Assembly (NCBI GenBank): GCA_001792535.1
Contig: MGGS01000008.1
Location: 11,016-75,015, forward strand
Length of the DNA: 64,000 nucleotides
Direction: 5' to 3'
From: Candidatus Woesebacteria bacterium RIFCSPHIGHO2_02_FULL_42_20
GTDB lineage: Bacteria; Patescibacteriota; Microgenomatia; UBA8517
Part shown: positions 1 to 64,000 of the stretch, one piece after another
How positions within the stretch are numbered: position 1 is the stretch's first letter
How the letters are laid out: each line of letters begins with the position of its first letter
Position numbers and translations under genes: made by a program
The notes under the pieces: generated by a model
The model's input: the letters and a program-made list of their open reading frames with translations, nothing else
Database searches by the model: none
What the model was told of the DNA's origin: nothing

Positions 1-345
1 GTAAGTGGGGCAACCTTGAATGTTTTAGCTTTGCTAGTTGCGCCGTTTGCCCCCCATCTGGCCGAGGAAGTATGGGTGGAGGTCTTAAACAAAAAATATT
101 CAGTTCACAAAGCTACTTGGCCAAGTTACGACGAGAAGTATTTAAGTACTGATAGTGTGCTTGTCGCCGTTCAGGTAAACGGTAAACTGCGGGGGCAGGT
201 TGCGGTTAAGTTGGATAAAGCTGCCGACGAAAGCTACGTTGTTGCTTTGGCAAAAAGTGACCAAAAAATTTCCAACTGGTTAGCTAAAGGGAAGATTAAA
301 AAGCAGATCTATGTGCCTAGTAAGATATTAAATTTTGTAATCTGA
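1..345 (+). CDS. leuS: Leucyl-tRNA synthetase, C-terminal fragment (gene starts upstream of window)
   Basis: Frame is open from nt 1. The C-terminal region carries the LeuRS signature motif LAPFAPHLAEEVW followed by an anticodon-binding tail. Confidence 0.75.
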   Translation, partial: VSGATLNVLALLVAPFAPHLAEEVWVEVLNKKYSVHKATWPSYDEKYLSTDSVLVAVQVNGKLRGQVAVKLDKAADESYVVALAKSDQKISNWLAKGKIKKQIYVPSKILNFVI

Positions 346-348
346 TAC

Positions 349-930
349 ATGTTGCCCAAGTTCAAGTGGCAGTTACTCATGCTTCTGGTTGGATTAATAC
401 TTATCGGTGGGGGATTTGTTCTAGGAAATTCAAGTTCCGGTTCTCCTAAAGTGGAAATAATCAACGATGAGTCGAGTCTAAATGATCTTGGGGATGTTGT
501 GGTTGAGGTTTCGGGGCAAATTAATAAACCCGGGGTTTATAATCTTTCAGCCGGGTCAAGAGTGGAAGATGTCATAAATGCGGCCGGAGGGCTTACGAGT
601 GAAGCCGATACGGAGTTTGTAGAAAAAAGAATCAATCGGGCAGCGCGCCTTTCAGACGGCCAAAAGATTTACATTCCCTCAGAAGAGGAAAACTCCAAAA
701 TACCAAATTCCCAAAACTCCAATAATGAGATATTAGGTGTCTTGGATAATTTGATAAACATAAATACTGCTAGCCAATCCGAGCTGGAATCTCTATGGGG
801 AATTGGCCCTGTTTACGCCCAAAACATCATTGAACAACGTCCTTACTCATCTGTGGAAGAACTACTTACAAAAAAAATTATTAAGCAAAATGTTTACGAC
901 AGGGTAAAGGATCAGATAAGTGTTTATTAA
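349..930 (+). CDS. comEA: Competence protein ComEA (SLBB + helix-hairpin-helix DNA-binding)
   Basis: N-terminal TM helix, an SLBB-like segment (VVVEVSGQINKPGVYNL...RVEDVINAAGG) and a C-terminal HhH motif (ININTASQSELESLWGIGPVYAQNII). Confidence 0.85.
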   Translation: MLPKFKWQLLMLLVGLILIGGGFVLGNSSSGSPKVEIINDESSLNDLGDVVVEVSGQINKPGVYNLSAGSRVEDVINAAGGLTSEADTEFVEKRINRAARLSDGQKIYIPSEEENSKIPNSQNSNNEILGVLDNLININTASQSELESLWGIGPVYAQNIIEQRPYSSVEELLTKKIIKQNVYDRVKDQISVY

Positions 931-999
931 GCCCTATCTCCTCTTAAGTGTTTTGTTTTATAGTTCGTCGGGTCGGTTAGGTTAGTTGTAGAATAAATC

Positions 1000-2058
1000 A
1001 TGCGATTTGGTTTTTATGCTTTTCTTGTCCTTCTTGTATTGTTTCGAATTTATGTCTCAAGGTCAATTTTCAAAGACGGGGATAAAATCAGAATCACGGA
1101 CAAGGTTGTTAGCGAGCCTCTGTATTTTGACAGTTCCCAGAGAATTATTTTACAAAATTTGAAGATTTATTTGCCTAAATATCCGGTCATAAGCTATGCG
1201 GACAATGTCGTTGTTGAGGGAGTAGTTGACGGAGACAGACTCAAAAATCCCAGGTTAATTGATGTTAAGGAAAACACTGGTTTTCTGTATCAATTTAGGG
1301 GAAAAGTTATCGAAGTGTATCGAAAATCCTTGCCCGAACCGCATAGTTCTTTGGTTGCAGGCATTACATTGGGATCAAAATCTTCCATGCCTCAAGATTT
1401 CTGGGAGGGATTAAGAAAGACCGGGACGCTCCATGTTGTTGTCGCCTCAGGCATGAACGTTACCTTTGTTGCCAAATTTCTAATCGAATCTTTGGTTTTG
1501 TTTATTAATCGCAGGCGAGCAGTGATAGTCGGCCTTCTCGGAGTTTGGGTGTATGCGCTTTTAAGCGGCTTTGACGCGCCGATTGTTCGGGCGTCTGTCA
1601 TGGGGTCGATCGCTTTTGGAGCTGGGGCTTTTGGTAGGCTGAGTTTTGCGATGAACGCCTTATTTTTATCTGCACTTATTATGCTCGTTGCAAAGCCCGA
1701 GTGGTTGGTCGATACTGGCTTCGAGCTTTCTTTCTTGGCGACACTGGGCCTGGTTTTGTTTGAAAGTAAAATACGCTCAAAACTTGATATATTTCCGCGG
1801 ATTTTTAAAGAAAGCTTATCAGCGACGCTTTCGGCTCAAATTGCTGTCAGCCCCCTTCTGCTTTTTGTTTTCGGCTACTTGAACCTACTCAGCCCACTTA
1901 TTAACGTGCTTATTCTTTGGACTGTGCCGGCGATTATGATTATCGGCGCAATTGGCGGAATTGTCGGAGTAATTTTCGAGCCATTGGGACAGATGGTTTT
2001 GATGTTGGCGTATCCGTTGACACTGTGGTTTACATTGATAATTGATCTGTTTAGTTAA
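1000..2058 (+). CDS. comEC: ComEC/Rec2 N-terminal polytopic membrane (competence) domain, separate ORF
   Basis: Multi-TM protein with a ComEC-type competence domain (LHVVVASGMNVTFV, GFDAPIVRASVMG). It is followed immediately by the MBL-domain ORF. Confidence 0.75.
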   Translation: MRFGFYAFLVLLVLFRIYVSRSIFKDGDKIRITDKVVSEPLYFDSSQRIILQNLKIYLPKYPVISYADNVVVEGVVDGDRLKNPRLIDVKENTGFLYQFRGKVIEVYRKSLPEPHSSLVAGITLGSKSSMPQDFWEGLRKTGTLHVVVASGMNVTFVAKFLIESLVLFINRRRAVIVGLLGVWVYALLSGFDAPIVRASVMGSIAFGAGAFGRLSFAMNALFLSALIMLVAKPEWLVDTGFELSFLATLGLVLFESKIRSKLDIFPRIFKESLSATLSAQIAVSPLLLFVFGYLNLLSPLINVLILWTVPAIMIIGAIGGIVGVIFEPLGQMVLMLAYPLTLWFTLIIDLFS

Positions 2059-2085
2059 TTTTCAAAAATTGGTGCTTGAAAATTT

Positions 2086-2985
2086 ATGAAGCCTATCTGG
2101 AAATACTTTTTTGGTTTATTAATACTGGTTACCGTTGTTGTCTGGTTGGCTGTTATCGTTGGGTCGGATAGCAACTTGCATATCATCGCTTGTGACGTCG
2201 GCCAAGGGGACGCGATACTGCTACAAAATGCATCAAGTCAGATTTTGGTAGACGGGGGTCCCGGAAATAAAGTGCTGGATTGCTTGTCCCGCTATATGCC
2301 TTTTTGGGACAGAACTCTGGAGGTGGTGGTAATGACCCATCCACAGAGTGATCACTACGGCGGGCTGATAGAAGTTTTCAGGCGTTACAACGTAGGCATT
2401 TTTCTTGCTCCGAGTGTGGACAATAGCACTCAAGGTTACCAAGTGCTAAAAGATTTAGTAAAGGCCTCTCAGGCTCAAATTGTCAATCCCCAAAGGGGTA
2501 TGAAGATGAGGTTGGGTGAGATACAGTTAGATATACTCAACCCAACTGCTGAACTGCAGGATGAAGAACCGGGTACTGTAGGTAAAAACAGACTCGGAGC
2601 ATTCTCCCCCAAGCGTGACTTGAACGACTTTTCAGTCGTTTTTAATTTGAGCTATGGTAGCTTCGATGCGTTATTTACCGGAGATATTGGTCCTGAGATT
2701 TCAGACCAGATGGCAAAACAGCTTGCCCTGAGCGATAGTCGAAGGGTGGAATATATCAAAGTGCCTCATCACGGAAGTCGCAACGGTTTAACTGGAGAGC
2801 TATTGGATGTTACAAGTCCGGAAGTTGCGGTCATTTCCGTAGGGAAAGATAACACCTACGGGCATCCGCATGAAGAAACACTCAAGATACTAAGAGATGA
2901 AGATATAAAGATATTGAGAACAGACGAGATGGGAAGTGTCGAGGTTGTGACAGATGGCGAGAAATGGTGGGTGGTTGGGAAATAG
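2086..2985 (+). CDS. comEC: ComEC metallo-beta-lactamase domain protein (second half of split comEC)
   Basis: MBL-fold motifs DVGQGDAILLQ, HPQSDHYGG and VPHHGSRNG. It lies 28 bp downstream of the membrane half. Confidence 0.8.
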   Translation: MKPIWKYFFGLLILVTVVVWLAVIVGSDSNLHIIACDVGQGDAILLQNASSQILVDGGPGNKVLDCLSRYMPFWDRTLEVVVMTHPQSDHYGGLIEVFRRYNVGIFLAPSVDNSTQGYQVLKDLVKASQAQIVNPQRGMKMRLGEIQLDILNPTAELQDEEPGTVGKNRLGAFSPKRDLNDFSVVFNLSYGSFDALFTGDIGPEISDQMAKQLALSDSRRVEYIKVPHHGSRNGLTGELLDVTSPEVAVISVGKDNTYGHPHEETLKILRDEDIKILRTDEMGSVEVVTDGEKWWVVGK

Positions 2986-3067
2986 AACCGCAGGTCAGCC
3001 ACCTATAGTCTATTCAAGGGAAATTGTGTATAACATAAATCAGTTTTTGAAGTTCATAAATTATATT

Positions 3068-3448
3068 ATGATAGAAAGAGATCCTGTTTATATTCGTCTT
3101 GCCCGTACGGTGGGTAGAAGGTTGCCGGATATAGAAGCGGCGGCTGGGAGATTTTTGTCAGGAATTAACCCGCTGGGTTGTACCAGGGGTCAGATGCGGG
3201 AACATTTAGATCATACCTACCCAGGTGCCCAGATCGATAGGACCAGCTTCGGCGAGCATTTACTTAGACATAGAAAGAGAAAAGCTTATAATGTTTTTTT
3301 TAGAACAAAGGGCGTTGACCCTGGCCATATACACGGGTTATATGGTAACCCGAGGGTTGAGGGTTACTATGCAGTAATTGACGGAAGCCCGAATACACAA
3401 GGTGAAATCATAAGTGAGGATAGGTTAGTTGATCGCAATCCCATCTAA
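3068..3448 (+). CDS. Hypothetical protein (GC-richer than its neighbours)
   Basis: Open frame with protein-like composition and no recognisable motif. Start chosen at the internal Met because the track start overlaps comEC. Confidence 0.3.
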   Translation: MIERDPVYIRLARTVGRRLPDIEAAAGRFLSGINPLGCTRGQMREHLDHTYPGAQIDRTSFGEHLLRHRKRKAYNVFFRTKGVDPGHIHGLYGNPRVEGYYAVIDGSPNTQGEIISEDRLVDRNPI

Positions 3449-3450
3449 AA

Positions 3451-4410
3451 TTAAATGTAGCGGTTTACAATGCTGTTAACTTTGTCGTGTATGGCGTCTA
3501 AGTTGGGATAGATAAACTCGTCTTGAATGGTTCGGTTGTACCGCTCAATATAAGTGTCAATTTGGGGACATCTGGGGTAAATAAAACAATGGGGAACGCC
3601 GTCTTTTTTCAACTGCTCATCGAATGACCCCAGGTTTTCGCTTCCGTTGTCTGATTGCCAGACTCTGACTTTGCCCGGGTATAGATCTTTAAACCTGTGG
3701 TAAAAATCGGTCATGTTTTGGGAGGTTAACCGTTTGTAATTTAGAGTCAGGGCGAACTTCATTTTGACGTCGATGGCGGAGATGAAATACTCTTTGATCC
3801 CGTCCGTCACCCTCTCTACAGAGTCGGAATTAATGTATCCCCAGTCAATAGGCTTGGGAGAATGCTTTACTCTTAGCCGTTTCTTCTTTTTAACTTGATT
3901 TTGAGCCCATTTGCTGGCCGGGTCGTGGTATGTTTTGCTGGCCTTTTGAAAGAAGAACTTGTTTCTTTTGATGACGTTTACGATGGTGGAAACAGAAATG
4001 GTCGGAATACTTTTTTCCCGACAAAACCGGTCTAAAAATATTTTGATTTTGTCTTTTCCTAACCGAAAATGTTTCTTTCTTTGTTCTCTAATAAACTCAA
4101 CTATTTGAGCTTTGGTTGCCGGCTGTCTGGTTTGGTGGGGGCGGGTGGATTTGGGAACCAGGGACGACAGGCTGCCTTCCCCATTTTTTAGCCTTTGTTT
4201 CCACCTGGAAATAACCTTCCTGTCCACTCCGAAAGCCTGCTTGGTGATGGCTTCGCCGTGAGCATCATAAAAACGGATCATTTCCATACGTTTTTTGGCA
4301 ACTTCACTAGAGTCGAATTTCCTTAGGCTTGGAACCATCCTCATCACCCCCTTAATGCCTGAAATATAACTCCAAAGAGGATATGACTTGGACGAATATT
4401 CCACAACCAT
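3451..4410 (-). mobile_element. IS481/IS3-like DDE transposase (rve integrase core) gene
   Basis: N-terminal HTH region plus an rve core with the characteristic WQSDNGSEN catalytic motif and a downstream D/E. The real start is probably the internal MRMVPSL. Terminal inverted repeats could not be defined by eye. Confidence 0.7.
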
Positions 4411-4438
4411 CTAATGTCGCATATGTATCTTAACTTGT

Positions 4439-5860
4439 TCAGACAGGGCGGTTTAACTCCACAGGTTTTTGAATTTGCACATATGTGCCGTTTTTTGATT
4501 TCAAATCGGTTAGTTGCAGATAGAATCTATCGTCTTTATCCTTTATGAGTTGCACAAATAAATGGTCCCGGCTTACCAAGTTGTTCAAAGAAAGAACTTC
4601 ATTTGACCACCAATTTCGTCCGATGAAAATTCCTTTGTCTTTGGGTGATAACTCTATGAAACCGGGTTTATCGTCTCCCTTTTGAAATACCCTCTCTTGA
4701 ATGAGCATGAATTCTATATAATCAGGGTGATCTTTTTTTAAGTCTGGGTGTTTTTTTAAATTAACTACCCTCAAAACCGTTTTCCAAGGCTTATCTGGGT
4801 TTCCCAGAATTATTTTAATTTCACCATCCTCCAGATCGTATCTTTTGGGTTTGTGGGGCTCGAGGCGTTCTGTCTCAATGGTAGGATTGTCTTCTGCCTT
4901 ATTTTCGGCTACGGCTGCTGGTGGTTCTTCTTCAGGTTTATCTTCGGGAGCATCTACTCTGGCAATAATGACCGAAATGTTGTCAGCACCGCCGTTTTTG
5001 TTGGCTAGATCAACTAGACTATCGCAGGTTTCTTGAGGATCTTCTCCGAGGTTAACCGCCTGCATTGCATCTAAAATGTCTTGTGTATCCGTTATTTCCC
5101 AGAGCCCGTCTGAACAGAGCAAAAAGACATCGCCTTTTGTAGTTTCGATTTGATGAGTTTCGGCGTCCGACTGCATGCCATATGTTCCTCCCAATGCATT
5201 TGCAAGTACGTTTTTACCATCTTCGTCTTTAATATCGTCAATATGGCCGCTTTCTCCAAAGACTTTGTGGGCTACAAATGTTTGATCGAAAGTGACGAAT
5301 AGTTTACCGGCTCGAAGTAAATATGTTCGGCTATCACCAACATTACCGAGTATCGCCTCGCCAGTTTTGCGGTTGATTAGCACACCGGAGTAGGTAGTGC
5401 CCATATCACCAGTCATTTGCTTGTCGGCGTAGCGGATTGCTTGTTGCATGCTCTTTTGGCCAAGTTGGCCTGATTCTGCAACTAGTTGAGCTAGTTTTTC
5501 AGGAACACTTTTGATGGCTAACTCGCTTGCGATTTCACCTGCGAGGTACCCTCCCATTCCGTCTGCGGCTTGGAGTAGAAGCCAATCTTCGATTGTTTTT
5601 GTGTCAACGTTGTCCTCATTGTGGTCGCGGACTTGTCCAATATTTGTTCTTTGCCCGACTGCAAGACTGATTCTTTTGGCTTCAACTTCGTTGGCTACTG
5701 CCGGGCCGACTGAGGGAAGTGCATCAAAAAATGCCACAGCGACCCCTTCCGCTTGTTTCACGGATTCAGGTTCTTTGTTGCTTCCGAATAACTTATTTAA
5801 TCTTTCTCTCATGGTTTTTAAACTATTATTTCCTCTTTGGAATTTTGCAAATACGACCAA
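4439..5860 (-). CDS. PP2C-family Ser/Thr phosphatase fused to a C-terminal FHA domain
   Basis: PP2C motifs ADGMGGYLAGEIAS, FLLCSDGLW and GGADNISVIIARV. After a Pro/Glu-rich linker comes an FHA-like module (GIFIGRN...SRDHLFVQL...GTYV). Confidence 0.75.
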   Translation of the reverse strand: MVVFAKFQRGNNSLKTMRERLNKLFGSNKEPESVKQAEGVAVAFFDALPSVGPAVANEVEAKRISLAVGQRTNIGQVRDHNEDNVDTKTIEDWLLLQAADGMGGYLAGEIASELAIKSVPEKLAQLVAESGQLGQKSMQQAIRYADKQMTGDMGTTYSGVLINRKTGEAILGNVGDSRTYLLRAGKLFVTFDQTFVAHKVFGESGHIDDIKDEDGKNVLANALGGTYGMQSDAETHQIETTKGDVFLLCSDGLWEITDTQDILDAMQAVNLGEDPQETCDSLVDLANKNGGADNISVIIARVDAPEDKPEEEPPAAVAENKAEDNPTIETERLEPHKPKRYDLEDGEIKIILGNPDKPWKTVLRVVNLKKHPDLKKDHPDYIEFMLIQERVFQKGDDKPGFIELSPKDKGIFIGRNWWSNEVLSLNNLVSRDHLFVQLIKDKDDRFYLQLTDLKSKNGTYVQIQKPVELNRPV

Positions 5861-5898
5861 GATTTGATCAAACTTTCAAAATTTCATAGGTACTACTT

Positions 5899-5990
5899 AA
5901 GGCGGGGTGAGGAAGAGGGTTGTATTGAAAAAATGAGGTCACGCGAACGTGACATTTTCAATGTTCAGACTAAATCTGAACTCTCTTCTC
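5899..5990. other. Long near-perfect hairpin (~18-bp outer stem with nested inner inverted repeats)
   Basis: AAGGCGGGGTGAGGAAGAG ... CTCTTCTCACCCCGCCTT flank an inner GTCACGCGAACGTGAC stem and a TTGAAAA/TTTTCAA pair. The structure sits between two minus-strand genes. Confidence 0.5.
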
Positions 5991-6026
5991 ACCCCGCCTT
6001 TATTCCTGAAAGACTCCTTTCCGCCC

Positions 6027-6515
6027 TTACGGTGCCGACGTGCAGGAGGTCCAATCATAGACCTCCGTGAACTCTGGTGATCCGGGGATCACCAGAGTTA
6101 TTTCAGTTATGTCGTAGCCCGGACTCCGGGCTATTTGTAACCAAAAAAATTCGGATGGTGGGTTGACCCAGCGCCCACCCTGGCATCTGCCAGGGGGACA
6201 GGGGATCCACCCCTCGGTGGGCAGCACCCCTTCCAGGGTGCCATTCAGGATCTGAACTTTCAGATCCTGCCCACACAACTCGACGTGGATTCCCACGTCG
6301 ATTCGCTCAACTCCCGGAACGATCCGGTAGCTGTGCACCGACATGAACCCGGGCACGCAAGGTGCTTTGGGCTCATTTTTAGCTATGATCGGGAGCCACG
6401 CGCGTGGCTCCAGTTCTGCAGCTGGCGCTGCGGTTGAGGTTGCCGGGGAGGCGACCACGATGAGGATGAACAATGCGGCCAGCCCGAGGGCGGCCGCTCG
6501 GCGCAAGGTCTTCAT
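6027..6515 (-). CDS. Secreted hypothetical protein (signal peptide), GC-rich and compositionally foreign
   Basis: Start chosen at MKTLRRAAALGLAALFILIVVASPATS with an AGGAG RBS upstream. The region 6050-6660 is markedly GC-rich compared with its flanks. The 3' end of the ORF contains two GC-rich palindromes, so the C-terminus is uncertain. Confidence 0.4.
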   Translation of the reverse strand: MKTLRRAAALGLAALFILIVVASPATSTAAPAAELEPRAWLPIIAKNEPKAPCVPGFMSVHSYRIVPGVERIDVGIHVELCGQDLKVQILNGTLEGVLPTEGWIPCPPGRCQGGRWVNPPSEFFWLQIARSPGYDITEITLVIPGSPEFTEVYDWTSCTSAP

Positions 6516-6881
6516 CTTTTCTCCTTTGAAAGGAAAATAAGGACTCCTGTCCCAGTTAGATAGCGCTTGTTGCGCATCAAACGGGACAAAAGCCCGCGAG
6601 TCGGTGGCGACTTCCTCTCCCTTCATTCAAGGGGTCCCTTCAGCTTTGTCCGCTGAGGCCCAAGGCAGAGATGCCGGGGAATAGACAAAATAATCAATTC
6701 TCAATTATCAATGAATTTATCTACTTTCCAGCATCTCCGCTTTTTGAACAAAGGTAAGAATATTTAATAAGGATTTTTTCAGGAATGTCAAAGTGCTAAA
6801 TAATAAATCTTTTTTACTGTGGCTGTCACAGTTAAAGATGTTATTAGCCCATAGTCTATAGATTAGCCAAACAGTTCGCTT

Positions 6882-6916
6882 GACAGTACTTGACAGAAAT
6901 GATACAATCCTGACAA
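6882..6916 (+). promoter_or_regulatory. Sigma70-like promoter (TTGACA-17 bp-TACAAT)
   Basis: ttgacagtacttgacagaaatgatacaat lies upstream of the + strand gene at 7020, inside an AT-rich region with CAATTATCAAT-type repeats. Confidence 0.4.
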
Positions 6917-7019
6917 TATTGAGTAGTAAACGGACTAACTTTGTGGAATAAATAATGAATACACAATAATTTGGAGGTTAATAATCAATTATCAATAACC
7001 AATTTTCAATAAATGATCA

Positions 7020-7232
7020 ATGAAAAAAGTATCAAATAGTAAATCTAATCTAGAAGAAAGAACTGCAAAATTTGGTGAAAACATAATAGATTTGGTTAGA
7101 AAAATAAAATTAACGTCAGTCAATAAAAGGATAATTGAGCAAGTAGTTGGCTCTGGCGGTTCAACAGGCGCTAATTATTGTGAAGCCACCGAAGCCGAGA
7201 GTCGGCAGGATTTTATCCATAAAATTGTTTAA
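7020..7232 (+). pseudogene. Truncated four-helix-bundle protein (TIGR02436-like, 23S IVS protein family); C-terminal ~45 aa missing
   Basis: Carries the family pattern ...ERT.KF...II.L..KI and SG.STGANY.EA..A.S..DFI.KI, then stops abruptly. The next gene starts 10 bp later. Confidence 0.45.
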
Positions 7233-7241
7233 TTAGCTAAC

Positions 7242-8510
7242 ATGAAACTTAACACCGCTTTTACGGACGACTATATAATGCAGGTTTCAAAGCAAATATT
7301 TGCTCCTGTGACAGTTGGAGAGAGCGTTTTCTGTCGCTGGTTCCCGGGTCACGGAATGACCGTGCGGATGATGCAGATTTTTTCAGACGAGAGTTTTTTG
7401 AAAATAGGCTTTGGGGAAAAGTACGGCAAAACTATCTTGGTCAGGATAGATGCTTCTGACTTTGCGATTGATCCGCTTCATTTGTTTTTTATGTACGTCA
7501 AAAAGAAGCTGGCTGATGAACTGTCTAAATTCAAAATTACTTCGAATGTAAAGGAAGCGAATTTTGCACGGCGCACGCCTCCCACGGTTTTCATTATTCA
7601 GGAAATAGGAAACATGTGTATTAAAGCCGTTGATAAAGGCTTTGATGTTGTTTTTATCATTGAAGTAGGGAATTTCAAATCCAAACTAGAACGAGAACTT
7701 TTTTCCGCCTGGGCGAGAATCGTAGAACGACACTTAGACAAAATCCACACGCACATAAACGGGGAAAACCGGAAATTGCTTGATCGTGGAGCTTTGCCTG
7801 CGGTGCTTATTCAAAGCATGATTACTGTTGCTTTACCTGACAAAAAGGAGTGCGACCACTACGTTAACTATTATGAGAAACTTTGGGCTATGAAGTTGTC
7901 AACCCGACAAATAAATAAAATTTTTGAAGTTTGTGGCCATGACAGTTGGTTAATCAAAGAAGCCCTGAGGGGTATCAAAGACGCCAAATCGGTTAATGAT
8001 CTTGTGGTGGATCCGAATTTGCTGCTCAAAGCGAAAATCCAATATGAACTTTACGGCGATGGCGAGAAAGAAGTGATGGAAACTATGTTTATCAAAGGAA
8101 AAATCCCTAAGTCTATGGAAAAGATTGCACTTGAACTTGAAAATGTGAATTTTTGGGGTAAAGACAGGAAGATAATGCGGATAATTGAGCAGGTTATAGT
8201 ACAGCGCGGAGCGGCAGGGGAGCTAAACATTAATCCAAAGGACGAAAAGTTATATCTTGGGTCAATTGACATCAGTCAAAAGTTATCGCCCATAGAAAAC
8301 AAAATTCTTGCCCATCTTTTTGAAGGAGAGGGGAAAATTGTGGGAAGAGATGCTGTCGCCAAACTTATTTGGGAAAGCCGAATGGAGGATAAATATTCGG
8401 ATTGGGCTATAGATAAAACGATTTCCCGTCTGCGCAAAAAATTGTCGCTTTACACAAATCTTTACACGATTACCACGAAGAAAAAGAAAGGCTTTGTGCT
8501 GGAAGGGTAG
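7242..8510 (+). CDS. Putative transcriptional regulator: large unknown N-terminal domain + C-terminal OmpR/PhoB-type winged-helix DNA-binding domain
   Basis: C-terminus (ENKILAHLFEGEGKIVGRDAVAKLIW...DWAIDKTISRLRKKL...KKKGFVLEG) matches the trans_reg_C pattern. The N-terminal ~320 aa are not a receiver domain and contain a degenerate P-loop-like GEKYGKT. Confidence 0.55.
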   Translation: MKLNTAFTDDYIMQVSKQIFAPVTVGESVFCRWFPGHGMTVRMMQIFSDESFLKIGFGEKYGKTILVRIDASDFAIDPLHLFFMYVKKKLADELSKFKITSNVKEANFARRTPPTVFIIQEIGNMCIKAVDKGFDVVFIIEVGNFKSKLERELFSAWARIVERHLDKIHTHINGENRKLLDRGALPAVLIQSMITVALPDKKECDHYVNYYEKLWAMKLSTRQINKIFEVCGHDSWLIKEALRGIKDAKSVNDLVVDPNLLLKAKIQYELYGDGEKEVMETMFIKGKIPKSMEKIALELENVNFWGKDRKIMRIIEQVIVQRGAAGELNINPKDEKLYLGSIDISQKLSPIENKILAHLFEGEGKIVGRDAVAKLIWESRMEDKYSDWAIDKTISRLRKKLSLYTNLYTITTKKKKGFVLEG

Positions 8511-8542
8511 TAATTTGCGCCTAGACTTCAAAAGAAATACAA

Positions 8543-8770
8543 TTGTGGGTGATGAAGTATAAAAAACAAAAAATTCAAAGCAATTACGCTTTTATTGATA
8601 GCCAGAACCTAAATCTTGGTGTGCGAAGTCAGGGCTGGAAGCTGGATTGGCGTAAATTTCGCCAATACTTGCGAGATAAGCACAAGGTTGGGAAAGCATA
8701 CCTTTTTATTGGCTATAAAACCGGAAAAGGTTTTACTCAAGATTGTTTAAACCTTTTTCGGGTTATGTAG
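8543..8770 (+). pseudogene. NYN/LabA-like domain fragment (N-terminal 75 aa only)
   Basis: YAFIDSQNLNLG...GWKLDWRKFRQYL...KAYLFIGY matches the start of the NYN domain, which is normally 160-200 aa. Confidence 0.45.
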
Positions 8771-8892
8771 TCCAAGTTGACTGGCTTAGAGGAAGCGTAG
8801 AACACAAAATAAAGACTGGCATCAGCGGTCGGTCGAAACCTTAGGCCTATCCAGTCATCGTGATGAATATATATTAACAGCAAGCCGTTTAT

Positions 8893-10569
8893 ATGTTAAA
8901 CAAAGATCAAATAATCAAAAGCCTATCGAAAGCAACGGGTTTGCCGGAAAGCGAAATAAAACTCTATTTTCCCGAGCGGGAAGAGCATGGGGATTACGCG
9001 ACGAACGTCGCGTTCCACCAGTCACCAATCACCAGTCACCAATCACCTTATCAAATTGCCGAAAAGATTATAGAAAAGCTTAAGACGGACAAAGATCTAA
9101 ACAAGATCGTAGATAAAATCGAAGTCGCTGGCCCCGGATTTATCAATTTCTTTCTGTCAAAAGAGGCGTTACTTGATACACTAGTTGATATTAACAATGA
9201 GAAAGATGCATTCGGGAAGTCAGATTTATTAAAGGGAAAAAGAATAATGTTTGAGTTTGGCCAGCCCAACACCCACAAGTTACCACATATAGGCCACTTA
9301 TTTTCTTACATTTATGGCGCCAGTATGACTAACATTTTGGAATTAGCGGGCTCTAAACTTCGCCGAGTGAATTACCAAGGTGATATTGGGCCTCATGTGG
9401 CAAAGTGTCTTTGGGCCTTTGAGAGAGGGAATCCGTCGGTACCAAGTACTTTGGAGGGAAAAGTAAATCTTTTACAAAAGATGTATCAGAAAGGAGCGCA
9501 GGCGTTTGAAAAGGACGAGAAAACAAAAACAGAGATTTTGGAGATTAACAAGAAAATCTATCTGAAAAAAGAACCCTGGTTTAGTCTTTGGCAAAAAACC
9601 AGAGGGTGGAATCTTGAATATTACAAAAAATTTGAGAAGAGATTGGGGGTTTCTTACGACAGGTATTATTTTGAAAGTGAGGTAGAGGAGATGGGGAAGA
9701 AGATAGTTGAGAATAATATTGGCGAGGTTTTTGAAAAAAGCGAAGGAGCACTAATTTTCAAAGGCAGCAAAGTGGGTCTGCATGATAGAGTTTTTGTTAC
9801 AAAATACGGCACCCCGACTTATGAAGCCAAGGACATGTATCTGCAAAAGTTGAAGATGGAGGAGTGGCCTTACGATCTTTTAATAATTACCACGGCGCAC
9901 GAGCAAAATGAATATTTCAAGGTGGTTTTTAAGGCTTTGGGAACATTGGACACTGCCTATAAAGGAAAACTTATGCATATTGGTTTTGGGATGGTGAACC
10001 TTAAAAGCGGCAAAATGAGCTCAAGAACCGGTGAGATTGTAAGTGCAGTAGATTTAGTTGATAAAGTTGTCGAAAAAGTGAGCCAGATAAATAAAGACAA
10101 GAAAATTGCAGAAGCAGTTGGCTTGGGAGCAGTCAAATACTCGTTTTTAAAAAATAATCCTTTACAGGATACAAAATTTGACATTGAAGAAAGCATTGCT
10201 CAGGAGGGAAATAGTGGACCCTACTTGCAATATACACACGCTCGTACACAGAGCGTTTTGCGCAAAGCAAAACCCACCAACCACCAACCACCAATCACCA
10301 ATCACGCGCTTTCAGCGCCTGAACTATCGGTTTTGCGTTTTCTTCCCCGTTTTCCCCAAATCGTTGAAAATGCAGCTAAAACCTACTCACCTAACTTGAT
10401 CTGCAATTACCTCTTTGATCTGGCCCAAAGATATAACAATTTTTATAATTCGAATCGGATACTAGGGGAGAAAAGTGAAAACTTCAGATTGGCATTGACT
10501 TTGGCAGTCGGCCAAATTCTCAAAACCAGCCTTAATCTTTTGGGAATTAAAGCACCTGAAAGGATGTAG
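8893..10569 (+). CDS. argS: Arginyl-tRNA synthetase
   Basis: HIGH motif (PNTHKLPHIGHL), KMSKS-like MSSRTGE, and a C-terminal anticodon-binding DALR-type region. It contains two low-complexity His/Gln/Pro/Thr inserts encoded by heptanucleotide repeats. Confidence 0.9.
   Translation: MLNKDQIIKSLSKATGLPESEIKLYFPEREEHGDYATNVAFHQSPITSHQSPYQIAEKIIEKLKTDKDLNKIVDKIEVAGPGFINFFLSKEALLDTLVDINNEKDAFGKSDLLKGKRIMFEFGQPNTHKLPHIGHLFSYIYGASMTNILELAGSKLRRVNYQGDIGPHVAKCLWAFERGNPSVPSTLEGKVNLLQKMYQKGAQAFEKDEKTKTEILEINKKIYLKKEPWFSLWQKTRGWNLEYYKKFEKRLGVSYDRYYFESEVEEMGKKIVENNIGEVFEKSEGALIFKGSKVGLHDRVFVTKYGTPTYEAKDMYLQKLKMEEWPYDLLIITTAHEQNEYFKVVFKALGTLDTAYKGKLMHIGFGMVNLKSGKMSSRTGEIVSAVDLVDKVVEKVSQINKDKKIAEAVGLGAVKYSFLKNNPLQDTKFDIEESIAQEGNSGPYLQYTHARTQSVLRKAKPTNHQPPITNHALSAPELSVLRFLPRFPQIVENAAKTYSPNLICNYLFDLAQRYNNFYNSNRILGEKSENFRLALTLAVGQILKTSLNLLGIKAPERM
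9016..9047 (+). repeat. Heptanucleotide tandem repeat (TCACCAR)x4 inside argS, encoding HQSPITSHQSPY
   Basis: caccagtcaccaatcaccagtcaccaatcacc, read directly from the sequence. Confidence 0.8.
10274..10305 (+). repeat. Second heptanucleotide tandem repeat (YCACCAA)x4 inside argS, encoding PTNHQPPITNH
   Basis: cccaccaaccaccaaccaccaatcaccaatcac, read directly from the sequence. Confidence 0.8.
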
Positions 10570-10589
10570 TAAGATTCAGCAGACTGTTT

Positions 10590-11060
10590 TAGATGTTGAA
10601 GTACCCGCCGGTTTGGGTTTTGACCATATACCAAAAACAATAAAAGCTCGGTCATCCGGTCCGCTGGTCGAGCCCTCTGGTGGAGGTGGCGCCACTCTTC
10701 TGACTTCTTTCAGGAGGTTTCTGCCATAATTGTCAACTTGAGGTTTGGATTGCCCCCCGGTTTTTGCCGAGAAAGGGAGAGATAGGACACTTTTTGCGGC
10801 TTCTCTTCCTAGGATTCCCAAGCAGCCTGCGCCCAAGGGGCATCTTTGAGCAAGGTCTCCCGTTGCCCTGGCAAGTCCTGCCAATCCGCCTCCATTTTCG
10901 TCAAATACATTTACAAAACGTCCACTGCAGGAAGCGCCGCCTGTTTTTTGCTTCCATGGGCAAGTGTAGGATACAGTCTGGGCAGCCCTTTCCCTATAGG
11001 CATTGACAAGAGCATGAACAGCCTAATTAAATATTTCAGCCATGATGTATTATAACAGCA
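10590..11060. ncRNA. Candidate structured non-coding RNA (GC-rich block between convergent argS and ATPase genes); identity unresolved (RNase P RNA-like?)
   Basis: About 470 bp at >55% GC in an AT-rich genome. Only short, non-protein-like ORFs occur on either strand, and there are many local complementary segments. The minus strand contains GGCGCAGGCTGCTTGGG, which resembles the conserved RNase P GGGUAGGCUGCUUG element, but no P4 pairing could be verified. Confidence 0.25.
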
Positions 11061-11102
11061 TTCAAGAGAACCCCGCTCTCAGTACGGGGAGAATGTCATT
11101 AA

Positions 11103-13604
11103 TTAATCCGTGCTGCTGAACTTGTAATAAATCCGTTTGGCAAACTCCGTGGTTAAAAAATAGACCAGAACCAAGATAAAGACGCTTAGCATAAAGCCCG
11201 TTTCGGGTCTAGCGAACTTGAAGGCCTGCTGGCCAAAAGCAGTAAACGGCAGGGCTATAGTAGCGATCCCTGCGACGAAAGTGAGAAGAATCAGTGTTGC
11301 CGACGGACGGCTTGCTTTCCAAAAGGAAAACTTGGTGCGGATTGAGTAAATGAAGACAAGTTCAGTCAGAATTGAGCCGACAAACCACATTGTCTGGAGA
11401 GTCTCCGGGCTGTACTGCGAAAAGATGGCGAAGAAAATAAAATCAAAGACCGAACTTACCAGGCCTAAAATAGTTGCAATTAGGGCAATGCCTTTGAGGT
11501 CGTATTTATTGGGCACAGTAAGTTCACGAGTATCCACGCTGTCTGTTGCAATGGCAATCATCGGAAAGTCCGAGAGTAAATTGACCAGAAGGATTTGGAC
11601 CGGAAGCATGGGGAGGTAGTTGACTAGAAGAGAGGCAACCGCTACCGCATAGAAATTGCCGAAATTTGAGGCTAAGGTGGCCTGGATGTATTTAGTCGTG
11701 TTGGCAAAGATTTTTCTGCCTTCCTCTATTCCTTCGATTATGACTCGCAAGCTTTTGTGAAGCAAAACGATGTCTGCAGTGTCTTTGGCAATGTCGCTTG
11801 CACCTGACACAATAATGGCTACATTTGCAGCTTTTAATGCCGGTGCGTCGTTAATGCCTTCGCCCAGGAAACCCACCTCGTGGTTTTCTTTTAAAGCCTC
11901 GACGATCCTGTGCTTTTGCGCAGGCGTGACTCTGGCGAATATTGTGTAGCGACCCACCGCCTCATTAAATTGATTAGTGCTTAATTCTTCGAGTTTGTTG
12001 CCTGAGGTGACTTGGCTCTGCGACTTGATAAGGCCTATCGCCAAGCCTACTGTACCTGAAACTTCGCTGCTATCCCCGGTCAAGATTTTGATGGTAAGCC
12101 CTAGTTTTTTTGCATTGGCGATTGCAGCCGCGGCAGTAGGCTTGATCGGGTCGGTGAAGGAAATGACTCCGTCGAATTCCATAGAGTTCTCCTGATCCTC
12201 AATGTCGATCTTGGTTCCCGGAAGCTCTTTGTGAGCGATTGCTATAGTTCTTTTTCCTAAGTTACCTTTTGACGAGACCCAATTTTGATACTTGTTGTCA
12301 GTAAGCTTGCAAAGTTTGAAAATAGTGTCAGGTGCGCCTCGAGAAATAAGCAGATATTTTCCTTTGTACCTGACCAGTAGAGTATTTCTTCTTCGCTCAG
12401 GGTCAAAGGGTATTTCTTTTTCCGTTTTCGGGCAGTTTAACCCCCCAAGGACCTTATTTGCTGCCGATATTATTGCCATGTCAAAAGGGTCGCTACCACT
12501 GCCTCCAGGCTGATTTGAGGCCCAGTAGGCGTACTTCAGGCAATCACTCGATGAGGCGGGATGGATTTCATCCAAAGTGAGTCTGTTTTCAGTCAGGGTA
12601 CCGGTTTTATCCGTGCATAAAACTTCAATGCCGCCCAAGTCTTCTACGCTTGAAAGCCTTTTGACCACAACGTGTTTTTTTGCAAGCCTTAAAGCTCCTC
12701 TTGAAAGGGAAAAAGTGGTAACAAGGGGGAGGGCCTCGGGTATGACGCTGACGGCTAAGGCCACGGAAAAGACTGCAAGCTGGAATTTATCGGTGCCGGT
12801 GCCTTTTATGACCAGATTTATAATGTAAAGAATAACCAAAGTTGCTACAATCAACCTGAGGGTGAATGTTGAAAACTTGGCGATGCCTTTTTCGAAGCTT
12901 CCGGTGTGGGTGGTTTGAGTAGTCAGGCGTTCTATTTCGCCGAATGCAGTGTCTTTGGCTGTCGCAATGACAATTCCGGTGGCGTTTCCATGCATCACGC
13001 TGGTTGCGCTAAAGGCGATATTTTTGGCTTTGACAATTTGATCGACTGCGCCGCTTAATTTTTCGGAGGTTTTGGAAACCCTGTCTGATTCTCCTGTTAA
13101 GATTGACTCATCGATAATCAGGTTGTTGCAGGTAATGATCCTCATGTCAGCGGGGATAATGTCTCCGGGCTCGATTGCGACAATGTCGCCCGGGACCAAC
13201 TTTTCGGCCGGTAGAGATATTAGTTTTTTATCGCGGATTACCATTGAGTGGGCTGTGGTATAAGTGGAGAGAATTTTTACCGCCTGGTGCGATCTGTACT
13301 CCTGGGTGAAACCCAAGAAGGTGTTGATGACTACGAAGCCTATAATTATTACGCTGTCTGCCGTCTCACCCAAGAAAAAAGTAAAAATGGAGGCGATTAT
13401 AAGGACGTAGATAAATGGAGAGGTGAGTTGGCGGATCAAAATGTGGTACCAGTGAATTTCTTTTGCTTTGATTTTATTCAAACCATATTTTTTGAGTCGT
13501 GCCCCGGCTTCTTTGTGGGTAAGTCCGTCTGATGATGAGTGAAGATAGGAAAAAAGTTTTGAGTTGTCTTTCGTAGAGGATGATAAAGCGATACTGTCTT
13601 TCAT
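11103..13604 (-). CDS. Cation-transporting P-type ATPase (P2/P3-type; Mg2+/Ca2+-like)
   Basis: CTDKTGTLTEN phosphorylation motif, TGDS hinge, GDGINDAPALKAANVAI, and ten predicted TM segments. It lies adjacent to mgtE. Confidence 0.9.
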   Translation of the reverse strand: MKDSIALSSSTKDNSKLFSYLHSSSDGLTHKEAGARLKKYGLNKIKAKEIHWYHILIRQLTSPFIYVLIIASIFTFFLGETADSVIIIGFVVINTFLGFTQEYRSHQAVKILSTYTTAHSMVIRDKKLISLPAEKLVPGDIVAIEPGDIIPADMRIITCNNLIIDESILTGESDRVSKTSEKLSGAVDQIVKAKNIAFSATSVMHGNATGIVIATAKDTAFGEIERLTTQTTHTGSFEKGIAKFSTFTLRLIVATLVILYIINLVIKGTGTDKFQLAVFSVALAVSVIPEALPLVTTFSLSRGALRLAKKHVVVKRLSSVEDLGGIEVLCTDKTGTLTENRLTLDEIHPASSSDCLKYAYWASNQPGGSGSDPFDMAIISAANKVLGGLNCPKTEKEIPFDPERRRNTLLVRYKGKYLLISRGAPDTIFKLCKLTDNKYQNWVSSKGNLGKRTIAIAHKELPGTKIDIEDQENSMEFDGVISFTDPIKPTAAAAIANAKKLGLTIKILTGDSSEVSGTVGLAIGLIKSQSQVTSGNKLEELSTNQFNEAVGRYTIFARVTPAQKHRIVEALKENHEVGFLGEGINDAPALKAANVAIIVSGASDIAKDTADIVLLHKSLRVIIEGIEEGRKIFANTTKYIQATLASNFGNFYAVAVASLLVNYLPMLPVQILLVNLLSDFPMIAIATDSVDTRELTVPNKYDLKGIALIATILGLVSSVFDFIFFAIFSQYSPETLQTMWFVGSILTELVFIYSIRTKFSFWKASRPSATLILLTFVAGIATIALPFTAFGQQAFKFARPETGFMLSVFILVLVYFLTTEFAKRIYYKFSSTD

Positions 13605-14587
13605 TTTGAAAGCACTACCGTGGCAACGAGAAAGTAAATGATTAGGCTAACGATATCCTGGATGACGGTTGTAAAAGGACCGCTTCCTGCTGCCGGGTCT
13701 CTCCTGAAACGGGTAAATAGCCACGGGATGATTGTCGCAATTAGGCTGGCGCTGGTGACCCCGATGAACATGGAAATAGCAACGATGATTGATATTTGGT
13801 TATTTTGAAAAATGACAAAAGAAAAGATGGCAACCAAAAAAGACAAAATAAAGGCCAGCATTAATGAAGTTTTGGCTTCTTTGACCAGGTATTTTTTTAT
13901 CTTGACTTTTTCGAATGCCGCGGTTCTTACATAAATCGTTTGAGTTTGTGTTCCTACCGCGTCATTCATATAGACAATGACCGGTATGAAAAATGCTAAG
14001 GCAAGCTCTTTTTGCAGTGTGCCCTCGAAATTGCCGACTATTTTAGTGGCAATCATTCCCCCTATAAGCCCCAGAATCAGCCAAGGGATTCTTTTTGCAA
14101 GCATCTTGGTGATGCTCAATTTGTTGACGTCCAAGTCGGCTTCGTTTGCAATTATGCCGGAAAATCTCATCAAGTCTTCAACGTGCTCTTCGTGCAGGAT
14201 TTTGAGTATCTGCCCTTCATCGATTATACCCAAAAAGACGCCTTCTTGGTTTGTTACGGGAACAGTCTGACAGCCTTTTTGAATAGCGAGGCGGGCTACG
14301 TGATGCTGGTGGGAATGATCTGTAACGCTGTCAAATTTCCTGTCCATAATTTCTTCCAACCTTGACTGCGGGTTGGCAGAAAGAAGTTTTTGAAAGTCAA
14401 CCACGCCGACCAGTTTACCGTTTGAGTTAACCACAAAAACATTTTCACTATTGGGCCAGTCGCTGCGGCTTTCGCGGATAGACTTAATTACATGGGCAAC
14501 TTTGTCCCGCCTGGCAAAAGTGAGTTTGCATGGAACGGTATGCTGGCCTATGGAATGGGTTTTATACTCCGGCTTGTCTTCTGACAT
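13601..14587 (-). CDS. mgtE: Magnesium transporter MgtE (CBS pair + MgtE membrane domain)
   Basis: CBS-like segments followed by a C-terminal 5-TM MgtE domain. It overlaps the ATPase stop by 4 nt. Confidence 0.75.
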   Translation of the reverse strand: MSEDKPEYKTHSIGQHTVPCKLTFARRDKVAHVIKSIRESRSDWPNSENVFVVNSNGKLVGVVDFQKLLSANPQSRLEEIMDRKFDSVTDHSHQHHVARLAIQKGCQTVPVTNQEGVFLGIIDEGQILKILHEEHVEDLMRFSGIIANEADLDVNKLSITKMLAKRIPWLILGLIGGMIATKIVGNFEGTLQKELALAFFIPVIVYMNDAVGTQTQTIYVRTAAFEKVKIKKYLVKEAKTSLMLAFILSFLVAIFSFVIFQNNQISIIVAISMFIGVTSASLIATIIPWLFTRFRRDPAAGSGPFTTVIQDIVSLIIYFLVATVVLSK

Positions 14588-14628
14588 ACAATATCATTGT
14601 AATCCCAATTTTTGCTAAAATACAAAAC

Positions 14629-15903
14629 ATGAGGTATGAAGTTTCCAAATTGGCCAATGGGTTGAGGATGCTGTGTGTGCCCACATCTTCGGTGGAGTCT
14701 GCCACCCTGACTATTTGGGTGAAAACAGGTTCCCGCAACGAAACACGAAAATTAAGCGGCATCAGCCATTTTTTGGAACACATGGCGTTTAAAGGGAGTG
14801 CGCGGCGGCCCTCGGCAAAATTAGTGGCCGAAACAGTTGACGGTATTGGCGGAGAATTTAACGCAAGCACATCGAAAGAGTGGATGAATTTTTACATAAA
14901 ATGTAGAGCCGGAAAGCTGGAGGTAGCATTTGACGTAATAGCGGATATGTTACTCAGCCCGCTTTTGCTGGCCGAAGAAATTGAGCGGGAAAAGGGGGTT
15001 ATCTGTGAGGAAATAGCCATGTATGAGGATACTCCGATGCTAAAAATCGGGGATCTTTTTGAGGAAGTAATGTTTGAAGATCATGCGCTTGGATGGGACA
15101 TCGCCGGAACTAAAGAAACCGTCCGCGGCTTGAAACGAAGTGATCTGGTTCGATATATTAGTAATAGGTATTTTACGCAAAATATGCTTCTTACTGTTTC
15201 GGGAGGTATTGAGCCTGACTCAATTAATAAACTTGCCCGACAATTTTTCCTGGATTTGCCTCCTAGTGGTGTGGCACTTTCCCCAAAGCCTTACTTAAGT
15301 AAACAAACCAAGCCCAGGGTACTGCTTAAAACCAAGAAAAGTGACCAAGCCCATTTTATTTTTGGCTTTCCGGTAGGCGGCAGGGGGGCTCCCGACCGCT
15401 TTGTGTCAGCTGTATTGTCAGCTGTTTTAGGCAAGGGCATGTCTTCGCGGCTTTTTACCGAGATTCGGGAGCGACGTGGACTTGCGTATTCGGTGACGAC
15501 AATTTTGGAAAGATATAGGGAAACAGGCTACGCGGCGGCATACGCGGGAGTGGATTTGACTAAAATTGATGAAGCAATAAAAGTTACCGCGGACCAATTT
15601 TACGGCCTTGCTTCCGGCAAATATAAAATCGAATCCGCGGAACTTACCAAAGCAAAAGAGTACTTAAAAGGGCATTTGGCCCTTTCTTTGGAGGACACGA
15701 AAGACGTGAACTATTTTTTTGGTGAGGATGCGCTTTTTAATTTACCCATTGAAACTCCCGAGTCAATGTTTATCAAAATAGATAAGGTAACAGCAGATGA
15801 AGTAGTTTCACTGGCAAAAAAGATTTTTGTGCCCAACCTTGCGAACGTTGCCGTAATTGGCCCTTTCAAAAGCGAGGATCGTTTTGCTAAACTTCTTGTG
15901 TAA
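14629..15903 (+). CDS. M16-family zinc peptidase (pitrilysin/insulinase-like)
   Basis: Inverted zinc-binding motif HFLEHMAFKG and an EE...E downstream. The internal Met start was chosen to avoid overlap with mgtE. Confidence 0.8.
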   Translation: MRYEVSKLANGLRMLCVPTSSVESATLTIWVKTGSRNETRKLSGISHFLEHMAFKGSARRPSAKLVAETVDGIGGEFNASTSKEWMNFYIKCRAGKLEVAFDVIADMLLSPLLLAEEIEREKGVICEEIAMYEDTPMLKIGDLFEEVMFEDHALGWDIAGTKETVRGLKRSDLVRYISNRYFTQNMLLTVSGGIEPDSINKLARQFFLDLPPSGVALSPKPYLSKQTKPRVLLKTKKSDQAHFIFGFPVGGRGAPDRFVSAVLSAVLGKGMSSRLFTEIRERRGLAYSVTTILERYRETGYAAAYAGVDLTKIDEAIKVTADQFYGLASGKYKIESAELTKAKEYLKGHLALSLEDTKDVNYFFGEDALFNLPIETPESMFIKIDKVTADEVVSLAKKIFVPNLANVAVIGPFKSEDRFAKLLV

Positions 15904-15905
15904 AC

Positions 15906-16487
15906 ATGGAAAGAACAGTCATTTTAATAAAACCTGACGGAGTTCAAAGGGGCTTGATTGGTGAGATTATATCCCGTTTTGAAAAAGTGGGTTTAAAGCT
16001 AATTGCTCTGAAAATGGTTCACGTCGACAAGTCTCATGTCCGAAAGCACTATTCAAGTGATCGCACTGAGTGGTTAAGTCAGATCGGGGAAAAGACTTTA
16101 AAAGCCTACAGGGAGTTTGGCAAAGACCCTGATGAGTTTTTGGGAACAATAAATCCATTGGAAATAGGTAAAATGATAAACCGGTGGAATATTGATTATT
16201 TGACTTCAGGGCCGTTAGTCGCAATTTTACTGGAGGGTAATCACGCCATATCGGTTGTCAGAAAAATGGTTGGATTTACTCACCCCGATTTGGCAGACGC
16301 TGGGACAATCAGAGGAATGTATTCGGTTGATTCAACTGACCTTGCAAACGAGAAGAAAAGAGCCGCCAGAAACTTAGTCCACGCTTCGGGAAATGCAGAG
16401 GAGGCAAAGTTTGAAGAGGAGTTGTGGTTTCATAAAGCGGAAATTCATTCCTACAAACGAAGTGACGAGGAAGCGATGTTAGGATAG
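15906..16487 (+). CDS. ndk: Nucleoside diphosphate kinase, with a ~40-aa internal insertion and C-terminal tail
   Basis: ERTVILIKPDGVQRGLIGEIISRFEKVGLKL, followed by the HASGNAEEAKFEEELWF active-site region. Confidence 0.85.
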   Translation: MERTVILIKPDGVQRGLIGEIISRFEKVGLKLIALKMVHVDKSHVRKHYSSDRTEWLSQIGEKTLKAYREFGKDPDEFLGTINPLEIGKMINRWNIDYLTSGPLVAILLEGNHAISVVRKMVGFTHPDLADAGTIRGMYSVDSTDLANEKKRAARNLVHASGNAEEAKFEEELWFHKAEIHSYKRSDEEAMLG

Positions 16488-17496
16488 TTAATATTACCCA
16501 GTGGCTGACACCGATGGGTTGGACAAAGGCAAAAAGTAGCCATCCAACTAGCCCGATAAAGAGTACGTGATCATGCTTAGCTATTTTTTTGGCCACCATC
16601 ACTAGCCACAATGTAAATGCCGCTAACCCTATCAGGCCTGACCAAATTGCCACATCCAAAAACAGGTTGTGGCTGCGCTCGACAATAAGCTCGTGCAAAG
16701 GCAAGTTGACCCGGGCGAACATTTCGCCAAAAACGACTTCATTTGTCTCGGCCCCGAAACCTAATAAAGGCCTTTCTCTAATTGTTTTAAAGGCCAGTGA
16801 CCAGATAGTAAACCTGCTCTCAAATGCTGAAACGTTTTTTTCGAGGTATGCTCCCAGGATCGATATCAGTACAAATCCAACTCCCGCAAGAGAAACAAGA
16901 TATTTACTGCGAATTAAATTGGTGAAAGTGACAATTGCGAATATAGCTAAGCCTGATCTGGAACCCGTGACAATGATAGCTATGAGGATAATTGGAAGTA
17001 AGACTATCTTGTAACGGCTTTTTTGAACAAAAGTGCTTCCAATTACCAGAAACCCCGCAACTGAATTTGCCTCGCCGATTGTTCCTATTGGGCTTATTAG
17101 TATTACAACCAAAGATTGAATAACGATCGAAATAATGATGGATTTAATCAGTAAGTTTTTTAGTTTTAGGCTGAACCCTTCAATTGTTTTGCCCAGGACA
17201 AAAAGAACCAGAAAAAACAGTATTCCTTGGTGCCGGTAGCTGCTTCCTAAAATTGAGTCAATCGGATGTACACCCATTAGGCTTGAGGCAAGCATAATGA
17301 CTAGCCAGAGTAAAAATGCATAATCAACCTTTTTTAAATTGACTTTTTTACTCCACAAAAAAAGGATCCAAAAGACAAAGAGCAGAACCCCACCAATTAG
17401 AAAGAAGACTATCTTTGGCCCCTCATATGAATTATTTAGAGTCACAAGCGGTAATGTGGCTGACCAAATTATTATTAATCTGAAGATAGTTGACAT
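16309..17496 (-). CDS. O-antigen ligase/Wzy-like polytopic membrane protein
   Basis: Ten or more TM helices and a TGSRSG motif typical of the Wzy_C / O-antigen ligase family. The 3' end overlaps ndk by ~180 nt in convergent orientation. Confidence 0.45.
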   Translation of the reverse strand: MSTIFRLIIIWSATLPLVTLNNSYEGPKIVFFLIGGVLLFVFWILFLWSKKVNLKKVDYAFLLWLVIMLASSLMGVHPIDSILGSSYRHQGILFFLVLFVLGKTIEGFSLKLKNLLIKSIIISIVIQSLVVILISPIGTIGEANSVAGFLVIGSTFVQKSRYKIVLLPIILIAIIVTGSRSGLAIFAIVTFTNLIRSKYLVSLAGVGFVLISILGAYLEKNVSAFESRFTIWSLAFKTIRERPLLGFGAETNEVVFGEMFARVNLPLHELIVERSHNLFLDVAIWSGLIGLAAFTLWLVMVAKKIAKHDHVLFIGLVGWLLFAFVQPIGVSHWVILTILTSLPRHFVCRNEFPLYETTTPLQTLPPLHFPKRGLSFWRLFSSRLQGQLNQPNTFL

Positions 17497-17525
17497 TTGG
17501 ACCTGATGTAATCATATTAATATAA

Positions 17526-19055
17526 GTGAGGAACATAGTTCACATTCAAAAGGGCATGGATTTCAATGACAGGGTTGTGGCACTTTCGGGTACACTGGTG
17601 CTTGTAATCACTCTACCATTGTTACTATTTGCTTTAACGACAAGACAATATTCACTTAAAACGAAAGCTGCGTCAGGTGAGCCAGTGCCGCCCGTAAGTG
17701 GTGCGTTTGGCAAAGCAGCTTCATTTGATGGCTCGACAGCTTATATAAGTCTTAATAACTCGGGGACTTTAAATTCAAATTATGGATTTACAATAGAAAC
17801 CTGGCTAAGAGTGCCGGAGATAACAACCTCAGCGATGTCAGTTTTTAATAAACATATTCCCGCAATTTATAACTACTCCCCTGAGTTATTAGTCTCAAAC
17901 TCAGTCAATCAGGATGGAAGTTACAGAGTGGCTTATCATTTTTCGGTAGCAAATGGTACATATTGTTTAAACACCACTACGTCATACACTGAGACAATTC
18001 CGAAAGATTCATTCTCTATAGTTACTTCGTGGAAGCACGTTGCTGCGGTAATTCAGAATGATGGCAGAAGTGAGTTATTTATTAATGGACAGAAGAAAGG
18101 TGCGTCAACAAGCATAGCAAGTCCGTGTAATGGAGGTGGCAGTGGCGCAGTCGGCGCACGCTTAGGTGGGGATGGCAGCACTTTATATGGCCAATATAAG
18201 GGAGAAATGGATGAGCTGAGGATTTCAAATATCGTACGGTATGACAGTGATTTTTCCATCCCTACAACTCCCTTTGCAAGTGATGCAAATACTATACTTT
18301 TGTACCATTTTGATGGAAATCTTGTTAACTCAGCTAGCCAGGACTATCATGGATTGCCACACGGAGGTTTTACGTATGTAGAAAGTACGGTACCTTCACA
18401 AAATTACTCATTACAATTTGATGGCAGAGATTTTGCGAAATCTGTTGACTTGCCGCTTCTCAGCGAATTTACGGTTGAGGCTTGGGTCAAAAGAGTCAAA
18501 GATACTGGAGATTATGAAGCATTTCTTTCTGATGCTAACGCAAACTATAGCCAAGCTATGTTGACACTTTTTATCGATGGCGGGAACAAGGATTGTGACC
18601 AAGATGAATTTGCATATTACCAGGTTAATGGTGATGATACTCAGTGTTCGGGAATTGTTGCCGATCTTGGCAACTGGCACCATGTAGCGGTTGTCAGGGA
18701 GGCAAGTGGTATTAGAAGAATATTTATTGATGGCAATATGGTGTCCGAGGCACTGAATTCGCCTTCTCCCACAAATAGTAATACACAATTACACTTAGGT
18801 CGTGCAGGAAGATTCAATAGCGAGTACTTTCAAGGTTATGTTGACGACGTGCGAATTTCAAAAGTGGCTCGATATAATGCTGACTTTGTTGCGGTAAGGA
18901 ACTCACTCGAGACGGATACTAATACGCTTTTGCTCTATAAATTTAATGAAGGGAGTGGGCAAGCAGTGGCGGACCTGTCAGGCAATGGAAACAATGCGGT
19001 GCTAGGGAATACTAATGGGGTTGAGAGAGCGGATCCCCAGTGGTCACTAGAGTAA
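17526..19055 (+). CDS. Secreted protein with two concanavalin-A/LamG-like (Laminin_G_3) domains
   Basis: N-terminal TM/signal. Two repeated modules with W.HVA.V......L(F/Y)I(N/D)G and a preceding ETWLRV/EAWVKRV motif. Confidence 0.5.
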   Translation: MRNIVHIQKGMDFNDRVVALSGTLVLVITLPLLLFALTTRQYSLKTKAASGEPVPPVSGAFGKAASFDGSTAYISLNNSGTLNSNYGFTIETWLRVPEITTSAMSVFNKHIPAIYNYSPELLVSNSVNQDGSYRVAYHFSVANGTYCLNTTTSYTETIPKDSFSIVTSWKHVAAVIQNDGRSELFINGQKKGASTSIASPCNGGGSGAVGARLGGDGSTLYGQYKGEMDELRISNIVRYDSDFSIPTTPFASDANTILLYHFDGNLVNSASQDYHGLPHGGFTYVESTVPSQNYSLQFDGRDFAKSVDLPLLSEFTVEAWVKRVKDTGDYEAFLSDANANYSQAMLTLFIDGGNKDCDQDEFAYYQVNGDDTQCSGIVADLGNWHHVAVVREASGIRRIFIDGNMVSEALNSPSPTNSNTQLHLGRAGRFNSEYFQGYVDDVRISKVARYNADFVAVRNSLETDTNTLLLYKFNEGSGQAVADLSGNGNNAVLGNTNGVERADPQWSLE

Positions 19056-19559
19056 TTATATTTTAGACTCCGGATCAACCCAAAGCATCCAGCCCTCTAC
19101 CCATTTCTTTCTGTGAAGATCAAGCGAATCATACCAGTGGTTTCTGAACTTCTTAATGTCCATTTTCCAAATACCGCGGCCTTCCGAAGGGTCTGCAAGG
19201 ACCACTTTTTTATTTTTTTTGTCTACATCAAGAAGTAGGGTATAATGCCCGTCTTCGTCGTCCAGGCCTTCCAGATCGTCCCACCAATTGACAATGATTA
19301 CTTTCCCTTCTTTAAGTCTTTTGGTTAGGTCGGCTATCGTGCCATTACTTTTGAAATTTAAGCTTTTGAAGTACTTTGACAGATATGCATAAATGGCTTG
19401 TTGAGTTACGCCCCACCAAGGCAAAAATACGTCTTTGGCTATTTTTGCCTGTGTTGCCCTTATGCCACCTGCGGCCAAGACCATTTGAATTACTGCCGGG
19501 CCGCACCAGTCGGACTTCTGCTGCCAGCGGAATATTTTTTGCCAATCAGTTTGTTTCAT
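19056..19559 (-). CDS. Peptidase C39-like (papain-fold) domain protein
   Basis: CGPAVIQMVLA cysteine motif and a downstream GHYTLLLDVD...VVLADP His region. It is paralogous to the ORF at 59692..60450. Confidence 0.45.
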   Translation of the reverse strand: MKQTDWQKIFRWQQKSDWCGPAVIQMVLAAGGIRATQAKIAKDVFLPWWGVTQQAIYAYLSKYFKSLNFKSNGTIADLTKRLKEGKVIIVNWWDDLEGLDDEDGHYTLLLDVDKKNKKVVLADPSEGRGIWKMDIKKFRNHWYDSLDLHRKKWVEGWMLWVDPESKI

Positions 19560-19562
19560 ATG

Positions 19563-19635
19563 TCGGAGTGCCCGGATTCGAACCGGGGACCTCTCGCACC
19601 CGAAGCGAGCGCTCTACCAACTGAGCCACACTCCG
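19563..19635 (-). tRNA. tRNA-Pro (anticodon CGG)
   Basis: Reverse complement folds as CGGAGTG/CACTCCG acceptor, GCTC-AGTTGGTA-GAGC D-arm, CTCGC-TTCGGGT-GCGAG anticodon arm and a GGTTCGAATCC T-arm. Discriminator A; CCA not encoded. Confidence 0.85.
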
Positions 19636-19949
19636 CAGACAAAGTATTTTAGCACTAATTGAAGTATGGTGGAGTTAATAATATCACATACCGCACTTTT
19701 TTCTTTTCATAGGCCGCTTTAGGGGAGCAAATCTCTTGGGTTTGGGGATTGAGGGTTATGGGCTTCCTCGGGCTCGGGTGGTTGTAGATTGTCTACTCCT
19801 ATACCGGTCCAGTATCTTTGCAAGAACTGGTTTGTTTCAATTGGGTGCCTGCCCATTAGTTCTGGTGTTCCTGGCATACTTTTCCCTGCAGTATTATACA
19901 ACGCGGGGTCAACCTAAAGGTTATTTTGGTGAATTTTCGATAAGTTTTG

Positions 19950-20400
19950 CCAGTACCCCTGTGTAGCCATTGCGGCCTTTGCCCCACGTCGCCTCGCTGA
20001 AGACAGCAACTTCTAAATATAATAGATCGTCGCCTATATCCCAGGGAGACCCCATAACAATTGCTGTTAATTTGCCTTTATCGGTAAAAACCCCCGAACC
20101 GGCAAAATTATAGGGTTCCTGGGTGGCGACGAATTCTTCTGCTTTTTTAGGAAATCAGGCTATATACACTCCCTGTGGAATTTGTTTATACCCGAACCAA
20201 TGATCAGTCTTGTCCGTGTCTATTTGCAGCTGGCTTGTTGTCAGAAAGTCTCCACCCATGCGTGTTGCCGCCTAAAAAGATGCCGCCCATGATGGCTACT
20301 ATTGAGGCACCCAGAGTCGTGAAAATGTTATCCATTGCCACGCCTACGATGGCATCGCCAATGCGGCCCTTAGGGTTGACATAGAGTGTCTCGAACTATT
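19950..20400 (-). pseudogene. Degraded coding remnants between two tRNA genes
   Basis: Minus-strand frames give protein-like stretches (e.g. ...PYNFAGSGVFTDKGKLTAIVMGSPWDIGDD...; ...IGDAIVGVAMDNIFTTLGASIVAIMGGIFLGG...) broken by stops and frameshifts. Confidence 0.3.
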
Positions 20401-20443
20401 CTTTATTTAATCGGCGGCTCTCGGCGAATTTGAATTTTCCTTT

Positions 20444-20481
20444 GCGGCGCTCGCATCGGGCGGCGGCGTTGCGAGCGCCGC
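20444..20481. other. GC-rich hairpin (12-bp stem) downstream of tRNA-Arg
   Basis: gcggcgctcgca-N14-tgcgagcgccgc. Confidence 0.4.
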
Positions 20482-20507
20482 ACCCAATGATTTTGCCATT
20501 TCCCAAA

Positions 20508-20582
20508 TGGTGCCTCCAGAGGGAGTCGAACCCCCATCTCACCCTTAGGACGGGCTTGCTCTATCCATTGAGCTATGAAGGC
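20508..20582 (-). tRNA. tRNA-Arg (anticodon CCT), CCA encoded
   Basis: Reverse complement: GCCTTCA acceptor, GCTC/GAGC D-stem, anticodon loop GTCCTAA, GGGGG-TTCGACT-CCCTC T-arm, then ACCA. Confidence 0.8.
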
Positions 20583-20610
20583 GTTTCATACAGGAAACCA
20601 TTCTATTCTA

Positions 20611-21777
20611 CTACTTAAGATTCAAAGTATAAAGATTTGGGGCTGTGTCTGTTGCGCCGAGGCTTGTGAGAATCAGAAGTTTAGATGTATTGGAAAATGG
20701 GTATGCGTGGGGCGCGACGTACTGGCCGGAGTAAACAGATTGCCTGTTTGTCCCGTCGTAGTCCGTAATATAAACTTTGTTTGGCTCGGGTATGACCACG
20801 TGACTTGAGGTCGGGAACCAAAAAACGGGTTGGGTAGCCTTAGCTATTTCGAAATTCCGATCTTCTTTGATATCGAAAATATACTTATTACCTATTTTGA
20901 TATCTCTGGTTTGTTTTTGGGTAGAGGAGCCGGGAAGGGGAGGAATTATGCCTTCCGGTAAGCTGTTTTCGCTGACGGCCGTGTAGAGAATCTTATTTTC
21001 ATCCGGAGAAAATGTAATGTTTTGTGTTGCAGATTCGAATACCTGTCTGATTTCGTCCGGCAGTTTGTTCAGTTTAGCTTTAGTTTTTAGAGTCTCGCGT
21101 TGCTGCCAGTCCGCAAGTATTTCTTTTTTTTGCGATGATACATTCACGCGCTGGGCTTGGGGGGTAAATTTGCCCGAGTCGAGCAAAAAAGCACCGGTTT
21201 TTGTGGTAAGCAGTATTTCTCTGCCGTCCGGAGACCAAAGCCAGCTGGATTCGCTCGCGTCACCATCTGTTACTTGCGCCGGTTCGCGGCTAAATCCAAA
21301 CGGAAAAGCGGAAATGTCGGTGACCCATAATCCGCCCGACTCCAAATTTTGCGGATCCACCGATACTGCGTAGGCAACCTTCGTCAGGTCAGTTGAAGCA
21401 ATCGGATTGGATGCACCAGAAAAAGTTATCGCCGAAAGTGAGGCCGCTTGCGGAAAAAGGCTGACTTCAATCTGTGTTACTTCCTCTTTTTTAATTGTCA
21501 GTCTTTTGTTCCAAGTGATTAGACCGTCTTTTTTGATGGTTACGTCATAGGTCCCCGGCGGAAGGGGTATGTTTGCATTAGTGGCTGTTTTGAGGTCACC
21601 GTCGATAAGTATGGCCGCTCCGTTTGGGTCCGAGTTTGCAACCAATATACCGCGCGGCTCAATCGCGGTTGTTTTGGGATTAAATCTGTAGCCACGCGCA
21701 TAGAGCGAAGCCAGTGTGCCTACAGTTCCCACAATAAGAATTGTCAAAACAAAAACGATAACGCGCACTTTGGTCAT
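20611..21777 (-). CDS. Membrane-anchored PEGA-domain + TolB-like beta-propeller repeat protein
   Basis: N-terminal TM helix, a PEGA-like segment (GILVANSDPNGAAILIDG...PGTYDVTIKKDG) and LWSPDG / FSPDENKILYTA propeller-type repeats. Confidence 0.5.
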   Translation of the reverse strand: MTKVRVIVFVLTILIVGTVGTLASLYARGYRFNPKTTAIEPRGILVANSDPNGAAILIDGDLKTATNANIPLPPGTYDVTIKKDGLITWNKRLTIKKEEVTQIEVSLFPQAASLSAITFSGASNPIASTDLTKVAYAVSVDPQNLESGGLWVTDISAFPFGFSREPAQVTDGDASESSWLWSPDGREILLTTKTGAFLLDSGKFTPQAQRVNVSSQKKEILADWQQRETLKTKAKLNKLPDEIRQVFESATQNITFSPDENKILYTAVSENSLPEGIIPPLPGSSTQKQTRDIKIGNKYIFDIKEDRNFEIAKATQPVFWFPTSSHVVIPEPNKVYITDYDGTNRQSVYSGQYVAPHAYPFSNTSKLLILTSLGATDTAPNLYTLNLK

Positions 21778-21851
21778 TTGCCTATTATACCAAAGCCGTG
21801 TTGCTTTCTCTCTTGTTTGGCAAGTTGTAACTAAATATAATAGCTACATAA

Positions 21852-22856
21852 ATGCTTCGAAAACGAATCGCAATCGATCTTGGTACTGCCAATACATTGG
21901 TATGGGTGCAAGGGGAAGGTGTTGTTACCAATGAGCCCACAGTTGTCGCAATTTCGACAGACGATAACAAAGTCGTTGCTGTCGGCGAGGAGGCTAAAAG
22001 AATGCTCGGGCGCACTCCTGAGGCATTGCTCGCCAGTTGCCCAATGAGAGACGGTGTAATTGCGGATTACCAGGTGACCAAAGCCCTGCTTGCTTATTTT
22101 ATCGGTAAGGTTGTCGGTAAAGTTTATTTTTTAAGGCCCGATGTGATGATTTGTGTGCCGGCGGGGTGCACTCAAGTCGAGCGTAGAGCGGCGCTGGACG
22201 CAACATTGGCCGCGGGGGCAGCGCATGCATACTTGATAGAAGAACCGTTGGCGGCGGCAATCGGAGCCGGGATTCCGGTTTCTGCGCCGTCGGGTCACAT
22301 GATTTTGGATATCGGTGGGGGCGCCGCCGAGGCGGCTGTAATTTCTCTTGGTGGCGTTGTCACACATAAAAGCATTCGTGTGGCGGGTAACAAGATCGAC
22401 GAAGCAATCCAGTCGTACTTAAAGAAGAAGCATAATATCATAGTTGGTGACCAGACGTCCGAAGAGATTAAAATAAAGCTGGCTTCAGCTGTGGAACTTG
22501 CCAAGGAAGAGAAAATGGAAATTTCGGGTCGCGACTTGGTGTTTGGTCTTCCGCGCTCAATTCCAGTATCGTCTACAGATATTACCGAAGCGATATCGGG
22601 GATATTATCTCAAATCGTCGGGACAGTGAAAGCTGTTTTGGAAGATACACCGCCGGAACTTGCCGCGGACATTATCGATAAGGGCATTACAATGAGCGGC
22701 GGAACGAGTATGCTTCGGAATTTTGACAAATTGATGACGGAGGAAACAGGTGTCCCGTGCCAAGTTGCCGAGGATGCCCTGTATTGTGTAGTAAAAGGTA
22801 CGGGTGTTGTGATGGAAAACCTTGATCTTTGGAAGCGAAGTGTAACAACTAAATAG
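21852..22856 (+). CDS. mreB: Rod-shape-determining actin homologue MreB
   Basis: IDLGTANTLVWV... and the ATPase phosphate-binding motifs typical of MreB. Confidence 0.9.
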   Translation: MLRKRIAIDLGTANTLVWVQGEGVVTNEPTVVAISTDDNKVVAVGEEAKRMLGRTPEALLASCPMRDGVIADYQVTKALLAYFIGKVVGKVYFLRPDVMICVPAGCTQVERRAALDATLAAGAAHAYLIEEPLAAAIGAGIPVSAPSGHMILDIGGGAAEAAVISLGGVVTHKSIRVAGNKIDEAIQSYLKKKHNIIVGDQTSEEIKIKLASAVELAKEEKMEISGRDLVFGLPRSIPVSSTDITEAISGILSQIVGTVKAVLEDTPPELAADIIDKGITMSGGTSMLRNFDKLMTEETGVPCQVAEDALYCVVKGTGVVMENLDLWKRSVTTK

Positions 22857-23188
22857 CCAGTTGTTAGTTAGTTCACCGCATATAGTAGTTTTGCTCTTTT
22901 TAAAATATTTTGTGGATGGTTTGAGGATAATAGGCGTGCAGCGAGCTTAATATTTTGAAAAAAAATTGTGAACAAATATGTTAGTTAATAATTTTCAGAA
23001 AAATATTTACACCTCCTATAGTTATAGGGTTTGTTTTGGTGAATACTAATTGGATGTCAGAGTTACTATAAGATAATGTTTAAAGGTAGAAAACATACTT
23101 GGCTAACAAGCAATTTAAGCGTAGTAGTAAAACGGTGTCAATGATTTGACCTTGGCATCTTTACGGTTAAAAGTATTAAGTACTAAAA

Positions 23189-24031
23189 ATGCCTGAAACC
23201 TGGAAAGTTCTTAATGTTCGAGTCGATGGCACTCAAAGACAGGAAGTGCTAGATCAAATTCAAGAAAAATTGACTCAAGGCGGAAAGTTTTATATTACTA
23301 CGCCCAACCCGGAGATCGTTTTAAAGGCTTCAAAAGACAGAAAGTTAAAAGACATTATAGGACAGTCTTTAATTGCAATTCCTGACGGGGTGGGCCTGCC
23401 GATAGCTTCAAAGTTTTTAAATATGCAAAAATTTCGCAGCAAAACAATTAGAAAGTTAGTCTATCCCTGCCAACTTTTGCTTTGTGCCGTCATTGGCAGA
23501 GATGGTGTTGTAAGGGGGAGGGAACTAATGCTGGATCTTTTTGACGTAGCGAACAAGGGAAAAAAGAAAGTTTATTTGTTGGGGGCGACGAAAGGGGTGA
23601 ATGCGAAAGCGCTTGACAAATTTGAAAGTGAATATCCGGGCGCAAAAGTTAGGGGTTCGTCCGGGCCGATTATCACTGATATTGCAAAACCACTTGGTAG
23701 ACTTCAGGAGAAAATAAACCGAGATGCTATAAATCAGATAAATAAATTTAGGCCGGATATTCTGATTGTTGCTTTTGGCTGTCCGAAACAGGAGAAGTGG
23801 ATAGCCAAGTGGTTGTCACGTCTTAATGTCAAATGTGCAATGACAGTGGGCGGAGCATTGGATTATTATGCCGGCGTTGCCAAACTACCTCCCAAAGTGT
23901 TATCGAGATTGGGGCTGGAGTGGTTCTGGAGATTGGCCCGCGAACCAAAAAAGAGAATAAAAAGGGTGGTAAACGCAATTTTTATATTTCCATGGACGGT
24001 GTTTAAATTTAAGCTTCAGACTCAGGTTTGA
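23189..24031 (+). CDS. WecB/TagA/CpsF-family glycosyltransferase
   Basis: GLEWFWRLAREPKKRIKR signature and DILIVAFGCPKQEKW. Confidence 0.75.
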   Translation: MPETWKVLNVRVDGTQRQEVLDQIQEKLTQGGKFYITTPNPEIVLKASKDRKLKDIIGQSLIAIPDGVGLPIASKFLNMQKFRSKTIRKLVYPCQLLLCAVIGRDGVVRGRELMLDLFDVANKGKKKVYLLGATKGVNAKALDKFESEYPGAKVRGSSGPIITDIAKPLGRLQEKINRDAINQINKFRPDILIVAFGCPKQEKWIAKWLSRLNVKCAMTVGGALDYYAGVAKLPPKVLSRLGLEWFWRLAREPKKRIKRVVNAIFIFPWTVFKFKLQTQV

Positions 24032-24044
24032 TAAAATACTTATT

Positions 24045-24896
24045 ATGACAATAGAAGTTCATGGGGATTTTCGAAGACTTTTGAACTCTGGCATTGCTGC
24101 TATGAATGGAGGCCATTCGCCGATAGGAGAGTTTGTCGCTGATCCTCCCGACCCCCATACAAAACTATACTCACCCCCCGCTGATGTTCTGGTCCAGAGA
24201 ATGGAAAGTAGTATCGAAGCCGGATTACACAATCTTGATTTGGGAGACAGAAAAAATTGGTTGTATTTTTCTTGGACGAATAAACCTGTGAAAGTCAGAT
24301 ACTTACTTGAAATTGCTATTCCTTTTTCGGATGATTTACGAGATCGGGGTGTTCGGCCAAGACTGGAACTCTATCCGGTTAGCGAGGCTGGCGAATATGT
24401 AAATAGAGTGATCGAAGAGAGTAGAAGGATTAATCGGCCATTAGGTGTGGATGAACAGTTTGGAATTGCTTTGGATTTGGCGGGTGGTTATCCCGTCGCG
24501 GCCTCAGTTGTCGCAATGTTGGGGTCACGGGCTGTCAGCAGGCGGAAGGATGATGGTTTAGGTGAAGAACTTCGGTTTCCCCTGGACACTGTGCTTGCAT
24601 GGAATAACAGTGTTTGCAGGTTCGATACCCGTAATGAGGATCCCGATCCGGGTAATTTATATCACTATTTTTCTGCTCAGGCTGTGGGTATGGCAGCCGT
24701 TGCAAGGGGGCATTTATCCTCGGCTATTGGATCACTTCTTATCAAAAACGGCGCTTTTATAACCAGAGTTGGCCGTGGTATTGTTTCCGGAAAACCGCAC
24801 GGAAGATACCACGACGGGGTAAATAAATTAGGATTTGAAGTAGGATATAGAGTGGTTGAAGAATGCCTTAATCGTAAAAAAGATCTCAGGTTGTAA
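24045..24896 (+). CDS. Hypothetical protein (GC-richer than its neighbours)
   Basis: Long open frame with protein-like composition and no recognised motif. Confidence 0.4.
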   Translation: MTIEVHGDFRRLLNSGIAAMNGGHSPIGEFVADPPDPHTKLYSPPADVLVQRMESSIEAGLHNLDLGDRKNWLYFSWTNKPVKVRYLLEIAIPFSDDLRDRGVRPRLELYPVSEAGEYVNRVIEESRRINRPLGVDEQFGIALDLAGGYPVAASVVAMLGSRAVSRRKDDGLGEELRFPLDTVLAWNNSVCRFDTRNEDPDPGNLYHYFSAQAVGMAAVARGHLSSAIGSLLIKNGAFITRVGRGIVSGKPHGRYHDGVNKLGFEVGYRVVEECLNRKKDLRL

Positions 24897-24918
24897 GTGT
24901 AAGAAGAGATGAGTTTAT

Positions 24919-25149
24919 ATGCCAGAAAGGAATATTAGAGGAGGGTTACAACCGGATGGGGAAACTTATGTAATGCGAATCTCAAGAATGACTCCGGATC
25001 CAAAAACTAAAGATATGGCTTGGCGGCCTCCCGATCCCGGTGATGTGATCGGAAGAGGCTTTAAAGTAGACGAAGTGATTTGGACAAGGGAATTTAAAAG
25101 AAGAGGAAAAACAGAAAGATATTTTGCTGCGAGAGTAAAACCTACTTAG
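24919..25149 (+). CDS. Small hypothetical protein
   Basis: 76-aa ORF. Apart from an 8-nt 3' overlap with 25142..25369, no ORF on the opposite strand covers it. Confidence 0.25.
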   Translation: MPERNIRGGLQPDGETYVMRISRMTPDPKTKDMAWRPPDPGDVIGRGFKVDEVIWTREFKRRGKTERYFAARVKPT

Positions 25150-25369
25150 GAAAAATCCAGCTGGCGAGGTCTTGAGCGCCTGCAACATTTATACCAGCTT
25201 TTCTTGCTTTTTGGGTTGCCTGAGAAAGTAGATTCCCAACAGTCGATATGCTGATGTCACAAGCTTCGGCGATTGCTTGATATGAATTTCCTCTAGCCAA
25301 AAGAAAGAGACATTCTTCTGTCCGATCGCCCACAGTAAACTTTCTGCCACCAATTTCATGTTCTGGCAT
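25142..25369 (-). CDS. LuxR/GerE-family HTH DNA-binding protein (stand-alone)
   Basis: LLARGNSYQAIAEACDISISTVGNLLSQATQKA matches the GerE HTH pattern. Confidence 0.55.
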   Translation of the reverse strand: MPEHEIGGRKFTVGDRTEECLFLLARGNSYQAIAEACDISISTVGNLLSQATQKARKAGINVAGAQDLASWIFPK

Positions 25370-25424
25370 GGTTAGTTTATTTGGAAAAGAATTTTACCAT
25401 AAAATTTGTTAAAATGCTCTCACT

Positions 25425-26462
25425 GTGAAGAAAGAGGATGATAACATCCAAAATCGTAAGAAAGACCATTTAAGAATTGCGACGAGTGATATTTCGCAAA
25501 CCGGCAATCCGGGGTTTGACAAGTACCGCTTTATTCATAACGCACTGCCCGAAATAGATTTTGACTCTATTGATACTTCGACAACTTTTCTGGGTAAGAA
25601 AGTAAACTATCCGTTTTTTATTTCCTGCATGACAGGCGGAGTTAGCCAAGGTAAGCGTATTAATCGTAACTTGGCCGCTGCGGCTCAGACATGGGGTATT
25701 GCCATGGGAGTCGGGAGTCAGCGCGCGGCTATCGAGCACCCTGAATTGGCTGGCCTTTTTACGGCTCGCGAAGTAGCGCCGGACATCCCCTTGATTGCCA
25801 ATGTCGGCTTGGTCCAGCTTAATTATGGTTTCGGAGCAGCCGAATATCAAAAAATAATCGAAATGATAGACGCGGATGCTCTGAGCGTTCATATTAACCC
25901 CATTCAGGAAGTTATCCAGCCCGAAGGCGACCGTAACTGGGCCAATTTGCTGCCGAAATTAAAACAAGTTTTACCCAAATTGTCTAAGCCTGTTATCGCT
26001 AAAGAAGTGGGCTTTGGGCTCTCTAAAAGTGTTATAGAAAGATTATATAAAGTAGGGGTTAGATACTTTGATACTGCAGGCTGGGGAGGGACGAATTGGT
26101 CAGTAGTCGAAGGTATGCGCGGCAAGGCAGATCGCGAATTAGGCAAGCTTTTTGGCGAATGGGGAATACCAACCAGTGAGTCAATAAAGTCAGTGAAATC
26201 AGTAAGTCAATTATTCAGTGACTTAGTGACAATACTTGGTAGCGGAGGAGTAAGAACCGGAATTGATGTAGCAAAGTGTATTGCTTTGGGGTGTGATATG
26301 GTTGGTATCGCTCAACCCTTTGCCAAAGCAGCTTTAATATCGGCTGAGGAAGTGGAGAAGTTAATTGAAAGATTGGCTCTGGAACTAAAAATTGCAATGT
26401 TTGGGGTGGGGGCAAAAACAATTGGCGAGCTTCAAAAGATAAAGTTAGTGGCAGTTGATTAG
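25425..26462 (+). CDS. fni: Isopentenyl-diphosphate delta-isomerase, type 2 (FMN-dependent)
   Basis: RKKDHLRIA, CMTGG, the FMN-binding GSGGVRTG and the ALGCDMVGIAQPF pattern. The frame appears to begin with GTG. It contains a TCAGTGA-type repeat stretch. Confidence 0.8.
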   Translation: MKKEDDNIQNRKKDHLRIATSDISQTGNPGFDKYRFIHNALPEIDFDSIDTSTTFLGKKVNYPFFISCMTGGVSQGKRINRNLAAAAQTWGIAMGVGSQRAAIEHPELAGLFTAREVAPDIPLIANVGLVQLNYGFGAAEYQKIIEMIDADALSVHINPIQEVIQPEGDRNWANLLPKLKQVLPKLSKPVIAKEVGFGLSKSVIERLYKVGVRYFDTAGWGGTNWSVVEGMRGKADRELGKLFGEWGIPTSESIKSVKSVSQLFSDLVTILGSGGVRTGIDVAKCIALGCDMVGIAQPFAKAALISAEEVEKLIERLALELKIAMFGVGAKTIGELQKIKLVAVD

Positions 26463-26507
26463 TGGGTTGTTGTATTTTAAAAATTAAAGTAGTAAATTAA
26501 CATTGAT

Positions 26508-27257
26508 GTGGTTAGCTACCGAGTAGTTAAAAAAGTTATTTTAGGTTCAATTATTACTTCCGCTGTAATAGTTCTTTTTACTTTCGTTTCCAAGCAAACT
26601 ACACTTTCAGGTAGGACAGAAATAATTAATTTGGACGACTCCGTGTTTTCTGAATACACAAGGGGCTATTATTTTACAAATTATGATTTAACCGCTCCCA
26701 AGTATAATCCACCAGAGCATCCTATTTGTGTCGACACTTTGGAAAACGCTGAGTCTATTTACAAGGAATATATAAAGAAATATGACAGTATTGTTAGAGA
26801 AAGACTTGTTTATAATACTAAAGAAACACAAAAGTACTTTGAATTTTCAGATCAAAGGAGTAGCACTCAGGACAACAGTTATATTCAGCCAATGCGTATG
26901 CACAGATGTGATTATTTCTATCCGGATGAATACGGGTTTTACGGTCAGGAAATCTCACTGGACGGAAATATTTCCTCTTCAAAACTCGGCACGTTCAATA
27001 AAAAGAGTTATTCTGAAAACGACGTTAAGGATTTACTTACCTATCTTTGGCTGGCTTACGGACCCGGACCAAGAAATACTGCAAAATTCATCTCTGGCGG
27101 AACAAAAATAGTGCTGGAAATGGAATATCAGGAGGACGTAATGGGAGATTGGGGACTTCCCAATACATTTTCACAAGTCCGCGTTTCATTTGTGTTTAAT
27201 CGTGCTGACAAAAGCATTGTTAAAAATTATCAGACCTTATCAAGCAGGACTTATTAA
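26508..27257 (+). CDS. Membrane-anchored hypothetical protein
   Basis: N-terminal TM helix followed by a Tyr/Asn-rich domain with no recognised motif. Confidence 0.4.
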   Translation: MVSYRVVKKVILGSIITSAVIVLFTFVSKQTTLSGRTEIINLDDSVFSEYTRGYYFTNYDLTAPKYNPPEHPICVDTLENAESIYKEYIKKYDSIVRERLVYNTKETQKYFEFSDQRSSTQDNSYIQPMRMHRCDYFYPDEYGFYGQEISLDGNISSSKLGTFNKKSYSENDVKDLLTYLWLAYGPGPRNTAKFISGGTKIVLEMEYQEDVMGDWGLPNTFSQVRVSFVFNRADKSIVKNYQTLSSRTY

Positions 27258-27342
27258 ACCGAAAGAGAATTTATTTACCAGCTCACGCATCTAACTCCAA
27301 AGTACTATTGAGACAAATTTGACAATAGTTTTCTTAAACCAC

Positions 27343-27549
27343 CTAAAAATAAATGGATGGATTTCTTAAGGCAGGATCCCAGCGCCAGAAACATTTGTCG
27401 TAGCCGCCGCTTGACTCGTTAAATCTGCATTGTCTTAAAATAGAGCTGTTGTTTCCTAAGATGGGAAGTAACCCGATGAGGACAATTATTAGTAGAATAA
27501 GCGCTATCACTGCAACCGCGACCAAGCGTAGGTTTAGCTTTTTTTCCAT
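27343..27549 (-). CDS. Small single-TM hypothetical protein
   Basis: A hydrophobic helix (VAVAVIALILLIIVLIGLLPIL) followed by a Cys/Trp-containing tail. Confidence 0.3.
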   Translation of the reverse strand: MEKKLNLRLVAVAVIALILLIIVLIGLLPILGNNSSILRQCRFNESSGGYDKCFWRWDPALRNPSIYF

Positions 27550-27949
27550 AGACTTATTTTAACTCTTGACATGCAGCCAAGTCCAGATAATGCTTTATTT
27601 AGGGTTAATTTATGTCAAAACCCAATTTGATTTCGCCTAAGCTTTCCCCCCGGCTTCTTATTTTGGCTTTGTTGACAGTTTTTGCGATAGCAATGCCAAT
27701 TCTAATTCGAAGCAGACTATTATTTTCTTCAAAAGCTGCGGTTATAAAAAATCCATCAATGGTAACGAATACCTAATTATTTTTGAATTAACTATCTCCA
27801 AGGGTCCAAAGATCGTCAACTCTTATTCCCTTCTCGTCAAAACCTTTTACCCGGAGTTCTAACTAAGTTTTTTCTACTTTAGCAACGGATAGAGAATTCC
27901 CCACTTTAGTGATACAATTACGAACTATATAATACGTCCACTTAAAACT

Positions 27950-28819
27950 ATGCCGCAAACCGAAAGACGTCAATTTACACATAGAGATGCTTTAAAACTC
28001 GTGGGAACTGCGACATTAGGTTTGATAGCAGGTAAGGTTTTAACGGAAGCCGCAGTACCAGTTATCAGAAGAATTGTAATTACCGAGTTCGAACCCGACA
28101 GCTGTGAAGGTTGTGCCACAGGAGGTAGCTATGAAGAATTAATGAGGGTTTACCCTGGTCTTAGAAATAAACCAGTAAGAATGCAGGAAATATCAACAGG
28201 ATATTCGCAATCGACGGTTTATAATGCAGCAGGAATGAAATTTAACCATCAACAAGCTATAGAGTTAATAGGTTTCTATGAACAACTCGCCATGTCAGGA
28301 ACCCGACTAGACTTAATTACCCCTTCTAAGGAAGCTGCACAATTGACTCTCGAACCTACAAAATTCAAACGGCATACCTTTTTTGTTGTAGAGAGAGCTG
28401 ATGCAATAAACACTCCTAGCGACTACGCTATAGGCCCAGGTGCTGGAGTTCACACATGGTTTAATATTGGCAATGGATCAACCCAAACGACAATTCCGAT
28501 TGACAGAGGCATGCCGGTTGATGACCCTTACGGCATGAAATATAGGACTGCAATTGAAAAAGCGAACGCGATGTTTGCAGTCGGGACTTGTGATGCGGTT
28601 ATAAATCCGTTTGATCCTAATCACGAAACGGATATTGTTTTATATGCATATTTATGCTCAATTATAGGAAGAAGAGTGATATATAGCGACGTAAAAACAC
28701 GTTTCGGAGTTGATACTTTTTTAACCCTAGACCGTTACATTCCAAAATCTGATCCAAATAGATGGGATCGCGTATTTCAAGGTCAGCCAGGCAGAGGTTA
28801 TGTATTTAGCGAAAAATAA
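27950..28819 (+). CDS. Secreted hypothetical protein with a twin-arginine-like signal peptide
   Basis: ERRQFTHRDALKLVGTATLGLIAG resembles a Tat signal (RRxF.K + h-region). The mature part contains a CEGC pair. Confidence 0.5.
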   Translation: MPQTERRQFTHRDALKLVGTATLGLIAGKVLTEAAVPVIRRIVITEFEPDSCEGCATGGSYEELMRVYPGLRNKPVRMQEISTGYSQSTVYNAAGMKFNHQQAIELIGFYEQLAMSGTRLDLITPSKEAAQLTLEPTKFKRHTFFVVERADAINTPSDYAIGPGAGVHTWFNIGNGSTQTTIPIDRGMPVDDPYGMKYRTAIEKANAMFAVGTCDAVINPFDPNHETDIVLYAYLCSIIGRRVIYSDVKTRFGVDTFLTLDRYIPKSDPNRWDRVFQGQPGRGYVFSEK

Positions 28820-29033
28820 TCTTCTTCAACCCGTACACCTTCCGGGTGTCCTAACTCCACGAGTCTTATCATGATGTTTTTTTGCACGACTGTGAGTTTT
28901 TCATCAATATCAAAGTTCTATCTTCTCCTGAACCACAATCCGCTAGTCAAAGTCCCGGGTTAGTTTGTATATCAAGATTAAAGAGCTTATACTTGCCTAT
29001 AATAATATGGTCGACAAATTACCTGAGTCGCCA

Positions 29034-29744
29034 ATGAGTAGAAGACGTTTTGGCATACTGGCTGCGGTGACAGCTGTCGGATTCCTGCCTAGAATAGAAG
29101 TTCCAACACAAGAGTTGCCCCCAATGAGACTGGTAGATGGAATTTACACTTATGCGACTGAAGCCGACCCTATTTCCTCAGATAATGACTACGCAGCTTT
29201 TGTGGCTCACCTTAATCAGGAATTTAAAGCGGGAAGATCTCCGGAAACCGGCGCACCCGCCGAGATGAGGCAAGGTCCATATTATGGCACATTAATTCTT
29301 TATGCAAGAGATGCGGTCGGAATTCAAGAAGGAACGGGAATGACACCTCAGGCATTTTATGCAAACGAGATAAAAGAATTTAATTTAAAATTAGCGCCCG
29401 AATTTCCTTTCGTAATAAGAAGAGCCGTCTGGCTGGATCCGAGTGTCTGGGTCGAAAGGTCTGTTCACACAGGTTATTTATCGGGAGCGCCAGTTTTAGC
29501 CGACAGCGACGGACTCGACGGGGCCTGGTACTCTAAGGTCGGATATTACCCACCCGGCTCATCCTATTACATAAAGCCCGTTGATTGGGGGGACGGACAC
29601 GAAAAAGAACATGTTTGGACACACCTACCTGATAGATTTGCCGTCGGATTTTGGATACCAAGCCCGCAAAATCTAGCTTTGTATTTGCAAAGAGCAGTCT
29701 TGGAACCTTTGGGTAAAATTCCGCCCTGGGTCACACGAGGTTAG
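29034..29744 (+). CDS. Secreted hypothetical protein with a twin-arginine-like signal peptide
   Basis: MSRRRFGILAAVTAVGFLP. Start placed at the internal ATG; the track ORF begins at an upstream TTG. Confidence 0.5.
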   Translation: MSRRRFGILAAVTAVGFLPRIEVPTQELPPMRLVDGIYTYATEADPISSDNDYAAFVAHLNQEFKAGRSPETGAPAEMRQGPYYGTLILYARDAVGIQEGTGMTPQAFYANEIKEFNLKLAPEFPFVIRRAVWLDPSVWVERSVHTGYLSGAPVLADSDGLDGAWYSKVGYYPPGSSYYIKPVDWGDGHEKEHVWTHLPDRFAVGFWIPSPQNLALYLQRAVLEPLGKIPPWVTRG

Positions 29745-29856
29745 AATTTTCAAAGTTGCAAAATTTTGGTAAAATCTGAAGCTAGAAACGTTCGACTCAA
29801 GCTTGGGTAATGAGGAACCTAAGGTTTTTATTTGCACAATAAGGAATAAACTTTAA

Positions 29857-30537
29857 TTGATGCGAGGCCAAAATAAATTAATTGATTTCTTTTTAAGAAG
29901 TCTATCAAAGGTAGATTTACTATTGATTACCTACTTAATATTTCTACTTTTTCTGTCAAATATAAAGTCAATTTATAACTCGATACCTTCAATATTTTCC
30001 GTGTTTATAAATTTCGACTATCTCAGAAATATAGATTCAGCATTCGGCTTTGTAGTTGGTGCCATTCTATTAATTTCCGTTCCGCCTATGTATTTACTGG
30101 GTCTGAGAGCACTGTTATCTAACGACGACATAAATACGCTGGAAATTTTAAGTCCGATGTATCATCTTATATTAATCGTTTTATCCACCATTGTACTATT
30201 CCAAGATTACTTCTCAAAAACTGTACTAATGGAGGGTGTTCTTAAAAATATGGGTGTTTATCTTAGCCTTGCAAATTCCATTTTGTTTCTATTGATTTTG
30301 ATATATTTATCCAACCACAACACCGAAAATTATAAAAAATACATCGAGAAATATTATTTTGAGAGAAATTGGAAATTATTATCATTATTGGGTATGATTA
30401 TACTAACAGTTTTATATTTTATTTTACTCGACGCATTAGGAACCATTAAGTCGGCAGTTACGGCTTACTTTATAACAATATTAGTGGTTGAGATTATAAG
30501 ATCAGTTTTGAGTAAAGTTCCATTTACAAAAAGCTAA
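29857..30537 (+). CDS. Polytopic membrane hypothetical protein, strongly AT-rich compositional outlier
   Basis: Six to seven hydrophobic helices. The 29.75-30.7 kb region is clearly more AT-rich than the flanking genes. Confidence 0.45.
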   Translation: MMRGQNKLIDFFLRSLSKVDLLLITYLIFLLFLSNIKSIYNSIPSIFSVFINFDYLRNIDSAFGFVVGAILLISVPPMYLLGLRALLSNDDINTLEILSPMYHLILIVLSTIVLFQDYFSKTVLMEGVLKNMGVYLSLANSILFLLILIYLSNHNTENYKKYIEKYYFERNWKLLSLLGMIILTVLYFILLDALGTIKSAVTAYFITILVVEIIRSVLSKVPFTKS

Positions 30538-30739
30538 TAAACAAGCAAATCTCGGACTTAGTTAGAATAAAGGGCTGAATTTATTAGAAGCTTCTTTCAA
30601 TTCCTTCATCGCAGCCACGAATTGACTAATTTGCGAGTTCGAAATAAAATAAATTTGGGTCACAAATTATCTGAAAGATCCCAGATTACTTTACAAGCCT
30701 TGACATGAACCCCAATAGTTGCAATGATCAATAGTAAGA

Positions 30740-32833
30740 TTGAAGGACTACATGGGTAGTGTAAATAAGCCTAAAAATTTCCATGATTTTACCGCGCTGT
30801 TGAGTTTGGCGGCTATAGTACTGGCGATTTTTGTGGGGGTAAACGGTTATTTGGTTTCTCCTTCACAAAAAACAGTTATACCAAAAGCAAAAGCTGCTCA
30901 ATCTGCCAAAACTCCATTCAAATTTATGAGTGGCGTGAGTCGGGCTCGTGCACCGGACTTGCGGGTCAATCCTGTACCCCCGGCAACGCGGCAGTATCTG
31001 GAAGGGTTGGCCAGGAATTACGACCTGATATTTCCCTTGAGGGCTACATGGGAGCAGGACGGAACAAAGACATACGCTACATGGGTATACCCGATCCTCA
31101 AAAACCTCAACCCGGATATTTATCTTCAAGAATATGCCAACCCGAGGAACTGGGGAGGAAATGTTTTTGAGCAAGAGGAGATCCCGGAATTGTGGTACTT
31201 GCATGATCCCGTCAGTTCAAACAGGATAGAAGATCGAGTAGTAACTTTTTGGTGGACTATTAATCCCGATGTGAACGCCCATAACGAATGGGTGTATGAC
31301 ATGGGGAATGTAAATTTCAGGAACTTCTTTGCCCAAAAAGTTGTATTTGCCCTCCAACAGGGGTTAGACGGACTGTGGATGGATAACGCAGGACCTCCGT
31401 CAGGTGATGATAAGTATGTTATGCCCATCAAACGCTTTCGGGATGGAGTGGTCATGAACCCGCTAAATCCCCGCACCGGGAAGACATACACCGTACTTGA
31501 ACAATACCAGGAGTATCTGGCAATGGCACAGACGGTGAGAACTGCGGTTGACCAAGCATTTCCCAGCGGATTGTCGAAGAACGGATTGCCAATTCTCCTT
31601 CAACCGAACGTGGGCTCGGGGATAAGTGACTTGGAGTGGAACGTAGTTGAACAATATAAAGCGGTGTTGTCAGAAGGAGGGGGTTGGTTTGCTCATTCAG
31701 ATATGGCCACATATTCACAAGCGCGCTGGAATCGGGATGTGGACACGACAGCGGAGGTAATGCGGCGAAAACTACCGATGGTGTATTTGGGTAAGGCATG
31801 GGGTGATAGCCAACCATGGCCGGGTACCAGCCGGTTGATGTTTGCATACGCAAGCGCTTTGCTGGCAGCCGGTGCTCCCGGAGATCAGTTTTATTTTCGC
31901 CATGCTTCGGGAGAGTATGAAGCATGGCCGGGATTTAATGTAGATATCGGTTATGCTAAAGGAAATTATTTTCAGTGGCCGGGGACAAATAATGTGTTCG
32001 CAAGATGGTTTGATAGAGCATTGGTACTGGTGAATCCATCGGCAACAGCGGAAACGCTGAATCCCGGTTTGACATACCAACCTTTTGTGGATTATTCAGA
32101 CAGAAACGGGGGTGGAGGACTGGACTGGAGGGGATTGGGTGCAGAGACGGCCGCGTCACTGACGATTCGGGGTTACGAGGCGGCGATTTTGGTAACAGAT
32201 CAATCTCCAGTTTTCTTGCCTACTCCTAGGCCAACCGCTCCCGCTACTCCCGCTCCCACTCCAACCCCTCTTAATTATGACTTTGATGTTCAGTGTTTCT
32301 CATACGAACCGGGGAGCTGTACTGCTCCCAATGAAAATGAGCCTTGTCCACCCTGTTGGGAGCGGGAAGGAAGTTGCCCTGGGACTCTTTCAATGGGCCA
32401 ACAGTGCAGAGACTTCCGGTTTACTTGTAGACATATACCCGGTTGTGTAGCTCCTACACCGGAAATCGGAGTAAAAGCCTTTGGAGCACCCAAAGCAACC
32501 TCTCCAGCTTTATATTGTGATGCATCGGGCAATCCTACTACAAACCCAACAGGCCTCCTTTATACCGCACTGGGGTGCATTGATTTTGGAAGCCCGGGTG
32601 GAGTAGGAGTAGCAATAACTATGCTTAGAGCGGGAGCATCGATAGTAGGCGGAATTGCCTTCCTTCTCATCATCTTTGGCGGATTTAAAGTAATGACTTC
32701 ACAAAACGATCCCGAACGCCTGCAGTCAGGCAAAAATGTAATATCTGCGGCCGTCATCGGCTTAGCCTTCGTCCTCTTTTCAGTCATCATCCTTAAAGTA
32801 ATTGGAGTAGATGTGCTTGGATTGGGGTTATAA
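30740..32833 (+). CDS. Large surface protein: N-terminal TM anchor, ~450-aa putative (beta/alpha)-barrel polysaccharide-hydrolase-like domain, Pro/Thr linker, Cys-rich module, C-terminal two-helix membrane tail (conjugative/T4SS-pilin-like)
   Basis: GLDGLWMDNAGPP-type segment, PTPRPTAPATPAPTPTP linker, a 12-Cys block (CFSYEPGSCTAPNENEPCPPCWEREGSCPG...) and a terminal two-helix hydrophobic tail. Domain assignments are tentative. Confidence 0.55.
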   Translation: MKDYMGSVNKPKNFHDFTALLSLAAIVLAIFVGVNGYLVSPSQKTVIPKAKAAQSAKTPFKFMSGVSRARAPDLRVNPVPPATRQYLEGLARNYDLIFPLRATWEQDGTKTYATWVYPILKNLNPDIYLQEYANPRNWGGNVFEQEEIPELWYLHDPVSSNRIEDRVVTFWWTINPDVNAHNEWVYDMGNVNFRNFFAQKVVFALQQGLDGLWMDNAGPPSGDDKYVMPIKRFRDGVVMNPLNPRTGKTYTVLEQYQEYLAMAQTVRTAVDQAFPSGLSKNGLPILLQPNVGSGISDLEWNVVEQYKAVLSEGGGWFAHSDMATYSQARWNRDVDTTAEVMRRKLPMVYLGKAWGDSQPWPGTSRLMFAYASALLAAGAPGDQFYFRHASGEYEAWPGFNVDIGYAKGNYFQWPGTNNVFARWFDRALVLVNPSATAETLNPGLTYQPFVDYSDRNGGGGLDWRGLGAETAASLTIRGYEAAILVTDQSPVFLPTPRPTAPATPAPTPTPLNYDFDVQCFSYEPGSCTAPNENEPCPPCWEREGSCPGTLSMGQQCRDFRFTCRHIPGCVAPTPEIGVKAFGAPKATSPALYCDASGNPTTNPTGLLYTALGCIDFGSPGGVGVAITMLRAGASIVGGIAFLLIIFGGFKVMTSQNDPERLQSGKNVISAAVIGLAFVLFSVIILKVIGVDVLGLGL

Positions 32834-33970
32834 CTAAACGTCCCTTTCAACCATATATTGGGCAACGCCGTCGAGGTAGTTAATTGCCTCTTTGTTCCAG
32901 CCCTTTTTGAGCATGTCAGGAATTGCTTTTTGGGCGCGCCTGGCCCAGGATCTTGAAATGTCTCGAGAATAATCAAGTGACCCTGTATCTTTGACAATTT
33001 TTCTGGCCTCCCCGGCCTCGCTTTCGGTTAAATCACGTTTACCCCAAATTTCTTTCAATCTTTTTACCTGGGCGGGTGAACCGTTTTTCAAAGCCTTAAT
33101 GATTAACAGAGTCATTTTTCCTTGGCGGAGATCCGAGTGGGCGGGTTTACCTGTTTTAACGGGGTCACCATAAAGCCCCAAAATATCGTCTTGTAGTTGA
33201 AATGCAATACCACCCGGAATTGCATATTTTGTAAGTATTTTAAGGTCGTTCCCGCTTGCCCCTGAGAGGATTGCGCCAATATGAAGCGGATTTTCATAGG
33301 TATATATTGCGGTCTTGGCCAAATGCAGATCAAAAATGTCCTTTTCTTGTGCTTGGCCTCCGGCTTCCAAAGTTACGTCGAATGCCTGCCCCAACCCCGT
33401 ATTGACAAGTCCTTGAAGGAGTCTGTTTAAGGCAGCAAGTTTCCGGTTTTCCGGGAAGTTGACTTCTCCCAAGATTTGGTGCCCAGCCAAAAGAGCAACG
33501 TCTCCGATGTTAAGTGCCATGCTTTCGCCATAGTGGAGGGGGGCGAATCTATATTTCCTGTCTTGGTGAATTTTTTTGTAATACTCATGGGTTGTGGGTT
33601 TCCCGCGGCGGGTGTCGTCTTGGTCCATAAAATCGTCGTGCATTAGTAGAGCAGTGTGTACTAGTTCAATACACATAGATGCTTTTAAAAGATCTTCTTC
33701 CTTGTCATTTTTAAAAAGTCTGTAACCGTAGTAAACAAATGAGCCCCGAATGCGCTTTGCGGGTCGGAGGTTGTGTTCTTTAATGTGCTTCCAAACATGG
33801 ATTGATAAGTCTCTCTCTTTTTTACTAACCCCAAATGAATTTTTGATTTCGGCGTCGAAGTAACTTTCAAGTTCTTTTTCGATCTTGGTAACAAAGTTTA
33901 TGAGAGTTTCTTTAGCGCGAAGCGCTTTCTCACTTTTGGTTTTGTTGACGACTTGCTCGATTGTGCTCAT
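32834..33970 (-). CDS. Trans-polyprenyl diphosphate synthase (IspA/IspB/GGPPS family)
   Basis: First Asp-rich motif LLMHDDFMDQDDTRRGKPT and second motif LQDDILG...GK, with a conserved Lys/Arg. Confidence 0.85.
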   Translation of the reverse strand: MSTIEQVVNKTKSEKALRAKETLINFVTKIEKELESYFDAEIKNSFGVSKKERDLSIHVWKHIKEHNLRPAKRIRGSFVYYGYRLFKNDKEEDLLKASMCIELVHTALLMHDDFMDQDDTRRGKPTTHEYYKKIHQDRKYRFAPLHYGESMALNIGDVALLAGHQILGEVNFPENRKLAALNRLLQGLVNTGLGQAFDVTLEAGGQAQEKDIFDLHLAKTAIYTYENPLHIGAILSGASGNDLKILTKYAIPGGIAFQLQDDILGLYGDPVKTGKPAHSDLRQGKMTLLIIKALKNGSPAQVKRLKEIWGKRDLTESEAGEARKIVKDTGSLDYSRDISRSWARRAQKAIPDMLKKGWNKEAINYLDGVAQYMVERDV

Positions 33971-34005
33971 GAGGATTAAATTATTCCATAGTCCACTTTC
34001 GCGTA

Positions 34006-34404
34006 TCAGTGAATTAGAAGGTTTCTAAGTTTTGGTGCTTTTTGAAATCGATTGGCCAGGTCTTTTGTGATTATTTCCTCTTTTCCCAATAGGGCCACAA
34101 CGTCAACTGCACTATCTCGCCCGGGAAGTTCCAAGGCCGATGCAATATTCATTGCGATATCAGTACATATTTCAACGGCGGTGTGAAGTCTGTGATTGAC
34201 CAGGTGCTGAATATCGCGGCTTGTTTCGATTTGATTTAGACTACTTTTGTCTAAACATAAAACTCCAATGTCGATGTCACTTTTAGATGACTGGGTCCCT
34301 TTGGAGTAGGAACCAAAAATATAGGCTGCGACAGCATAAGACTCTTTGGCCAGTAAAGTTTCTATCTGTTTAATAACTTTGTGATCAAGCTTAAATTTCA
34401 TCAA
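34006..34404 (-). pseudogene. Chimeric MNT-HepT fusion remnant (N-terminal nucleotidyltransferase antitoxin half + C-terminal half of HepT toxin truncated in the Rx4HxY motif)
   Basis: N-terminal YIFGSYSKGTQSSKSDIDIGVL is the NTase motif. The C-terminal HTAVEICTDIAMNIASAL...RNLLIH aligns with the HepT at 43177 (LQVAIESCIDMVTMVIAAL...GLRNVLVHECVD) but ends before the catalytic Tyr. Confidence 0.55.
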
Positions 34405-34463
34405 TTTAGTATATCATATCAATTGTTTAGTATTGCGCTTTTCTGTTATACTTTTGATACTTA

Positions 34464-35759
34464 GTGATGAAGAAATTTAAAAAAGATCTCTCGCTTCCAA
34501 AGGGAACTGTTATTCCCAATCACATCTCAATCATTTGTGATGGCAATGGCCGCTGGGCCAGATCCCGTGGTCTTCCGGTTGCCCGGGGCCACGAAGCCGG
34601 CGCAAAGGCCCTAAAAGAATTGGTACGCAACTGTAGAGACTTGGGAGTGCACACATTGACTTTGTGGGGTTTCTCGACCGAAAACTGGGGCCGTCCCGAA
34701 GACGAGGTTATACAAATTATGAAACTGGTCAAAAGAACCATAGAGGAGACTTTGGATGAAGCTAAAAAAGAAGGCGTACGGTTCATACATCTGGGTAGAA
34801 AGGACAGAATACCAAAGGAACTATTAAATCTTATAACCAAAGCTGAGAATGAAACCAGAAATAACTCGAGATATGTTTTTAATTTGGCACTTGATTATGG
34901 TGGGCATGACGAGATATTGAGGGCCATCAGGAAGTTAGTTGAAGACGGTGTCAAACCAAAAGATATTGATGAGCAAAAATTCTTGAAATATCTGGATACC
35001 GGTGATCAACCCTATCCTTACCCCGATCTTTATATCAGGACTTCAGGGGAACTGAGAACTAGCGGGTTTTTAATTTGGCAAAGCGCATATTCAGAATTTT
35101 ACTTCGAGCAGGACCACCTTCCTGATATCAATATTGATAAACTCAAAGCAGCTATTCTTGATTATTCAAGACGCCGACGACGGTTCGGTAAAAAAGATAA
35201 AGCTATTAGTTTTAAGTTCGACCCTTCAATGGTGGCAAAATTGGAACTTGGTTGGCGGCACGCCCTAGCCATGGGGGAAGGGGATAGATTCAGAGACCTT
35301 GTGGTCCGTTATGTGAGTGAGCACTACGGGCTTTCCAAAGAATTGGCAAAAGTGGCCGGCAAAGCGCTCGCCAAAGCGATTTTGTATGGTGAAAATAAGG
35401 AGTGGGACGAGGCAAAGCGGGCGCTTAAGGGTTTGTATGAAATAGTCAAAAAGACTTTGGGTTTGGCATTTGAACCGGATTTGGTCGCTTCCCTAGAAGT
35501 AAATCTCTGGCGAGTCAATGGCAATGCCAGTGAAACTCAGGAAGGTTTGATGATCGAGGAGCAATACAAACAGCTTTATGCCGAAACATATAGAATTTCC
35601 AATTACCAAATAAGCAAAGCCGCGCACTTAGCAGCATTAGCCACTGCCGAGAGGGACCTTGCCATTAAAGAAACAGGTCTAAAGGCAGAACTTCATTGGG
35701 CCAAATCACAGGATTATACCGAGCGCTTCTATAGAGCTTTGAAGGAGAGAATAGCCTAA
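34464..35759 (+). CDS. uppS: Undecaprenyl-diphosphate synthase (cis-prenyltransferase) with a ~190-aa C-terminal extension of unknown function
   Basis: HISIICDGNGRWA, WGFSTENWGRP and the RTSGE..R.SGFLIWQSAYSEFYF pattern identify UppS. UppS is normally ~250 aa; this ORF is 431 aa with a helical C-terminal domain. Confidence 0.85.
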   Translation: MMKKFKKDLSLPKGTVIPNHISIICDGNGRWARSRGLPVARGHEAGAKALKELVRNCRDLGVHTLTLWGFSTENWGRPEDEVIQIMKLVKRTIEETLDEAKKEGVRFIHLGRKDRIPKELLNLITKAENETRNNSRYVFNLALDYGGHDEILRAIRKLVEDGVKPKDIDEQKFLKYLDTGDQPYPYPDLYIRTSGELRTSGFLIWQSAYSEFYFEQDHLPDINIDKLKAAILDYSRRRRRFGKKDKAISFKFDPSMVAKLELGWRHALAMGEGDRFRDLVVRYVSEHYGLSKELAKVAGKALAKAILYGENKEWDEAKRALKGLYEIVKKTLGLAFEPDLVASLEVNLWRVNGNASETQEGLMIEEQYKQLYAETYRISNYQISKAAHLAALATAERDLAIKETGLKAELHWAKSQDYTERFYRALKERIA

Positions 35760-35773
35760 GCTCAAATTTTTTT

Positions 35774-35808
35774 GCATGTTGACATAACATGCAACACTTT
35801 GTTATCTT
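35774..35808 (+). promoter_or_regulatory. Promoter (TTGACA-18-TATCTT) overlapping a 19-bp palindrome GCATGTTGACATAACATGC, upstream of an Xis-like HTH gene
   Basis: Both the promoter hexamers and the palindrome are read directly from the sequence. Confidence 0.4.
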
Positions 35809-35873
35809 GTGACTGACTAAAGTAAGCCTTTAGCTTCAAGCGTATAACAAAGGTGGTCTAAGTACCAATTAGT

Positions 35874-36083
35874 ATGGCAAATAAGAAAGATCTAAAACTG
35901 GAAAATCTCCCTGATCTTCTCACTGTCCGCGAAGTTGCAGAGTTATTGCGGGTTTCTCCTCTTACCATCAAGCGTTGGGGCAAGCGCGGTAAACTTCCGG
36001 CAATTAGGATTAACTCCCGGGGGGATCGGCGCTACAAAAAAGAGGCGGTGCTGTGGCTTCTGGGGATGCAGAGCAAGGACTAG
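35874..36083 (+). CDS. Excisionase/MerR-like helix-turn-helix DNA-binding protein
   Basis: LLTVREVAELLRVSPLTIKRWGKRGKLPAIRIN...RRYKKEAVLWL matches the HTH_17 / Xis-family pattern. Confidence 0.55.
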   Translation: MANKKDLKLENLPDLLTVREVAELLRVSPLTIKRWGKRGKLPAIRINSRGDRRYKKEAVLWLLGMQSKD

Positions 36084-36145
36084 ACAGGTAACTACCAGTC
36101 TGTAGTATAATTACCCTTAATTTCTGTTGATTTCCTGGCATTACT

Positions 36146-37054
36146 ATGTTGAAAAAGATTGGATTGTTGTTTGCTGCGGTTTTAACCATAAATTCGCTCT
36201 TCGCGGTCAAACCGCAGTTTGTTCACGCGGCTAGTGCCTTGCCAACTATTTCGTCATCACCCTCTCCCATTCCGTCGCCCCAACCTACTTCCGTACCGAC
36301 TCCGGTGCTCAGAGCTGATTTAACCCAAAAGTCCGAAGAAACCTCAGGGCACTTAGAGAGGCTTTTGGAAGAACAAGTTTTGGGTCCTGTCTGGCCGGTA
36401 AATCCTCTCAAATACGCTATTCGTGCATCAATTGCCTCGGGTGTACCGGCAAATACAATAGTTTTACTTTTGCTTTTGCCGGTAATTGCCTTTGTCATTG
36501 CCGCCTCTCGGCACATTGTGGGGCTTCGGGGTTTCGGTATATTTCTTCCCGCGGCTCTGTCTGTTGTGTTTGTGGCTTTGGGGCCGATTATCGGTATAGG
36601 TTTATTTTTATTAATTGTTCTTTTGTCTACGACCACTCGGTTAGCTCTAAGAAAGTTTAAAATTCAGCTTCAGTACCTTCCCCGAATGGCTCTTATTCTC
36701 TGGTCGGTGGTTGTGGGAGTGTTGGGAATGCTTTTCTTGTCCCCTTTCCTGGGCGGCTTTGTTTTTGGAAACATTTCAATCTTTCCGGTTTTAATTCTTG
36801 CCCTTTTGGCCGAAGACTTTACCAAGACCCAAATAGGCAAGAGTGCCAAGACAGCTATAAACTTAACAACCGAGACTCTGATTTTGGCCCTTATGTCCTA
36901 TATCTTATTGACTTTAAAGACGATACAGGAATTTGCACTTCTTAATCCTGAAGTACTTCTGCTTTTAACTGCCGCAGGTGACGTACTTTTGGGCCGGTAT
37001 ATTGGACTTAGACTTAGAGAACTTTGGCGGTTTCGAAAGCTTTTTAAAAATTAA
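36146..37054 (+). CDS. Seven-TM membrane protein (signal peptide + Pro/Ser-rich spacer + 7 helices), first gene of the ATP-grasp operon
   Basis: N-terminal signal, a PSPIPSPQPTSVPTP stretch, then seven hydrophobic helices. It lies 6 bp upstream of the first ATP-grasp gene. Confidence 0.5.
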   Translation: MLKKIGLLFAAVLTINSLFAVKPQFVHAASALPTISSSPSPIPSPQPTSVPTPVLRADLTQKSEETSGHLERLLEEQVLGPVWPVNPLKYAIRASIASGVPANTIVLLLLLPVIAFVIAASRHIVGLRGFGIFLPAALSVVFVALGPIIGIGLFLLIVLLSTTTRLALRKFKIQLQYLPRMALILWSVVVGVLGMLFLSPFLGGFVFGNISIFPVLILALLAEDFTKTQIGKSAKTAINLTTETLILALMSYILLTLKTIQEFALLNPEVLLLLTAAGDVLLGRYIGLRLRELWRFRKLFKN

Positions 37055-37060
37055 CGTTTT

Positions 37061-38398
37061 ATGAAGGTTTCATCGGTACTAGGTCTAAATGCCAGGACTA
37101 AACTTTTTTCTTACCCTTATAATTCTAAAAAAGGCAAAAGAATCGCAAGGTCGAAGATATCGACATATAGAGTATTGAAAAAAGCACAGATTCCCACTCC
37201 CGCAATTTTTAAAAGGTTTAGGACTACTCATGATGTTTATGATTTTAATTGGGATAGTCTTCCGGCATCATTTGCTGTAAAACCAAGCCGCGGCCTTGGC
37301 GGCGAGGGGATAATCGTTGTCAAAAAAAGAGCAAAGGAGCTTGGATTTTGGATAACCATCCAGAAAAAAAGAATTGGAGTTGGTGACCTTAAGCTTCACG
37401 TAATGGACATTTTGGAGGGTGCGTATAGCCTTGGAAATTACCCGGACGTGGCTTTTATTCAGGAGTTCGTCGACCGGCACAATGCATTCAGGAAATATAG
37501 CTTTAGGGGTACTCCTGATATCAGGATAATTGTCTTTAATAAAGTGCCTGTCATGGCAATGTTGCGCCTTCCAACAAAAGAATCCGGTGGCCGGGCTAAT
37601 CTACACCAGGGAGCGCTGGGACTCGGAGTGGATATTACGACAGGGATTACCACAAAAGCCGTATACAACAGTAATCTTATAAGGTATAAGCCGGGAACTG
37701 AAAGGAAGCTTAACGGAATAAAGATTCCTCAATGGGAGGAGATTTTGAAAATTGCCGTTTCCTGTCAGGAAGTTTCCAGTCTGGGCTATTTGGGGGTGGA
37801 TATCGTACTTCACCCCGAAAAAGGCCCCATGGTACTGGAGCTCAATTCCCAGCCGGGGTTGCAGATTCAGCTTGCGAATATGGCGGGATTAAAAAAAAGG
37901 CTGGAGAGAGTTGAAGACTTGCATGTAAGGGACGTCGAACACGGGGTAAATATTGGTAAGGCTTTGTTTGGCGAGAGATTTGCCGGCAGAGTCAAAAAAG
38001 ATAAAGAAGTTAAAAAAATAAGCGTTTGGGAAGAAATAACGCTGGTTTCGGATACGGGTAAGAAAGTAAGAGTACTTGCCAAAGTCGACACGGGTGCCTG
38101 GAGGACGTCGATAGATAAAGAGTTAGCAGCAAAACTTGGTATTCTTAAGAAAGAGAACATCCTCTGGATGAGGAAAATACGTACTTCATTGGGTGTTGTA
38201 GAAAGGCCGGTTATTAACTTAAAGTACTATCTATCGGGTACAAAAATTTCGACAATTGCAAGTATATCGAATAGAACCAAGATGAGGGCGCCTATTATCA
38301 TAGGTAGAAGGGATATCCAAGGTTTTTTGGTTGTTCCGGGTATTGAAGACAAACCACATCATTGGGTTCCGCCGAAGTGGAATGCTACCATCAACTAA
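37061..38398 (+). CDS. RimK-like ATP-grasp ligase (alpha-L-glutamate-ligase-related, TIGR02291-like) fused to a C-terminal retropepsin-like putative zinc/aspartyl protease domain (PF05618-like)
   Basis: ATP-grasp segments FAVKPSRGLGGEGIIVV, IQEF, LGYLGVDIVLHPEKGPMVLELNSQPGL. The C-terminal ~130 aa (VLAKVDTGAWRTSIDKELAAKLGI...IIIGRRDI) resemble the RimK-associated clan-AA protease domain. Confidence 0.65.
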   Translation: MKVSSVLGLNARTKLFSYPYNSKKGKRIARSKISTYRVLKKAQIPTPAIFKRFRTTHDVYDFNWDSLPASFAVKPSRGLGGEGIIVVKKRAKELGFWITIQKKRIGVGDLKLHVMDILEGAYSLGNYPDVAFIQEFVDRHNAFRKYSFRGTPDIRIIVFNKVPVMAMLRLPTKESGGRANLHQGALGLGVDITTGITTKAVYNSNLIRYKPGTERKLNGIKIPQWEEILKIAVSCQEVSSLGYLGVDIVLHPEKGPMVLELNSQPGLQIQLANMAGLKKRLERVEDLHVRDVEHGVNIGKALFGERFAGRVKKDKEVKKISVWEEITLVSDTGKKVRVLAKVDTGAWRTSIDKELAAKLGILKKENILWMRKIRTSLGVVERPVINLKYYLSGTKISTIASISNRTKMRAPIIIGRRDIQGFLVVPGIEDKPHHWVPPKWNATIN

Positions 38399-38400
38399 AA

Positions 38401-39309
38401 ATGGCAAAAATATTAATACTTACTTCAAAATTAACTGATACGAAGAAATCGTTTGTAAATTTGGTCAAGCAAAACTTTCAAGATGAACAAACTGAAATCT
38501 CGATCGAGGAAATCAGCACTATTTGTTTAAGCTTAAGTAAAAATGAAATCTCTTTTAAAGTATCGGGGGTTGATATTTGCAGATATGACTTAGTTTTTTT
38601 GAGGGGTATAACAAGCAGAAATATTTTTATTGCTACGACTGTAGCGATGGTGTTAGAAAAACTTGGTATAAAATATTTCGACACACTTTACAGTGAAGCG
38701 GGTCCGCATAGAAGTAAACTTGGTTCACTTGTCAAACTTGTTGGAAGTACAATTTGTATACCTAAAACGCTTTATTTTGCCGACAAAAATTATACAAAAC
38801 ACTATAGGGAAATTTCATGCGGGCTCGGTAGTCCGTTTGTTGCCAAAGAAATGTCTCTTCAAAAGGGAAAAGGGGTACATCGGATTTATTGTTTGAAAGA
38901 TCTAAGGACTTTACCGGCTCAAACGAAGAGGGGTAGTGAAAATGAATACTTTTTTCAGAAGTTCATAGAGAAGGACCATGAATACAGAATTTTGGTTTTA
39001 GGCAAAAAAATTGGAGTTTGGGAAGAGAAAATTTCCGCAAGTAAAGATGAATTTAGAAATAATATTGCCTTGGGTGCTAGAGAAATTTTTTTAAACGTTA
39101 AAGACATCCCTTCCAAATTGGAAACGCTAGCTATAAACGCAGCAGATTCTTTGGGAATTCAAGTTGCCGGAGTAGATGTGATAGTGGATGTCCACGGAAA
39201 GTATTTTGTATTGGAAGTAAACAGAGGTCCTGGATTAACGTACGACGAATCGGTTTCACCTGAATTTAAGGCAATAGCCGAATTTTTGGAAAAAGAATGT
39301 CGAAAATAG
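38401..39309 (+). CDS. RimK-family ATP-grasp ligase (paralog 2)
   Basis: ATP-grasp pattern: FVAKEMSLQKGKGVHRI, HEYRILVLGKKIGVWEEKIS...NIALGAREIFLN, GIQVAGVDVIVDVHGKYFVLEVNRGPGL. Confidence 0.6.
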   Translation: MAKILILTSKLTDTKKSFVNLVKQNFQDEQTEISIEEISTICLSLSKNEISFKVSGVDICRYDLVFLRGITSRNIFIATTVAMVLEKLGIKYFDTLYSEAGPHRSKLGSLVKLVGSTICIPKTLYFADKNYTKHYREISCGLGSPFVAKEMSLQKGKGVHRIYCLKDLRTLPAQTKRGSENEYFFQKFIEKDHEYRILVLGKKIGVWEEKISASKDEFRNNIALGAREIFLNVKDIPSKLETLAINAADSLGIQVAGVDVIVDVHGKYFVLEVNRGPGLTYDESVSPEFKAIAEFLEKECRK

Positions 39310-40232
39310 GAATTGCTTTTTCAAATAACACGGACACGGATCCTTTTATCCGGTTGGGCAAAAAAAGGTCTGTTTATGAAGATCTTATAATGAAATGTGT
39401 TGTAAAGAGCCTTAGTTGTGTTGTGGTTACAACAAGGACCTATAAAGGAAACGCACTTTTCAAAGGGTTTTGGGAATTTATAGGAGAAGGGCATTTGAAA
39501 TTCCGGGATAAGCTAATCAAATTAGACTTAGTTTATGACAGGTCGGCAAGCAAGTTTTTTCCCGCCAAATCTGATACGCTCCGGGTTGTGGACAATTACG
39601 ACTTCAAAAGATTGTCGTGCGACAAATGGCTGGTATACAAAGAAATAGGCGAGTATATGCCGAAAACTTATTGGATTGGTAGACAAATTAATCTCATGAA
39701 AGTATTGCCTGAAGTAAGAACCGATTTTATAGTTTTAAAACCTAATAACGGGTTGAAGGGTCTTGGAATATTTATCGGATCCAAAGTAGATTCGTTGAAA
39801 TTTGATTTTTTAGAAAAGAGACCTCTTTATATTGCTCAAGAATTTGTAGACACCAAGAAGGGTATTGAAGGGATTGTCAGCGGTTTTCATGATTTGCGGA
39901 TGGTTGTAATTAATCAAAAAATCGTCTGGTCCCATGTCCGGACCCCCTCTCAAGGAAATTTGAAAGCTAATGTAGCCCAAGGAGGCAGAATAATGGAAGT
40001 GGATACAGAAATCCTTCCGGAAAAGATTAAACAAGTTACTCAAAAAATTGCAAAAGAGCTGTATACGAGATATGATAACCCATTATTCAGCGTAGATTTC
40101 GGGGTGGACGCAAATGGTAAGGCCTTTGTTTTTGAAATTAACGACCAAGTCGGTTTCCCAAAGCCTGGTATGAGAGCTAAAGATTTATTTTTGGATGAAA
40201 TGATTGTGAATTTTAAATCTAAAATAAAATGA
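39297..40232 (+). CDS. ATP-grasp ligase (paralog 3)
   Basis: FIVLKPNNGLKGLGIFI, DLRMVVINQKIVWSHVRTPSQGNLKANVAQGGRIMEV, LFSVDFGVDANGKAFVFEINDQVGFP. Overlaps the previous gene by 13 nt. Confidence 0.6.
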   Translation: MSKIGIAFSNNTDTDPFIRLGKKRSVYEDLIMKCVVKSLSCVVVTTRTYKGNALFKGFWEFIGEGHLKFRDKLIKLDLVYDRSASKFFPAKSDTLRVVDNYDFKRLSCDKWLVYKEIGEYMPKTYWIGRQINLMKVLPEVRTDFIVLKPNNGLKGLGIFIGSKVDSLKFDFLEKRPLYIAQEFVDTKKGIEGIVSGFHDLRMVVINQKIVWSHVRTPSQGNLKANVAQGGRIMEVDTEILPEKIKQVTQKIAKELYTRYDNPLFSVDFGVDANGKAFVFEINDQVGFPKPGMRAKDLFLDEMIVNFKSKIK

Positions 40233-41125
40233 AAATCATTGATTTTATAGTATTTACAGGTGGTCCAAGAGCATATGCCCCAAACAGGCTCAGGAAAGAA
40301 GCTAAAAAAAATAACATAATTTTTCGTGCTTATCTTTATAAATATTTAAACATCAAACTAAATGGAGCTCCCCAAAACTATATTTTTTCGTATAAGGGCA
40401 GAGAACTTCCTCCAGCCAAGGGTGTCTTTTTGCGTGCCCTGGGGGAAATGGCGGAGTATAATCCTTATAAATATTTCCTAATAGATTGGTTCGAATCAAA
40501 AAGTGCAAAGGTGATTAATTCGGCATCTTTTAAAAAGTGGCCGTCGTTAGATAAAACATCACAACATTTGGTGTATTTAAAAAACGATATTCCTTTCATT
40601 AATTCAGCTGTCTTCGGCTCCCAGGAATCTGCCACTGCGTGGGCAAACCCAAGTAGGTTTCCGTTTATTGTTAAAAGTAATGTTGGAAGTTGCGGCACCG
40701 AAGTTTATAAAATAAAAAGCAGACGCGCCTTGAAAAGGCTACTAAAACCTTTCAATAAAAGGACAGTCAAGGGATTGCTTTTTCAGGAATTTTTGCCCGG
40801 TGGTGAAGACCTTAGAGTAATTGTATTAAATGGCAAGGTACTTGGTGCAATGAAAAGAATTGCGAGTAAAGGCAACTACCTGACTAACTATTCGCGGGGC
40901 GGAAGCGTTGAAAATTATGATTTAACAGGGGATGCTAGCGCTTCGAAAATTGCACTAAAAGTAACCGATACATTTTCTCTGGATTATTGTGGGGTGGATT
41001 TGATGAGGGGAAAAGACGGGGGCTGGAAAGTTTTGGAAGTTAATAGGGCTTGTCAGTTTGAAGGTTTTGAAAAAGCAACCGGAGTGAATGTGGCAAAGAA
41101 AGTTTTGGAATTTGCCGTCGGTTAA
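40229..41125 (+). CDS. RimK-family ATP-grasp ligase (paralog 4)
   Basis: FPFIVKSNVGSCGTEVYKI, DLRVIVLNGKVLGAMKRIASKGNYLTNYSRGGS, YCGVDLMRGKDGGWKVLEVNRACQFEGF. Overlaps the previous gene by 4 nt. Confidence 0.65.
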   Translation: MKIIDFIVFTGGPRAYAPNRLRKEAKKNNIIFRAYLYKYLNIKLNGAPQNYIFSYKGRELPPAKGVFLRALGEMAEYNPYKYFLIDWFESKSAKVINSASFKKWPSLDKTSQHLVYLKNDIPFINSAVFGSQESATAWANPSRFPFIVKSNVGSCGTEVYKIKSRRALKRLLKPFNKRTVKGLLFQEFLPGGEDLRVIVLNGKVLGAMKRIASKGNYLTNYSRGGSVENYDLTGDASASKIALKVTDTFSLDYCGVDLMRGKDGGWKVLEVNRACQFEGFEKATGVNVAKKVLEFAVG

Positions 41126-41366
41126 TAATCTTCTTGGATAAAAAATCCGCCCCGTAATTAGCTAGTAGTAGTTGAATTCAATTGTTTCACTTAAAGCTGC
41201 AAGAACAAGCTCGTGCTTGAAGGACGCAACCGATTTATTATTGAGTCTAGCTTTTCTATACAGTTCTTGGAGATCTTCTTCTGGAAAAATTTCAGTAGCC
41301 GTCTTATCTGGAAGGGAATTGATGTAACTATCGCCGACATGTATCAAACCTCGCCGGTATAATTCA

Positions 41367-41396
41367 GGGACTTGAGTGCATCGATGCACTCAAGTC
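41367..41396. repeat. Perfect 30-bp palindrome GGACTTGAGTGCATCGATGCACTCAAGTCC
   Basis: Read directly. It lies in the intergenic region between the ATP-grasp operon and rplL. Confidence 0.9.
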
Positions 41397-41643
41397 CGAA
41401 GCCCAACGACCAGGATTATTTTCTATTCAGGAGATGTTACCCGGATGGAAAGTGGCCGGACCGTTCAGGATATCGCACTCAGAAAGGGCGTGATGGCCGT
41501 GCTACAAAAGGGCAGGGGTCTTGGAGTCCTGATCAATATTGTTAAGCAGGCCTTAGGCCTGCTGTAGTTTCTCTTTCTTGTCCCAACCCGTCAGGGGTTA
41601 TATTTAGAAGTGTCTTTCTATATTATTTAACCCCTGACAATTT

Positions 41644-42102
41644 TTACTTCAGCTCGACTGTGGCACCTGCCGCTTTAAGCTTATCCGCAGCGGATTTCGC
41701 ATCCTCGGCCTTAGCGTCTTTCAAAATTTCTACCGGAACCTGTTCCGTCATGTCTTTAGCCTCTTTAAGACCCCAGTTCTGATTGACTTCCCGGAGTGCT
41801 TTAATAACCGCGATTTTATTGGCTCCTGCAGCTGTCATGACAACAGTCTGATTTGCACCCGCGGCGGACTCAGGTGCGCTAGGGGTTTCACCCGCTGCCG
41901 CGCCTTGCCCCGCTGGTGCCGCGACAGCGGCAACTTGTGGGGTCACTCCCAATTTATCCTGGAGAGCCTCGACTAATTCGGACAATTCCAAAACAGTAAG
42001 TTTGCTTACTTCGTCTACCAGTTTTTCGACTTTGCTTGATAGTTTTTTAGATCCTGCATGCGCAGGCATGTCTTTCTTTGGTTCGTCTGCCATAGATTTC
42101 AC
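41644..42102 (-). CDS. rplL: 50S ribosomal protein L7/L12 (with N-terminal extension and long Ala/Gly hinge)
   Basis: LTVLELSELVEALQDKLGV, and a C-terminal KIAVIKALREV...GLKEAKDM...AAGATVELK. Confidence 0.85.
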   Translation of the reverse strand: MKSMADEPKKDMPAHAGSKKLSSKVEKLVDEVSKLTVLELSELVEALQDKLGVTPQVAAVAAPAGQGAAAGETPSAPESAAGANQTVVMTAAGANKIAVIKALREVNQNWGLKEAKDMTEQVPVEILKDAKAEDAKSAADKLKAAGATVELK

Positions 42103-42638
42103 CCCCTTTTACCGGCTTCACTTAATACAAAAATTAGCTTTTGCATATTTGCATTTAACACACTTACTAATCCGTATTCTGGTGCCATCAAGTTTCCAAG
42201 CACCTGGCCTAATAAGACATCTTTTCCCGGAAGAGTTGAAATTTTAACCAAACTTTCGCTGTCTTGGAATTTTCCCTCAATCACTCCGACTTTAAACTTC
42301 GGAAGCGGTTCGCCGGTTACACTGACGGATTCCTTAGCGAATTTACCCAATATCTGGATAGGGGAGACCGGGTCGGTGCCCGACGTGATAACTGCTGTCT
42401 GGCCGGTCAAAACTGTGTCTGCTAAAGTCTCTTTTGGAAGTTTGGCATCCTCTGCAGCCAATTTAAACAAAGTATTTTTGACAACAAGCATTTTGGAGTT
42501 GCTTTCTTTAAACCTTTTTTTAAGGTCCTGCTGGGCCTTGACGGTCAGCCCCGAAAAGTCAACCAACACGACCGACTTAGCGTTTGCTAATTCATCGCTT
42601 AATTTCTTGACAAAAACCGGTTTGTCTTTCTTGTTCAT
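42099..42638 (-). CDS. rplJ: 50S ribosomal protein L10
   Basis: KSVVLVDFSGLTVKAQQDLKKRFKE... Start placed at MNKKDKPVF. Overlaps rplL by 4 nt. Confidence 0.85.
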   Translation of the reverse strand: MNKKDKPVFVKKLSDELANAKSVVLVDFSGLTVKAQQDLKKRFKESNSKMLVVKNTLFKLAAEDAKLPKETLADTVLTGQTAVITSGTDPVSPIQILGKFAKESVSVTGEPLPKFKVGVIEGKFQDSESLVKISTLPGKDVLLGQVLGNLMAPEYGLVSVLNANMQKLIFVLSEAGKRG

Positions 42639-42722
42639 AAAAAACCAAAAAACGCGCTTCGAGGCGCGTAAAAATATCTGCCTCGGCAAGACTTATTTTT
42701 ATGCTTGCTGTCTTAGGACAAA

Positions 42723-43217
42723 ATGAATTATATAGTCAAATTAATGTGTAATCAAGACATGAAATTAACCGGGGAACAGAGGCAAAAATTTGACCGTTTC
42801 GTTCGCAAAATCTATCCGTGTGTAATTGCGGTTTATCTGCATGGCTCTCGGGTTAAAGGATATTCTATTTCAACAAGCGATACGGATGTTGCCGTTGTGG
42901 TTGATAAAAAGCATGACATTCTAAGGAGAGAGCTCGAAATGATGTCTGAAGTGGGAAGTAATTTACCATTTTCCAATTCCGACGTGAGAGTCGTGGACGA
43001 AAGTAGCTCAAAAATTTTTTTGCGGAGTATAATCAAAGACTCCAGCGTTCTATATAAAAGAAGTGAGTTAGACAGGATTCGCTTTGAAGTTGGGGCTATG
43101 AGCAAGTTTTACGACCAAGGGTACATACGCGAGATTTATAAGTATTTTTTATATAAACAGATTAAGGAGGATAAATATGATCGTGGACAAAGTGACCTTA
43201 ACCAGGCTCTTGGATAA
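42723..43217 (+). CDS. MNT-type nucleotidyltransferase (antitoxin of HepT/MNT module)
   Basis: LHGSRVKGYSISTSDTDVAVVV is the GS...D.D NTase motif. Confidence 0.65.
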   Translation: MNYIVKLMCNQDMKLTGEQRQKFDRFVRKIYPCVIAVYLHGSRVKGYSISTSDTDVAVVVDKKHDILRRELEMMSEVGSNLPFSNSDVRVVDESSSKIFLRSIIKDSSVLYKRSELDRIRFEVGAMSKFYDQGYIREIYKYFLYKQIKEDKYDRGQSDLNQALG

Positions 43218-43602
43218 ACTTAAGCATAAACTGGCCAAGCTCGAGACAATGGAATTTGGCCTGGATGAAATTCGAGAGGACGAAGATATACAGGGTTTGG
43301 TAGATAGAAGGCTGCAGGTTGCTATTGAATCTTGTATTGATATGGTGACCATGGTTATCGCTGCGCTTTCGCTTAAGCGGCAAGACGAAGCTGCAGATGT
43401 TTTTCGCGAATTAGCACGTGCTAATATTATCTCAAAGAAACTAAGCGAAAAATTAGTAGACGCTTGTGGTTTGCGTAACGTTTTGGTTCATGAATGCGTC
43501 GACGTCGATTACAATGTTGTCTACAAGACTAAAAATGAGGATTTAGATAATTTGCGAGAGTTTGCAAAAGCGGTATCAAAGCTACTCGAAAAGGATAAAT
43601 GA
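43177..43602 (+). CDS. HepT-like (DUF86) toxin, RNase
   Basis: GLRNVLVHECVDVDYNVVY is the Rx4HxY motif. The 5' end overlaps the MNT gene. Confidence 0.75.
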   Translation: MIVDKVTLTRLLDKLKHKLAKLETMEFGLDEIREDEDIQGLVDRRLQVAIESCIDMVTMVIAALSLKRQDEAADVFRELARANIISKKLSEKLVDACGLRNVLVHECVDVDYNVVYKTKNEDLDNLREFAKAVSKLLEKDK

Positions 43603-43648
43603 AGGCTGGTCAGTTGCAAGGATGAAATATAAAGTATAGAATAACGAC

Positions 43649-44128
43649 ATGGTAGATATGGTTGGTGAAGCATTACCTCAGGTTGAGCAGGCACCCCGCG
43701 TTGGTTTGGCGGAAAGAGCTGTTGGATTGGGCGGACCAGTCGCGGACAGAGCTTCGAAGGTCTGGGATGCTGTTATAAAAGGTGGGAGAGCTGCATTAGA
43801 CGAATTAATTGAAGCACCTCTTAGAGCTAAAGTGGGGTTGTCAGTCGTGCTTGCTGAAACAACTAATCTTATTTTAGCTAAAGCCGCTTTTGCCGAAGGC
43901 CTAAGCGGACAGGTTTTAGAGCAAGCTAAAGATTTGGCTCAAATGCAGGACGCAGTGATATTGGCAGGTGCGTTGGTGGGCGGTTTGATAGGTGGTGGTA
44001 TTGGCTCGGTGGCAGGCAAAGGCAAGTCTGGTTTTGCATTAGGAGCCGTTGCAGGAGCGGGTTTAGCAGCTGCAGCACGCGATGGAATGCCGATTATTAT
44101 TGATACAGCTAAAAGGATGGGGGGATAA
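43649..44128 (+). CDS. Hypothetical Gly/Ala-rich (glycine-zipper-like) protein, GC-rich
   Basis: AGALVGGLIGGGIGSVAGKGKSGFALGAVAGAGLAAAA. The region 43.6-46.3 kb has higher GC than the flanks. Confidence 0.35.
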   Translation: MVDMVGEALPQVEQAPRVGLAERAVGLGGPVADRASKVWDAVIKGGRAALDELIEAPLRAKVGLSVVLAETTNLILAKAAFAEGLSGQVLEQAKDLAQMQDAVILAGALVGGLIGGGIGSVAGKGKSGFALGAVAGAGLAAAARDGMPIIIDTAKRMGG

Positions 44129-44133
44129 AGACT

Positions 44134-44442
44134 ATGAATAAAGTAGCCGATGTTGTTTCAAAATTTAGTTTCAAAAAGAAAGAGGCCGGTTATTCTCAAG
44201 AAGAAATAGATAAAACAATTTTTATTGCTGCCAACGTTACAATGGAGCGAGTAATCAATAGTTTGCAAGATCAAAAGAGCGGAATTACAGATAAGGTGAA
44301 AGACTTAGGTAAAAGCGTTTTGGGAGATCCTAAAAACGATGCAAAATGGCAGGAAGCGCAAGCTTTAGTTGTTAATGACAAAGGCGAAAGTCTTGAAACT
44401 GTAATTGCAGGCGAACTTGAGGATTTTTTGGGGAAGCTCTGA
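44134..44442 (+). CDS. Hypothetical protein
   Basis: 102-aa ORF lying 6 bp after the previous gene. Confidence 0.3.
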   Translation: MNKVADVVSKFSFKKKEAGYSQEEIDKTIFIAANVTMERVINSLQDQKSGITDKVKDLGKSVLGDPKNDAKWQEAQALVVNDKGESLETVIAGELEDFLGKL

Positions 44443-44445
44443 AGT

Positions 44446-45477
44446 TTACTTTCTAGTCAATCTTCCCACTATACTGGTTGGCTGAAGTCTTCGTTCAATA
44501 GTTTGCTTTGTTTCTAGTGGAATACCTAGCCTTTCTCGAACATCGGTTGGTAAGGGAACATCAAGCGTTCCAGCCGAAGGCTCCGTAGAAAACACAGTCC
44601 TTGATTGATACAGCTGACCTTCTTCTTTTGGGTCAATAACCGGCCTGAGTATAACTTGGCCATCCCATTTAGCCTTCTTGTCATTAGCATCACGCATGCT
44701 GACAGTTGTGGCCTCGTATACTTTCATATTGTCGGCGCCGTTTGGCCCTGTGCCGATTGCGACTACTGAACTAGCTTTGACATCATCTGTATTGAAAAAT
44801 ATTGGAACATCTCTACCGGTAAATTTACCTACCCCTTTAAATATTATTGGCGTGCCGTCTTTTGTTACAGCCTCCATGGTGAGGTTTTCTCTTCTGGCTT
44901 CTGGACTGATTACGTTTGCAGCACCTCTTGCTTCGGCATCTTCAGCGACTTGGCGTAAGCCAGGCGGCAGGGAAGCTTTTTGCGCTTCCCATTGGGCGTG
45001 AAGTTCAGCTTCTATTCTTTGTTGTTCAGTTCTGGCAGTCTTACCGGCCTGAAGTGAAGTGTTGACTGTTATTGCTCGACGAGCTGTGGCATGCCTTCTT
45101 GCGAAGTCTAGTACGCCTTTGTCGGTTGGTTCCACAGAAGCCCCAGCCGCAGCTTCCGTTCCGTAAGTTTGGATATTTTGGCTAAGGTTTTGTTCAAGCA
45201 TTTGTATTCGTTCTTCTTCTGTCACGTTTTGTGGAGTTCTCCAGCCCTTTACGTATTGAAGTCTTTGCGCCAGAGAACCACGTTCAGCCGCGGTTTTAGC
45301 TCGAAGAGCTGTTGGTGTTCCCTCATAAGCCATTCTCAATTTTGCGACGGGCTGCCTTAAAAAGACAATCTTTACAGGAGCTTCTACTAACGCCCCGCCG
45401 GGCTGTCTTATTTCTGTGGCAACCGGCACGGCAGCGTTGCCCCCTAGTTCCACTGGTGTTTCTCCGGGTCCGCTCAT
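44446..45477 (-). CDS. Hypothetical protein (343 aa), GC-rich
   Basis: Long ORF. Its start overlaps the upstream 180-aa ORF by 4 nt. Confidence 0.4.
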   Translation of the reverse strand: MSGPGETPVELGGNAAVPVATEIRQPGGALVEAPVKIVFLRQPVAKLRMAYEGTPTALRAKTAAERGSLAQRLQYVKGWRTPQNVTEEERIQMLEQNLSQNIQTYGTEAAAGASVEPTDKGVLDFARRHATARRAITVNTSLQAGKTARTEQQRIEAELHAQWEAQKASLPPGLRQVAEDAEARGAANVISPEARRENLTMEAVTKDGTPIIFKGVGKFTGRDVPIFFNTDDVKASSVVAIGTGPNGADNMKVYEATTVSMRDANDKKAKWDGQVILRPVIDPKEEGQLYQSRTVFSTEPSAGTLDVPLPTDVRERLGIPLETKQTIERRLQPTSIVGRLTRK

Positions 45478-46016
45478 TGTTCTATAGATACCAAATTGGG
45501 TACGCTAGTCAAATTCACTAAGTCTTCGGGAATACCTATGGCCACCAGCTCAATTTCTTTTTCATTGGGGTTCTCAGTTGGTTTTAAATCAAAAGAAAAA
45601 GCAAGTGCTTGGCCTTCGGTGTCCTTTAGTTGTTCGAATGCGGTGTTAAGCTTAAGCTCAAAAGCTTCAACTCCCTGTTTGTCTAGCGGACTAGTTAGCA
45701 TCTCCAAGCCGGTTTTGAGAACTAAAAGCGCGCTATCGTAGTCGTCAGTCGCAAAGAAATATTCTTTGGTCAGCTCACTAAAAACAGCCTGGGCACCAGC
45801 TTTTGTTTGGGTTGCCAAATTTGGCTCGTAAAGAAGGTCACTTAATGTTCGTGCGCGTTCAATCGGATCAAAATTTGGGTGGGGGTTCTCAATTTTTCCC
45901 TGAAGTTGTTTGACCCTTTTTACGACTCGGCCAACAAACGGCTCGGCTTCCTTTTGATTAGCGCTTTCTATTCGATATACCTCTATTCCAAAGCTTTTAC
46001 GCATTTCAGGTGTCAT
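45474..46016 (-). CDS. Hypothetical protein (180 aa)
   Basis: Forms a translationally coupled pair with the 343-aa ORF. Confidence 0.4.
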   Translation of the reverse strand: MTPEMRKSFGIEVYRIESANQKEAEPFVGRVVKRVKQLQGKIENPHPNFDPIERARTLSDLLYEPNLATQTKAGAQAVFSELTKEYFFATDDYDSALLVLKTGLEMLTSPLDKQGVEAFELKLNTAFEQLKDTEGQALAFSFDLKPTENPNEKEIELVAIGIPEDLVNLTSVPNLVSIEQ

Positions 46017-46439
46017 ACAAGTTGAAAACTATTATATACTATAAATCGTAGGTCTATCTAGGAGGTGATTATATGATACATGGTCCAGAGGAAATAGAAG
46101 TTTTGTCTCCACTCGATGAATTTTTAGAGTCGTTGAGCGAGGAAGATGCAGCGGATGTCAATGAAGCCGTTTTAGGAGCCAGAGGGCGCGGTGTATCGGA
46201 TAAGGAGATATTTGCTGCCCTGACTGGGGAAGTTGAAGCTGGTAGATCTCCCGTAGGCGAGCCGGAACCAACCGCTTAGTTTAATTTCTCAAGTACTATT
46301 TTGTAGTCCGCGCTTAATATGTGATAGTTTATATCAATTGTCTTTCCCACAATACAATAACTTCAAGAGTTTTTGGGCCTAAAGGCTCTTATTGTGTCGG
46401 CTTGGCTGGAGGATATTGGGCTGCCTGTTGCTCTTCGGT

Positions 46440-46690
46440 TGCGGTCCCGTATAATCGCTCATGTAGTTTTTTAGCAGAATTGAACTGCCAGTTGACGCGA
46501 GCTTAATAAGATTGCTGCATATAGCACGTCTTGGCCGTTTTTTCACCCGATTTGCGAATCAGGTCGACCTTGACGGAAGCGCGCTCGAGAGCATTAAACA
46601 CTTCATTCTTTTAGGTAGCTGTTTTGTAGTTGGCTCAGGCGCGCCCGAATTTTCAGTCATTGACGTATTTTAGCAGACTAAGTCTCTTGC
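46440..46690. repeat. Degenerate, internally deleted direct-repeat copy of the 5' region of gene 50779..51303 (partner at ~50950..51300)
   Basis: Shared blocks: gagcttaataagattgctgcatat(a/g)gcacgtcttggccgtttt; ttcacccgatttgcgaatcaggtcgaccttgacggaagcgcgctcgag; gttttgtagttggctcag; cattga(c/t)a(t/c)attttagca. All are in the same orientation. Confidence 0.8.
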
Positions 46691-46755
46691 AGAATTTTGG
46701 CACTTTCTACTTCAAGTAGTCTTGCAAAGTCAGTGAGTGAGTCATGATAAGACTC

Positions 46756-48276
46756 TTACTTTTTGTCAACTCTGCTAATCAAATCAGCCATAGATCGATC
46801 TTTGGCAGCCTTTAAGTATTCGATTTCTCTAGACCAAATATCTACACTGCAAACCGATACATCTTCATAACCAGATTCTTTAAGGATATTGCCAACTCTG
46901 TCTATTTGTTCATCACCATGAACAATTACTCTTCTAAGCGATCCATGAAGGGAAGTTGGTACGTATTTAACAACATTTTGTTGGTGTTTAAAAGTGGGCA
47001 TGTGTCTGTCGGCAATTTCTATGATCAGTGGGCGAGCTCGAATATTTTTTACTCTTTCCCCTGGGTTCATAGCATAAAGAACAAAATTATAAAGATCGTT
47101 TGGGTCGTCTTTGTGAAGACTTACAGATTGTAAATATGTACCTTTGGAGTAAGTGGCTTTTCTTGGTATAAGTCGGCCACTTTTTAATATTTTATCAAGT
47201 AGACCAAAAAAAGTAAGGTATCCTTCTTCAATTTCAGCGTGATCTAATTTTCTAAAAATTCCACCCCTACCAATATTATGCTGGTATCTTTTTAATCCAC
47301 CTTCAGCTTCTAGTAACTGCATTTGTAGGCTATCAGCGATTTGTTCATCGCCGTTTTCCCTCGCTAGTTCGACAGCGTGCTTAATAATATCCATATCTGA
47401 AGGTAAGATGGGTTCACCATCAGTAACTACCCCTTTTTGATAGCCTTGTTTCCTTAGCCTTAACACTGCAAGTTGAGTGGGTGTCATGTTGGCAATACTA
47501 TTAAGATCTGTATTTTCTAACCACTCTTGCTCTGATTTGTATTTCAAACATATTTCTGCAAGGTCTATTACGGATAAACCTCTTATGTCTGCTATCTGGC
47601 CTATCGAGTGTTGATTCTCAACTAAGCGTTCAGTTACACCGTCTTCTTCCAGTGCTGTGAAAACTCTGTTTAGCCTTTCTTTTGTTGTAGCAATTTGGTC
47701 CGGAGACATCTGTTGCGCCTGATCGTTGATCGTATCTATTCGTTTGGCTGTCTTAGTATCTATAAAATGCATGTTTATTTTTTGAGCGAACGCTCCACTT
47801 TCGTCATAGATATGGATACCAATATCTGGATGCCTTAAGTATCGGCTTAAGCCAAAAGCGTCTAATAAAGGGTTGGAATAATTTTGCTGTATTACTACAC
47901 CTTCAACTCGTGCAACTTGGCCTTCGGCGAGTACATCATTAGCAAAAAACGCCTCGATTCTATCTTGTGACTTTTCTGGCACAACTGCAATAAATGGGGC
48001 TATGCCTGCAATCCACTCTTCAATCTTTACTATGTTGCTTGGTGGGAGTTCTTGATTTTTATCAATTCTAGGTCTGTGGAATCTGGTGTAGATATTAGGA
48101 TTATTTGTAACAAAAACATGCTGCTCGTCATGAATGAAAGGTAAAAGCATTAACCTTTTAGTTTCAAGACCCAATCTCGAAAGGGCTTCATCTGCACCTA
48201 ACCTAGCTTCCTCTGGTATAATTTCAGCACTAACAGCATCCGTAAGTTCTGATACTTCTGTGTTTATCTCAACCAT
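46756..48276 (-). CDS. Hypothetical 506-aa protein, translationally coupled downstream of the HepT/MNT pair
   Basis: Long ORF with no recognisable motif. Its start overlaps the HepT stop by 8 nt. Confidence 0.5.
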   Translation of the reverse strand: MVEINTEVSELTDAVSAEIIPEEARLGADEALSRLGLETKRLMLLPFIHDEQHVFVTNNPNIYTRFHRPRIDKNQELPPSNIVKIEEWIAGIAPFIAVVPEKSQDRIEAFFANDVLAEGQVARVEGVVIQQNYSNPLLDAFGLSRYLRHPDIGIHIYDESGAFAQKINMHFIDTKTAKRIDTINDQAQQMSPDQIATTKERLNRVFTALEEDGVTERLVENQHSIGQIADIRGLSVIDLAEICLKYKSEQEWLENTDLNSIANMTPTQLAVLRLRKQGYQKGVVTDGEPILPSDMDIIKHAVELARENGDEQIADSLQMQLLEAEGGLKRYQHNIGRGGIFRKLDHAEIEEGYLTFFGLLDKILKSGRLIPRKATYSKGTYLQSVSLHKDDPNDLYNFVLYAMNPGERVKNIRARPLIIEIADRHMPTFKHQQNVVKYVPTSLHGSLRRVIVHGDEQIDRVGNILKESGYEDVSVCSVDIWSREIEYLKAAKDRSMADLISRVDKK

Positions 48277-48706
48277 GGCAACTAGTATATATTTTCTTAA
48301 GCACAGACTTTAGATACTTGGGGACTTGGGTTAAGGCCATTTCGATTGATTCATAAATTTTCTTGGGATCAATTTCATCATATTCGTGCGCGAGTGCGTT
48401 ACGTAGGCCACCAGATTTTGCCAGTTCATTTGCGAGTTTTTCTGATACTATTCCTCGCTTTCCAAGCTCAGTAAACGATTGTGTGTAGTTGTTAGGTACA
48501 AACCCACATCGCTCGCTTAAGAGGTGATAATTAATATCAATCATTTTTCCCACAATTCGCTCCAGAAGTCTTTCAATAATAAGTTGTGATGTGGCGCTTT
48601 TTAAGTACTGTTTGTAGCTCTTCGGCTGATTTTTTGCCAAAATGGCCAGGTCGACTTCGATTAGCTTTGCTTTTCTAGTAATGATTTGGATATCAACCGG
48701 CGACAT
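48269..48706 (-). CDS. HepT-like (DUF86) toxin
   Basis: GGLRNALAHEYDEIDPKKIY is the Rx4HxY motif. Confidence 0.8.
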   Translation of the reverse strand: MSPVDIQIITRKAKLIEVDLAILAKNQPKSYKQYLKSATSQLIIERLLERIVGKMIDINYHLLSERCGFVPNNYTQSFTELGKRGIVSEKLANELAKSGGLRNALAHEYDEIDPKKIYESIEMALTQVPKYLKSVLKKIYTSCHG

Positions 48707-49094
48707 ATTTATTCAGATTTGTGAGAGTTACTTTTTTCTCCATTTCGAGATAGGGTAGATAATTGTTATATTTCTTGAATGCAGTCAGTTTTAAACTTGT
48801 GTAAATTTTCCCGCTTCCTGAGATAAGTTTGCTTTCAGTGGTAACTGTGAACAACAACAAGGGGTCAGCGTTGGCTAAGTTCGTAATATCCAGTTTGTCT
48901 GCCGGTTTAATGACCTTTCCCAGATCCGTATATAAGTTAAGCAGATCAAAACTGACGCCCGGCTTTGGTAATACTGCAATGTCTATATCACTGGCTGAGT
49001 GGGTTTTGCCACTAACTTGGGATCCATGCAGAAGTATAAGCACGAGATTATACTTTTTGCGGATTTTATCAATAGCCGACTTGTTTAACTTCAC
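48693..49094 (-). CDS. MNT-type nucleotidyltransferase antitoxin
   Basis: LLHGSQVSGKTHSASDIDIAVL. Overlaps the HepT gene by 14 nt. Confidence 0.75.
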   Translation of the reverse strand: MKLNKSAIDKIRKKYNLVLILLHGSQVSGKTHSASDIDIAVLPKPGVSFDLLNLYTDLGKVIKPADKLDITNLANADPLLLFTVTTESKLISGSGKIYTSLKLTAFKKYNNYLPYLEMEKKVTLTNLNKYVAG

Positions 49095-49326
49095 ACTCCG
49101 ATTATAGCATTTTTGTTTACTGGACAGAGTCAGGATTTTGCCTGTGAGGGGGTGATTAATATGCCAGGAGAATCAGGAGCAGATTTCCCAGGGACAGGTG
49201 TGAGTGTTGATCGGCATGGTGGACAGGGTAAACTCTGAGCATCATCCGTTATTGGCAACTATATTCTTTGGCGGGTGTTGACAAAACTTGCCGTTTCGAT
49301 TACTGTAGAAATGAGGTAGTATTTCT

Positions 49327-49917
49327 ATGAAGAAAATCGAAATGGTGTGGCGGGAGTTGCTTTATTGGAGTATTGAAAAAGGCGAGCGCGTTTTTGTCCA
49401 AAAGGATTTGGCGGCTAAGTTTAATTTTTCCACAAGCACCATTTTTCAAGCTTTAAAGCCGACACGGGCTATGGGTGCAGCACGGGTAACCGGTAGAAAC
49501 TTTACGCTTGAAGATCCTGAAAAGCTTCTTTATTATTGGGCAAGTGTTCGCAACCTCGCCAATGACACAATTTTTGAGGGTCGGGTGGATTTACCTCTAC
49601 TGGAGATTGAAGGCATGATGCCTGCTTTAAGTATCTTTGCCGGCTATAGTACTGCTCGGTTCATATTAAAAGAAGCTCCGGCTGATTACGATAAAGTTTT
49701 TGTCTACGCAAAGAGCAAGGAAGATCTTGCTTCACGATTTGATTTTGTTGAAGGTAAACCCAATTTGTATATCCTTAAGTCTGATCCTTTTATCAGCAGT
49801 TATGGAGGTAAAACTACATTAGCCCAGACATTTGTTGATATCTGGAATTTAAATGATTGGTATGCCAAAGAATTTACACAAGCATTGAAAGACAGAATCG
49901 ATGACCTATTACACTGA
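49327..49917 (+). CDS. Winged-HTH protein, putative AbiEi-like antitoxin/regulator
   Basis: N-terminal wHTH-like segment ELLYWSIEKGERVFVQKDLAAKFNFSTSTIFQALK followed by an unknown C-terminal domain. Confidence 0.4.
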   Translation: MKKIEMVWRELLYWSIEKGERVFVQKDLAAKFNFSTSTIFQALKPTRAMGAARVTGRNFTLEDPEKLLYYWASVRNLANDTIFEGRVDLPLLEIEGMMPALSIFAGYSTARFILKEAPADYDKVFVYAKSKEDLASRFDFVEGKPNLYILKSDPFISSYGGKTTLAQTFVDIWNLNDWYAKEFTQALKDRIDDLLH

Positions 49918-50512
49918 TATTATCACCGGCAAAAGTTGGGAACTACTAAAAAAGCTTAAAAAAAGCTATGAGTTTATCCTGATTGGAGGCTGGGCAGTTT
50001 ATCTTTACACCCGGGTATTAAAATCAAAAGATATTGATGTTGTGGTCGAGTATGAGCAATTGGAAAGGTTAAAGCAGGAGTTTGAGCTAAGTAAAAATGA
50101 ACGGCTGAAAAAATATGAAGCAAGAGTGGAGGAATTGCAAATTGACATATACCTTCCTTTTTACTCCAATCCTGGTATCCCTGCTGAAAAGATTGAAGAA
50201 TATACAGTATTGGTAGAAGGTTTTCGTCTGCCGGCTGTTGAATTACTTGCAATATTAAAGCAAAAAGCCTTTGTAGAGCGGGTAAGGAGTACTAAAGGCA
50301 GGAAAGATTTGGTAGATTTGGTTTCGTTATTCAGATTGCCCGGATTTAAGTGGTCCAAATATAAAGCGATGGTGGAAAAATACCAACTAACCGAGCAAGC
50401 TCAAAAAGTTTCTGGGCTAATTGATGAAACCAAAGAAATAAATGAACTTGATTTAAATGTCCATAAATTTTTAAGGATAAAAAAACAATTCGGGTTTTTT
50501 AAAGTGGACTGA
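49901..50512 (+). CDS. Nucleotidyltransferase-fold protein, putative AbiEii-like toxin
   Basis: ILIGGWAVYLYTRVLKSKDIDVVVE (GG...DID NTase motif). Overlaps the upstream wHTH gene by 17 nt. Confidence 0.4.
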   Translation: MTYYTDIITGKSWELLKKLKKSYEFILIGGWAVYLYTRVLKSKDIDVVVEYEQLERLKQEFELSKNERLKKYEARVEELQIDIYLPFYSNPGIPAEKIEEYTVLVEGFRLPAVELLAILKQKAFVERVRSTKGRKDLVDLVSLFRLPGFKWSKYKAMVEKYQLTEQAQKVSGLIDETKEINELDLNVHKFLRIKKQFGFFKVD

Positions 50513-50778
50513 AAGTGAGTTACTGACCTGAATTATTTGTGCCCCACTTGGTTTAAGGTTTCTCCGAGAACTTTATTAGATATTTGTATCTACTTTCGTC
50601 AACGTCCTTCGAGGCTACGGCGAGTTCATCAGGCACACCGTTTGGAAATCCGGAGTCGACTGCCAAAAAACTGAAGTGGTGTAACCCTGTTTTTTGGCCG
50701 GGTATCGGATTCCAGTTATCAATAACCCCTATTTCCCCATAGGGTAAAGGATTATCGGTTGGTATGACAATGATACCC

Positions 50779-51303
50779 TCAGTCCTTGATGTTTTCCGGC
50801 TCGGTTAGACCTGAAATAAAATCAGAAAATGGCTCTCCCGTATTGTAAGGCTCAGCTGGCAGTCCTATCTGTTCCGGTTTCAAAGATCTGGTTACCCTGT
50901 TTCCACCTGAGTCGGTAAGCGAAAGGTTGAACTGTTCACCAAGTGTAAGCATTTGTTTTAGAACAGCCAGTTGATGCGAGCTTAATAAGATTGCTGCATA
51001 TGGCACGTCTTGGCCGTTTTCGGTTACTGTCGCGGTCCCGCTTTGTAGTTTTTCGACCTCTTTTTCACCCGATTTGCGAATCAGGTCGACCTTGACGGAA
51101 GCGCGCTCGAGTGCAGCAAATACTTCATTTAGTGGATTTGACTCTGTGGTTGGGGTTGGTTCGTCTTGCGACCTTAAGCCATAAAAACCCTCTTTTAGGT
51201 AGATGTTTTGTAGTTGGCTCAGATGCGGCCGAGTTTTCTGCCATTGATACATTTTAGCAAAGATCCTTATTCCTTTATCAAGGGAGAATGAGATTGTTAC
51301 CAA
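50779..51303 (-). CDS. Hypothetical protein (174 aa); its 5' third is the source of the repeat copy at 46.4-46.7 kb
   Basis: ORF with no recognisable motif. Overlaps the upstream 454-aa gene by 7 nt. Confidence 0.4.
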   Translation of the reverse strand: MVTISFSLDKGIRIFAKMYQWQKTRPHLSQLQNIYLKEGFYGLRSQDEPTPTTESNPLNEVFAALERASVKVDLIRKSGEKEVEKLQSGTATVTENGQDVPYAAILLSSHQLAVLKQMLTLGEQFNLSLTDSGGNRVTRSLKPEQIGLPAEPYNTGEPFSDFISGLTEPENIKD

Positions 51304-52661
51304 CTGACTCCGCCTTCTTTATCATAATCCTTTCTGGTCAACCCTGAATTTATTGTCAAATATGAAGGAAGCTCTCTGGCAAGAGAGACAGCTTCTTTAA
51401 TTGCTTTCTTATTCCAGCCACAATCTTTCAAAATTGTTCTGATGTTTTCGATTATAATATTAAAAAGATTCGGGCCGGCCAAAGCCCGCACAAACGCTTG
51501 CCCAAAATAATTTTCCGCATATTTTTGTCCTTGTAACCACCTAACCAATTTTGCCCAATCTTCCGGAAGTTCCGGTCTTTTGATTAAATTTTCCAGAGGC
51601 TCATTTGCCCGCGCCCACTCATAGATAATCGGTTTTAGTATTCTTAATTCTTTAAGTTGTTCTGTTATCGATAAACCTCGATCCGCTGGAGCTGAGTAAA
51701 CTACACGTACTTGATCAGTCAACCTTATATCTTTTCCCATTAAACCACTTGTAACAATGTCGAAACTGACATCTTCGACTTGGAGGCCGCCATCCATAAT
51801 TGCGGTTTGAGCTGCCAACGCGTCTCGGCCAGCTGATAATGTGCCGCCTCCTGGGGACCACTTTGCTCCGGGCGAGTAGGTGTGTAAATTGGCAGTAGCC
51901 CTAACTAAACCCGCAATCTTTTTGTCTGGCAAAATATATCCATTTTCATCCATCACAACCGGTTCCAGTTTTGCTCCGACTGCAAAACACCCGGTTGCTT
52001 CGGCAATTTCCATCATTCGCAACAGTCCGTTACCTGTAAAGTTATCACCTTGTTTACCGGTGTATAACCTATTGTCAGCGCCAGGAGTCAGATAATATTT
52101 GTGTACGGTGTTTTCTCGTTTAGCAGAATCAACAAAGGCTTGGAAACCAGTTCTGAGGGCATTGGCAGTTCCAGAGTTAACGTCAACGTCTTCTTGATGA
52201 ATAAAGAAGAAATTAATAGTGCTCTTTCTAAGTTCAGCTAGATTTGCTTCTTGTGTGTATTGTGAATCCGTGTATAGTCTTCCACCCTTTTCGTAGAGAT
52301 TAACAGTAGTTGCAGCTTCAACTTGAAAGTCGTTTGCAAACTGTTGATCAGCTTCGTCACCGCCACGGTTAAGAACAATTGCGATATCTGCTCCGTCAAT
52401 TTTTTCTTTATCAACACACTCTTTAATTTGGCGGTTAAGTATGGGCAATCCTGTCTGAAGAAGGTGAGAAGCTCTCCTCGCCGGGATAATAACTGCAAGT
52501 CTGTTATTATCGGCATCGGGTAGTGTCTCTTTGTACTTTCGGATGTTATCTAACAGCCCAAGTGCTTTTTCACTCGGGAGCGGATGTTCTTTCTGGGAAT
52601 AGTCTCGAACAGGCGTTATATCAAGTCTAGGCGGTATTGTTTGAGGCTCGAAATCTGTCAT
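51297..52661 (-). CDS. Hypothetical 454-aa protein
   Basis: Long ORF. AVIIPARRAS near the N-terminus is vaguely glycosyltransferase-like, but this is not verified. Confidence 0.4.
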   Translation of the reverse strand: MTDFEPQTIPPRLDITPVRDYSQKEHPLPSEKALGLLDNIRKYKETLPDADNNRLAVIIPARRASHLLQTGLPILNRQIKECVDKEKIDGADIAIVLNRGGDEADQQFANDFQVEAATTVNLYEKGGRLYTDSQYTQEANLAELRKSTINFFFIHQEDVDVNSGTANALRTGFQAFVDSAKRENTVHKYYLTPGADNRLYTGKQGDNFTGNGLLRMMEIAEATGCFAVGAKLEPVVMDENGYILPDKKIAGLVRATANLHTYSPGAKWSPGGGTLSAGRDALAAQTAIMDGGLQVEDVSFDIVTSGLMGKDIRLTDQVRVVYSAPADRGLSITEQLKELRILKPIIYEWARANEPLENLIKRPELPEDWAKLVRWLQGQKYAENYFGQAFVRALAGPNLFNIIIENIRTILKDCGWNKKAIKEAVSLARELPSYLTINSGLTRKDYDKEGGVSW

Positions 52662-52667
52662 TAACTA

Positions 52668-54176
52668 ATGATATCAAAGATTGACAAGGAAACACTTGTA
52701 GTACTACTATTAATATGTAATACAGTGAAACAGACCAAGATACTATTCTTCTTTTTATTAGCTTTTCTTTTTGTTTTTGCTGTTCCCGTTTTTGCCCAAC
52801 TGCCGCCAGACAGCCAAGGCCGTGCCGTAAATGATGTTGTAACTGAGTCGATAATACCCCCGTATCCATATCCAACATCCGTACCTTCCGGTAATCCGAT
52901 TTTCGGTCAGGATCACTCCTACTCTGTCGTCATGCGGGGTAACGGGGAAGCGGTTGTGACCTTGAAAGTTACCTTCAGCAACGTAACGACCTCGAGCATG
53001 AATAAGGTTTACCTGCGCGTGCCTAAGGTTGAGCCAAGGGAAGTCATGGTCTATCAGATTTATAAACCTGAATTTTGCCTTCGATATCTCCCAAATGTTT
53101 TGACACCCGAGCTTCCGGTAGACTATTACTACAACTACTACAACAACCTTAACTGTGAACAGTGGAGTAGTCCTGACTATTTCGGCGGTTACCTTGGGGA
53201 CGCTACTTTTTACAAAGCCAGAACCGATTATAGCGGTGACACATTAACAGTTTATCTGCCCAAGTCCGTGCGGCCCGATGGGTCCGGTTCGTTTTTTGTC
53301 TATTATCGGGCTTTTGGCTATGCGAAGAAAAACATCGTCGGGGCCTACAATTACACGTTTGAAACTCTTAAGGCTAATGAGTCGATTCGAAGCATGACTG
53401 TCGGGATAAGCGTGGACTCGGACCTTTTCCTTAAAGACGCCAAGGGCGGAGTCAACTACAGATTTGAAGAGGCAAGTCTCGCGCCTTTGTCCGACGCGGC
53501 ATACGGAGTGGAGCTAAGGAACCCAAAGGTGACAAGTTTTGTGAGTCAGATAGGGAGTGGTACGGTGACAAAGACAGCCTCAAATCTGGCCGCCCTGGAG
53601 TCTTATTCGGTCAAAGGCGTATATGCCGACAGACAAATTAAGCTCTATGGCAAGGAAATCTTGTGGGGGTTGCTGGTAGTGGTGCTATTTCTGGCTGGTT
53701 TTGTTTTCTTTGTCCGCGCAGTTTACAGGAGATTGCAATTACGGAGAGCCAATGTTGAGGCGGCTGCACAAGCGGCGAAACCGAGTGCTAAAGCGGGTGT
53801 CGGTAAAGCCGGTATGTTGACGGGCCAGGATTATGTCAAAACGGGGTTGGTTGTGGCAGTCGTTACCTTTTTCTCACCGCTACTTATGATGGCTTATACT
53901 TTTGCTCTGGTTCTCCTGACTACCTCGAGTAATTTCATTTACTTTGGCAGCAATTATTTGGGGCCGATACTTTTTATAATCATTTTGATTTTGTCGATAG
54001 CCGTCTACGGGGTGTTGCTCTTTTTCCCGGCTTTATATGTCGGGCTAAAGCGTGGGCTTCATTGGGCATTGGCGACTTTTTTGATGACTGTTTTCTGGAC
54101 AGCTTTTTGTGTTCTGATAATAGTAGTCATGATATCGGTCTTCAATTATAATCCTCGTGGACCATATCTTTATTAG
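52668..54176 (+). CDS. Surface/membrane protein: N-terminal signal-anchor, ~330-aa extracellular domain, C-terminal 5-6 TM helices
   Basis: Hydrophobic N-terminus (ILFFFLLAFLFVFAVPVFA), a Tyr/Asn-rich ectodomain and a long C-terminal hydrophobic block. Confidence 0.45.
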   Translation: MISKIDKETLVVLLLICNTVKQTKILFFFLLAFLFVFAVPVFAQLPPDSQGRAVNDVVTESIIPPYPYPTSVPSGNPIFGQDHSYSVVMRGNGEAVVTLKVTFSNVTTSSMNKVYLRVPKVEPREVMVYQIYKPEFCLRYLPNVLTPELPVDYYYNYYNNLNCEQWSSPDYFGGYLGDATFYKARTDYSGDTLTVYLPKSVRPDGSGSFFVYYRAFGYAKKNIVGAYNYTFETLKANESIRSMTVGISVDSDLFLKDAKGGVNYRFEEASLAPLSDAAYGVELRNPKVTSFVSQIGSGTVTKTASNLAALESYSVKGVYADRQIKLYGKEILWGLLVVVLFLAGFVFFVRAVYRRLQLRRANVEAAAQAAKPSAKAGVGKAGMLTGQDYVKTGLVVAVVTFFSPLLMMAYTFALVLLTTSSNFIYFGSNYLGPILFIIILILSIAVYGVLLFFPALYVGLKRGLHWALATFLMTVFWTAFCVLIIVVMISVFNYNPRGPYLY

Positions 54177-54991
54177 GAAAGAGCAAGTTTGACCGAAGGG
54201 CTCATTGTCGAGCAAATGTAAGCTTTTATTATTTGTTTGCTAGTTAGCGTTTCCAGGATCGCGGTAATGTTTTCGTCCAGTTCTTTCTTCTGCATGGAAA
54301 GTTTCCCAACAGTTGTGTGGATGATGGGCGCTGATTTTTCAGTTTTTAAAGTAATTGAGTTGGCTGAAAATTTGCTGATTTCTTTTTCGTTTTTGATTAG
54401 CGTCCCGTTTTTGGGATTTGGCATCAAACCCCTTGGACCCAAAAGTTTTGCAAACGGGACCAATTTTGGCATCATGTCGCCCGTTGCTAAAAGTACATCA
54501 AAATCTATCCTTCCGTCTTTAAGTTTTTTTATTGTTTCGTCCCCGGCAACCTCAACCCTTTTTACTTTGCCGGTAGAGTGGGGCAGTGTGATGTTTGCGC
54601 TTAAGTTATCCTTCCGCACAACTAGGTGAAGTTCGACAGTTGAATCAAATTTAGAATAGGAAATTTCTTTTAAAAGAGCGACCGCGTCATCTAATTTATA
54701 AAGTCTGGCAGGATCCACTTTAGATTTGGAGTCCTTGTATTTTTTGCTTCTGACTTTTAGCCTTGTTTTACGTTTTTTGGCTTCCTCGTTTCCCGAAGTT
54801 TGCTCGGAGTGGAGTTCGCTTTCTGGCGGCAAGTCGGACTGTACGGCAACTACCCGTTGTCCGCCTTTAAGGCCCGGAATGTGTACTTTGGTGGCTTTCT
54901 CTTCTTTTGCTTTTTTTCGTTTTTCATAAAGCTCTTTGCCGGAAAGTTTTTCCTCAACGCCGGCAACAAAAGCTGTCTTAGTTTTACCCAT
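54173..54991 (-). CDS. rplA: 50S ribosomal protein L1 with ~80-aa Lys-rich N-terminal extension
   Basis: The core matches L1 (KYKDSKSKVDPARLYKLDDAVALLKE..., GDMMPKLVPFAKLLGPRGLMPNPKNGT). The frame stays open for ~80 codons upstream and overlaps the rplK stop by 8 nt. Confidence 0.8.
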   Translation of the reverse strand: MGKTKTAFVAGVEEKLSGKELYEKRKKAKEEKATKVHIPGLKGGQRVVAVQSDLPPESELHSEQTSGNEEAKKRKTRLKVRSKKYKDSKSKVDPARLYKLDDAVALLKEISYSKFDSTVELHLVVRKDNLSANITLPHSTGKVKRVEVAGDETIKKLKDGRIDFDVLLATGDMMPKLVPFAKLLGPRGLMPNPKNGTLIKNEKEISKFSANSITLKTEKSAPIIHTTVGKLSMQKKELDENITAILETLTSKQIIKAYICSTMSPSVKLALS

Positions 54992-55409
54992 TGATTTTTA
55001 CTCCCATCGACCTGGCAGTCCCGATAACAATTTTGAGTGCGGCTTCCACGTTGTCGGTGTTAAGATCGCGCATTTTTTCTTTAGCGATTTCTTCCGCCTG
55101 GGAAACGGAAAGAGTTCCCGCAATATCCCGGTTCGGTACTCCGGAACCTTTTTGAATACCCAGCTTCTTTTTGATCATATCGGCGACCGGGGCAAGCTTT
55201 ATCTCAAAATCGAAGCTTCTGTCTTCGTAAATAGTTATGACAGCAGGGACTGTGTTCCCTTTCATGTCCTTTGTCTTGTCGTTATAGGCCTTGACAAAAT
55301 CCATGATTGCCACGCCGTGCTGACCCAAGGCAGGTCCCAGAGGCTGCGCCGGAGTGGCTTCGCCCGCAGGAAGGTTAATTTTAAGAACTGTTTTAACTTT
55401 TTTTGCCAT
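54984..55409 (-). CDS. rplK: 50S ribosomal protein L11
   Basis: MAKKVKTVLKINLPAGEATPAQPLGPALGQHGVAIMDFVKAYN. Confidence 0.9.
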   Translation of the reverse strand: MAKKVKTVLKINLPAGEATPAQPLGPALGQHGVAIMDFVKAYNDKTKDMKGNTVPAVITIYEDRSFDFEIKLAPVADMIKKKLGIQKGSGVPNRDIAGTLSVSQAEEIAKEKMRDLNTDNVEAALKIVIGTARSMGVKING

Positions 55410-55424
55410 TTTATTAATAAAAAT

Positions 55425-56045
55425 TTAAACCTTTTGAATTTGCAAGAAATCAAGTTCCACCGGCGTTTCTCGGCCAAAGATACTTACCAATACTTTGATC
55501 CTGCCTTTCTCTTCGTCAATTTCGTGAATAGAACCCAAAAAATCAGCGAAAGGCCCGTCAGTAATTTTAACCGCTTCGCCGACACTGAATTTAGTTTTAA
55601 ATCTTGGCGCAGGAGCGGAGACAAACTTTTGAATATTTTTCACTTCTTCAATTGAAAGCGGCGTAGGTTTATTGCTGGATCCGACGAAGCCTGTTATCCC
55701 TGGCGTTGTTCGCACGGCGAGCCATGTCGGGTCGTCCAATTCCATTTTGATTAACATATAGCCCGGAAATATTTTTTCTTTGACTGTCGACTTTTTTCCG
55801 GAGCGGATGACTACTCTGTCTTGTGTCGGGATTAATACTTCAAGCACTTTGCTGACCAGATTCATGGTCTCTACCCGCTGGCGCAGTGTCTCGGCGATTC
55901 TTGCCTCGTGGCCGCTGGTTGTGTGGACCACAAACCATTTTGCGTTTTTGTTTTGCTCGTCGCTTATTTTGATGTGCCCCGGAATTTTTTTGGACCCAGT
56001 GCCGCGCTCCGATACTCCGGAATCATGTATTTGTGTATTGTCCAT
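55425..56045 (-). CDS. nusG: Transcription termination/antitermination factor NusG (N-terminal ~30-aa extension)
   Basis: KWFVVHTTSGHE NGN domain and a C-terminal KOW (FSVGEAVKITDGPFADFLGSIHEID). Confidence 0.85.
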   Translation of the reverse strand: MDNTQIHDSGVSERGTGSKKIPGHIKISDEQNKNAKWFVVHTTSGHEARIAETLRQRVETMNLVSKVLEVLIPTQDRVVIRSGKKSTVKEKIFPGYMLIKMELDDPTWLAVRTTPGITGFVGSSNKPTPLSIEEVKNIQKFVSAPAPRFKTKFSVGEAVKITDGPFADFLGSIHEIDEEKGRIKVLVSIFGRETPVELDFLQIQKV

Positions 56046-56046
56046 G

Positions 56047-56250
56047 TTATTTGTAGATGATTAATTCTAATAGTTTTGTGAACAGGTAGTCCAGCCCTCC
56101 TAAGTAAAGCCCTACAATAAGAGAAACAGCTACCACAATGAGTGTGAGTTTTGTTACCTCATCTCGGGTTGGCCACGTGACTTTTGAAATCTCACTTTTT
56201 ACCTCCGACAGGAAGCCTAGGGTGTTTTTTATCGGGTGACTTGGTTTCAC
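56047..56250 (-). CDS. secE: Preprotein translocase subunit SecE
   Basis: FLSEVKSEISKVTWPTRDEV, a single TM helix, and its position upstream of nusG. Confidence 0.75.
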   Translation of the reverse strand: MKPSHPIKNTLGFLSEVKSEISKVTWPTRDEVTKLTLIVVAVSLIVGLYLGGLDYLFTKLLELIIYK

Positions 56251-56291
56251 AAGTTAAAATTGTAGCGTTCTTTGCTAAAATATTCAAGTAA

Positions 56292-56939
56292 ATGCACTTA
56301 ACTGGTTATAAATTTGAAAATACATTCTGGCGGAAAGGTTTATCGGTTGCCGGTGCGGATGAAGTAGGGAGGGGAAGCTTTGCCGGGCCCGTGGTTGCCT
56401 CCGCCGTTGCTTTTGCTCCGCATTCCTGTTATCGAGCTTCTTTGCTCAAACAAAAAATACGAATTGATGACTCTAAAAAATTATCAGTAGGCCAGCGAGA
56501 ATGTGCCGACAGTTGGATAAAAGCCAGTTGTATTGGTTATGGCATTGGAGTGGGCAGTGTCGGACTAATTAACCGTGCGGGAATAGTCAAAGCGACAAAT
56601 TTCGCCTTTCGTTCGGCAATTAAAAAGTTTACAATTTCATGCATGTTGAGTATAGATTATTTACTCATAGATGGGTTTTATGTCCCAAATGTAGCTAATA
56701 TTAGAAAGTCTAAACAAATACCTATAATAAGAGGAGATGCTAAAAGTATGACTATAGCAGCTGCGTCAATTATTGCCAAAGTTTATCGCGATAGTTTAAT
56801 GGTTGCATTAAATGAAGAGCACCCTGAATACTTTTGGTACCACAATAAAGGCTATGGTACAGTGGATCATATTAAATCACTAGAGAGGTTCGGGCCGACT
56901 AAGCATCATAGAAAATTATTTATTAGAAATTATATTTAA
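56292..56939 (+). CDS. rnhB: Ribonuclease HII
   Basis: GADEVGRGSFAGPVVASAV plus downstream DDSKKL and DAKS motifs. Confidence 0.85.
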   Translation: MHLTGYKFENTFWRKGLSVAGADEVGRGSFAGPVVASAVAFAPHSCYRASLLKQKIRIDDSKKLSVGQRECADSWIKASCIGYGIGVGSVGLINRAGIVKATNFAFRSAIKKFTISCMLSIDYLLIDGFYVPNVANIRKSKQIPIIRGDAKSMTIAAASIIAKVYRDSLMVALNEEHPEYFWYHNKGYGTVDHIKSLERFGPTKHHRKLFIRNYI

Positions 56940-57130
56940 TAATTTCTTTTTTTCTCCAACTCGCGAAGGTGCTCTATTTTATATTTTTTCTCTTTGCGTC
57001 GCTCCGAGGGACTTTTGTAGCGCTCCCTTTCTCTATAGTCAATCAAAACTTTCTCCGACAAGACTTTTTTCTTGAAGCGAGCAATTAGTTTGTCTTCCGA
57101 CTCTCCCTTGAGTCGTTTGACGACTACCAT
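56936..57130 (-). CDS. rpsU: 30S ribosomal protein S21
   Basis: MVVVKRLKGESEDKLIARFKKKV...YKSPSERRKEKK. Confidence 0.8.
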   Translation of the reverse strand: MVVVKRLKGESEDKLIARFKKKVLSEKVLIDYRERERYKSPSERRKEKKYKIEHLRELEKKRNY

Positions 57131-57246
57131 GAATAATCGCCCCCTTCCTAGAGGTTCTTATGAGACATGACAAGCGGCTTATATTCATAAAATCACCATC
57201 CGCAAGTATTCTAACAAAATCTTTACAAAAGTGCTAGACTACTTTC

Positions 57247-58506
57247 ATGCCTGAAAGCCTATATAAAAATGCCGTTTCTCAACTGAAAGAAGTAGCTAAG
57301 TTACTAAAGCTTTCCAAAAAAGAGGTTGACTACCTTTCAAAGCCCGAGCGTTTCCACAAAAATACTCTTCGGGTGAAAATGGATAACGGAGCAATTAGAC
57401 AATTTAAAGCTTTCAGGTCGCAACACAACAGCGCCCGTGGGCCATATAAAGGTGGGATAAGATTTCACCCTCAAGTTTCCCAAGACGAAGTAATGGCCTT
57501 GTCGATGTGGATGAGCTGGAAGACGGCCGTTGTCGGTATTCCCTATGGTGGTGGAAAAGGCGGAGTTGTCGTTGACCCCGGGGAATTGTCAGTTGGGGAG
57601 CTCGAAAGGTTATCCCGAACATACGCCGGCTGGGCGGGAAAGTTTATCGGTCCGTGGACTGACGTGCCGGCGCCGGATGTAAATACAGACAGTCAGGTTA
57701 TGGCATGGATGGTAGACGAGATAGAAAAAACCCAAACTTCCAAAACTCAAAAACTCCAAGTGAACCCGCGGGCAACATTTACCGGTAAGCCTCTGGAAAT
57801 AGGCGGGTCACAGGGTAGGGAAGAAGCAACCGGCTTGGGCGGCTTTTATACATTGGAAAAGTTGACTCATCACTCTTCACTCGTCACTCGTAACTCTACT
57901 ATCGCTGTTCAGGGGATTGGCAATGTCGGTTACTGGTTTGCGAAGTTTGTAAGTGACGGGGGCTATAAAGTCGTGGCAATCTCCGACTCCAAGGGCGGAG
58001 TTTACAATCCGAAGGGAATAGATTTAGAGAAAGTTATGGAACACAAAAAAAAGACAGGGTCAGTTTTGGGTTTGTATCATGAACTGACTAACCAGGAACT
58101 AATAACTCTAAACGTAGATGTCTTGGTTCCTGCCGCACTAGAAAATGTTATCACTGGTGAAAACGCCAAGGATGTCAAAGCAAAAGTAATTATCGAGTTG
58201 GCAAATGGTCCTGTCGCACCCAAAGCAGATGAAATACTTTTGAGAAGAAAAATTTTGTCGGTTCCGGATGTATTGGCAAATGCAGGCGGGGTAACAGTTT
58301 CTTACTTTGAATGGGTGCAAAATCTATCGGGCTATTACTGGGAAAAGCAGGAAGTCTTTGAAAAATTAAAAATTATTATGGATAGGGCATTTGCCGAAAT
58401 GTGGCATGTTCATTTAGATAAGCCACGATTGTCCCTTCGTATGTGCGCTTACATTAATGCAGTCTCCAAAGTTGTTTCTGTAATGCGGGTTTTGGGGAGA
58501 ATTTAG
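57247..58506 (+). CDS. gdhA: Glutamate dehydrogenase (Glu/Leu/Phe/Val dehydrogenase family)
   Basis: GPYKGGIRFHPQVSQDEV...WKTAVVGIPYGGGKGGV, and the Rossmann segment QGIGNVGYW. Confidence 0.9.
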   Translation: MPESLYKNAVSQLKEVAKLLKLSKKEVDYLSKPERFHKNTLRVKMDNGAIRQFKAFRSQHNSARGPYKGGIRFHPQVSQDEVMALSMWMSWKTAVVGIPYGGGKGGVVVDPGELSVGELERLSRTYAGWAGKFIGPWTDVPAPDVNTDSQVMAWMVDEIEKTQTSKTQKLQVNPRATFTGKPLEIGGSQGREEATGLGGFYTLEKLTHHSSLVTRNSTIAVQGIGNVGYWFAKFVSDGGYKVVAISDSKGGVYNPKGIDLEKVMEHKKKTGSVLGLYHELTNQELITLNVDVLVPAALENVITGENAKDVKAKVIIELANGPVAPKADEILLRRKILSVPDVLANAGGVTVSYFEWVQNLSGYYWEKQEVFEKLKIIMDRAFAEMWHVHLDKPRLSLRMCAYINAVSKVVSVMRVLGRI

Positions 58507-58825
58507 TTATCATGAGCGTTTGTCTTTGTTGACAAACTCATCCTTTGGCACCTATTTGTCTATTCGACTGGCCGAAGCTGCAGTAATTGAATGATTATTG
58601 ACTTCTGGTGGTAAATGGGATTGTCGGTATTCCAGGATCATCTTTAGGGAAGCGTGGACACGAAATTAAAATCACAACCGCTTCCCGTAGCGATTGCTTC
58701 AATAGCTAACGTGCAATAAGCGAAGGTGGCTCTGTTATCGCTTACCACAGCGACTCCCAGATACCTGTAATCTTTTTTTACACGATCGTCAATTTGTATT
58801 TCAGCTGACATAGTAAGAAGCTATT

Positions 58826-59164
58826 TTAGTAGAGGAGGCGCGATATGTCAAAAAGAGTGGAGATGGTTCCTAAACCGAAAAGTAAGTCTAGTGTAAAAAT
58901 TACAATAATGACTGCGAGATTTGCTTTTAGATAAGTGGAATTTTTTTGTAAAAACAATCCGTAGGGGATTTGAAGTGTGGCAAATAGTAAAAATAAAAAC
59001 TTATTTAAATACAGCGCTATTAAAGTAAAAACAATTCCGTTTATGATGAGCAGGGTCGGGAGCCAGCTCCAATAGCGCTTGTCGCGGACCATCAATACCC
59101 AAGCAGCGGGGGCAAAAAGCCAGAGCAGGATTATGACCAGAGCGTGTTTTTTCTTTGTGTCCAT
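58826..59164 (-). CDS. Small three-TM hypothetical membrane protein
   Basis: Three hydrophobic helices. Its start overlaps the 5' end of the track ORF for the SET gene. Confidence 0.3.
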   Translation of the reverse strand: MDTKKKHALVIILLWLFAPAAWVLMVRDKRYWSWLPTLLIINGIVFTLIALYLNKFLFLLFATLQIPYGLFLQKNSTYLKANLAVIIVIFTLDLLFGLGTISTLFDISRLLY

Positions 59165-59191
59165 ATATGTATTATGTATTATAATATAAAT

Positions 59192-59695
59192 ATGCTTAAT
59201 CCTGACGTAACGGTTAGCAAAAGTGAATTAGAGGGAATCGGTTTAATTGCGGCTCGTGACATTCCGGTGGGAGCTGTTATTTGGAAAATGGAGCCGGATA
59301 CAATTCAGTTGACCCCCGACAAGATATCAACAGTACGGAGCGAGTATCACAAGTTCATCCATCACTACAAAGACAGGTTTATTTTTGTCCAGGATGACAG
59401 GATGTACATCAACCACAGCTGCGACCCCAACACTTGGTGGGCAGATGACGAAACCTTAATTGCAAAACGCAATATCAAAGCGGATGAAGAAGTTACTTAT
59501 GATTATGCGACTACCGAAATTACGGAAGAAACAATGCACAAGTTTGCCTGCAATTGCGGGGCAGCGAATTGTCGCGGTTCAGTTACCCCAGGCGACTTTA
59601 AAGATCCCGACTTCCAAAAAGAACACGAAGGCCACTTGCCCAGCTGGACGGTTGCCGCTATTGCGGCAAGTAAAACCGGAAATATACTAAGTTAA
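59192..59695 (+). CDS. SET-domain protein (putative lysine methyltransferase) with Cys-rich post-SET
   Basis: ELEGIGLIAARDIPVGAVI, the NHSCDPN motif, DEEVTYDY, and FACNCGAANCRG. Confidence 0.75.
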   Translation: MLNPDVTVSKSELEGIGLIAARDIPVGAVIWKMEPDTIQLTPDKISTVRSEYHKFIHHYKDRFIFVQDDRMYINHSCDPNTWWADDETLIAKRNIKADEEVTYDYATTEITEETMHKFACNCGAANCRGSVTPGDFKDPDFQKEHEGHLPSWTVAAIAASKTGNILS

Positions 59696-60450
59696 AACCT
59701 CAAAGTTCCCTGTTTTAGTTTTGAAGTGTCCAGTTTTGGCTCGATGACCATCATCCACCCACCCCTTCTTTTAAGTGCAAAATCAAGTTCTTGCTCATTA
59801 ATTCTTTCCAATGCAAGGTAGGGATCGCGGATGATATATTCATCCCTGTCTTTGCCGGAAACTATAATTACGTGGCGGTAATCTTCTTTGGGGTTTTTGT
59901 AAAAGTCTTGGCCCCATACGCTAATGATAACGGGTATTTTTTTTTGCAGAAAGCCGTCAATGGTTTCTAAATTTGGTATTTCAAAAATATATTTTCCGCC
60001 GTCTTTAACGTATAACAGCTGTTTTGAAATCTCGCGTTTAACACCAAAAGACTTGCTTTCCTTTCGTAGTGTTGCAAGAGAAGCTAAAAGCGATTTGGTG
60101 CTTTTATGCAGCGACTCAACGGTTTCAATATTCCAAAAATGCCAATCATAGTGATAAATGACTGCTTTGTAGCCCTTTTTTAAAGCTAGCCTCCCGAGAT
60201 CTGAAAAGTATGCTCCAAAGAGGCCTGAATGTTTTTTGTAAACGTGCAGCTTTCTCCATACTTCGTCTCTGGTAATTTTGTCGCCAAAAAATTTGACAAC
60301 CATTAAGGCACAGCACCGCAGGCAGTCGTCACTTTTTGGGTCTTGGCGAATAAGCGGAATGTAGAGCATTTGCCCCAAGTATAGCAGATGTATTATACTG
60401 GTGCTTAGTGGTGGATATCGTAATACTATCTTCTTGTTGCTGTAAACCAA
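59692..60450 (-). CDS. Peptidase C39-like (papain-fold) domain protein, paralog of 19056..19559
   Basis: DCLRCCALMVV Cys motif and a later YRHVIIVSG...YIIRDP His region. The 3' end overlaps the SET gene stop by 4 nt (convergent). Confidence 0.45.
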   Translation of the reverse strand: MVYSNKKIVLRYPPLSTSIIHLLYLGQMLYIPLIRQDPKSDDCLRCCALMVVKFFGDKITRDEVWRKLHVYKKHSGLFGAYFSDLGRLALKKGYKAVIYHYDWHFWNIETVESLHKSTKSLLASLATLRKESKSFGVKREISKQLLYVKDGGKYIFEIPNLETIDGFLQKKIPVIISVWGQDFYKNPKEDYRHVIIVSGKDRDEYIIRDPYLALERINEQELDFALKRRGGWMMVIEPKLDTSKLKQGTLRF

Positions 60451-60556
60451 ACGCTAATTGGTTTACAGATTAGTGTCTTCTAACCTCAAACTTTCGCCAA
60501 GAAAATAGCAATTTGTAAATCAATGAGCCAGAGGCTCATGAAGGAGGTGATACAAA

Positions 60557-60787
60557 TTGGCTAACCAGATTAAAACTTTCTACTTTAAAAGGGCCGAATA
60601 TTTTGTCGGCGACGCTAACGGCAGCGAAATTTTGCTAAAAATTGATTATAAAAATAAAAAATATGAATTGGAAAACAAAGGCAAGAAAAATGGAATTTTG
60701 GTTCGGGAAGCTAAAAAAATCGGAAAGAGTTTAATCAAACGAAAGCATGGAATGAATTTTGTGGATAGGGTTATTGGCAAAGGTTGA
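60557..60787 (+). CDS. Small basic hypothetical protein
   Basis: 76-aa ORF preceded by GGAGG 8 nt upstream. Confidence 0.3.
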   Translation: MANQIKTFYFKRAEYFVGDANGSEILLKIDYKNKKYELENKGKKNGILVREAKKIGKSLIKRKHGMNFVDRVIGKG

Positions 60788-60829
60788 ATTGTTAAAATTT
60801 TAGTGCTAGGATTGCGCCAAGGTAAAAAA

Positions 60830-61585
60830 ATGACCAAGTTAAAAAGCATTTTTATACCTGCCGCTTTTCTAGCCACCCTTTCTTTTTTGGCATTTGTAAA
60901 TTTGAGTAGTGCGGTTGAAGTTAAACCTTTACCGGTAACTGTTTCGGTATGCATTGTCGGGGGTTGCTCGGGGGAGCTGTGTGTCGATGAAACCCGCGGG
61001 CCAATGGAGAGCATTTGCCTGTATCGTGAAGAGTATTCTTGTTTGAAATATGCCAAATGTGAAGTGCAATCAACGGGTGTTTGCGGCTGGACTTACGGGC
61101 TTGAATATACATTGTGTGTCGGCGGTGGGCCGGTAAAAACTCCTGACATAACACCACATATTAGCCCGACAATAAAGCCTGAACCCACTGAGGTACCAGT
61201 TTCACCAATTTGCGGTAATAACATTTGCGAACCAGGTGAGGCAGACTATGATAACTGTCCAATATGCGAGCCGGGTCGGCCGTGTCCGATGAGACCGTGC
61301 GTTCTGTTAGAAGGCAGCTGTCCGGCTGATTGTCTGGCCAAACCAACACCGACTTTCTATGCGACACCTGTACCCAGGTCGTCGGTAATTCCCATCCCTA
61401 GCCCGAAACCATCAGCCAGTCCTTTGTCAACAATCTTGCCGGTACCTGGTTATTTTCCTTTGCCGACGGTAAGCCCTGATTGGCCAGGGAATCAGGAACC
61501 ATTACTTAAAAAACATTTTCAATTTAATTGGAAAATGCTTTTCAGGAAAATTAAATTTAATTTTGGTTATTTCCAATTTGATTAA
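60830..61585 (+). CDS. Secreted Cys-rich hypothetical protein (signal peptide + ~20 Cys + Pro-rich tail)
   Basis: MTKLKSIFIPAAFLATLSFLAFVNLSSA signal, then CGNNICEPGEADYDNCPICEPGRPCP-type Cys spacing. Confidence 0.4.
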   Translation: MTKLKSIFIPAAFLATLSFLAFVNLSSAVEVKPLPVTVSVCIVGGCSGELCVDETRGPMESICLYREEYSCLKYAKCEVQSTGVCGWTYGLEYTLCVGGGPVKTPDITPHISPTIKPEPTEVPVSPICGNNICEPGEADYDNCPICEPGRPCPMRPCVLLEGSCPADCLAKPTPTFYATPVPRSSVIPIPSPKPSASPLSTILPVPGYFPLPTVSPDWPGNQEPLLKKHFQFNWKMLFRKIKFNFGYFQFD

Positions 61586-62055
61586 TGTCTAAAAAGTCCT
61601 TTTTCTTGGGTTTAATTATCGGAGTTTTAGTCGGTGGTTTAATAGGCTATATCGAAGCCGGTGTTGGCCAAACAATTAACCTTAAAACAATGGCCGTTGT
61701 CGTCAATAAGTCAGGTGAGCAAACGACTTTGTCAGCCCGCTATGGCAGCCCGAAAGCGGCCAAGGACGGGGCAAAATTTGTATCGGTTAATTTGACTTTG
61801 GCAAACACGACTACCAGTGAGTTTACCTTCCGACCCGACGAAAACATCAGGTTGGTGGATAGTATTGGCAGGGAATACGAAACTTATTCCGATTCCATTG
61901 GTGCAGTTGACGATTATTTAAACTACAAGGATTTATCTCCGTCGATTGATGTTTCAGGAAGTTTGATTTTCGAAATTCCGGAAGACGCAACCAGCTATTA
62001 TTTATTGATCGCTAAAGAGCAAAGCAAAGAGATTTATAAAGTTTCTCTGATATAA
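61585..62055 (+). CDS. DUF4352-like membrane-anchored protein
   Basis: N-terminal TM helix, then the FVSVNLTLANTT...F.L.DS.GREYE...GSLIFEIPEDA pattern. Confidence 0.5.
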   Translation: MSKKSFFLGLIIGVLVGGLIGYIEAGVGQTINLKTMAVVVNKSGEQTTLSARYGSPKAAKDGAKFVSVNLTLANTTTSEFTFRPDENIRLVDSIGREYETYSDSIGAVDDYLNYKDLSPSIDVSGSLIFEIPEDATSYYLLIAKEQSKEIYKVSLI

Positions 62056-62063
62056 TCTGCTTC

Positions 62064-62825
62064 ATGCTCGGGCCGGAAAGGCTGGGAACGGCGAATTTAC
62101 TTACTGAAAGTTTTACAAGAAGAGGCGTTGTTGTCTTTTTCTGCGACGTCGACGACACGTTAGTCGATACTTCTTGGCTTTATAAAATATTCATGAGCGA
62201 ATATGCCAGCTATATCGCAAGGCTAAACGGAAAGATAGATTCCGAGGTTGTGCGGGAAACAATGGGAAACGCGATTAGAGGTTTAAGAAGCACTTTTCGT
62301 GTTCATCCGACGATTCTGAAAGAGTCAGCCCGACTTGCTGCTTTACAATACGGAGTCGATTTTTACAGCGATAAATCAGTTAGCCAAGTTTCGCGGCTGA
62401 TGGACCTGTATACTAGCGCGCCACCGGCTTTCGATGGTGTATTGGAAGCAATGGAAGTTATTCACGCGTCTGGGGTTAGGATAATTGCCATGAGTCACTC
62501 TCCAGAAGACTGGACAGAAAAGAAGCTTGCGCAAAATGGTCTTTTAAAGTTTTTTAATGAGATTTATGGAGTAGACACGACCAAGTTTAAAGACGGCCCT
62601 GCATGGCGCTATGTTTTTGGGAAATACCAAATTGATCCAGCACACGCGATGATTGTTGGGGACAGTTGGGCCACAGACGTGAAGCCCGCTCTTGAAAACC
62701 AGGTCTTACCTCAAAATATTATTCGAGTAATGACAGACTATACTCACGCGAACATCGGGCGAATTGATGGCATACAGGAAGTAAAATATTTTCGCGATGT
62801 TCCCGGCGCGATTGTTTCGGGGTAG
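62064..62825 (+). CDS. HAD-superfamily hydrolase
   Basis: FFCDVDDTLVDT (motif I DxDxT) and a C-terminal VGDSWATD (motif IV). Confidence 0.6.
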   Translation: MLGPERLGTANLLTESFTRRGVVVFFCDVDDTLVDTSWLYKIFMSEYASYIARLNGKIDSEVVRETMGNAIRGLRSTFRVHPTILKESARLAALQYGVDFYSDKSVSQVSRLMDLYTSAPPAFDGVLEAMEVIHASGVRIIAMSHSPEDWTEKKLAQNGLLKFFNEIYGVDTTKFKDGPAWRYVFGKYQIDPAHAMIVGDSWATDVKPALENQVLPQNIIRVMTDYTHANIGRIDGIQEVKYFRDVPGAIVSG

Positions 62826-63113
62826 AATTAAAACCCGTTTTGTCTTGCCTTCTTTATTTGTCTCCTGTGCTCAATTAAAAATCCGACTACTATCCAGAAG
62901 ACGATAAGCAGAGTAAATGTTATTTGCCATGAGGCTGGCGATATTTTTTTACCGATAATATTGTAGATAATATTAACCGACATAAAGCCCCCGGCGAAAG
63001 TTATCAGAAATATTGTTGATAAATAATCGAAATTTTTTTAATATTTTTTATATTGTTCGTATCTAATGATCAATAACTTCTTAAACACTTTGTAGTATTA
63101 TAACAGTTAAATT

Positions 63114-64000
63114 ATGACAGAAAGAGACAAGATTGAGTTTTCTGATTTGAGGCCAACTTTGCGAGATAAAGTCGCTACTGTGAGGTTATTTATTGGCTCA
63201 ACTGTGGATGGTTTAGTAGCTTTTGATACTAATAAAATTGCCGGAGATATGGACAAGGATATCAGACACAGGGTTGCTTATGCCTTAATACCTCATATTT
63301 GGAGAAACCTTGCAGGGATAGATAGACGCAGATTTATTAACTCTCCGCTATATGAATTATTTGCTAATAGTTACAGGTTGGTCTGCTTCTACGACGATTT
63401 GTGTGATGAAAGAGATGGAGGTGTGCCATTGCCAACAAAAGATGAACTTGCATCAAGTGAATATGCTCGCCAGCTTCTTTGCAGCGTTGTAAATATAGTT
63501 CATAGACAGCTAAAAACTCCCGCTTGTGAGCGTATTAAATTCATTGGTAATTTGGCACATTTTCGAAGACAGGAATATGAATGGCTGCAGGAGTTTGAAC
63601 CTGGTGATCGTGACTGGAAAACTTTTTCATTTGATGAGGTTGTAGGGTATAAGGAGTTAACTGGTAGTTTAAATGCGCGAATTGCATCTGAAGTTTGTGG
63701 TTTACCTTTTTCTGAAGTACCGCAACAAAAAAAAATATTTATTGAAGAATCAATGGTGAATGCATTATTGCTTATGCAAATTGCAGATGATGTTAGAGAC
63801 TGGAGAGAAGATGTAAGATTCGGTAATTTAAACTATTTCACTTCTGCTGCAGTTGGGACAGGTGAGCTTGGTCGGTTACTTGGAAATACTGATAAGTTAC
63901 CACCGAGATCAGTGGCACCTGAGTCAATGGAAATGTGTGACCGAGTAGCAGTGGGTTATCTTCAAAAGATTCCAAGTGAGTATAGAGGTTTGAAAGGAGT
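63114..64000 (+). CDS. Isoprenoid-synthase-fold protein with two DDxxD motifs (polyprenyl synthase/terpene synthase-like), 3' end beyond window
   Basis: The manually translated frame is open from the ATG at 63114 to the window end. It contains FYDDLCDE and, ~125 aa later, QIADDVRDWRED. Confidence 0.4.
   Translation, partial: MTERDKIEFSDLRPTLRDKVATVRLFIGSTVDGLVAFDTNKIAGDMDKDIRHRVAYALIPHIWRNLAGIDRRRFINSPLYELFANSYRLVCFYDDLCDERDGGVPLPTKDELASSEYARQLLCSVVNIVHRQLKTPACERIKFIGNLAHFRRQEYEWLQEFEPGDRDWKTFSFDEVVGYKELTGSLNARIASEVCGLPFSEVPQQKKIFIEESMVNALLLMQIADDVRDWREDVRFGNLNYFTSAAVGTGELGRLLGNTDKLPPRSVAPESMEMCDRVAVGYLQKIPSEYRGLKG

What the first reader, a model, noticed from the sequence alone, without database searches (positions are those of the whole stretch)
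9016..10305. In-frame heptanucleotide (TCACYNR)n micro-repeats inserted at two separate loops of argS, with related repeats in fni and gdh
argS carries (TCACCAR)x4 at 9016-9047 encoding HQSPITSHQSPY. A second (YCACCAA)x4 block at 10274-10305 encodes PTNHQPPITNH, placed in the linker before the anticodon-binding domain. Both are in frame despite the 7-nt period.

Similar heptamer runs occur in fni (26175-26230; TCAGTGA/TCAGTAA units, encoding SESIKSVKSVSQLFSD) and in gdh (57867-57896; TCACTCK units, encoding HHSSLVTRNS).

Recurrent 7-nt satellites inside essential enzymes suggest a lineage-specific slippage-prone element, or a selected low-complexity loop insertion. They are also potential phase-variation sites if the copy number changes.
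Basis: seen in the sequence. Interest (0 to 1): 0.55.

Follow-up and report, generated by a model that had tools for sequence, protein, structure and literature searches.

The report
Heptamer repeats written into enzyme loops
Two essential enzymes of this groundwater CPR bacterium (Woesebacteria) carry short 7-base tandem repeats that are translated as surface loops, and such repeats are common across its relatives, where they change unit sequence in step without changing length; they are not on/off switches.

Summary
Three 32-nt arrays (4.6 copies of a 7-nt unit) lie at 9016-9047, 10274-10305 and 57865-57896. In the window, period 7 gives 4 arrays against about 0.1 expected, and other periods give essentially none. 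The fni site is not a tandem heptamer array.

The arrays are not clean insertions. They occupy ordinary-length coil loops or domain junctions and align nearly gap-free with solved homologues.

The pattern is lineage-wide. In about 1 Mb from 80 related CPR argS loci there are 99 period-7 arrays, against 2-14 at each other period. About 70% lie in long ORFs, and most are about 4 units long. E. coli has none in 100 kb.

The closest relative (76% ArgRS identity, 56% of four-fold sites changed) has arrays at both argS sites. They have the same length and register but a different unit in every copy, which is concerted evolution.

No copy-number polymorphism appears in the protein clusters, and the frame is open in 82 of 85 loci, so phase variation is not supported.

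Best reading: these are heptanucleotide simple-sequence repeats, a known prokaryotic class. Misaligned replication or conversion makes and homogenises them, and frame, stop-codon and structural tolerance filter them. A 34-nt array identical between two highly diverged genomes remains unexplained.

The parts
8893..10569 (+). argS, arginine--tRNA ligase, 558 aa. It hosts two heptamer arrays.
   Evidence: ORF. Homologues carry PF03485, PF00750 and PF05746. PDB ArgRS matches. AlphaFold model with pLDDT 91.3.
9016..9047 (+). Heptamer array 1: CACCAGT/CACCAAT alternating, 4 units plus CACC (4.6 copies). It encodes HQSPITSHQSP, in a coil between helices H39-43 and H52-64 of the N-terminal domain.
   Evidence: Coil at residues 44-51, block pLDDT 74. 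The relative L004 has CACCGAT/CATCGAT at the same place with the same length.
10274..10305 (+). Heptamer array 2: CCACCAA x3, TCACCAA, TCAC (4.6 copies, no G). It encodes PTNHQPPITNH, in the linker between the catalytic and anticodon-binding domains.
   Evidence: Coil at residues 459-474 between H442-458 and H475-497, block pLDDT 63. L004 has CACTGAC/CACCGAC at the same place with the same length.
57247..58506 (+). gdh, glutamate dehydrogenase, 419 aa. It hosts one heptamer array and one decayed A-rich repeat.
   Evidence: ORF. PDB GDH matches at E = 1e-124. Homologues carry PF02812 and PF00208.
57865..57896 (+). Heptamer array 3: ACTCATC ACTCTTC ACTCGTC ACTCGTA ACTC (4.6 copies). It encodes LTHHSSLVTRN at the junction just before the GxGxxG strand of the NAD(P) domain. 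It is a same-length overwrite, not an insertion.
   Evidence: Nearly gap-free alignment to 1gtm and 1euz. Relatives have LVxKLKLKKxEVT of equal length.
57732..57756 (+). Decayed A-rich period-8/7 tract CCAAACTTCCAAAACTCAAAAACTC in gdh. It encodes about TQTSKTQKLQ and coincides with a 5-aa insertion relative to solved GDHs.
   Evidence: Period-8 score 8. 5-residue gap in the alignment to 1gtm and 1euz.
6694..6712 (+). Weak intergenic heptamer tract TCAATTC TCAATTA TCAAT.
6980..7012 (+). Intergenic heptamer array AATAATC AATTATC AATAACC AATTTTC. It ends about 8 nt upstream of the ATG at 7020 of a called 70-aa gene.
   Evidence: TRF periods 7 and 14. Sequence. Gene call 8128..8340 in L005, which equals window 7020..7232.
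26173..26229 (+). fni (IDI-2) segment with five irregularly spaced NCAGTRA words. It is NOT a tandem heptamer array and is listed only because the finding named it.
   Evidence: No TRF row. Spacings 17/9/16/8 read. Mostly conserved residues with a 4-5 aa insertion relative to 2zru and 1p0k.

Best explanation
The argS and gdh repeats are short heptanucleotide simple-sequence repeats: four full 7-nt units plus a 4-nt partial unit, 32 nt in all. Such repeats are abundant in this group of CPR bacteria (Woesebacteria/Microgenomates).

Inferred mechanism. Misaligned DNA synthesis or repair between microhomologies spaced 7 nt apart creates periodicity. The process could be slippage, short-patch template switching or intra-array conversion. 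It keeps the copies alike, so a change in one unit spreads to all of them (concerted evolution).

Shown. The arrays survive inside genes only under three conditions:
- The unit, which is read in all three frames, gives no in-frame stop.
- The net length keeps the reading frame.
- The 10-11 encoded residues fall in a coil between secondary-structure elements or at a domain junction.

The arrays are translated as ordinary loop residues. I infer no sequence-specific function, and they do not act as switches.
For: Period specificity:
- Window: 4 period-7 arrays against 0.1 expected, essentially none at other periods.
- About 1 Mb of 80 related loci: 99 arrays at period 7 against 2, 2, 8, 14, 5, 2, 3, 11, 0 and 7 at periods 4-6, 8-13 and 15. 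The 60 at period 14 are mostly doubled period 7.
- E. coli: 0 arrays in 100 kb.
- Heptamers are already known as the commonest 5-11 nt SSR class, attributed to polymerase slippage (PMC4679880 and PMC4692102).

Tolerant sites:
- Both argS arrays are coil with locally low pLDDT in a model of 91.3 overall.
- Both lie in hypervariable loops of a 31-protein alignment.
- The same loops in other orthologues carry unrelated arrays or decayed ones.

Filters:
- The frame is open through argS in 82 of 85 loci.
- Among high-purity arrays, copy numbers congruent to 1 mod 3 dominate in ORFs (19 of 25) but not outside them (2 of 9), Fisher p = 0.013.
- The 62- and 69-nt arrays have units with stops on both strands and are intergenic (stop content read from the units by inspection). 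Half of the intergenic arrays (12 of 23) have stops on both strands.
- Density is 5.9 per 100 kb in non-argS ORFs and 16.2 per 100 kb in intergenic DNA.

Concerted evolution:
- Window and L004 have the same sites, length and register, but the unit differs in all 8 full copies, while four-fold sites differ by 56%.

No dispersed word: the units are not over-represented as single copies in the window.

No switching: no length variants in the clusters, and only a point variant within one unit.
Against: - Arrays replace loop sequence without changing its length in gdh and at orthologous sites such as L011, L038 and L032. Simple expansion does not predict this. It needs conversion-type events or compensating deletions.
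- The mode of about 4 units is also seen in intergenic arrays here and in the intergenic heptamer repeats of Xanthomonas and Nostoc (PMC4692102). The reading-frame filter therefore cannot be the whole reason for the length.
- L033 and L023 share an identical array of about 34 nt although their four-fold sites are saturated at 67%. The chance of sharing a unit by composition is about 0.3%. This suggests nucleotide-level constraint, re-expansion from a conserved seed, or lateral exchange.
- The two argS arrays share a genome-specific unit (CACCAA in the window, CACYGA in L004). Units are also more alike within a locus than between loci, 2.28 against 2.64-2.72, with none of 2000 permutations as low. 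Plain local slippage does not predict this coupling.
- Coding depletion is only about 2.7-fold, which is mild for three stacked filters.
- No step of the mechanism was observed directly.
Confidence: 0.58

Rival explanations
1. Template-directed or mobile 'nano-element' origin. The arrays, and the small hairpin inserts seen at the same loops, would be written by a dedicated enzyme or template. This would resemble what has been proposed for cyanobacterial heptamer repeats and very small dispersed repeats, or the in-frame palindromic elements of Rickettsia. A genome-encoded template would explain why arrays in one genome share a unit and change together.
For: - Both argS arrays share a genome-specific unit and differ from L004's in the same way.
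- Units are more similar within a locus than between loci, with none of 2000 permutations reaching the observed value.
- The same argS linker carries in-frame hairpin or palindromic inserts in many orthologues, and some arrays come paired with their reverse complement: L053/L054 in argS and L046 in an intergenic region.
- Array length is stereotyped at about 32 nt in intergenic DNA as well.
- An identical array occurs in the distant genomes L033 and L023.
- A similar unit, AACTCGT, occurs in the M16 peptidase of L032 and in the window's gdh.
Against: - One genome carries several unrelated units: TCACCAA, TCACTCG and TCAATNN in the window, and six different units in L042.
- The window's units are not enriched as single copies, so there is no dispersed element or target word.
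- Sharing of units between genomes is close to what composition predicts: a rough count from the list gives about 0.75% of pairs, against a comparable strand-blind expectation derived.
- Many arrays show no clean insertion boundaries, because the lengths equal those of array-free orthologues.
- No candidate enzyme was looked for or found.
Confidence: 0.17
2. Selected function at the nucleic-acid or protein level. The arrays might be binding sites for a single-strand-binding protein (one Csp/S1-type domain per heptamer), translational pause signals placed at domain junctions, or flexible hydrophilic linkers selected for their length.
For: - Periodicity is kept at 84-96% in two lineages whose four-fold sites differ by 56%.
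- The array is identical in L033 and L023 although their neutral sites are saturated.
- The arrays sit at domain junctions in ArgRS and GDH.
- Length is conserved at about 32 nt.
- An intergenic array ends about 8 nt upstream of a start codon. This matches the position of the TAACTGA repeats in Beggiatoaceae, for which Csp, S1 or Csr binding was suggested (PMC4679880).
Against: - Units at the same site are unrelated in different genomes: AAATTAC, AGATCTT and AAATGCT, or GAATTCA and GACTACA. No common sequence could be recognised.
- Many orthologues have no array at these loops.
- Domain junctions and coils are also simply the most mutation-tolerant places.
- Array 2 has no G and cannot form a stable structure (read from the sequence).
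- The encoded peptides are only about 1.5 periods long.
Confidence: 0.13
3. Phase-variable contingency loci. Gain or loss of copies would switch argS and gdh off and on, or vary the protein.
For: Tandem repeats whose unit is not a multiple of three are the classic substrate for frameshift switching (general knowledge; PMC4679880).
Against: - The genes are essential or housekeeping.
- Copy number is identical in the window and L004, and in L004 and L007, L008 and L060, and L053 and L054, which come from different samples.
- No length variants occur among cluster members, and the window's ArgRS is unchanged on at least 27 contigs.
- The frame is open in 82 of 85 loci.
Confidence: 0.03
4. Chance low-complexity sequence, conserved ancestral sequence, or an assembly artefact.
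For: The arrays are short (32 nt) and their composition is biased.
Against: - Shuffles give about 0.1 arrays per window against 4 observed.
- Other periods are essentially empty.
- The same arrays recur in independent assemblies and samples.
- The encoded residues are not conserved among orthologues.
Confidence: 0.02

Closest known systems
Heptanucleotide long simple-sequence repeats of prokaryotes (Mrazek, Guo & Shah 2007, as summarised in PMC4679880 and PMC4692102)
   Same: Both are tandem 7-nt units longer than chance allows. In both, period 7 is favoured over every other period from 5 to 11. Polymerase slippage is the proposed cause.
   Different: [quoted passage not shown] Here about 70% of arrays lie in long ORFs, including essential housekeeping enzymes, and are read in all three frames. 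The genomes here are small and low in G+C, whereas the genomes rich in 5-11 nt SSRs were mostly large ones.
GGGAATC and GGGGA(C/T)T heptamer repeats of Xanthomonas and Nostoc (Rehm et al. 2015, PMC4692102)
   Same: Both are genome-wide heptamer arrays with a clear preference for about four units. In both, the sequence varies between related genomes at conserved positions.
   Different: Those repeats have one G-rich unit per genome. [quoted passage not shown] The repeats here have many A/C/T-rich units per genome and no G4 potential (array 2 has no G), and most are intragenic. The shared four-unit preference suggests it does not depend on G4 formation.
Cyanobacterial STRR heptamers (Calothrix/Nostoc; cited in PMC4692102) and TAACTGA repeats of Beggiatoaceae (MacGregor 2015, PMC4679880)
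   Same: Both involve heptamer direct repeats of 2-6 copies scattered through a genome. Some are translated in the stop-free orientation. Some lie just upstream of start codons, like window 6980-7012.
   Different: Those have one or a few fixed units per genome, are mainly intergenic, and TAACTGA has stops in all three frames. The units here are diverse, stop-free on the sense strand, and embedded in conserved enzymes.
Tandem repeats of Borg elements that create disordered protein regions (PMC9879509)
   Same: In both, tandem DNA repeats arise de novo within ORFs, evolve fast, and encode disordered or low-confidence segments.
   Different: The Borg repeats inside ORFs are amino-acid repeats, which implies unit lengths divisible by three (my inference from the abstract). 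The 7-nt unit here gives a 7-residue period read in three frames, and the arrays are much shorter.
In-frame small selfish elements: Rickettsia palindromic elements and cyanobacterial small dispersed repeats (from my own recall; the Elhai 2008 paper could not be opened)
   Same: In both, short non-coding-type DNA is tolerated in frame inside conserved protein genes, at surface positions.
   Different: Those elements have a defined consensus, often hairpin-forming, dispersed at many loci. The window's arrays have no shared consensus beyond TCAC, no self-complementarity, and no length gain.

Membership tests
Heptanucleotide simple-sequence repeat (prokaryotic LSSR class) | Head-to-tail tandem copies of a 7-nt unit | tested here: met
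   TRF gives 4.6 copies at 88-96% matches at three sites. Sequences were read directly.
Heptanucleotide simple-sequence repeat (prokaryotic LSSR class) | Longer and more frequent than expected by chance in that genome | tested here: met
   4 arrays against 0.1 in shuffles of the window. 9.6 per 100 kb in related loci against 0 in 100 kb of E. coli.
Heptanucleotide simple-sequence repeat (prokaryotic LSSR class) | Period 7 favoured over neighbouring periods | tested here: met
   99 arrays at period 7 against 2-14 at each of periods 4-6, 8-13 and 15 in about 1 Mb.
Heptanucleotide simple-sequence repeat (prokaryotic LSSR class) | Copy-number instability between close strains, the signature of slippage | tested here: not met
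   No length variants in four >=90% protein clusters. Identical arrays in near-identical contigs from different samples. Indels of +/-21 nt appear only between distant orthologues. Read-level data could not be examined with these tools.
Cyanobacterial STRR / single-unit genome-wide heptamer families (STRR1-3, TAACTGA, GGGAATC) | One or a few fixed units repeated at many loci of a genome | tested here: not met
   The window has TCACCAA, TCACTCG and TCAATNN, and L042 has six different units. Units are not enriched as single copies. Units are somewhat more alike within a locus than between loci.
Cyanobacterial STRR / single-unit genome-wide heptamer families (STRR1-3, TAACTGA, GGGAATC) | Predominantly intergenic location | tested here: not met
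   67 of 95 arrays lie in ORFs of at least 200 aa. Density is 5.9 per 100 kb in non-argS ORFs and 16.2 per 100 kb in intergenic DNA.
Phase-variation contingency locus | Copy number varies among closely related cells or strains, switching the frame | tested here: not met
   Copy number is constant and the frame is always open.
Phase-variation contingency locus | Located in a dispensable, usually surface or host-interaction, gene or its promoter | tested here: not met
   The hosts are ArgRS and GDH.
In-frame mobile micro-elements (RPE- or SDR-like) | A defined consensus sequence present at many unrelated loci | tested here: not met
   The three window arrays share only TCAC, and no single-copy excess is seen. 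Unit sharing between genomes is close to the composition expectation.
In-frame mobile micro-elements (RPE- or SDR-like) | Presence/absence polymorphism with a length gain relative to empty sites | tested here: inconclusive
   gdh and argS site 1 show no length gain. Some orthologue pairs differ by exactly 21 nt. No closely related filled/empty pair was available.
In-frame mobile micro-elements (RPE- or SDR-like) | Hairpin-forming (palindromic) core | tested here: not met
   The window's arrays are direct repeats, and array 2 contains no G. Hairpin inserts do occur at the same linker in other orthologues, but not in this window.
Borg-type amino-acid tandem repeats | Unit length divisible by three inside ORFs | tested here: not met
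   The unit is 7 nt.

The most novel reading that the evidence does not exclude
CPR bacteria of this group may have an active micro-conversion process, possibly enzyme- or template-directed. It would rewrite stretches of about 32 nt in permissive loops of essential genes, and in intergenic DNA, into four-and-a-half-copy heptamer arrays without changing their length. It would keep the arrays homogeneous over times at which synonymous sites saturate, and would coordinate the unit between arrays of one genome. The arrays would then be products of a dedicated generator of loop diversity, or nucleic-acid signals such as one-protein-per-heptamer ssRNA/ssDNA binding sites or pause sites at domain junctions, rather than passive slippage debris.
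Probability: 0.22. Interest if true: 0.75.

Novelty: new variant of a known kind. Interest (0 to 1): 0.55.

Why it matters
Repeats whose unit is not a multiple of three are expected to be purged from the middle of essential genes, yet here they are routine. The data suggest that much of the loop-level length and sequence variation of CPR housekeeping proteins is written by a 7-nt repeat process. That bears on how these reduced genomes generate protein novelty, and on alignment and phylogeny of CPR marker proteins, because such loops are not positionally homologous.

It also bears on the open question of why 7 nt and about four units are favoured in bacterial simple repeats. The four-unit preference seen here in G-poor units argues against the G-quadruplex explanation offered for Xanthomonas and Nostoc.

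The arrays are also a practical warning for gene callers and for claims of phase variation made from sequence alone.

Tried and rejected
- Translational bypass or recoding. Rejected: a single tblastn HSP spans argS in 82 of 85 loci, and all arrays there are in frame and stop-free.
- A dispersed word or binding motif. The window's units occur at the expected frequency as single copies.
- A 14-nt (ABAB) super-period as a growth step. ABAB (4) is no commoner than AABB (4) or ABBA (2). The apparent AABA excess (10) is probably a trimming artefact of my detector.
- Preferred units shared across genomes. A rough count gives about 0.75% of array pairs sharing a unit, close to the composition expectation. 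Only the L033/L023 case stands out.
- fni as a family member. Rejected.
- Elhai 2008, on very small mobile repeats in cyanobacteria, could not be opened. That comparison rests on my memory.
- Three literature searches found no description of heptamer arrays in CPR/Patescibacteria. The library is incomplete, so this is absence of evidence only.
- Side leads that gave nothing: no Rfam, tRNA or tmRNA match for the GC-rich gap at 10570-11100, and no Pfam match for the 190-aa insert in L011 ArgRS.
Full report
**What is there.**
The window comes from a Candidatus Woesebacteria (CPR/Patescibacteria) genome. Its ArgRS is identical to proteins deposited for Woesebacteria MAGs from Rifle and is seen on at least 27 contigs. 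argS is the ORF 8893..10569 (+).
- At 9016-9047 it reads CACCAGT CACCAAT CACCAGT CACCAAT CACC and encodes HQSPITSHQSP.
- At 10274-10305 it reads CCACCAA x3, TCACCAA, TCAC and encodes PTNHQPPITNH.
- Both arrays are in frame. TRF reports 4.6 copies for each.
- The gdh ORF (57247..58506) carries ACTCATC ACTCTTC ACTCGTC ACTCGTA ACTC at 57865-57896.

With a simple autocorrelation scorer at score >=10, the window holds 4 arrays of period 7 against 0.1 in shuffles. Other periods from 4 to 15 give essentially none: one at period 12, and 3 at period 14 that are doubled period-7 arrays.

The fni site is different. TRF finds nothing there. The five NCAGTRA words are spaced 17, 9, 16 and 8 nt apart. Most of the segment is conserved IDI-2 sequence with a 4-5 residue insertion. 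It is not part of the family.

**Are they insertions?**
No, or only marginally.

| Site | Compared with | Length difference |
|---|---|---|
| gdh array segment | P. furiosus GDH 1gtm | +1 residue, directly upstream of the GxGxxG strand |
| gdh array segment | 47 close relatives | none; it replaces the semi-conserved LVxKLKLKKxEVT |
| argS site 1 | 6ao8 | +1 residue |
| argS site 2 | 6ao8 and yeast 1bs2 | +2 to +3 residues |

In a 31-protein alignment both argS sites are hypervariable in length and sequence. An AlphaFold model (mean pLDDT 91.3) puts site 1 in a coil at residues 44-51 between two helices (block pLDDT 74). It puts site 2 in a coil at 459-474 between the last helix of the catalytic domain and the first helix of the anticodon-binding domain (block pLDDT 63). 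The arrays therefore overwrite ordinary loops and domain junctions.

**The pattern is lineage-wide.**
I fetched 80 argS loci of relatives (40-77% identity) from metagenomes, about 1 Mb with flanks.
- Arrays scoring >=12, by period: 2, 2 and 8 for periods 4-6; 99 for period 7; 14, 5, 2, 3, 11 and 0 for periods 8-13; 60 for period 14 (mostly doubled period 7); and 7 for period 15.
- 30 of 46 loci of at least 10 kb have at least one array. Density is 9.6 per 100 kb, against 0 at any period in 100 kb of E. coli K-12.
- Units are diverse and A-rich on the sense strand (A 45%, G 10%).
- 67 of 95 distinct arrays lie in ORFs of at least 200 aa, and such ORFs cover 79% of the DNA.
- Because every locus was chosen for argS, I separated it out. 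argS has 20.1 arrays per 100 kb, other ORFs 5.9, and intergenic DNA 16.2. Coding DNA is depleted only about 2.7-fold.
- argS is a hotspot with at least four recurrently hit coils: sites 1 and 2, a loop at window residues ~180-186, and one before the 'IEKIEV' strand.

**Length.**
Arrays are stereotyped, with a mode of 31-33 nt, which is 4 units plus a 3-5-nt partial unit.
- High-purity arrays in ORFs cluster at 29-35 nt. Outside ORFs, lengths of 24-25, 62 and 69 nt also occur.
- Copy numbers congruent to 1 mod 3 account for 19 of 25 in ORFs and 2 of 9 outside, Fisher p = 0.013. This fits a reading-frame filter on changes of three units (21 nt).
- Indels of exactly 21 nt are seen between some orthologues, and several GDH relatives carry about 7-8 extra residues at the array site.
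- The frame filter is not the whole story. Four units is also the mode among intergenic arrays here. It was also reported for the mostly intergenic heptamer repeats of Xanthomonas and Nostoc, where it was ascribed to G-quadruplex formation (PMC4692102). The units here are G-poor, so the preference looks intrinsic to heptamer repeats.

**Evolution.**
The closest relative with DNA is L004 (ArgRS 76% identical). It has arrays at both argS sites with the same length, boundaries and register but different units.

| argS site | Window | L004 |
|---|---|---|
| Site 1 | CACCAGT/CACCAAT | CACCGAT/CATCGAT |
| Site 2 | CCACCAA/TCACCAA | CACTGAC/CACCGAC |

- Position 5 of the unit is A in all eight full copies in the window and G in all eight in L004.
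- Four-fold degenerate sites of the rest of the gene differ by 56%. The arrays differ by only 25-28% and keep 84-96% unit-to-unit identity in both lineages.
- This is concerted evolution. Periodicity is actively maintained or repeatedly re-made, not passively inherited.
- Other genes show the same thing. In an M16 peptidase, L011, L038 and L032 have AAATTAC, AGATCTT and AAATGCT arrays in a segment of identical length. These pairs have 70-81% protein identity and 48-53% change at four-fold sites.
- Units are more alike within a locus than between loci: mean distance 2.28 against 2.72, or 2.64 with G+C-matched permutation. None of 2000 permutations reached the observed value.
- One case resists a neutral account. 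L033 and L023 (ArgRS 54% identical, four-fold sites 67% different) share an identical AAAACTC array of about 34 nt in the same loop. Composition alone gives two independent arrays the same unit about 0.3% of the time.

**Not switches, not bypassed.**
- Near-identical contigs from different samples carry identical arrays: L004 and L007, L008 and L060, L053 and L054.
- All full-length members of the four >=90% ArgRS clusters have the same length within each cluster, apart from a 604/582 aa split in the P0007 cluster that I did not examine. The only variation found in an array is a point change within one unit (HRSSIIDH versus HRSSITDH).
- A single tblastn HSP spans argS in 82 of 85 loci.
- The hosts are housekeeping enzymes.

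**Mechanism.**
Shown:
- Period-7 specificity.
- Location in tolerant coils.
- An open reading frame through the arrays.
- Copy-number classes that differ between coding and intergenic DNA.
- Concerted change of units with constant length.

Inferred:
- The arrays arise and are homogenised by misaligned synthesis or repair between 7-nt-spaced microhomologies. The partial terminal unit of 3-5 nt is what such slippage would leave.
- Same-length overwriting points to short-patch template switching or intra-array conversion, or to contraction and re-expansion in steps of three units, rather than simple insertion.

The bias towards 7 nt is already known for prokaryotic simple repeats and has been attributed to the polymerase footprint (Mrazek 2007, as summarised in PMC4679880 and PMC4692102). 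I did not test any enzyme.

**Rivals.**
- A template-directed or mobile origin is suggested by several observations. The unit is coupled between the two argS arrays. Similar units occur in unrelated genes: AACTCGT in the L032 peptidase and ACTCGTC in the window's gdh. The same linker in other orthologues holds in-frame hairpin inserts and arrays paired with their reverse complement.
- Against that origin, one genome carries several unrelated units, the units are not enriched as single copies, and many arrays add no length.
- A selected nucleic-acid or protein function is suggested by maintained periodicity, by the L033/L023 identity, and by placement at domain junctions. It is undercut by unrelated units at the same site in different genomes.

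**Comparison and novelty.**
The arrays meet the definition of heptanucleotide simple-sequence repeats. They differ from every described case I could find (STRR, TAACTGA, GGGAATC and GGGGAYT) in four ways:
- They have many units per genome rather than one.
- They are mostly intragenic.
- They sit in frame in the middle of essential enzymes.
- They turn over their unit at fixed sites with fixed length.

Three searches found no description of this in CPR bacteria. I rate it a new variant of a known kind, of moderate interest.

Noticed in passing
L032 11309-11467; L038 2584-2736; L061 11342-11491; L019 11408-11653; L029 5315-5482; L044 1494-1652; L009 5088-5222; L053 4644-4703 / L054 11395-11454: In many orthologues the argS linker (site 2) carries short in-frame hairpin or palindromic inserts instead of heptamer arrays. 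Examples are GGTTCGGAACCCG..CGGGTTCCGAACC and GGTGAGACC..GGTCTCACC. In L053/L054 a heptamer array is followed by a partly complementary one (AAATCCGAAA ... ATTTCGG x4.6). L030 and L033 have period-8 arrays followed by partly complementary period-8 arrays.
   Followed up: partly
L033 1632-1664 and L023 9459-9492: An identical AAAACTC array of about 34 nt occupies the same ArgRS loop in two genomes. Their ArgRS is only 54% identical and their four-fold sites are saturated (67% different). The flanks differ.
   Followed up: partly
L011 10115-10693: ArgRS of this Hainich groundwater contig has an in-frame insertion of about 190 aa at exactly site 1, with no Pfam match. Its site 2 holds a longer heptamer array of about 8.7 copies (11901-11958). 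Several database homologues of 738-768 aa may carry the same insert.
   Followed up: partly
window 10570-11100: A gap of about 530 nt lies between argS and the P-type ATPase gene. By eye it looks more G+C-rich than its surroundings, and it has only odd-looking ORFs (10576..10884 on the minus strand, 10764..11006 on the plus strand). There is no Rfam match even at E <= 1, and no tRNA or tmRNA.
   Followed up: partly
window 6980-7012 (and 6694-6712): Intergenic AATNATC/TCAATNN heptamer arrays. The larger one ends about 8 nt upstream of the ATG (7020) of a called 70-aa gene, where a ribosome-binding site would sit. The TAACTGA repeats of Beggiatoaceae occupy the same position.
   Followed up: partly
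window 57732-57756: A second, decayed A-rich repeat in gdh (CCAAACTTCCAAAACTCAAAAACTC, encoding about TQTSKTQKLQ) coincides with a 5-residue insertion relative to solved GDH structures.
   Followed up: partly
L046 5577-5677 (also 5035-5141); orthologous intergenic sites in L037, L043 and L058: Intergenic regions with conserved flanks (72-85% identical) hold a heptamer array followed by its reverse-complement array, for example (AAAAGTT)n ... (AACTTTT)n. These would form long hairpins. Different genomes use different units at the same place.
   Followed up: no
L032 13999-14017: An M16-family peptidase of a distant relative carries an AACTCGT array encoding LVTRNSSLV. It closely resembles the unit and peptide (SSLVTRNS) of the window's gdh array, in an unrelated gene.
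   Followed up: partly
L006 12111-12302 (also L001 2127-2318): About 400 nt downstream of an intact argS, in another frame, lies a fragment resembling the ArgRS C-terminus (residues 506-558, 37.5% identity). It is probably a pseudogene remnant.
   Followed up: no
L021 336-437 and 1112-1207: A composite tract of about 100 nt made of several heptamer families (AAATGCA/AAATGTA, then AATTTGT/CATTTGT) occurs twice, 776 nt apart.
   Followed up: no
alignment A1; P0025, P0056-P0060, P0066-P0069, P0073, P0077-P0079: Many related CPR ArgRS proteins (for example from Dojkabacteria) are 840-970 aa long and carry an extra PF03483 domain, plus PF01588 in one case, fused to ArgRS.
   Followed up: no

What the first reader, a model, noticed from the sequence alone, without database searches (positions are those of the whole stretch)
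36146..41125. Operon of a 7TM protein plus four tandem RimK-like ATP-grasp ligases, the first fused to a retropepsin-like protease domain
Five tightly packed genes on the + strand, separated by a 6-bp gap, a 2-bp gap, and overlaps of 13 nt and 4 nt. The first is a 7-helix membrane protein. The second is an ATP-grasp of the alpha-L-glutamate-ligase-related type carrying a C-terminal PF05618-like (RimK-associated clan-AA / 'zinc protease') domain. Three further diverged ATP-grasp paralogs follow.

A three-component 7TM + RimK-like ATP-grasp + PF05618-protease neighbourhood has been predicted from comparative genomics as a peptide/amide-ligation system of unknown substrate. Here the protease is fused onto the ligase, and the ligase is expanded to four paralogs, which suggests stepwise addition of several residues (poly-amino-acid tail, short nonribosomal peptide, or modification of a protein/cofactor).

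No substrate gene is identifiable. The upstream Xis-like HTH (35874..36083), with a palindromic operator in its promoter, and the 30-bp palindrome downstream (41367..41396) may delimit or regulate the unit.
Basis: partly seen in the sequence, partly recalled or inferred. Interest (0 to 1): 0.85.

Follow-up and report, generated by a model that had tools for sequence, protein, structure and literature searches.

The report
Rlo-like peptide ligase–protease membrane operon
A candidate-phyla-radiation (Microgenomates) bacterium carries a compact, rearranged version of the recently described Pseudomonas "Rlo" envelope-stress system: a 7-helix membrane protein, an amino-acid ligase fused to its own trimming protease, and three extra ligases. 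The fusions help show how this still unexplained system is wired.

Summary
Five co-directional, tightly packed genes lie at 36146-41125:
- a signal-peptide + 7TM protein (PF14402);
- a TIGR02291/PF14397 (RloC-type) ATP-grasp ligase with a C-terminal compact RloA/RimB-type retropepsin domain (invariant DTGA);
- three RimK-like ATP-grasp ligases.

All four ligases keep the ATP/Mg residues.

The system is not unknown. It is a rearranged relative of the RloABC operon of Pseudomonas (mBio 2025) and of RimK/RimB. It differs in three ways:
- the 7TM protein lacks the inactive-transglutaminase domain;
- the protease is fused to the cytoplasmic ligase instead of being secreted;
- RimK-like accessory ligases are appended.

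In 80 related CPR loci the 7TM + fusion pair is near-invariant (74/80 adjacent). The accessory ligases vary in number (0-3) and belong to about 9 families in shuffled combinations. The window's trio is rare and has low GC.

Elsewhere the same protease domain is fused outside the membrane to the 7TM protein, or occurs in a protease-7TM-ligase triple fusion. This indicates that the three parts work as one machine.

Most likely function: membrane-coupled synthesis and trimming of a glutamate-rich peptide. The product and acceptor are unknown.

Verdict: a new variant of a known kind, of moderate interest.

The parts
36081..36108 (+). Promoter-like site (TAGACA-16-TAGTAT) in the 62-bp spacer between the HTH gene and O1. 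It is a candidate operon promoter.
   Evidence: Consensus scan only. The number of such sites in the region is not above the shuffled expectation, so this is weak.
36146..37054 (+). O1: RloB-like 7TM membrane protein without the inactive-transglutaminase domain. It has a signal peptide (res 1-~28, VHA|AS), a disordered P/S-rich linker (24-55), a conserved ~45-residue extracytoplasmic stub, and 7 TM helices (102-301). Predicted topology is N-out/C-in, with a strongly cationic cytoplasmic face and tail.
37061..37969 (+). O2 N-terminal part (res 1-303): RloC/TIGR02291-type ATP-grasp ligase. It lacks the N-terminal pre-ATP-grasp domain. Catalytic residues are K74, Q134-E135-F136, R155, N180, D247, E260 and N262.
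   Evidence: PF14397 E 5e-65; TIGR02291 E 7.9e-79 over positions 9-293 of 317. Aligned to RimK D248/E260/N262. AF2 pLDDT 84. Foldseek best hits are RimK and ArgX/LysX.
38012..38335 (+). O2 C-terminal part (res 318-425): compact RloA/RimB-type retropepsin domain. It carries DTGA at res 343-346 (nt 38087-38098), K341, R382, R405 and IIGRRD at 413-418. It follows a low-confidence linker (res 307-315).
   Evidence: Alignment A1. Profile against PDB: 9G59 4e-8, 9G58 2e-7, 2PMA 3e-5, ApRick 2.5e-3. 25/25 orthologs hit PF05618. By spacing, the residues correspond to RloA K46, D48, R114 and R137.
38401..39309 (+). O3: accessory RimK-like ATP-grasp ligase (family 'C'). Catalytic residues are intact: K149, Q186, R196, N221, D259, E272, N274. 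It has the lowest GC of the operon (0.352).
39297..40232 (+). O4: the most diverged accessory ATP-grasp ligase (family 'H'), always found after a family-C gene. Catalytic residues are intact: K148, Q181-E182-F183, R201, N225, D267, E280, N282.
   Evidence: No PDB sequence hit at E<=0.01.
40229..41125 (+). O5: accessory ligase that is a bona fide RimK-family alpha-L-glutamate-ligase-type enzyme (family 'G'). Catalytic residues are intact: K149, Q186-E187-F188, R196, N220, D257, E270, N272.
   Evidence: TIGR00768 165.5 bits, above its cut-off of 143.4. Full-length alignment to E. coli RimK 5ZCT, E 2.9e-19..
35874..36083 (+). Neighbouring BldC/MerR/excisionase-type HTH gene. It is probably not a dedicated component of the system.
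   Evidence: It is 79-94% identical across Woesebacteria-like loci, but adjacent to the operon in only about 16 of 80 loci, kilobases upstream in about 10, and absent in distant loci.

Best explanation
This is a CPR (Microgenomates/Woesebacteria-type) version of the Rlo/Rim family of non-ribosomal peptide-tail systems.

**Proposed mechanism**
- The cytoplasmic RloC-type ATP-grasp ligase (O2, N-terminal part) uses ATP to join amino acids into an alpha-linked chain. The amino acid is most likely L-glutamate. The chain is either free or attached to an unidentified acceptor carboxylate.
- The ligase works at the cationic cytoplasmic face of its obligate partner, the RloB-like 7TM protein (O1).
- The retropepsin domain fused to the ligase C-terminus dimerises between ligase subunits. 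Like RimB and RloA, it cleaves Glu-rich chains. This sets chain length or recycles the product, and may stimulate the ligase as RimB does for RimK.
- The three downstream RimK-like ligases (O3-O5) are lineage-variable accessories. They probably extend or decorate the same chain with further residues.
- O1 either passes the product to the cell surface or couples the system to the envelope.

**Shown here**
- domain identities;
- intact catalytic residues;
- conserved equivalents of the poly-Glu-binding residues of RloA;
- the invariant 7TM-ligase pairing;
- Rosetta-stone fusions linking all three parts.

**Inferred**
- glutamate as the substrate;
- the peptide nature of the product;
- cooperation between the accessory ligases and the core;
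- export by O1.
For: 1. **Family identity of the core.** PF14402, TIGR02291/PF14397 and PF05618 all match. The NCBIfam RloB and RloA3 models are the named best hits.

2. **Catalytic competence.** All four ligases keep the ATP and Mg ligands. DTGA and IIGRRD are invariant in 25 orthologs.

3. **Substrate-binding residues.** The O2 protease keeps K341, R382 and R405. By spacing these equal RloA K46, R114 and R137. Mutating R114 or R137 abolishes poly-Glu cleavage and complementation in Pseudomonas.

4. **Published genetics and biochemistry.**
- Loss of rloB or rloC suppresses the loss of the RloA proteases, so the ligase and the 7TM protein make something the protease must remove (PMC12239564).
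- RimB cleaves poly-Glu and stimulates poly-alpha-Glu synthesis by RimK (PMC11957791).

5. **Synteny.** The 7TM gene lies directly upstream of the fusion gene in 74/80 loci from diverse Microgenomates, usually with a -4 to +14 nt junction. Accessory ligases always follow immediately downstream on the same strand (0: 8 loci, 1: 22, 2: 32, 3: 1).

6. **Fusions elsewhere.** The following architectures occur: signal-protease-7TM, tandem protease-7TM, protease-7TM-ligase, and ligase-protease-MATCAP. Unfused ST-type ligase genes overlap the protease-7TM genes.

7. **Hints about chemistry.**
- A glutamate dehydrogenase gene sits directly downstream in one variant.
- MATCAP-type carboxypeptidases and three further ATP-grasps occur in another variant.
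- O2 is very basic (net charge +37, pI 10.2), and O1 has about 17 K/R residues on its cytoplasmic face.
Against: - No product or acceptor is known, even for the Pseudomonas system.
- No substrate gene or conserved small ORF was found.
- The window holds no gene with an acidic run or a poly-Glu C-terminus.
- Glutamate specificity is inferred only from homology and from the protease residues.
- The 7TM fold has no solved relative, so an export role is unsupported structurally.
- The protease is cytoplasmic here but extracytoplasmic in Pseudomonas and in the protease-7TM variants. The site of cleavage, and perhaps its role, may therefore differ between lineages.
- High basic charge is common in this genome (median ORF pI 9.0).
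- Pfam describes PF14397 as sugar-transfer associated, which leaves room for a non-peptide acceptor.
Confidence: 0.55

Rival explanations
1. Envelope-polymer or peptidoglycan-precursor modification. The ST-type ligase and the accessory ligases would add amino acids to carboxylates of lipid-linked sugar or peptide intermediates at the membrane. O1 would act as the membrane platform or flippase.
For: - Pfam names PF14397 'sugar-transfer associated ATP-grasp'.
- The operon lies next to undecaprenyl-diphosphate synthase and a polyprenyl synthase in Woesebacteria-like loci.
- Rlo mutants in Pseudomonas show cell-shape and beta-lactam phenotypes, and the authors suspect a peptidoglycan link.
- In other variants the 7TM proteins carry extracytoplasmic domains: inactive transglutaminase, PKD, or the protease.
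Against: - The UPPS neighbourhood is lost in Collierbacteria-type and other distant loci, so it looks like lineage synteny.
- The conserved protease keeps the poly-Glu-binding arginines, and a sugar-amide product would not need an endopeptidase.
- No glycosyltransferase is in the operon.
Confidence: 0.15
2. Ribosomal or other cytoplasmic protein tail modification, as with RimK/RimB. The ligases would polyglutamylate S6 or another protein, the fused protease would remove the tails, and the 7TM protein would be a regulator that senses the envelope.
For: - O5 passes the RimK-family cut-off and aligns full-length to RimK.
- The fused protease is cytoplasmic, like RimB and RimBK.
- In Woesebacteria-like loci the operon converges on rplL-rplJ.
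- One related genome encodes an S6 that ends in Glu.
Against: - The core ligase is RloC-type, not RimK-type.
- The obligate partner is a membrane protein, which is even fused to the ligase in P0349.
- Adjacency to rplJL is not kept in distant loci.
- L7/L12 here ends in ...VELK, and the window holds no acidic-tailed protein.
- Eight loci have no RimK-like accessory gene at all.
Confidence: 0.12
3. The three downstream ligases are functionally independent paralogs that merely share a transcription unit with the 7TM + fusion core. For example, they could be cofactor or amino-acid-carrier ligases like MptN, CofF or LysX.
For: - Their number and family vary from 0 to 3 between close relatives.
- They have lower GC than the core (0.35-0.39 against 0.44).
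- They score best against RimK, MptN and LysX models.
Against: - In 55 of 63 informative loci they sit immediately downstream on the same strand, often with overlapping stop and start codons.
- The same multi-ligase theme recurs in an independently rearranged locus together with extra peptidases.
- No LysW-like carrier gene or cofactor genes lie nearby.
Confidence: 0.13
4. A RiPP (graspetide-like) cluster. The ATP-grasps would macrocyclise a ribosomal precursor, the protease would remove a leader, and the 7TM protein would export the product.
For: O3 and O5 give weak hits to graspetide maturase models (TIGR04187, 37 and 27 bits). A protease and a membrane protein are present.
Against: - The scores are about ten-fold below the cut-offs (350), and RimK-type models score much higher.
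- No conserved precursor ORF was found in 80 loci.
- The protease belongs to the poly-Glu-cleaving RloA/RimB clade.
Confidence: 0.03

Closest known systems
RloABC operon of Pseudomonas aeruginosa / Gammaproteobacteria (Lormand et al., mBio 2025, PMC12239564)
   Same: The same three domain families are present: the PF14402 7TM membrane protein, the TIGR02291/PF14397 cytoplasmic ATP-grasp ligase, and the PF05618 retropepsin with DTG and conserved poly-Glu-contacting K/R residues. They are encoded together in one operon.
   Different: - The 7TM protein lacks the periplasmic inactive-transglutaminase domain and has only a signal peptide, a P/S linker and a short conserved stub.
- The protease is not a separate secreted protein. 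It is fused to the C-terminus of the cytoplasmic ligase.
- The protease domain is about 27 residues shorter, because it lacks an insertion after the DTGA helix.
- The gene order differs.
- One to three RimK-like ligases are appended.
- The host is a CPR bacterium, presumably without an outer membrane (background knowledge, not tested here).
- RloB was reported as 96% proteobacterial.
RimK/RimB (RimABK) and the RimBK hybrid of Desulfotalea psychrophila (PMC11957791)
   Same: A cytoplasmic ATP-grasp alpha-L-glutamate ligase is paired with, or fused to, a retropepsin-like endopeptidase that cleaves poly-Glu. O5 is a bona fide RimK-family member. A fusion of ligase and protease is already known.
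   Different: - In RimBK the protease is N-terminal to a RimK-type ligase. Here it is C-terminal to an RloC-type ligase that lacks the pre-ATP-grasp domain, so this is an independent fusion.
- Rim systems have no 7TM partner.
- The RimK target S6 is not implicated here.
Tubulin C-terminal tail code (TTL/TTLL ATP-grasp ligases with CCP and MATCAP peptidases). This is an analogy only.
   Same: Several ATP-grasp amino-acid ligases plus endo- and carboxypeptidases would build and trim an acidic peptide tail. A related CPR locus carries MATCAP-family domains fused to, and next to, the same ligase-protease protein.
   Different: No MATCAP gene is present in this window. No protein acceptor is known. 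The TTL Pfam hits are marginal (E 0.004-0.04).
LysX/ArgX, MptN and CofF (RimK-family ligases acting on carrier proteins or cofactors)
   Same: O3-O5 and the O2 model resemble them in sequence and fold.
   Different: All scores are far below the equivalog cut-offs. No LysW-like carrier, lysine/arginine pathway genes or methanogenic cofactor genes lie nearby.

Membership tests
RloABC system | RloC: cytoplasmic ATP-grasp of the TIGR02291 / PF14397 type | tested here: met
   PF14397 219.9 bits (GA 31.4). TIGR02291 264.9 bits over nearly the full model, by far the best NCBIfam hit but below its curated 314.2 cut-off. No signal peptide or TM segment.
RloABC system | RloB: inactive transglutaminase domain fused to 7 TM helices | tested here: not met
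   The 7TM part is present (PF14402 88.7 bits). The RloB model NF052267 matches only positions 312-507 of 508 (69 bits against a cut-off of 900). The N-terminal 100 residues are a signal peptide, a disordered linker and two short helices.
RloABC system | RloA: separate retropepsin-like peptidase with an N-terminal signal peptide (secreted) | tested here: not met
   The only protease copy in the window is the C-terminal domain of the cytoplasmic ligase O2. It has no signal peptide.
RloABC system | Catalytic Asp (D48) and poly-Glu-coordinating K46/R114/R137 in the protease | tested here: met
   O2 K341, D343, R382 and R405 align with them. The spacings D->R of 66 and R->R of 23 are seen in the 9G58 alignment, and R->R of 23 in O2. 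All are invariant or near-invariant in orthologs.
RloABC system | Role in hypo-osmotic stress tolerance, with ligase/7TM loss suppressing protease loss | not testable with these tools
   This needs genetics. The organism is an uncultured CPR bacterium.
RimK family (TIGR00768) alpha-L-glutamate ligases | Score above the curated family cut-off, full-length ATP-grasp with pre-ATP-grasp N-domain, and Mg/ATP residues | tested here: met
   Met for O5 only: 165.5 bits against a cut-off of 143.4, and a full-length alignment to RimK 5ZCT. O3 (77.4), O4 (47.0) and O2 (55.6) fall below the cut-off, although their catalytic residues are intact.
RimK/RimB system | Acceptor is ribosomal protein S6 with a C-terminal Glu | not tested
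   rpsF is not in the window. One related genome (L056) has an S6 ending in ...LIVIE.
RimBK hybrid | RimB domain at the N-terminus of a RimK-type ligase | tested here: not met
   The domain order is reversed (ligase 1-303, protease 318-425), and the ligase is TIGR02291-type.
Clan AA retropepsin-like / PF05618 (RimB-like) peptidases | D-T/S-G-A active-site motif, second G-R-D/N-type motif, single-lobe beta domain that must dimerise | tested here: met
   DTGA 343-346 and IIGRRD 413-418 are invariant or near-invariant. The AF2 model shows a beta-rich domain at 318-425 with pLDDT about 85-90. PF05618 is hit by 25/25 orthologs. Dimerisation itself was not tested.
Graspetide (RiPP) ATP-grasp maturases | Adjacent precursor peptide gene and a maturase-type ATP-grasp | tested here: not met
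   No conserved small ORF was found in 80 loci. TIGR04187/04184/04185 hits are 19-37 bits against cut-offs of 350-475.
D-Ala-D-Ala ligase / glutathione synthetase | Score above the family cut-offs | tested here: not met
   Best Ddl hit 31.7 bits against 243. Best GshB hit 42.4 bits against 272.
Anti-phage defence systems (PADLOC) | Match to any defence-system protein model | tested here: not met
   No hits for any of the five proteins.

The most novel reading that the evidence does not exclude
The locus may encode a lineage-variable, non-ribosomal 'peptide code' machine. The core ligase would polymerise glutamate on the cytoplasmic face of the 7TM protein. Interchangeable accessory ligases (about 9 families; here C-H-G) would add different residues. 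In other lineages methyltransferases and MATCAP carboxypeptidases would act as well. The retropepsin would set chain length. The 7TM protein would thread the anionic peptide across the membrane to the cell surface of these ultra-small episymbiotic bacteria, giving each lineage a distinct surface or osmoprotective polymer.

The fact that the same protease domain sits inside the cell in some lineages and outside in others would then be direct evidence that the product crosses the membrane through the 7TM protein.
Probability: 0.2. Interest if true: 0.8.

Novelty: new variant of a known kind. Interest (0 to 1): 0.55.

Why it matters
The biochemical product of the Rlo system is still unknown. In Pseudomonas that system matters for osmotic tolerance, biofilm formation and beta-lactam resistance.

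The CPR variants give natural Rosetta-stone evidence that ligase, protease and 7TM protein act as one physical unit:
- ligase-protease;
- protease-7TM;
- protease-7TM-ligase;
- ligase-protease-MATCAP.

They also show that the protease can act on either side of the membrane. This constrains models towards a peptide that is made inside and is accessible outside.

The window's fusion protein is a compact, soluble, single-polypeptide ligase + protease. It would be a convenient reagent for identifying the product in vitro.

The core pair occurs in at least 255 hits, each confirmed by tblastn, in a one-genome-per-species collection; the 80 examined are mostly Microgenomates-type CPR genomes. Such genomes are small (background knowledge). 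Retention there suggests an important envelope or stress function in a group whose cell biology is poorly known.

Tried and rejected

2. **Search for a co-varying substrate or precursor ORF.** All-against-all blastp was run on unassigned ORFs of at least 30 aa around the operon in 80 loci. Apart from spurious ORFs overlapping those genes, it returned only ribosomal, NusG and SecE neighbours and a SAM-methyltransferase. No small conserved ORF was found. Very short or fast-evolving peptides would be missed.

3. **Acidic-tail candidates in the window.** None were found.

4. **rpsF.** It is not in the window. It was found in only one related locus.

5. **Apparent 7TM-ligase-protease single ORF in L054.** This is an artefact of a masked run of N.

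6. **Defence-system and phage-family scans.** Negative, or only generic RimK-like hits.

7. **Rfam scan of 30-46 kb.** Only a sub-threshold L10 leader was found, and nothing at the palindrome.

8. **Iyer et al. 2009 (PMC3268129).** This is the original prediction paper. It is not held in the library, so its content is cited only through PMC12239564 and from memory.

9. **Unused searches.** The third large homology search and the metagenome scan were not run. The answers they could give (the spread of O3-O5) would not change the verdict.

Full report
**Observation**

The five ORFs are at the stated coordinates, with the stated junctions: +6, +2, -13 and -4 nt. The sequence comes from a Rifle-aquifer metagenome-assembled genome (GCA_001792075.1, contig MGFW01000005.1). 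The same locus is present on at least 24 other contigs. Its relatives are Woesebacteria and other Microgenomates-type CPR genomes.

Domain searches give the following.
- O1 is PF14402 '7TM_transglut' (88.7 bits). Against the NCBIfam RloB model it matches only the C-terminal 7TM part (positions 312-507 of 508).
- O2 is PF14397 (E 5e-65) and TIGR02291 (E 7.9e-79). It also has weak C-terminal hits to PF05618, RloA3 and gag-type aspartyl proteases.
- O3 and O4 are diverged RimK/YheCD-like ATP-grasps.
- O5 passes the RimK-family cut-off (165.5 bits against 143.4).

**The protease domain**

The single-sequence evidence was below the Pfam and NCBIfam cut-offs, so I aligned the last ~145 residues of 25 orthologs at 33-54% identity (A1).
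- D-T-G-A is invariant apart from one conservative T->S substitution (T is near-invariant), and an IIGRRD-type second motif is conserved.
- All 25 members hit PF05618 (best E 3e-10).
- The profile finds the two RloA crystal structures 9G59 and 9G58 at 4e-8 and 2e-7. It then finds Legionella 2PMA, ApRick and Ddi1. 9G58 and 9G59 are the structures deposited with the Rlo paper.

The residues that paper shows to bind poly-glutamate are K46, R114 and R137. R114A and R137A abolish activity and complementation. In the 9G58 alignment, D48 to R114 spans 66 residues and R114 to R137 spans 23. The same R-to-R spacing links O2 R382 ('ERPVI') and R405 ('NRT'), and K341 sits two residues before D343.

The CPR domain is a shortened version that lacks a ~27-residue insertion after the DTGA helix. 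AF2 models O2 confidently (pLDDT 84). The model shows an ATP-grasp at 1-303, a flexible linker at 307-315 and a beta-rich domain at 318-425. Its best structural matches are RimK and ArgX/LysX.

**The ligases**

All four proteins retain the equivalents of the following RimK features:
- the ATP-binding lysine;
- the QEF hinge;
- the R/N phosphate loop;
- the Mg ligands D248, E260 and N262.

O2 lacks the N-terminal pre-ATP-grasp domain that O3-O5 have. Hits to Ddl, GshB and graspetide maturases are far below their cut-offs.

**The membrane protein**

The AF2 model (pLDDT 80.8) and hydropathy and charge analysis show, in order:
- a cleavable-looking signal peptide;
- a disordered P/S-rich linker;
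- a conserved ~45-residue stub;
- seven TM helices.

**Comparative genomics**

tblastn-confirmed relatives of the fusion protein were found at 255 hits in a one-genome-per-species collection, and 80 loci were examined.
- The 7TM gene sits directly upstream on the same strand in 74/80 loci. The exceptions are contig ends or masked sequence.
- Downstream RimK-like ligases are variable. Of 63 loci with enough downstream sequence, 8 have none, 22 have one, 32 have two and 1 has three.
- These ligases fall into about 9 families that are used in different combinations: A; B-D; E-F; A-C; C-H; G. The combinations differ even among genomes whose O2 proteins are equally distant from the window's.
- The window's C-H-G trio is unique in the sample. 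Its genes have lower GC (0.35-0.39) than O1 and O2 (0.43-0.45) or the window mean (0.427, sd 0.036).
- A class-I SAM methyltransferase gene is inserted in the operon in 20 loci, but not here.
- No conserved small ORF was found.
- The UPPS, HTH and rplL-rplJ neighbours are kept only in Woesebacteria-like loci.

**Other architectures of the same protease domain**

An exhaustive HMMER search with the O2 protease domain found 448 representatives. Besides stand-alone and O2-type proteins, these include:
- signal peptide-protease-7TM proteins (e.g. Chloroflexota);
- a tandem-protease-7TM protein;
- a protease-7TM-ligase triple fusion with an N-terminal membrane anchor;
- a ligase-protease-MATCAP protein.

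Gene contexts support the same picture.
- The protease-7TM genes overlap an unfused ST-type ligase gene. In one case a glutamate dehydrogenase gene follows.
- The MATCAP variant sits in a PKD-7TM / ligase-protease-MATCAP / ATP-grasp / ATP-grasp / MATCAP / ATP-grasp operon.

The three core parts are thus linked by fusion in every pairwise combination. The protease is extracytoplasmic in some lineages, as in Pseudomonas, and cytoplasmic in the window's lineage.

**Interpretation**

The closest known system is RloABC. In Pseudomonas, the secreted RloA proteases cleave stretches of at least 8 glutamates, and loss of RloB or RloC suppresses loss of the proteases. This implies that the ligase and the 7TM protein make something the protease must remove. 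In the related Rim system, RimB cleaves poly-Glu and stimulates poly-alpha-Glu synthesis by RimK. A RimB-RimK hybrid with the opposite domain order exists.

I therefore read the window as a rearranged Rlo-type module. It would carry out membrane-coupled synthesis of a Glu-rich alpha-peptide by O2, trimming by O2's own protease domain, and extension or decoration by the accessory ligases O3-O5.

The following are inferences, not findings:
- the substrate;
- the acceptor;
- export by O1;
- cooperation of the accessory ligases with the core.

The rivals are envelope-polymer modification, RimK-like protein-tail modification, independent paralogs, and a RiPP cluster. They are weighed in the report sections. 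None is excluded except, practically, the RiPP and Ddl/GshB readings.

**Flanking features**

- The HTH gene is real, but it is far more conserved than the operon and only variably adjacent.
- Its promoter-like site carries a hairpin at 35772-35794.
- The perfect palindrome is at 41368-41397. It lies between a promoter-like site and a terminator-like hairpin, in a stretch that different annotators call differently. It has no Rfam match.
- Nothing ties either feature to the operon.

**Verdict**

This is a new variant of a known, still mechanistically unsolved system. It is widespread in Microgenomates and, as far as the searched literature shows, undescribed there.

Noticed in passing
window 41334-41575: A promoter-like site (CCGACA-18-TATAAT, 41334-41363) is followed by the perfect 30-bp palindrome (41368-41397), about 150 nt of GC-rich sequence and a terminator-like hairpin (41545-41563). 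The stretch folds with z = -4.3, partly because of the palindrome. It has no Rfam match. Annotators disagree: 63-aa or 40-aa ORFs on the + strand, or a 61-aa ORF on the - strand. It could be a small RNA or a small protein gene.
   Followed up: partly
window 42637-42735 (-): Sub-threshold match to the ribosomal protein L10 leader (RF00557, 36.9 bits against gathering 44), upstream of rplJ.
   Followed up: no
window 42723-54170: About 11.5 kb is inserted between rplJ-rplL and the rplA-rplK-nusG-secE part of the usual cluster. It holds nucleotidyltransferase/HEPN pairs (42723-43602 and 48269-49094). Several ORFs there (43649-48276) have no Pfam match.
   Followed up: partly
window 34464-35759 (+): The undecaprenyl-diphosphate synthase carries a ~190-residue C-terminal extension with no Pfam match. 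The long form (410-458 aa) is conserved in related genomes at about 50% identity.
   Followed up: partly
window 35874-36083 (+): The 69-aa BldC/MerR/excisionase-type HTH protein is 79-94% identical across Woesebacteria-like genomes. That is much higher than any neighbouring gene and suggests a housekeeping DNA-binding role.
   Followed up: partly
window 34006-34404 (-): A single 131-132-aa ORF has precomputed Pfam hits to both nucleotidyltransferase (NTP_transf_2/Polbeta) and HepT-like HEPN families. It may be a fused or degenerate toxin-antitoxin gene.
   Followed up: no
window 30740-32833 (+): A 697-aa protein has a sub-threshold T4SS-pilin-like C-terminus (24 bits against 26.6) and a marginal GHL15 hit.
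   Followed up: no
L046:10344-11090 and 19 other loci: A class-I SAM-dependent methyltransferase gene sits inside the operon, typically after the first accessory ligase. It occurs in 20 of 80 related loci and is absent from the window.
   Followed up: partly
L090:1870-10678: A CPR locus has the gene order PKD-7TM protein, ligase-protease-MATCAP fusion (800 aa), two ATP-grasps, a second MATCAP protein and a third ATP-grasp. This is an even larger multi-ligase, multi-peptidase version of the system.
   Followed up: partly
L086:6001-9695: A tandem (pseudo-dimeric) retropepsin x2-7TM protein is followed by an overlapping unfused ST-type ligase gene and then a glutamate dehydrogenase gene.
   Followed up: partly
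P0330 (539 aa): A class-I lysyl-tRNA synthetase carries the same compact retropepsin domain at its C-terminus. It is not known whether this is a real fusion or an assembly or gene-calling artefact.
   Followed up: no
L056:4993-5256 (-): Ribosomal protein S6 of a related Patescibacteria genome ends in ...LIVIE, that is, with a C-terminal Glu. The gene lies about 2 kb from that genome's 7TM + fusion pair, which has no accessory ligase.
   Followed up: no

Follow-up and report, generated by a model that had tools for sequence, protein, structure and literature searches.

In the 64,000-nt stretch analyzed here (the window), taken from the groundwater-derived genome of Candidatus Woesebacteria RIFCSPHIGHO2_02_FULL_42_20, the ribosomal protein genes rplA and rplJ, whose operons usually adjoin, are separated by about 11.5 kb of other genes. 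This raises the question of whether a mobile island carrying defence and addiction genes was recently inserted, in one event, into an intact rplKAJL cluster, as the original prediction held, or whether the region is older.

Flanking operons and composition of the region

The split itself was borne out. Both ribosomal operons lie on the minus strand, with secE-nusG-rplK-rplA ending at 54173 and rplJ-rplL starting at 42638, and 11,534 nt (42639-54172) separate the start codon of rplJ from the stop codon of rplA. The flanking genes were confirmed by Pfam; rplL and rplJ form the L10-operon side of the split and rplA, rplK, nusG and secE the L11-operon side:

41644-42102, minus: rplL (Ribosomal_L12_N and Ribosomal_L12)
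42099-42638, minus: rplJ (Ribosomal_L10), ATG start, with the open reading frame reaching back to a TTG at 42689
54173-54991, minus: rplA (Ribosomal_L1)
54984-55409, minus: rplK (Ribosomal_L11_N/L11)
55425-56045, minus: nusG (NusG/KOW)
56047-56250, minus: secE (open reading frame; SecE Pfam match on the identical gene from another contig)

The genome is metagenome-derived and a run of Ns (45229-45480) interrupts its NCBI scaffold, as might be expected of an assembly or binning artefact joining two unrelated contigs. Such an artefact is barely credible: four pipelines independently assembled the same continuous sequence from many samples, several times without Ns, and two related species (B and E, below) carry the same split on single contigs. 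Contigs from NCBI, ENA, JGI and Logan assemblies showed an identical arrangement at 99.95-100% nucleotide identity, and the arrangement is fixed in this population.

GC content of the region was 42.5%, compared with 42.8% for the core, and tetranucleotide z-scores ranged from -1.3 to +1.8, with non-island windows reaching up to +2.8. By both measures the region was indistinguishable from the core and bore no foreign signature. The hypothetical genes singled out earlier as GC-rich do have high overall GC (h159, 50%; h343, 48%; h68, 50%), but not foreign-like codon usage, as their GC3 of only 35-39% is ordinary; the higher GC stems from amino-acid composition. No integrase, transposase, tRNA, flanking or terminal repeat, or att-like repeat was found in the region, a PHROG search gave no matches of note, and an IMG/VR search returned no relatives.

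A shared skeleton and differing interiors

The window (species A) was compared with four related species of the same Woesebacteria subclade (B-E). The rplA-rplJ junction is split in all four. Complete loci were available for species B (11.7 kb; 11,659 nt on one contig) and E (6.7 kb); the rplA side of species D and a strain variant of B (B', L059) were seen in part. The genes of the region in the window are as follows:

42759-43217, plus: MNT1 (Pfam), likely start at 42759, open reading frame from 42723
43177-43602, plus: HepT1 (Pfam), forming with MNT1 a type VII toxin-antitoxin pair divergent from rplJ
43649-44128, plus: h159, small skeleton gene (species B ortholog, 37%)
44134-44442, plus: h102, small skeleton gene (species B ortholog, 40%)
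44446-45477, minus: h343, skeleton module (species D ortholog, 64%)
45474-46016, minus: h180, skeleton module (species D ortholog, 70%)
46073-46279, plus: h68, skeleton module (species D ortholog, 60%)
46276-46350, minus: HepT2 fragment, pseudogene debris adjoining the h174 fragment
46482-46675, minus: h174 5' fragment, pseudogene debris with two deletions, within 46276-46755
46756-48276, minus: h506, orphan of 506 aa, last gene of the MNT2-HepT2-h506 operon (46756-49094)
48269-48706, minus: HepT2 (Pfam), overlapping MNT2 and h506
48693-49094, minus: MNT2 (Pfam), first gene of this overlapping operon
49327-49917, plus: wHTH196, possible HTH partner (HTH_Crp_2, 17 bits; cutoff 27)
49901-50512, plus: NT203, DUF6036 nucleotidyltransferase (PF19502, 25.1 bits; cutoff 23.6), variable cargo
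50779-51303, minus: h174, overlapping h454 by 7 nt, source of the decayed repeat copy
51297-52661, minus: h454, predicted GT-A/GT2-like glycosyltransferase fold, variable cargo
52668-54176, plus: mem502, membrane protein by its transmembrane (TM) profile, conserved bracket gene

The large membrane protein expected in the insert proved to be mem502, with TM segments at both termini (an N-terminal segment, a ~290-aa ectodomain and four C-terminal segments). It is convergent with rplA, the stop codons overlapping by 4 nt. Its orthologs in species B (459 aa, 65%), C (471 aa, 63%) and E (473 aa, 66%) meet rplA in the same way, down to the length of the overlap, and the alignment has long invariant stretches. 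Pfam and PDB searches with mem502 gave no match. The orthologs of h343, h180 and h68 in species D keep the order seen in the window, and h180-family homologs are present in species B (165 aa, 31% identity) and E (163 aa, 23%), each with an Ala/Glu-rich partner following it. In species B, h159 and h102 directly adjoin rplJ; species D has an h102-like gene (34%). Identities of skeleton genes across species resemble those of the adjacent rplA and rplJ (62-74%), at 64-66% for the mem502 family and 34-40% for h102 and h159, and these genes are apparently under purifying selection.

The interiors differ. That of the window comprises MNT2-HepT2-h506, the DUF6036 nucleotidyltransferase pair and the GT2-fold protein h454. 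In species E (L066), the mem gene together with HepT1 (70%) and MNT1 (58%) brackets an interior unrelated to that of the window, MNT1 and HepT1 holding the same position in species E and D. Species B has the mem gene, the h180-family gene with its partner, h102 and h159, and its slot contains LanB/LanC genes (a lanthipeptide cluster) and MazE, which are replaced in B' by MvdD-like ATP-grasp and PIN genes. Species D is syntenic with the window (MNT2, HepT2 remnant, AAA ATPase, h68, h180, h343, h102, HepT1, MNT1), with MNT2 at 59%, a decayed HepT2, the ATPase where the window has h506, and an IS200 transposase adjoining rplJ.

Among Woesebacteria further removed, rplA-rplJ gaps of ~120-1,500 nt were seen at 23 loci that share the window's flanks (rpsU, rnhB, secE, nusG, rplK and rplA to one side of the gap, rplJ, rplL and ATP-grasp genes to the other), none with a homolog of the window's cargo. 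Some gaps carry other small cargo: HicA/HicB (L025), a sugar transferase (L029), a weak 23S_rRNA_IVP-like match (L030) and, in further loci, Pro/Glu-rich proteins.

The absence of the region from these 23 loci would suit a recent insertion, as would the toxin-antitoxin modules, which are typical island cargo, and the several orphan genes. Against it stand the native composition, the missing mobility features and phage or virus relatives, and bracket and skeleton genes with orthologs in species B-E that have diverged about as far as the core; a recent one-event insertion is therefore highly improbable, and the notion that this genome received the region as a discrete island was abandoned. Since four species share the split and the skeleton at such divergence, the original prediction is, by its own yardstick, half refuted.

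The opposite view, a stable lineage-specific gene order in which rplKA and rplJL are parted by chromosomal genes of no special plasticity, draws on the same skeleton (mem502 at 64-66% with invariant stretches) and native composition. This is also unlikely, as the interior differs among A, B, B', D and E, one strain pair included, and the region is anywhere from 6.7 to 11.7 kb long. Decay and mobility have left traces in pseudogene debris, a degraded HepT2 and an IS200, and distant relatives too hold differing small cargo at the junction. The skeleton genes could nevertheless be ordinary subclade core genes, which would limit the variable region to ~6-7 kb.

With split and skeleton common to the related species and cargo that differs between them, we favor an old variable region over a fresh insertion, and assign a probability of roughly 0.78 to the 11.5 kb being a long-lived variable region between the L11 (rplK-rplA) and L10 (rplJ-rplL) transcription units. 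Intermediate relatives were sought and none was found; the nearest L1 shows 63-64% identity. When genes were gained or lost, and in what order, is therefore inferred from just five species.

Toxin-antitoxin modules, other cargo and debris

Two HepT/MNT pairs had been proposed, and both were confirmed above gathering thresholds (PF01934, 85 and 75 bits; PF18765, 50 and 56 bits). HepT2 matches the HEPN toxin of A. flos-aquae (7AE9) at E 7e-23 with its RNALAHEY motif intact. In HepT1 a Cys replaces the acceptor Tyr of Rx4HxY, which the species D and E orthologs retain. The proposed coupling of the 506-aa frame to HepT2 also held (8-nt overlap, 48269-48276); a homolog search with h506 matched nothing except itself.

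The pair described as AbiE-like (wHTH196 and NT203, overlapping by 17 nt) is rather a DUF6036 nucleotidyltransferase with a weakly matching HTH partner: the AbiEii score of NT203 was sub-threshold (16.6 bits; cutoff 22.5), and the pair had no PADLOC match. For h454, 10 relatives were found among 1.84 billion representatives, and a homolog with 42% identity sits in an unrelated gene context. An AlphaFold 2 model built from 8 sequences (pLDDT 80, pTM 0.83) had hyaluronan and chitin synthases as best Foldseek matches (E ~2e-9), so that h454 is predicted to have a GT2 glycosyltransferase fold.

The predicted direct repeats are real: 46482-46675 and 50961-51259 share 86-95% identity, and the former is a decayed fragment from the 5' part of the h174 gene. 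This internal pseudogene debris is a sign of past rearrangement.

A mainly anti-phage defence island, built of HEPN/MNT, nucleotidyltransferase and effector genes, would overlap partly with the variable region favored here. The two HepT/MNT pairs, the additional nucleotidyltransferase pair and the orphan gene translationally coupled to HepT2 fit this proposal, and PADLOC matched both MNTs weakly to the candidate family PDC-S09. Nothing else was matched, however: PADLOC found no complete known defence system in the region and its AbiE models had no match, the remaining cargo comprises a GT2-fold protein, a membrane protein and otherwise orphans, and the sister species' slot holds LanB/LanC or MvdD-like ATP-grasp genes instead of defence systems. 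A defence role for the whole is thus doubtful, though slightly less so than a stable gene order. Of the "addiction" label, the toxin-antitoxin modules stand, and the accessory, species-specific character holds for part of the content.

Exchange mediated by recombination is suggested solely by two short mosaic contigs (L041 and L042), which switch from B/C-like to 100% A-identical sequence at a 32-nt stretch identical in species A and B (54327-54358, minus strand, inside the rplA 3' end). The pair hints at between-species exchange via rplA homology; it could also be a de Bruijn-graph assembly chimera at the 32-nt identity.

Expression of rplJ and comparison with known systems

A compact expression unit precedes rplJ:

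42637-42755, minus: rplJ expression unit (promoter-like site, L10 leader and attenuator hairpin)
42755-42727, minus: promoter-like site TTGATT-17-TATAAT
42735-42637, minus: L10 leader
42669-42652, minus: attenuator hairpin with T-run

All three elements lie within ~120 nt of the ATG, and the layout is kept in 18 related loci. The window's own leader scored 36.9 bits, under the Rfam threshold of 44, and RF00557 was above threshold in two relatives (L005, 45.7 bits; L064, 44.6 bits); compensatory changes affect 5/6 pairs of the leader helix. Promoter-like matches across the region were not enriched (28 found, 24 expected). The MNT1 ATG (42759) abuts the rplJ -35 box and is kept in species E. These signals are present, and we infer from sequence that they function. 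The expectation that rplJ expression signals are preserved thus stood; the premise that insertion cut L10/L12 off from upstream signals is unnecessary, because all of them lie so close to the gene. As rplJ is equipped with a promoter-like site and leader of its own, the rplA-rplJ junction is a boundary between two operons that tolerates inserted DNA.

In the scenario we propose for this long-lived variable region, the split would have arisen in the ancestor of species A-E. The conserved skeleton consists of the mem gene facing rplA, the h180-family gene and the Ala/Glu-rich partner that follows it, h102 with h159 and, in the majority of species, an MNT-HepT pair that diverges from the rplJ promoter. 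At least two slots vary, one from mem to the h180 module (~46.3-52.7 kb in the window) and one beside the rplJ leader. The site would tolerate DNA because promoter, autoregulatory L10 leader and attenuator all travel with rplJ. Content may have turned over as genes were gained, lost, duplicated or degraded locally and as an IS element inserted now and then, possibly also through homologous recombination with the ribosomal genes on either side as anchors. The toxin-antitoxin modules are probably addiction or stabilising elements.

These modules resemble type VII HepT-MNT systems (Shewanella SO_3165/3166, PDB 5YEP/6M6U; Aphanizomenon flos-aquae, PDB 7AE8/7AE9), likewise with MNT upstream of and overlapping HepT, in having the Rx4H HEPN and GSx(n)DxD nucleotidyltransferase motifs and, in HepT2, the acceptor Tyr. 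They differ in the Cys at this position in HepT1 and in the coupled orphan gene downstream of HepT2.

In E. coli, rplKAJL-rpoBC comprises separate L11 (PL11) and L10 (PL10) units, and the leader upstream of rplJ binds L10-(L7/L12)4 (Rfam RF00557). Because rplJ in the window is directly preceded by its own promoter-like site, leader and attenuator, rplA-rplJ is an inter-operon boundary as in E. coli. In contrast to E. coli, 11.5 kb of further genes, not all on the same strand, occupy this boundary, rpoBC does not come after rplL, and the leader is compact (~100 nt) and below the Rfam threshold. Mycobacterium tuberculosis has rplK-rplA (Rv0640-0641), then mmaA4-mmaA1, lipG and fabD2, then rplJ-rplL (Rv0651-0652). 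With ~10 kb of non-ribosomal genes there lineage-wide, the junction can be split stably, although the mycobacterial content is a conserved lipid-metabolism cluster and not a species-variable slot with toxin-antitoxin modules.

Chromosomal hotspots or plasticity zones, in which genes turn over between core-gene flanks, have been described for many bacterial pangenomes. The region shares with them fixed core flanks, species- or strain-specific cargo, toxin-antitoxin modules, IS remnants, the lack of a dedicated integrase and plausible exchange by homologous recombination in the flanks. It differs in interrupting a gene string that is among the most conserved in bacteria, in belonging to a small-genome CPR lineage, and in having a conserved internal skeleton; the kind of feature is commonplace, its location is not.

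Gene content of the split rplA-rplJ junction

ORF listing and Pfam searches confirmed the minus-strand order secE, nusG, rplK, rplA ... rplJ, rplL, and the predicted splitting of the rplA-rplJ junction by ~11.5 kb was borne out, with 11,534 nt separating the rplA stop codon from the rplJ ATG. The same arrangement was recovered at 99.95-100% nucleotide identity in NCBI, ENA, JGI and Logan contigs from many samples. Because contigs from so many samples and assemblies carry the identical arrangement, the split is genuine, not an assembly artefact, and it is fixed in the population sampled (species A). Exact-protein look-ups traced the source to Candidatus Woesebacteria bacterium RIFCSPHIGHO2_02_FULL_42_20 (GCA_001792075.1), from Rifle groundwater.

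Features of the ribosomal cluster (from ORF listing and Pfam) and of the intervening region (h followed by a number, protein of that length in aa; MNT, minimal nucleotidyltransferase antitoxin; HepT, HEPN toxin)
41644-42102, minus, rplL
42099-42638, minus, rplJ
42759-43602, plus, MNT1 and HepT1, type VII toxin-antitoxin pair (predicted)
43649-44442, plus, h159 and h102, small genes
44446-46016, minus, h343 and h180
46073-46279, plus, h68
46276-46755, non-coding, pseudogene debris
46756-49094, minus, h506, HepT2 and MNT2, overlapping operon
49327-50512, plus, wHTH196 and NT203, overlapping pair
50779-52661, minus, h174 and h454, overlapping pair
52668-54176, plus, mem502, membrane protein convergent with rplA (4-nt overlap of the two stops)
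54173-54991, minus, rplA
54984-55409, minus, rplK
55425-56045, minus, nusG
56047-56250, minus, secE

Two HepT/MNT pairs had been proposed, and all four proteins indeed scored above Pfam thresholds: HepT1 and HepT2 matched the HepT-like HEPN family PF01934 at 85.1 and 75.1 bits (cutoff 23.5), and the MNTs matched PF18765 at 50.5 and 56 bits (cutoff 26.9). The GSx(n)DxD motifs of the MNTs, taken straight from the sequences, are GSRVKGYSISTSDTD and GSQVSGKTHSASDID, and in both operons the MNT gene lies immediately upstream of HepT (overlaps of 41 nt and 14 nt). PDB relatives of the toxins are 5YEP/6M6U and 7AE9; HepT1 is alignable to Shewanella SO_3166, and HepT2 matches the HEPN toxin of A. flos-aquae (E 7e-23) with its RNxxxHxY motif intact. 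Alignment with the corresponding motif in solved homologs identifies the Rx4-6H catalytic motif as RNVLVH in HepT1 and RNALAH in HepT2. By domain, catalytic motif and operon layout, both are therefore predicted type VII HepT/MNT pairs. In solved homologs, the acceptor Tyr of Rx4HxY is the residue AMPylated by MNT. It is present in HepT2 (HEY) and replaced by Cys in HepT1 (RNVLVHEC, residue 107 of 141, gene 43177-43602), whereas the HepT1 orthologs in related loci L066 and L063 have kept the Tyr (HEY). This substitution may reflect altered or lost antitoxin control in HepT1.

The wHTH196/NT203 pair, originally called AbiE-like, did not live up to that name. NT203 passes DUF6036 (25.1 bits, cutoff 23.6), its score for the AbiEii toxin (PF08843/DUF1814) is below threshold (16.6 bits, cutoff 22.5) and zero PADLOC models match it. 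For wHTH196, considered as an AbiEi antitoxin, only HTH_Crp_2 at 17 bits (cutoff 27) was found, with no AbiEi, NCBIfam, PADLOC or PDB match. The likeness to AbiE thus extends to the two-gene overlap architecture only.

As to the remaining cargo, a search of 1.84 billion representatives turned up ten relatives of h454. AlphaFold 2 modeling from the single sequence gave a pLDDT of 34.5, and the model used was built from an 8-sequence alignment (pLDDT 80, pTM 0.83). Foldseek matched it to hyaluronan synthases (E about 2e-9, probability 1.0) and, next in rank, to chitin synthases and RmlT, and h454 is accordingly modeled with a GT-A fold like that of GT2 synthases. The window protein has no Pfam match, one of eight family members matches PF13641 (1.5e-4), and the window copy carries GAD and KLVRW where distant relatives have DAE and Q-x-x-RW. 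A 42% homolog lies in an unrelated genomic context. h454 and mem502 diverge from start codons only 6 nt apart (52661-52668), and therefore each promoter must sit inside the other's coding sequence. For h506, a word-seeded search of 5.8 billion clusters returned the protein itself alone and IMG/VR held no relative, so that it appears to be an orphan. Paralogy of h506 and h454 was considered and rejected (BLASTP E 0.38 or worse). PDB sequence searches were empty for h506, h454, NT203, wHTH196 and a mem502 profile, and PADLOC, PHROGs and NCBIfam gave no meaningful matches for any unannotated ORF.

rplJ expression signals and the surrounding ribosomal cluster

A promoter-like TTGATT-17-TATAAT is present upstream of rplJ (42755-42727), together with a match to the L10 leader RF00557 that ends at the rplJ ATG (42637-42735; 36.9 bits, with the threshold at 44; E 2.6e-4 over the 701 nt searched) and a terminator-like hairpin with a T-run (42669-42652). 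The Rfam scan of the region at gathering thresholds returned nothing, and RF00557 exceeds its threshold at the orthologous sites of loci L005 (45.7) and L064 (44.6). The -35 box, -10 box, leader and hairpin align in the same layout across 18 related loci, and the central helix of the leader shows compensatory changes in five of six pairs (19 sequences); these signals probably function in rplJ expression. MNT1 probably starts at 42759, a codon that is conserved in species E and is 3 nt away from the -35 box. Because rplKA and rplJL are separate autoregulated units in E. coli, the rplA-rplJ junction would by analogy be an operon boundary, and an insertion ahead of the L10 promoter would not have to disrupt either of them.

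The nusG-rplK gap varies too: it measures 0.9-1.8 kb in related Woesebacteria (L016 7261-8182, L035 6332-8093, L005 8536-9550) and holds a 91-aa ORF in species E (L066 2270-2545), which points to another permissive boundary within the cluster. What follows rplL is not rpoB-rpoC but four RimK-like ATP-grasp genes in a convergent run (about 36000-41125); such genes adjoin rplL in most related loci, and species B additionally has a GATase and a 7TM transglutaminase. The gap that separates rplL from the ATP-grasp genes contains a perfect 30-nt palindrome, GGACTTGAGTGCATCGATGCACTCAAGTCC (41368-41397), which is unique in the window and causes ORFs on both strands to start with one and the same peptide, MHRCTQV. 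The L1 N-terminus bears a Lys/Glu-rich extension of about 90 aa (54725-54991), also seen in relatives (proteins of 260-280 aa); protein P0005, whose aligned part is 98% identical to the window L1, is missing some of the extension.

Age and origin of the region

In distant bacteria, rplA and rplJ are spaced by 34-193 nt. In 23 loci of more distant Woesebacteria with the same flanks (L10 42-59% identical), the gap measures about 120-1,500 nt. Its small cargo varies between loci and includes HicA/HicB as a pair, a sugar transferase, a protein weakly resembling 23S-rRNA-IVP, and Pro/Glu-rich proteins; none of these loci has a homolog of the window cargo. The nearest relatives were retrieved by L1 and L10 homolog searches, and an L10 metagenome scan added no close relatives (best match 59% identical).

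Related species with a split rplA-rplJ junction: locus, completeness, and gap size or shared gene
Species E (GCA_964473415.1): L066, complete, 6.7 kb
Species B (GCA_001793085.1): L057 and L071, one contig, complete, 11,659 nt
B' (strain of B, same L1): L059, incomplete, mem502 65%
Species D: L063, rplJ side only, more than 10 kb

In species E, mem502 (66%) is convergent with rplA, HepT1 (70%) and MNT1 (58%) adjoin rplJ, and the interior is unrelated to that of the window; h343 and its species E partner protein share no similarity beyond an N-terminal MSGPGET/MAGPDET motif. Species B shares mem502 (65%), an h180-family gene with its partner, h102 (40%) and h159 (37%), and MNT1-HepT1 is absent from its complete locus. 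Its own content comprises a 382-aa gene, MazE and a lanthipeptide-type set of LanB-N, LanB-C and LanC-like genes (Lant_dehydr_N 875 aa, Lant_dehydr_C 284 aa, LanC-like 598 aa; L056/L057 13525-19050, L071 1068-6593). Strain B' has the 382-aa gene in common with B, followed by MvdD-like ATP-grasp and PIN genes. Species D retains MNT2 (59%), h68 (60%), h180 (70%), h343 (64%), an h102-like gene (34%), HepT1 (36%) and MNT1 (65%), with a decayed HepT2 and an AAA ATPase at the position of h506. An IS200-like Y1 transposase TnpA (126.8 bits; L063 8970-9368, minus) lies between MNT1 remnants and rplJ in this species, where MNT1 and HepT2 appear fragmented.

The skeleton genes, those that the window shares with related species at the junction, show identities similar to those of neighboring rplA and rplJ (62-74%). 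Because species B-E share split and skeleton at such identities, both are probably ancestral to a Woesebacteria subclade. The original prediction of an accessory insertion with defense cargo would have the whole element missing from close relatives, which does not hold: at this locus species B-E also have bracket and skeleton genes, arguing against insertion into this genome, and only the content of the slot, the interior with differing cargo, is unique to it. Nor is the composition foreign. GC is 42.5% in the region and 42.8% outside; tetranucleotide distances in 3-kb windows reach z-scores of -1.3 to +1.8, against values up to +2.3 and +2.8 elsewhere in the 64 kb; and the genes described as GC-rich are so, but with ordinary GC3. 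No integrase, recombinase or transposase Pfam domain was detected in the 15 ORFs of the region (the IS200 TnpA is confined to species D), no tRNA within 20 kb of it, and no terminal or flanking direct repeats. The predicted ~250-bp direct repeats are present, but one copy is a degraded remnant of the 5' part of h174 that carries two deletions, adjoined by a HepT2 fragment, and such internal pseudogene fragments are the sole long repeats. No complete PADLOC-DB 2.0 defense system was found in the region (the MNTs weakly match PDC-S09 at ~27 bits and HepT2 matches CARF_HEPN at 15 bits). A recent mobile or defense island is therefore rejected. The truly variable part of the window spans about 46.3-52.7 kb, and the MNT1-HepT1 slot by the rplJ leader is variable too. 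Overall, the original observation is confirmed and its interpretation partly supported, and the description that fits best is a bracketed variable region of long standing, located at the L11-L10 operon boundary of a Woesebacteria subclade, with toxin-antitoxin modules and species-specific cargo including orphans.

Contigs L041 (2618-4278) and L042 bear on how cargo might move. Both have a species-B/C-like core (nusG 87% and rnhB 60% identical to the window), and from 54358 to the contig ends (at least 1,031 nt, window 53328-54358) they are 100% identical to the window over the last 185 nt of rplA and 846 nt of mem502, a tract over which genuine species B is about 65% identical. The switch point falls within 32 nt identical in both species (54327-54358), long enough to seed a chimera in a k=31 assembly graph; in favor of a real recombinant, the contigs end shortly past the switch without following the abundant species-A path. 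The mosaic is thus either a recent between-species recombinant or an assembly chimera and, if real, has the pattern to be expected of homologous recombination with its anchor in rplA. On the rplJ side, an exact HepT1 look-up for species-A cargo in a species-B context gave species-A contexts only among the 24 longest contigs. It is also conceivable, if improbable, that the gap is a dedicated exchange site at which co-occurring species swap cassettes through homologous recombination in ribosomal-protein genes, with MNT1-HepT1, through a start codon abutting the rplJ -35 box, locking the array to an essential promoter; the L041/L042 mosaic would then exemplify such a swap. Were this so, the ends of CPR ribosomal marker genes would be mosaics, and the skeleton genes might have a link to the ribosome.

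Implications and precedents

The secE-nusG-rplKAJL cluster, among the most conserved gene strings of bacteria, can accommodate kilobases of variable or foreign DNA at its two-operon boundary, because rplJ has its own promoter-like site and leader. One CPR lineage has kept this boundary as a variable region that gathers toxin-antitoxin, lanthipeptide-type (LanB/LanC), ATP-grasp and glycosyltransferase-like genes as well as orphans, which makes it an easily located site to look for accessory functions in Woesebacteria. In scaffolding and curation of CPR bins, contiguity of ribosomal-protein genes should not be assumed and, if the L041/L042 mosaic is real, the rplA 3' end can be recombinant, which is relevant to marker-gene phylogenies. 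A literature search on rplA/rplJ islands, Rv0641/Rv0651 and Woesebacteria toxin-antitoxin systems found nothing relevant. The mycobacterial rplA...mmaA...rplJ arrangement is a precedent for a split at this junction. As a kind of feature, the region belongs with the already known core-flanked plasticity zones; what is unusual is its location and its CPR context.
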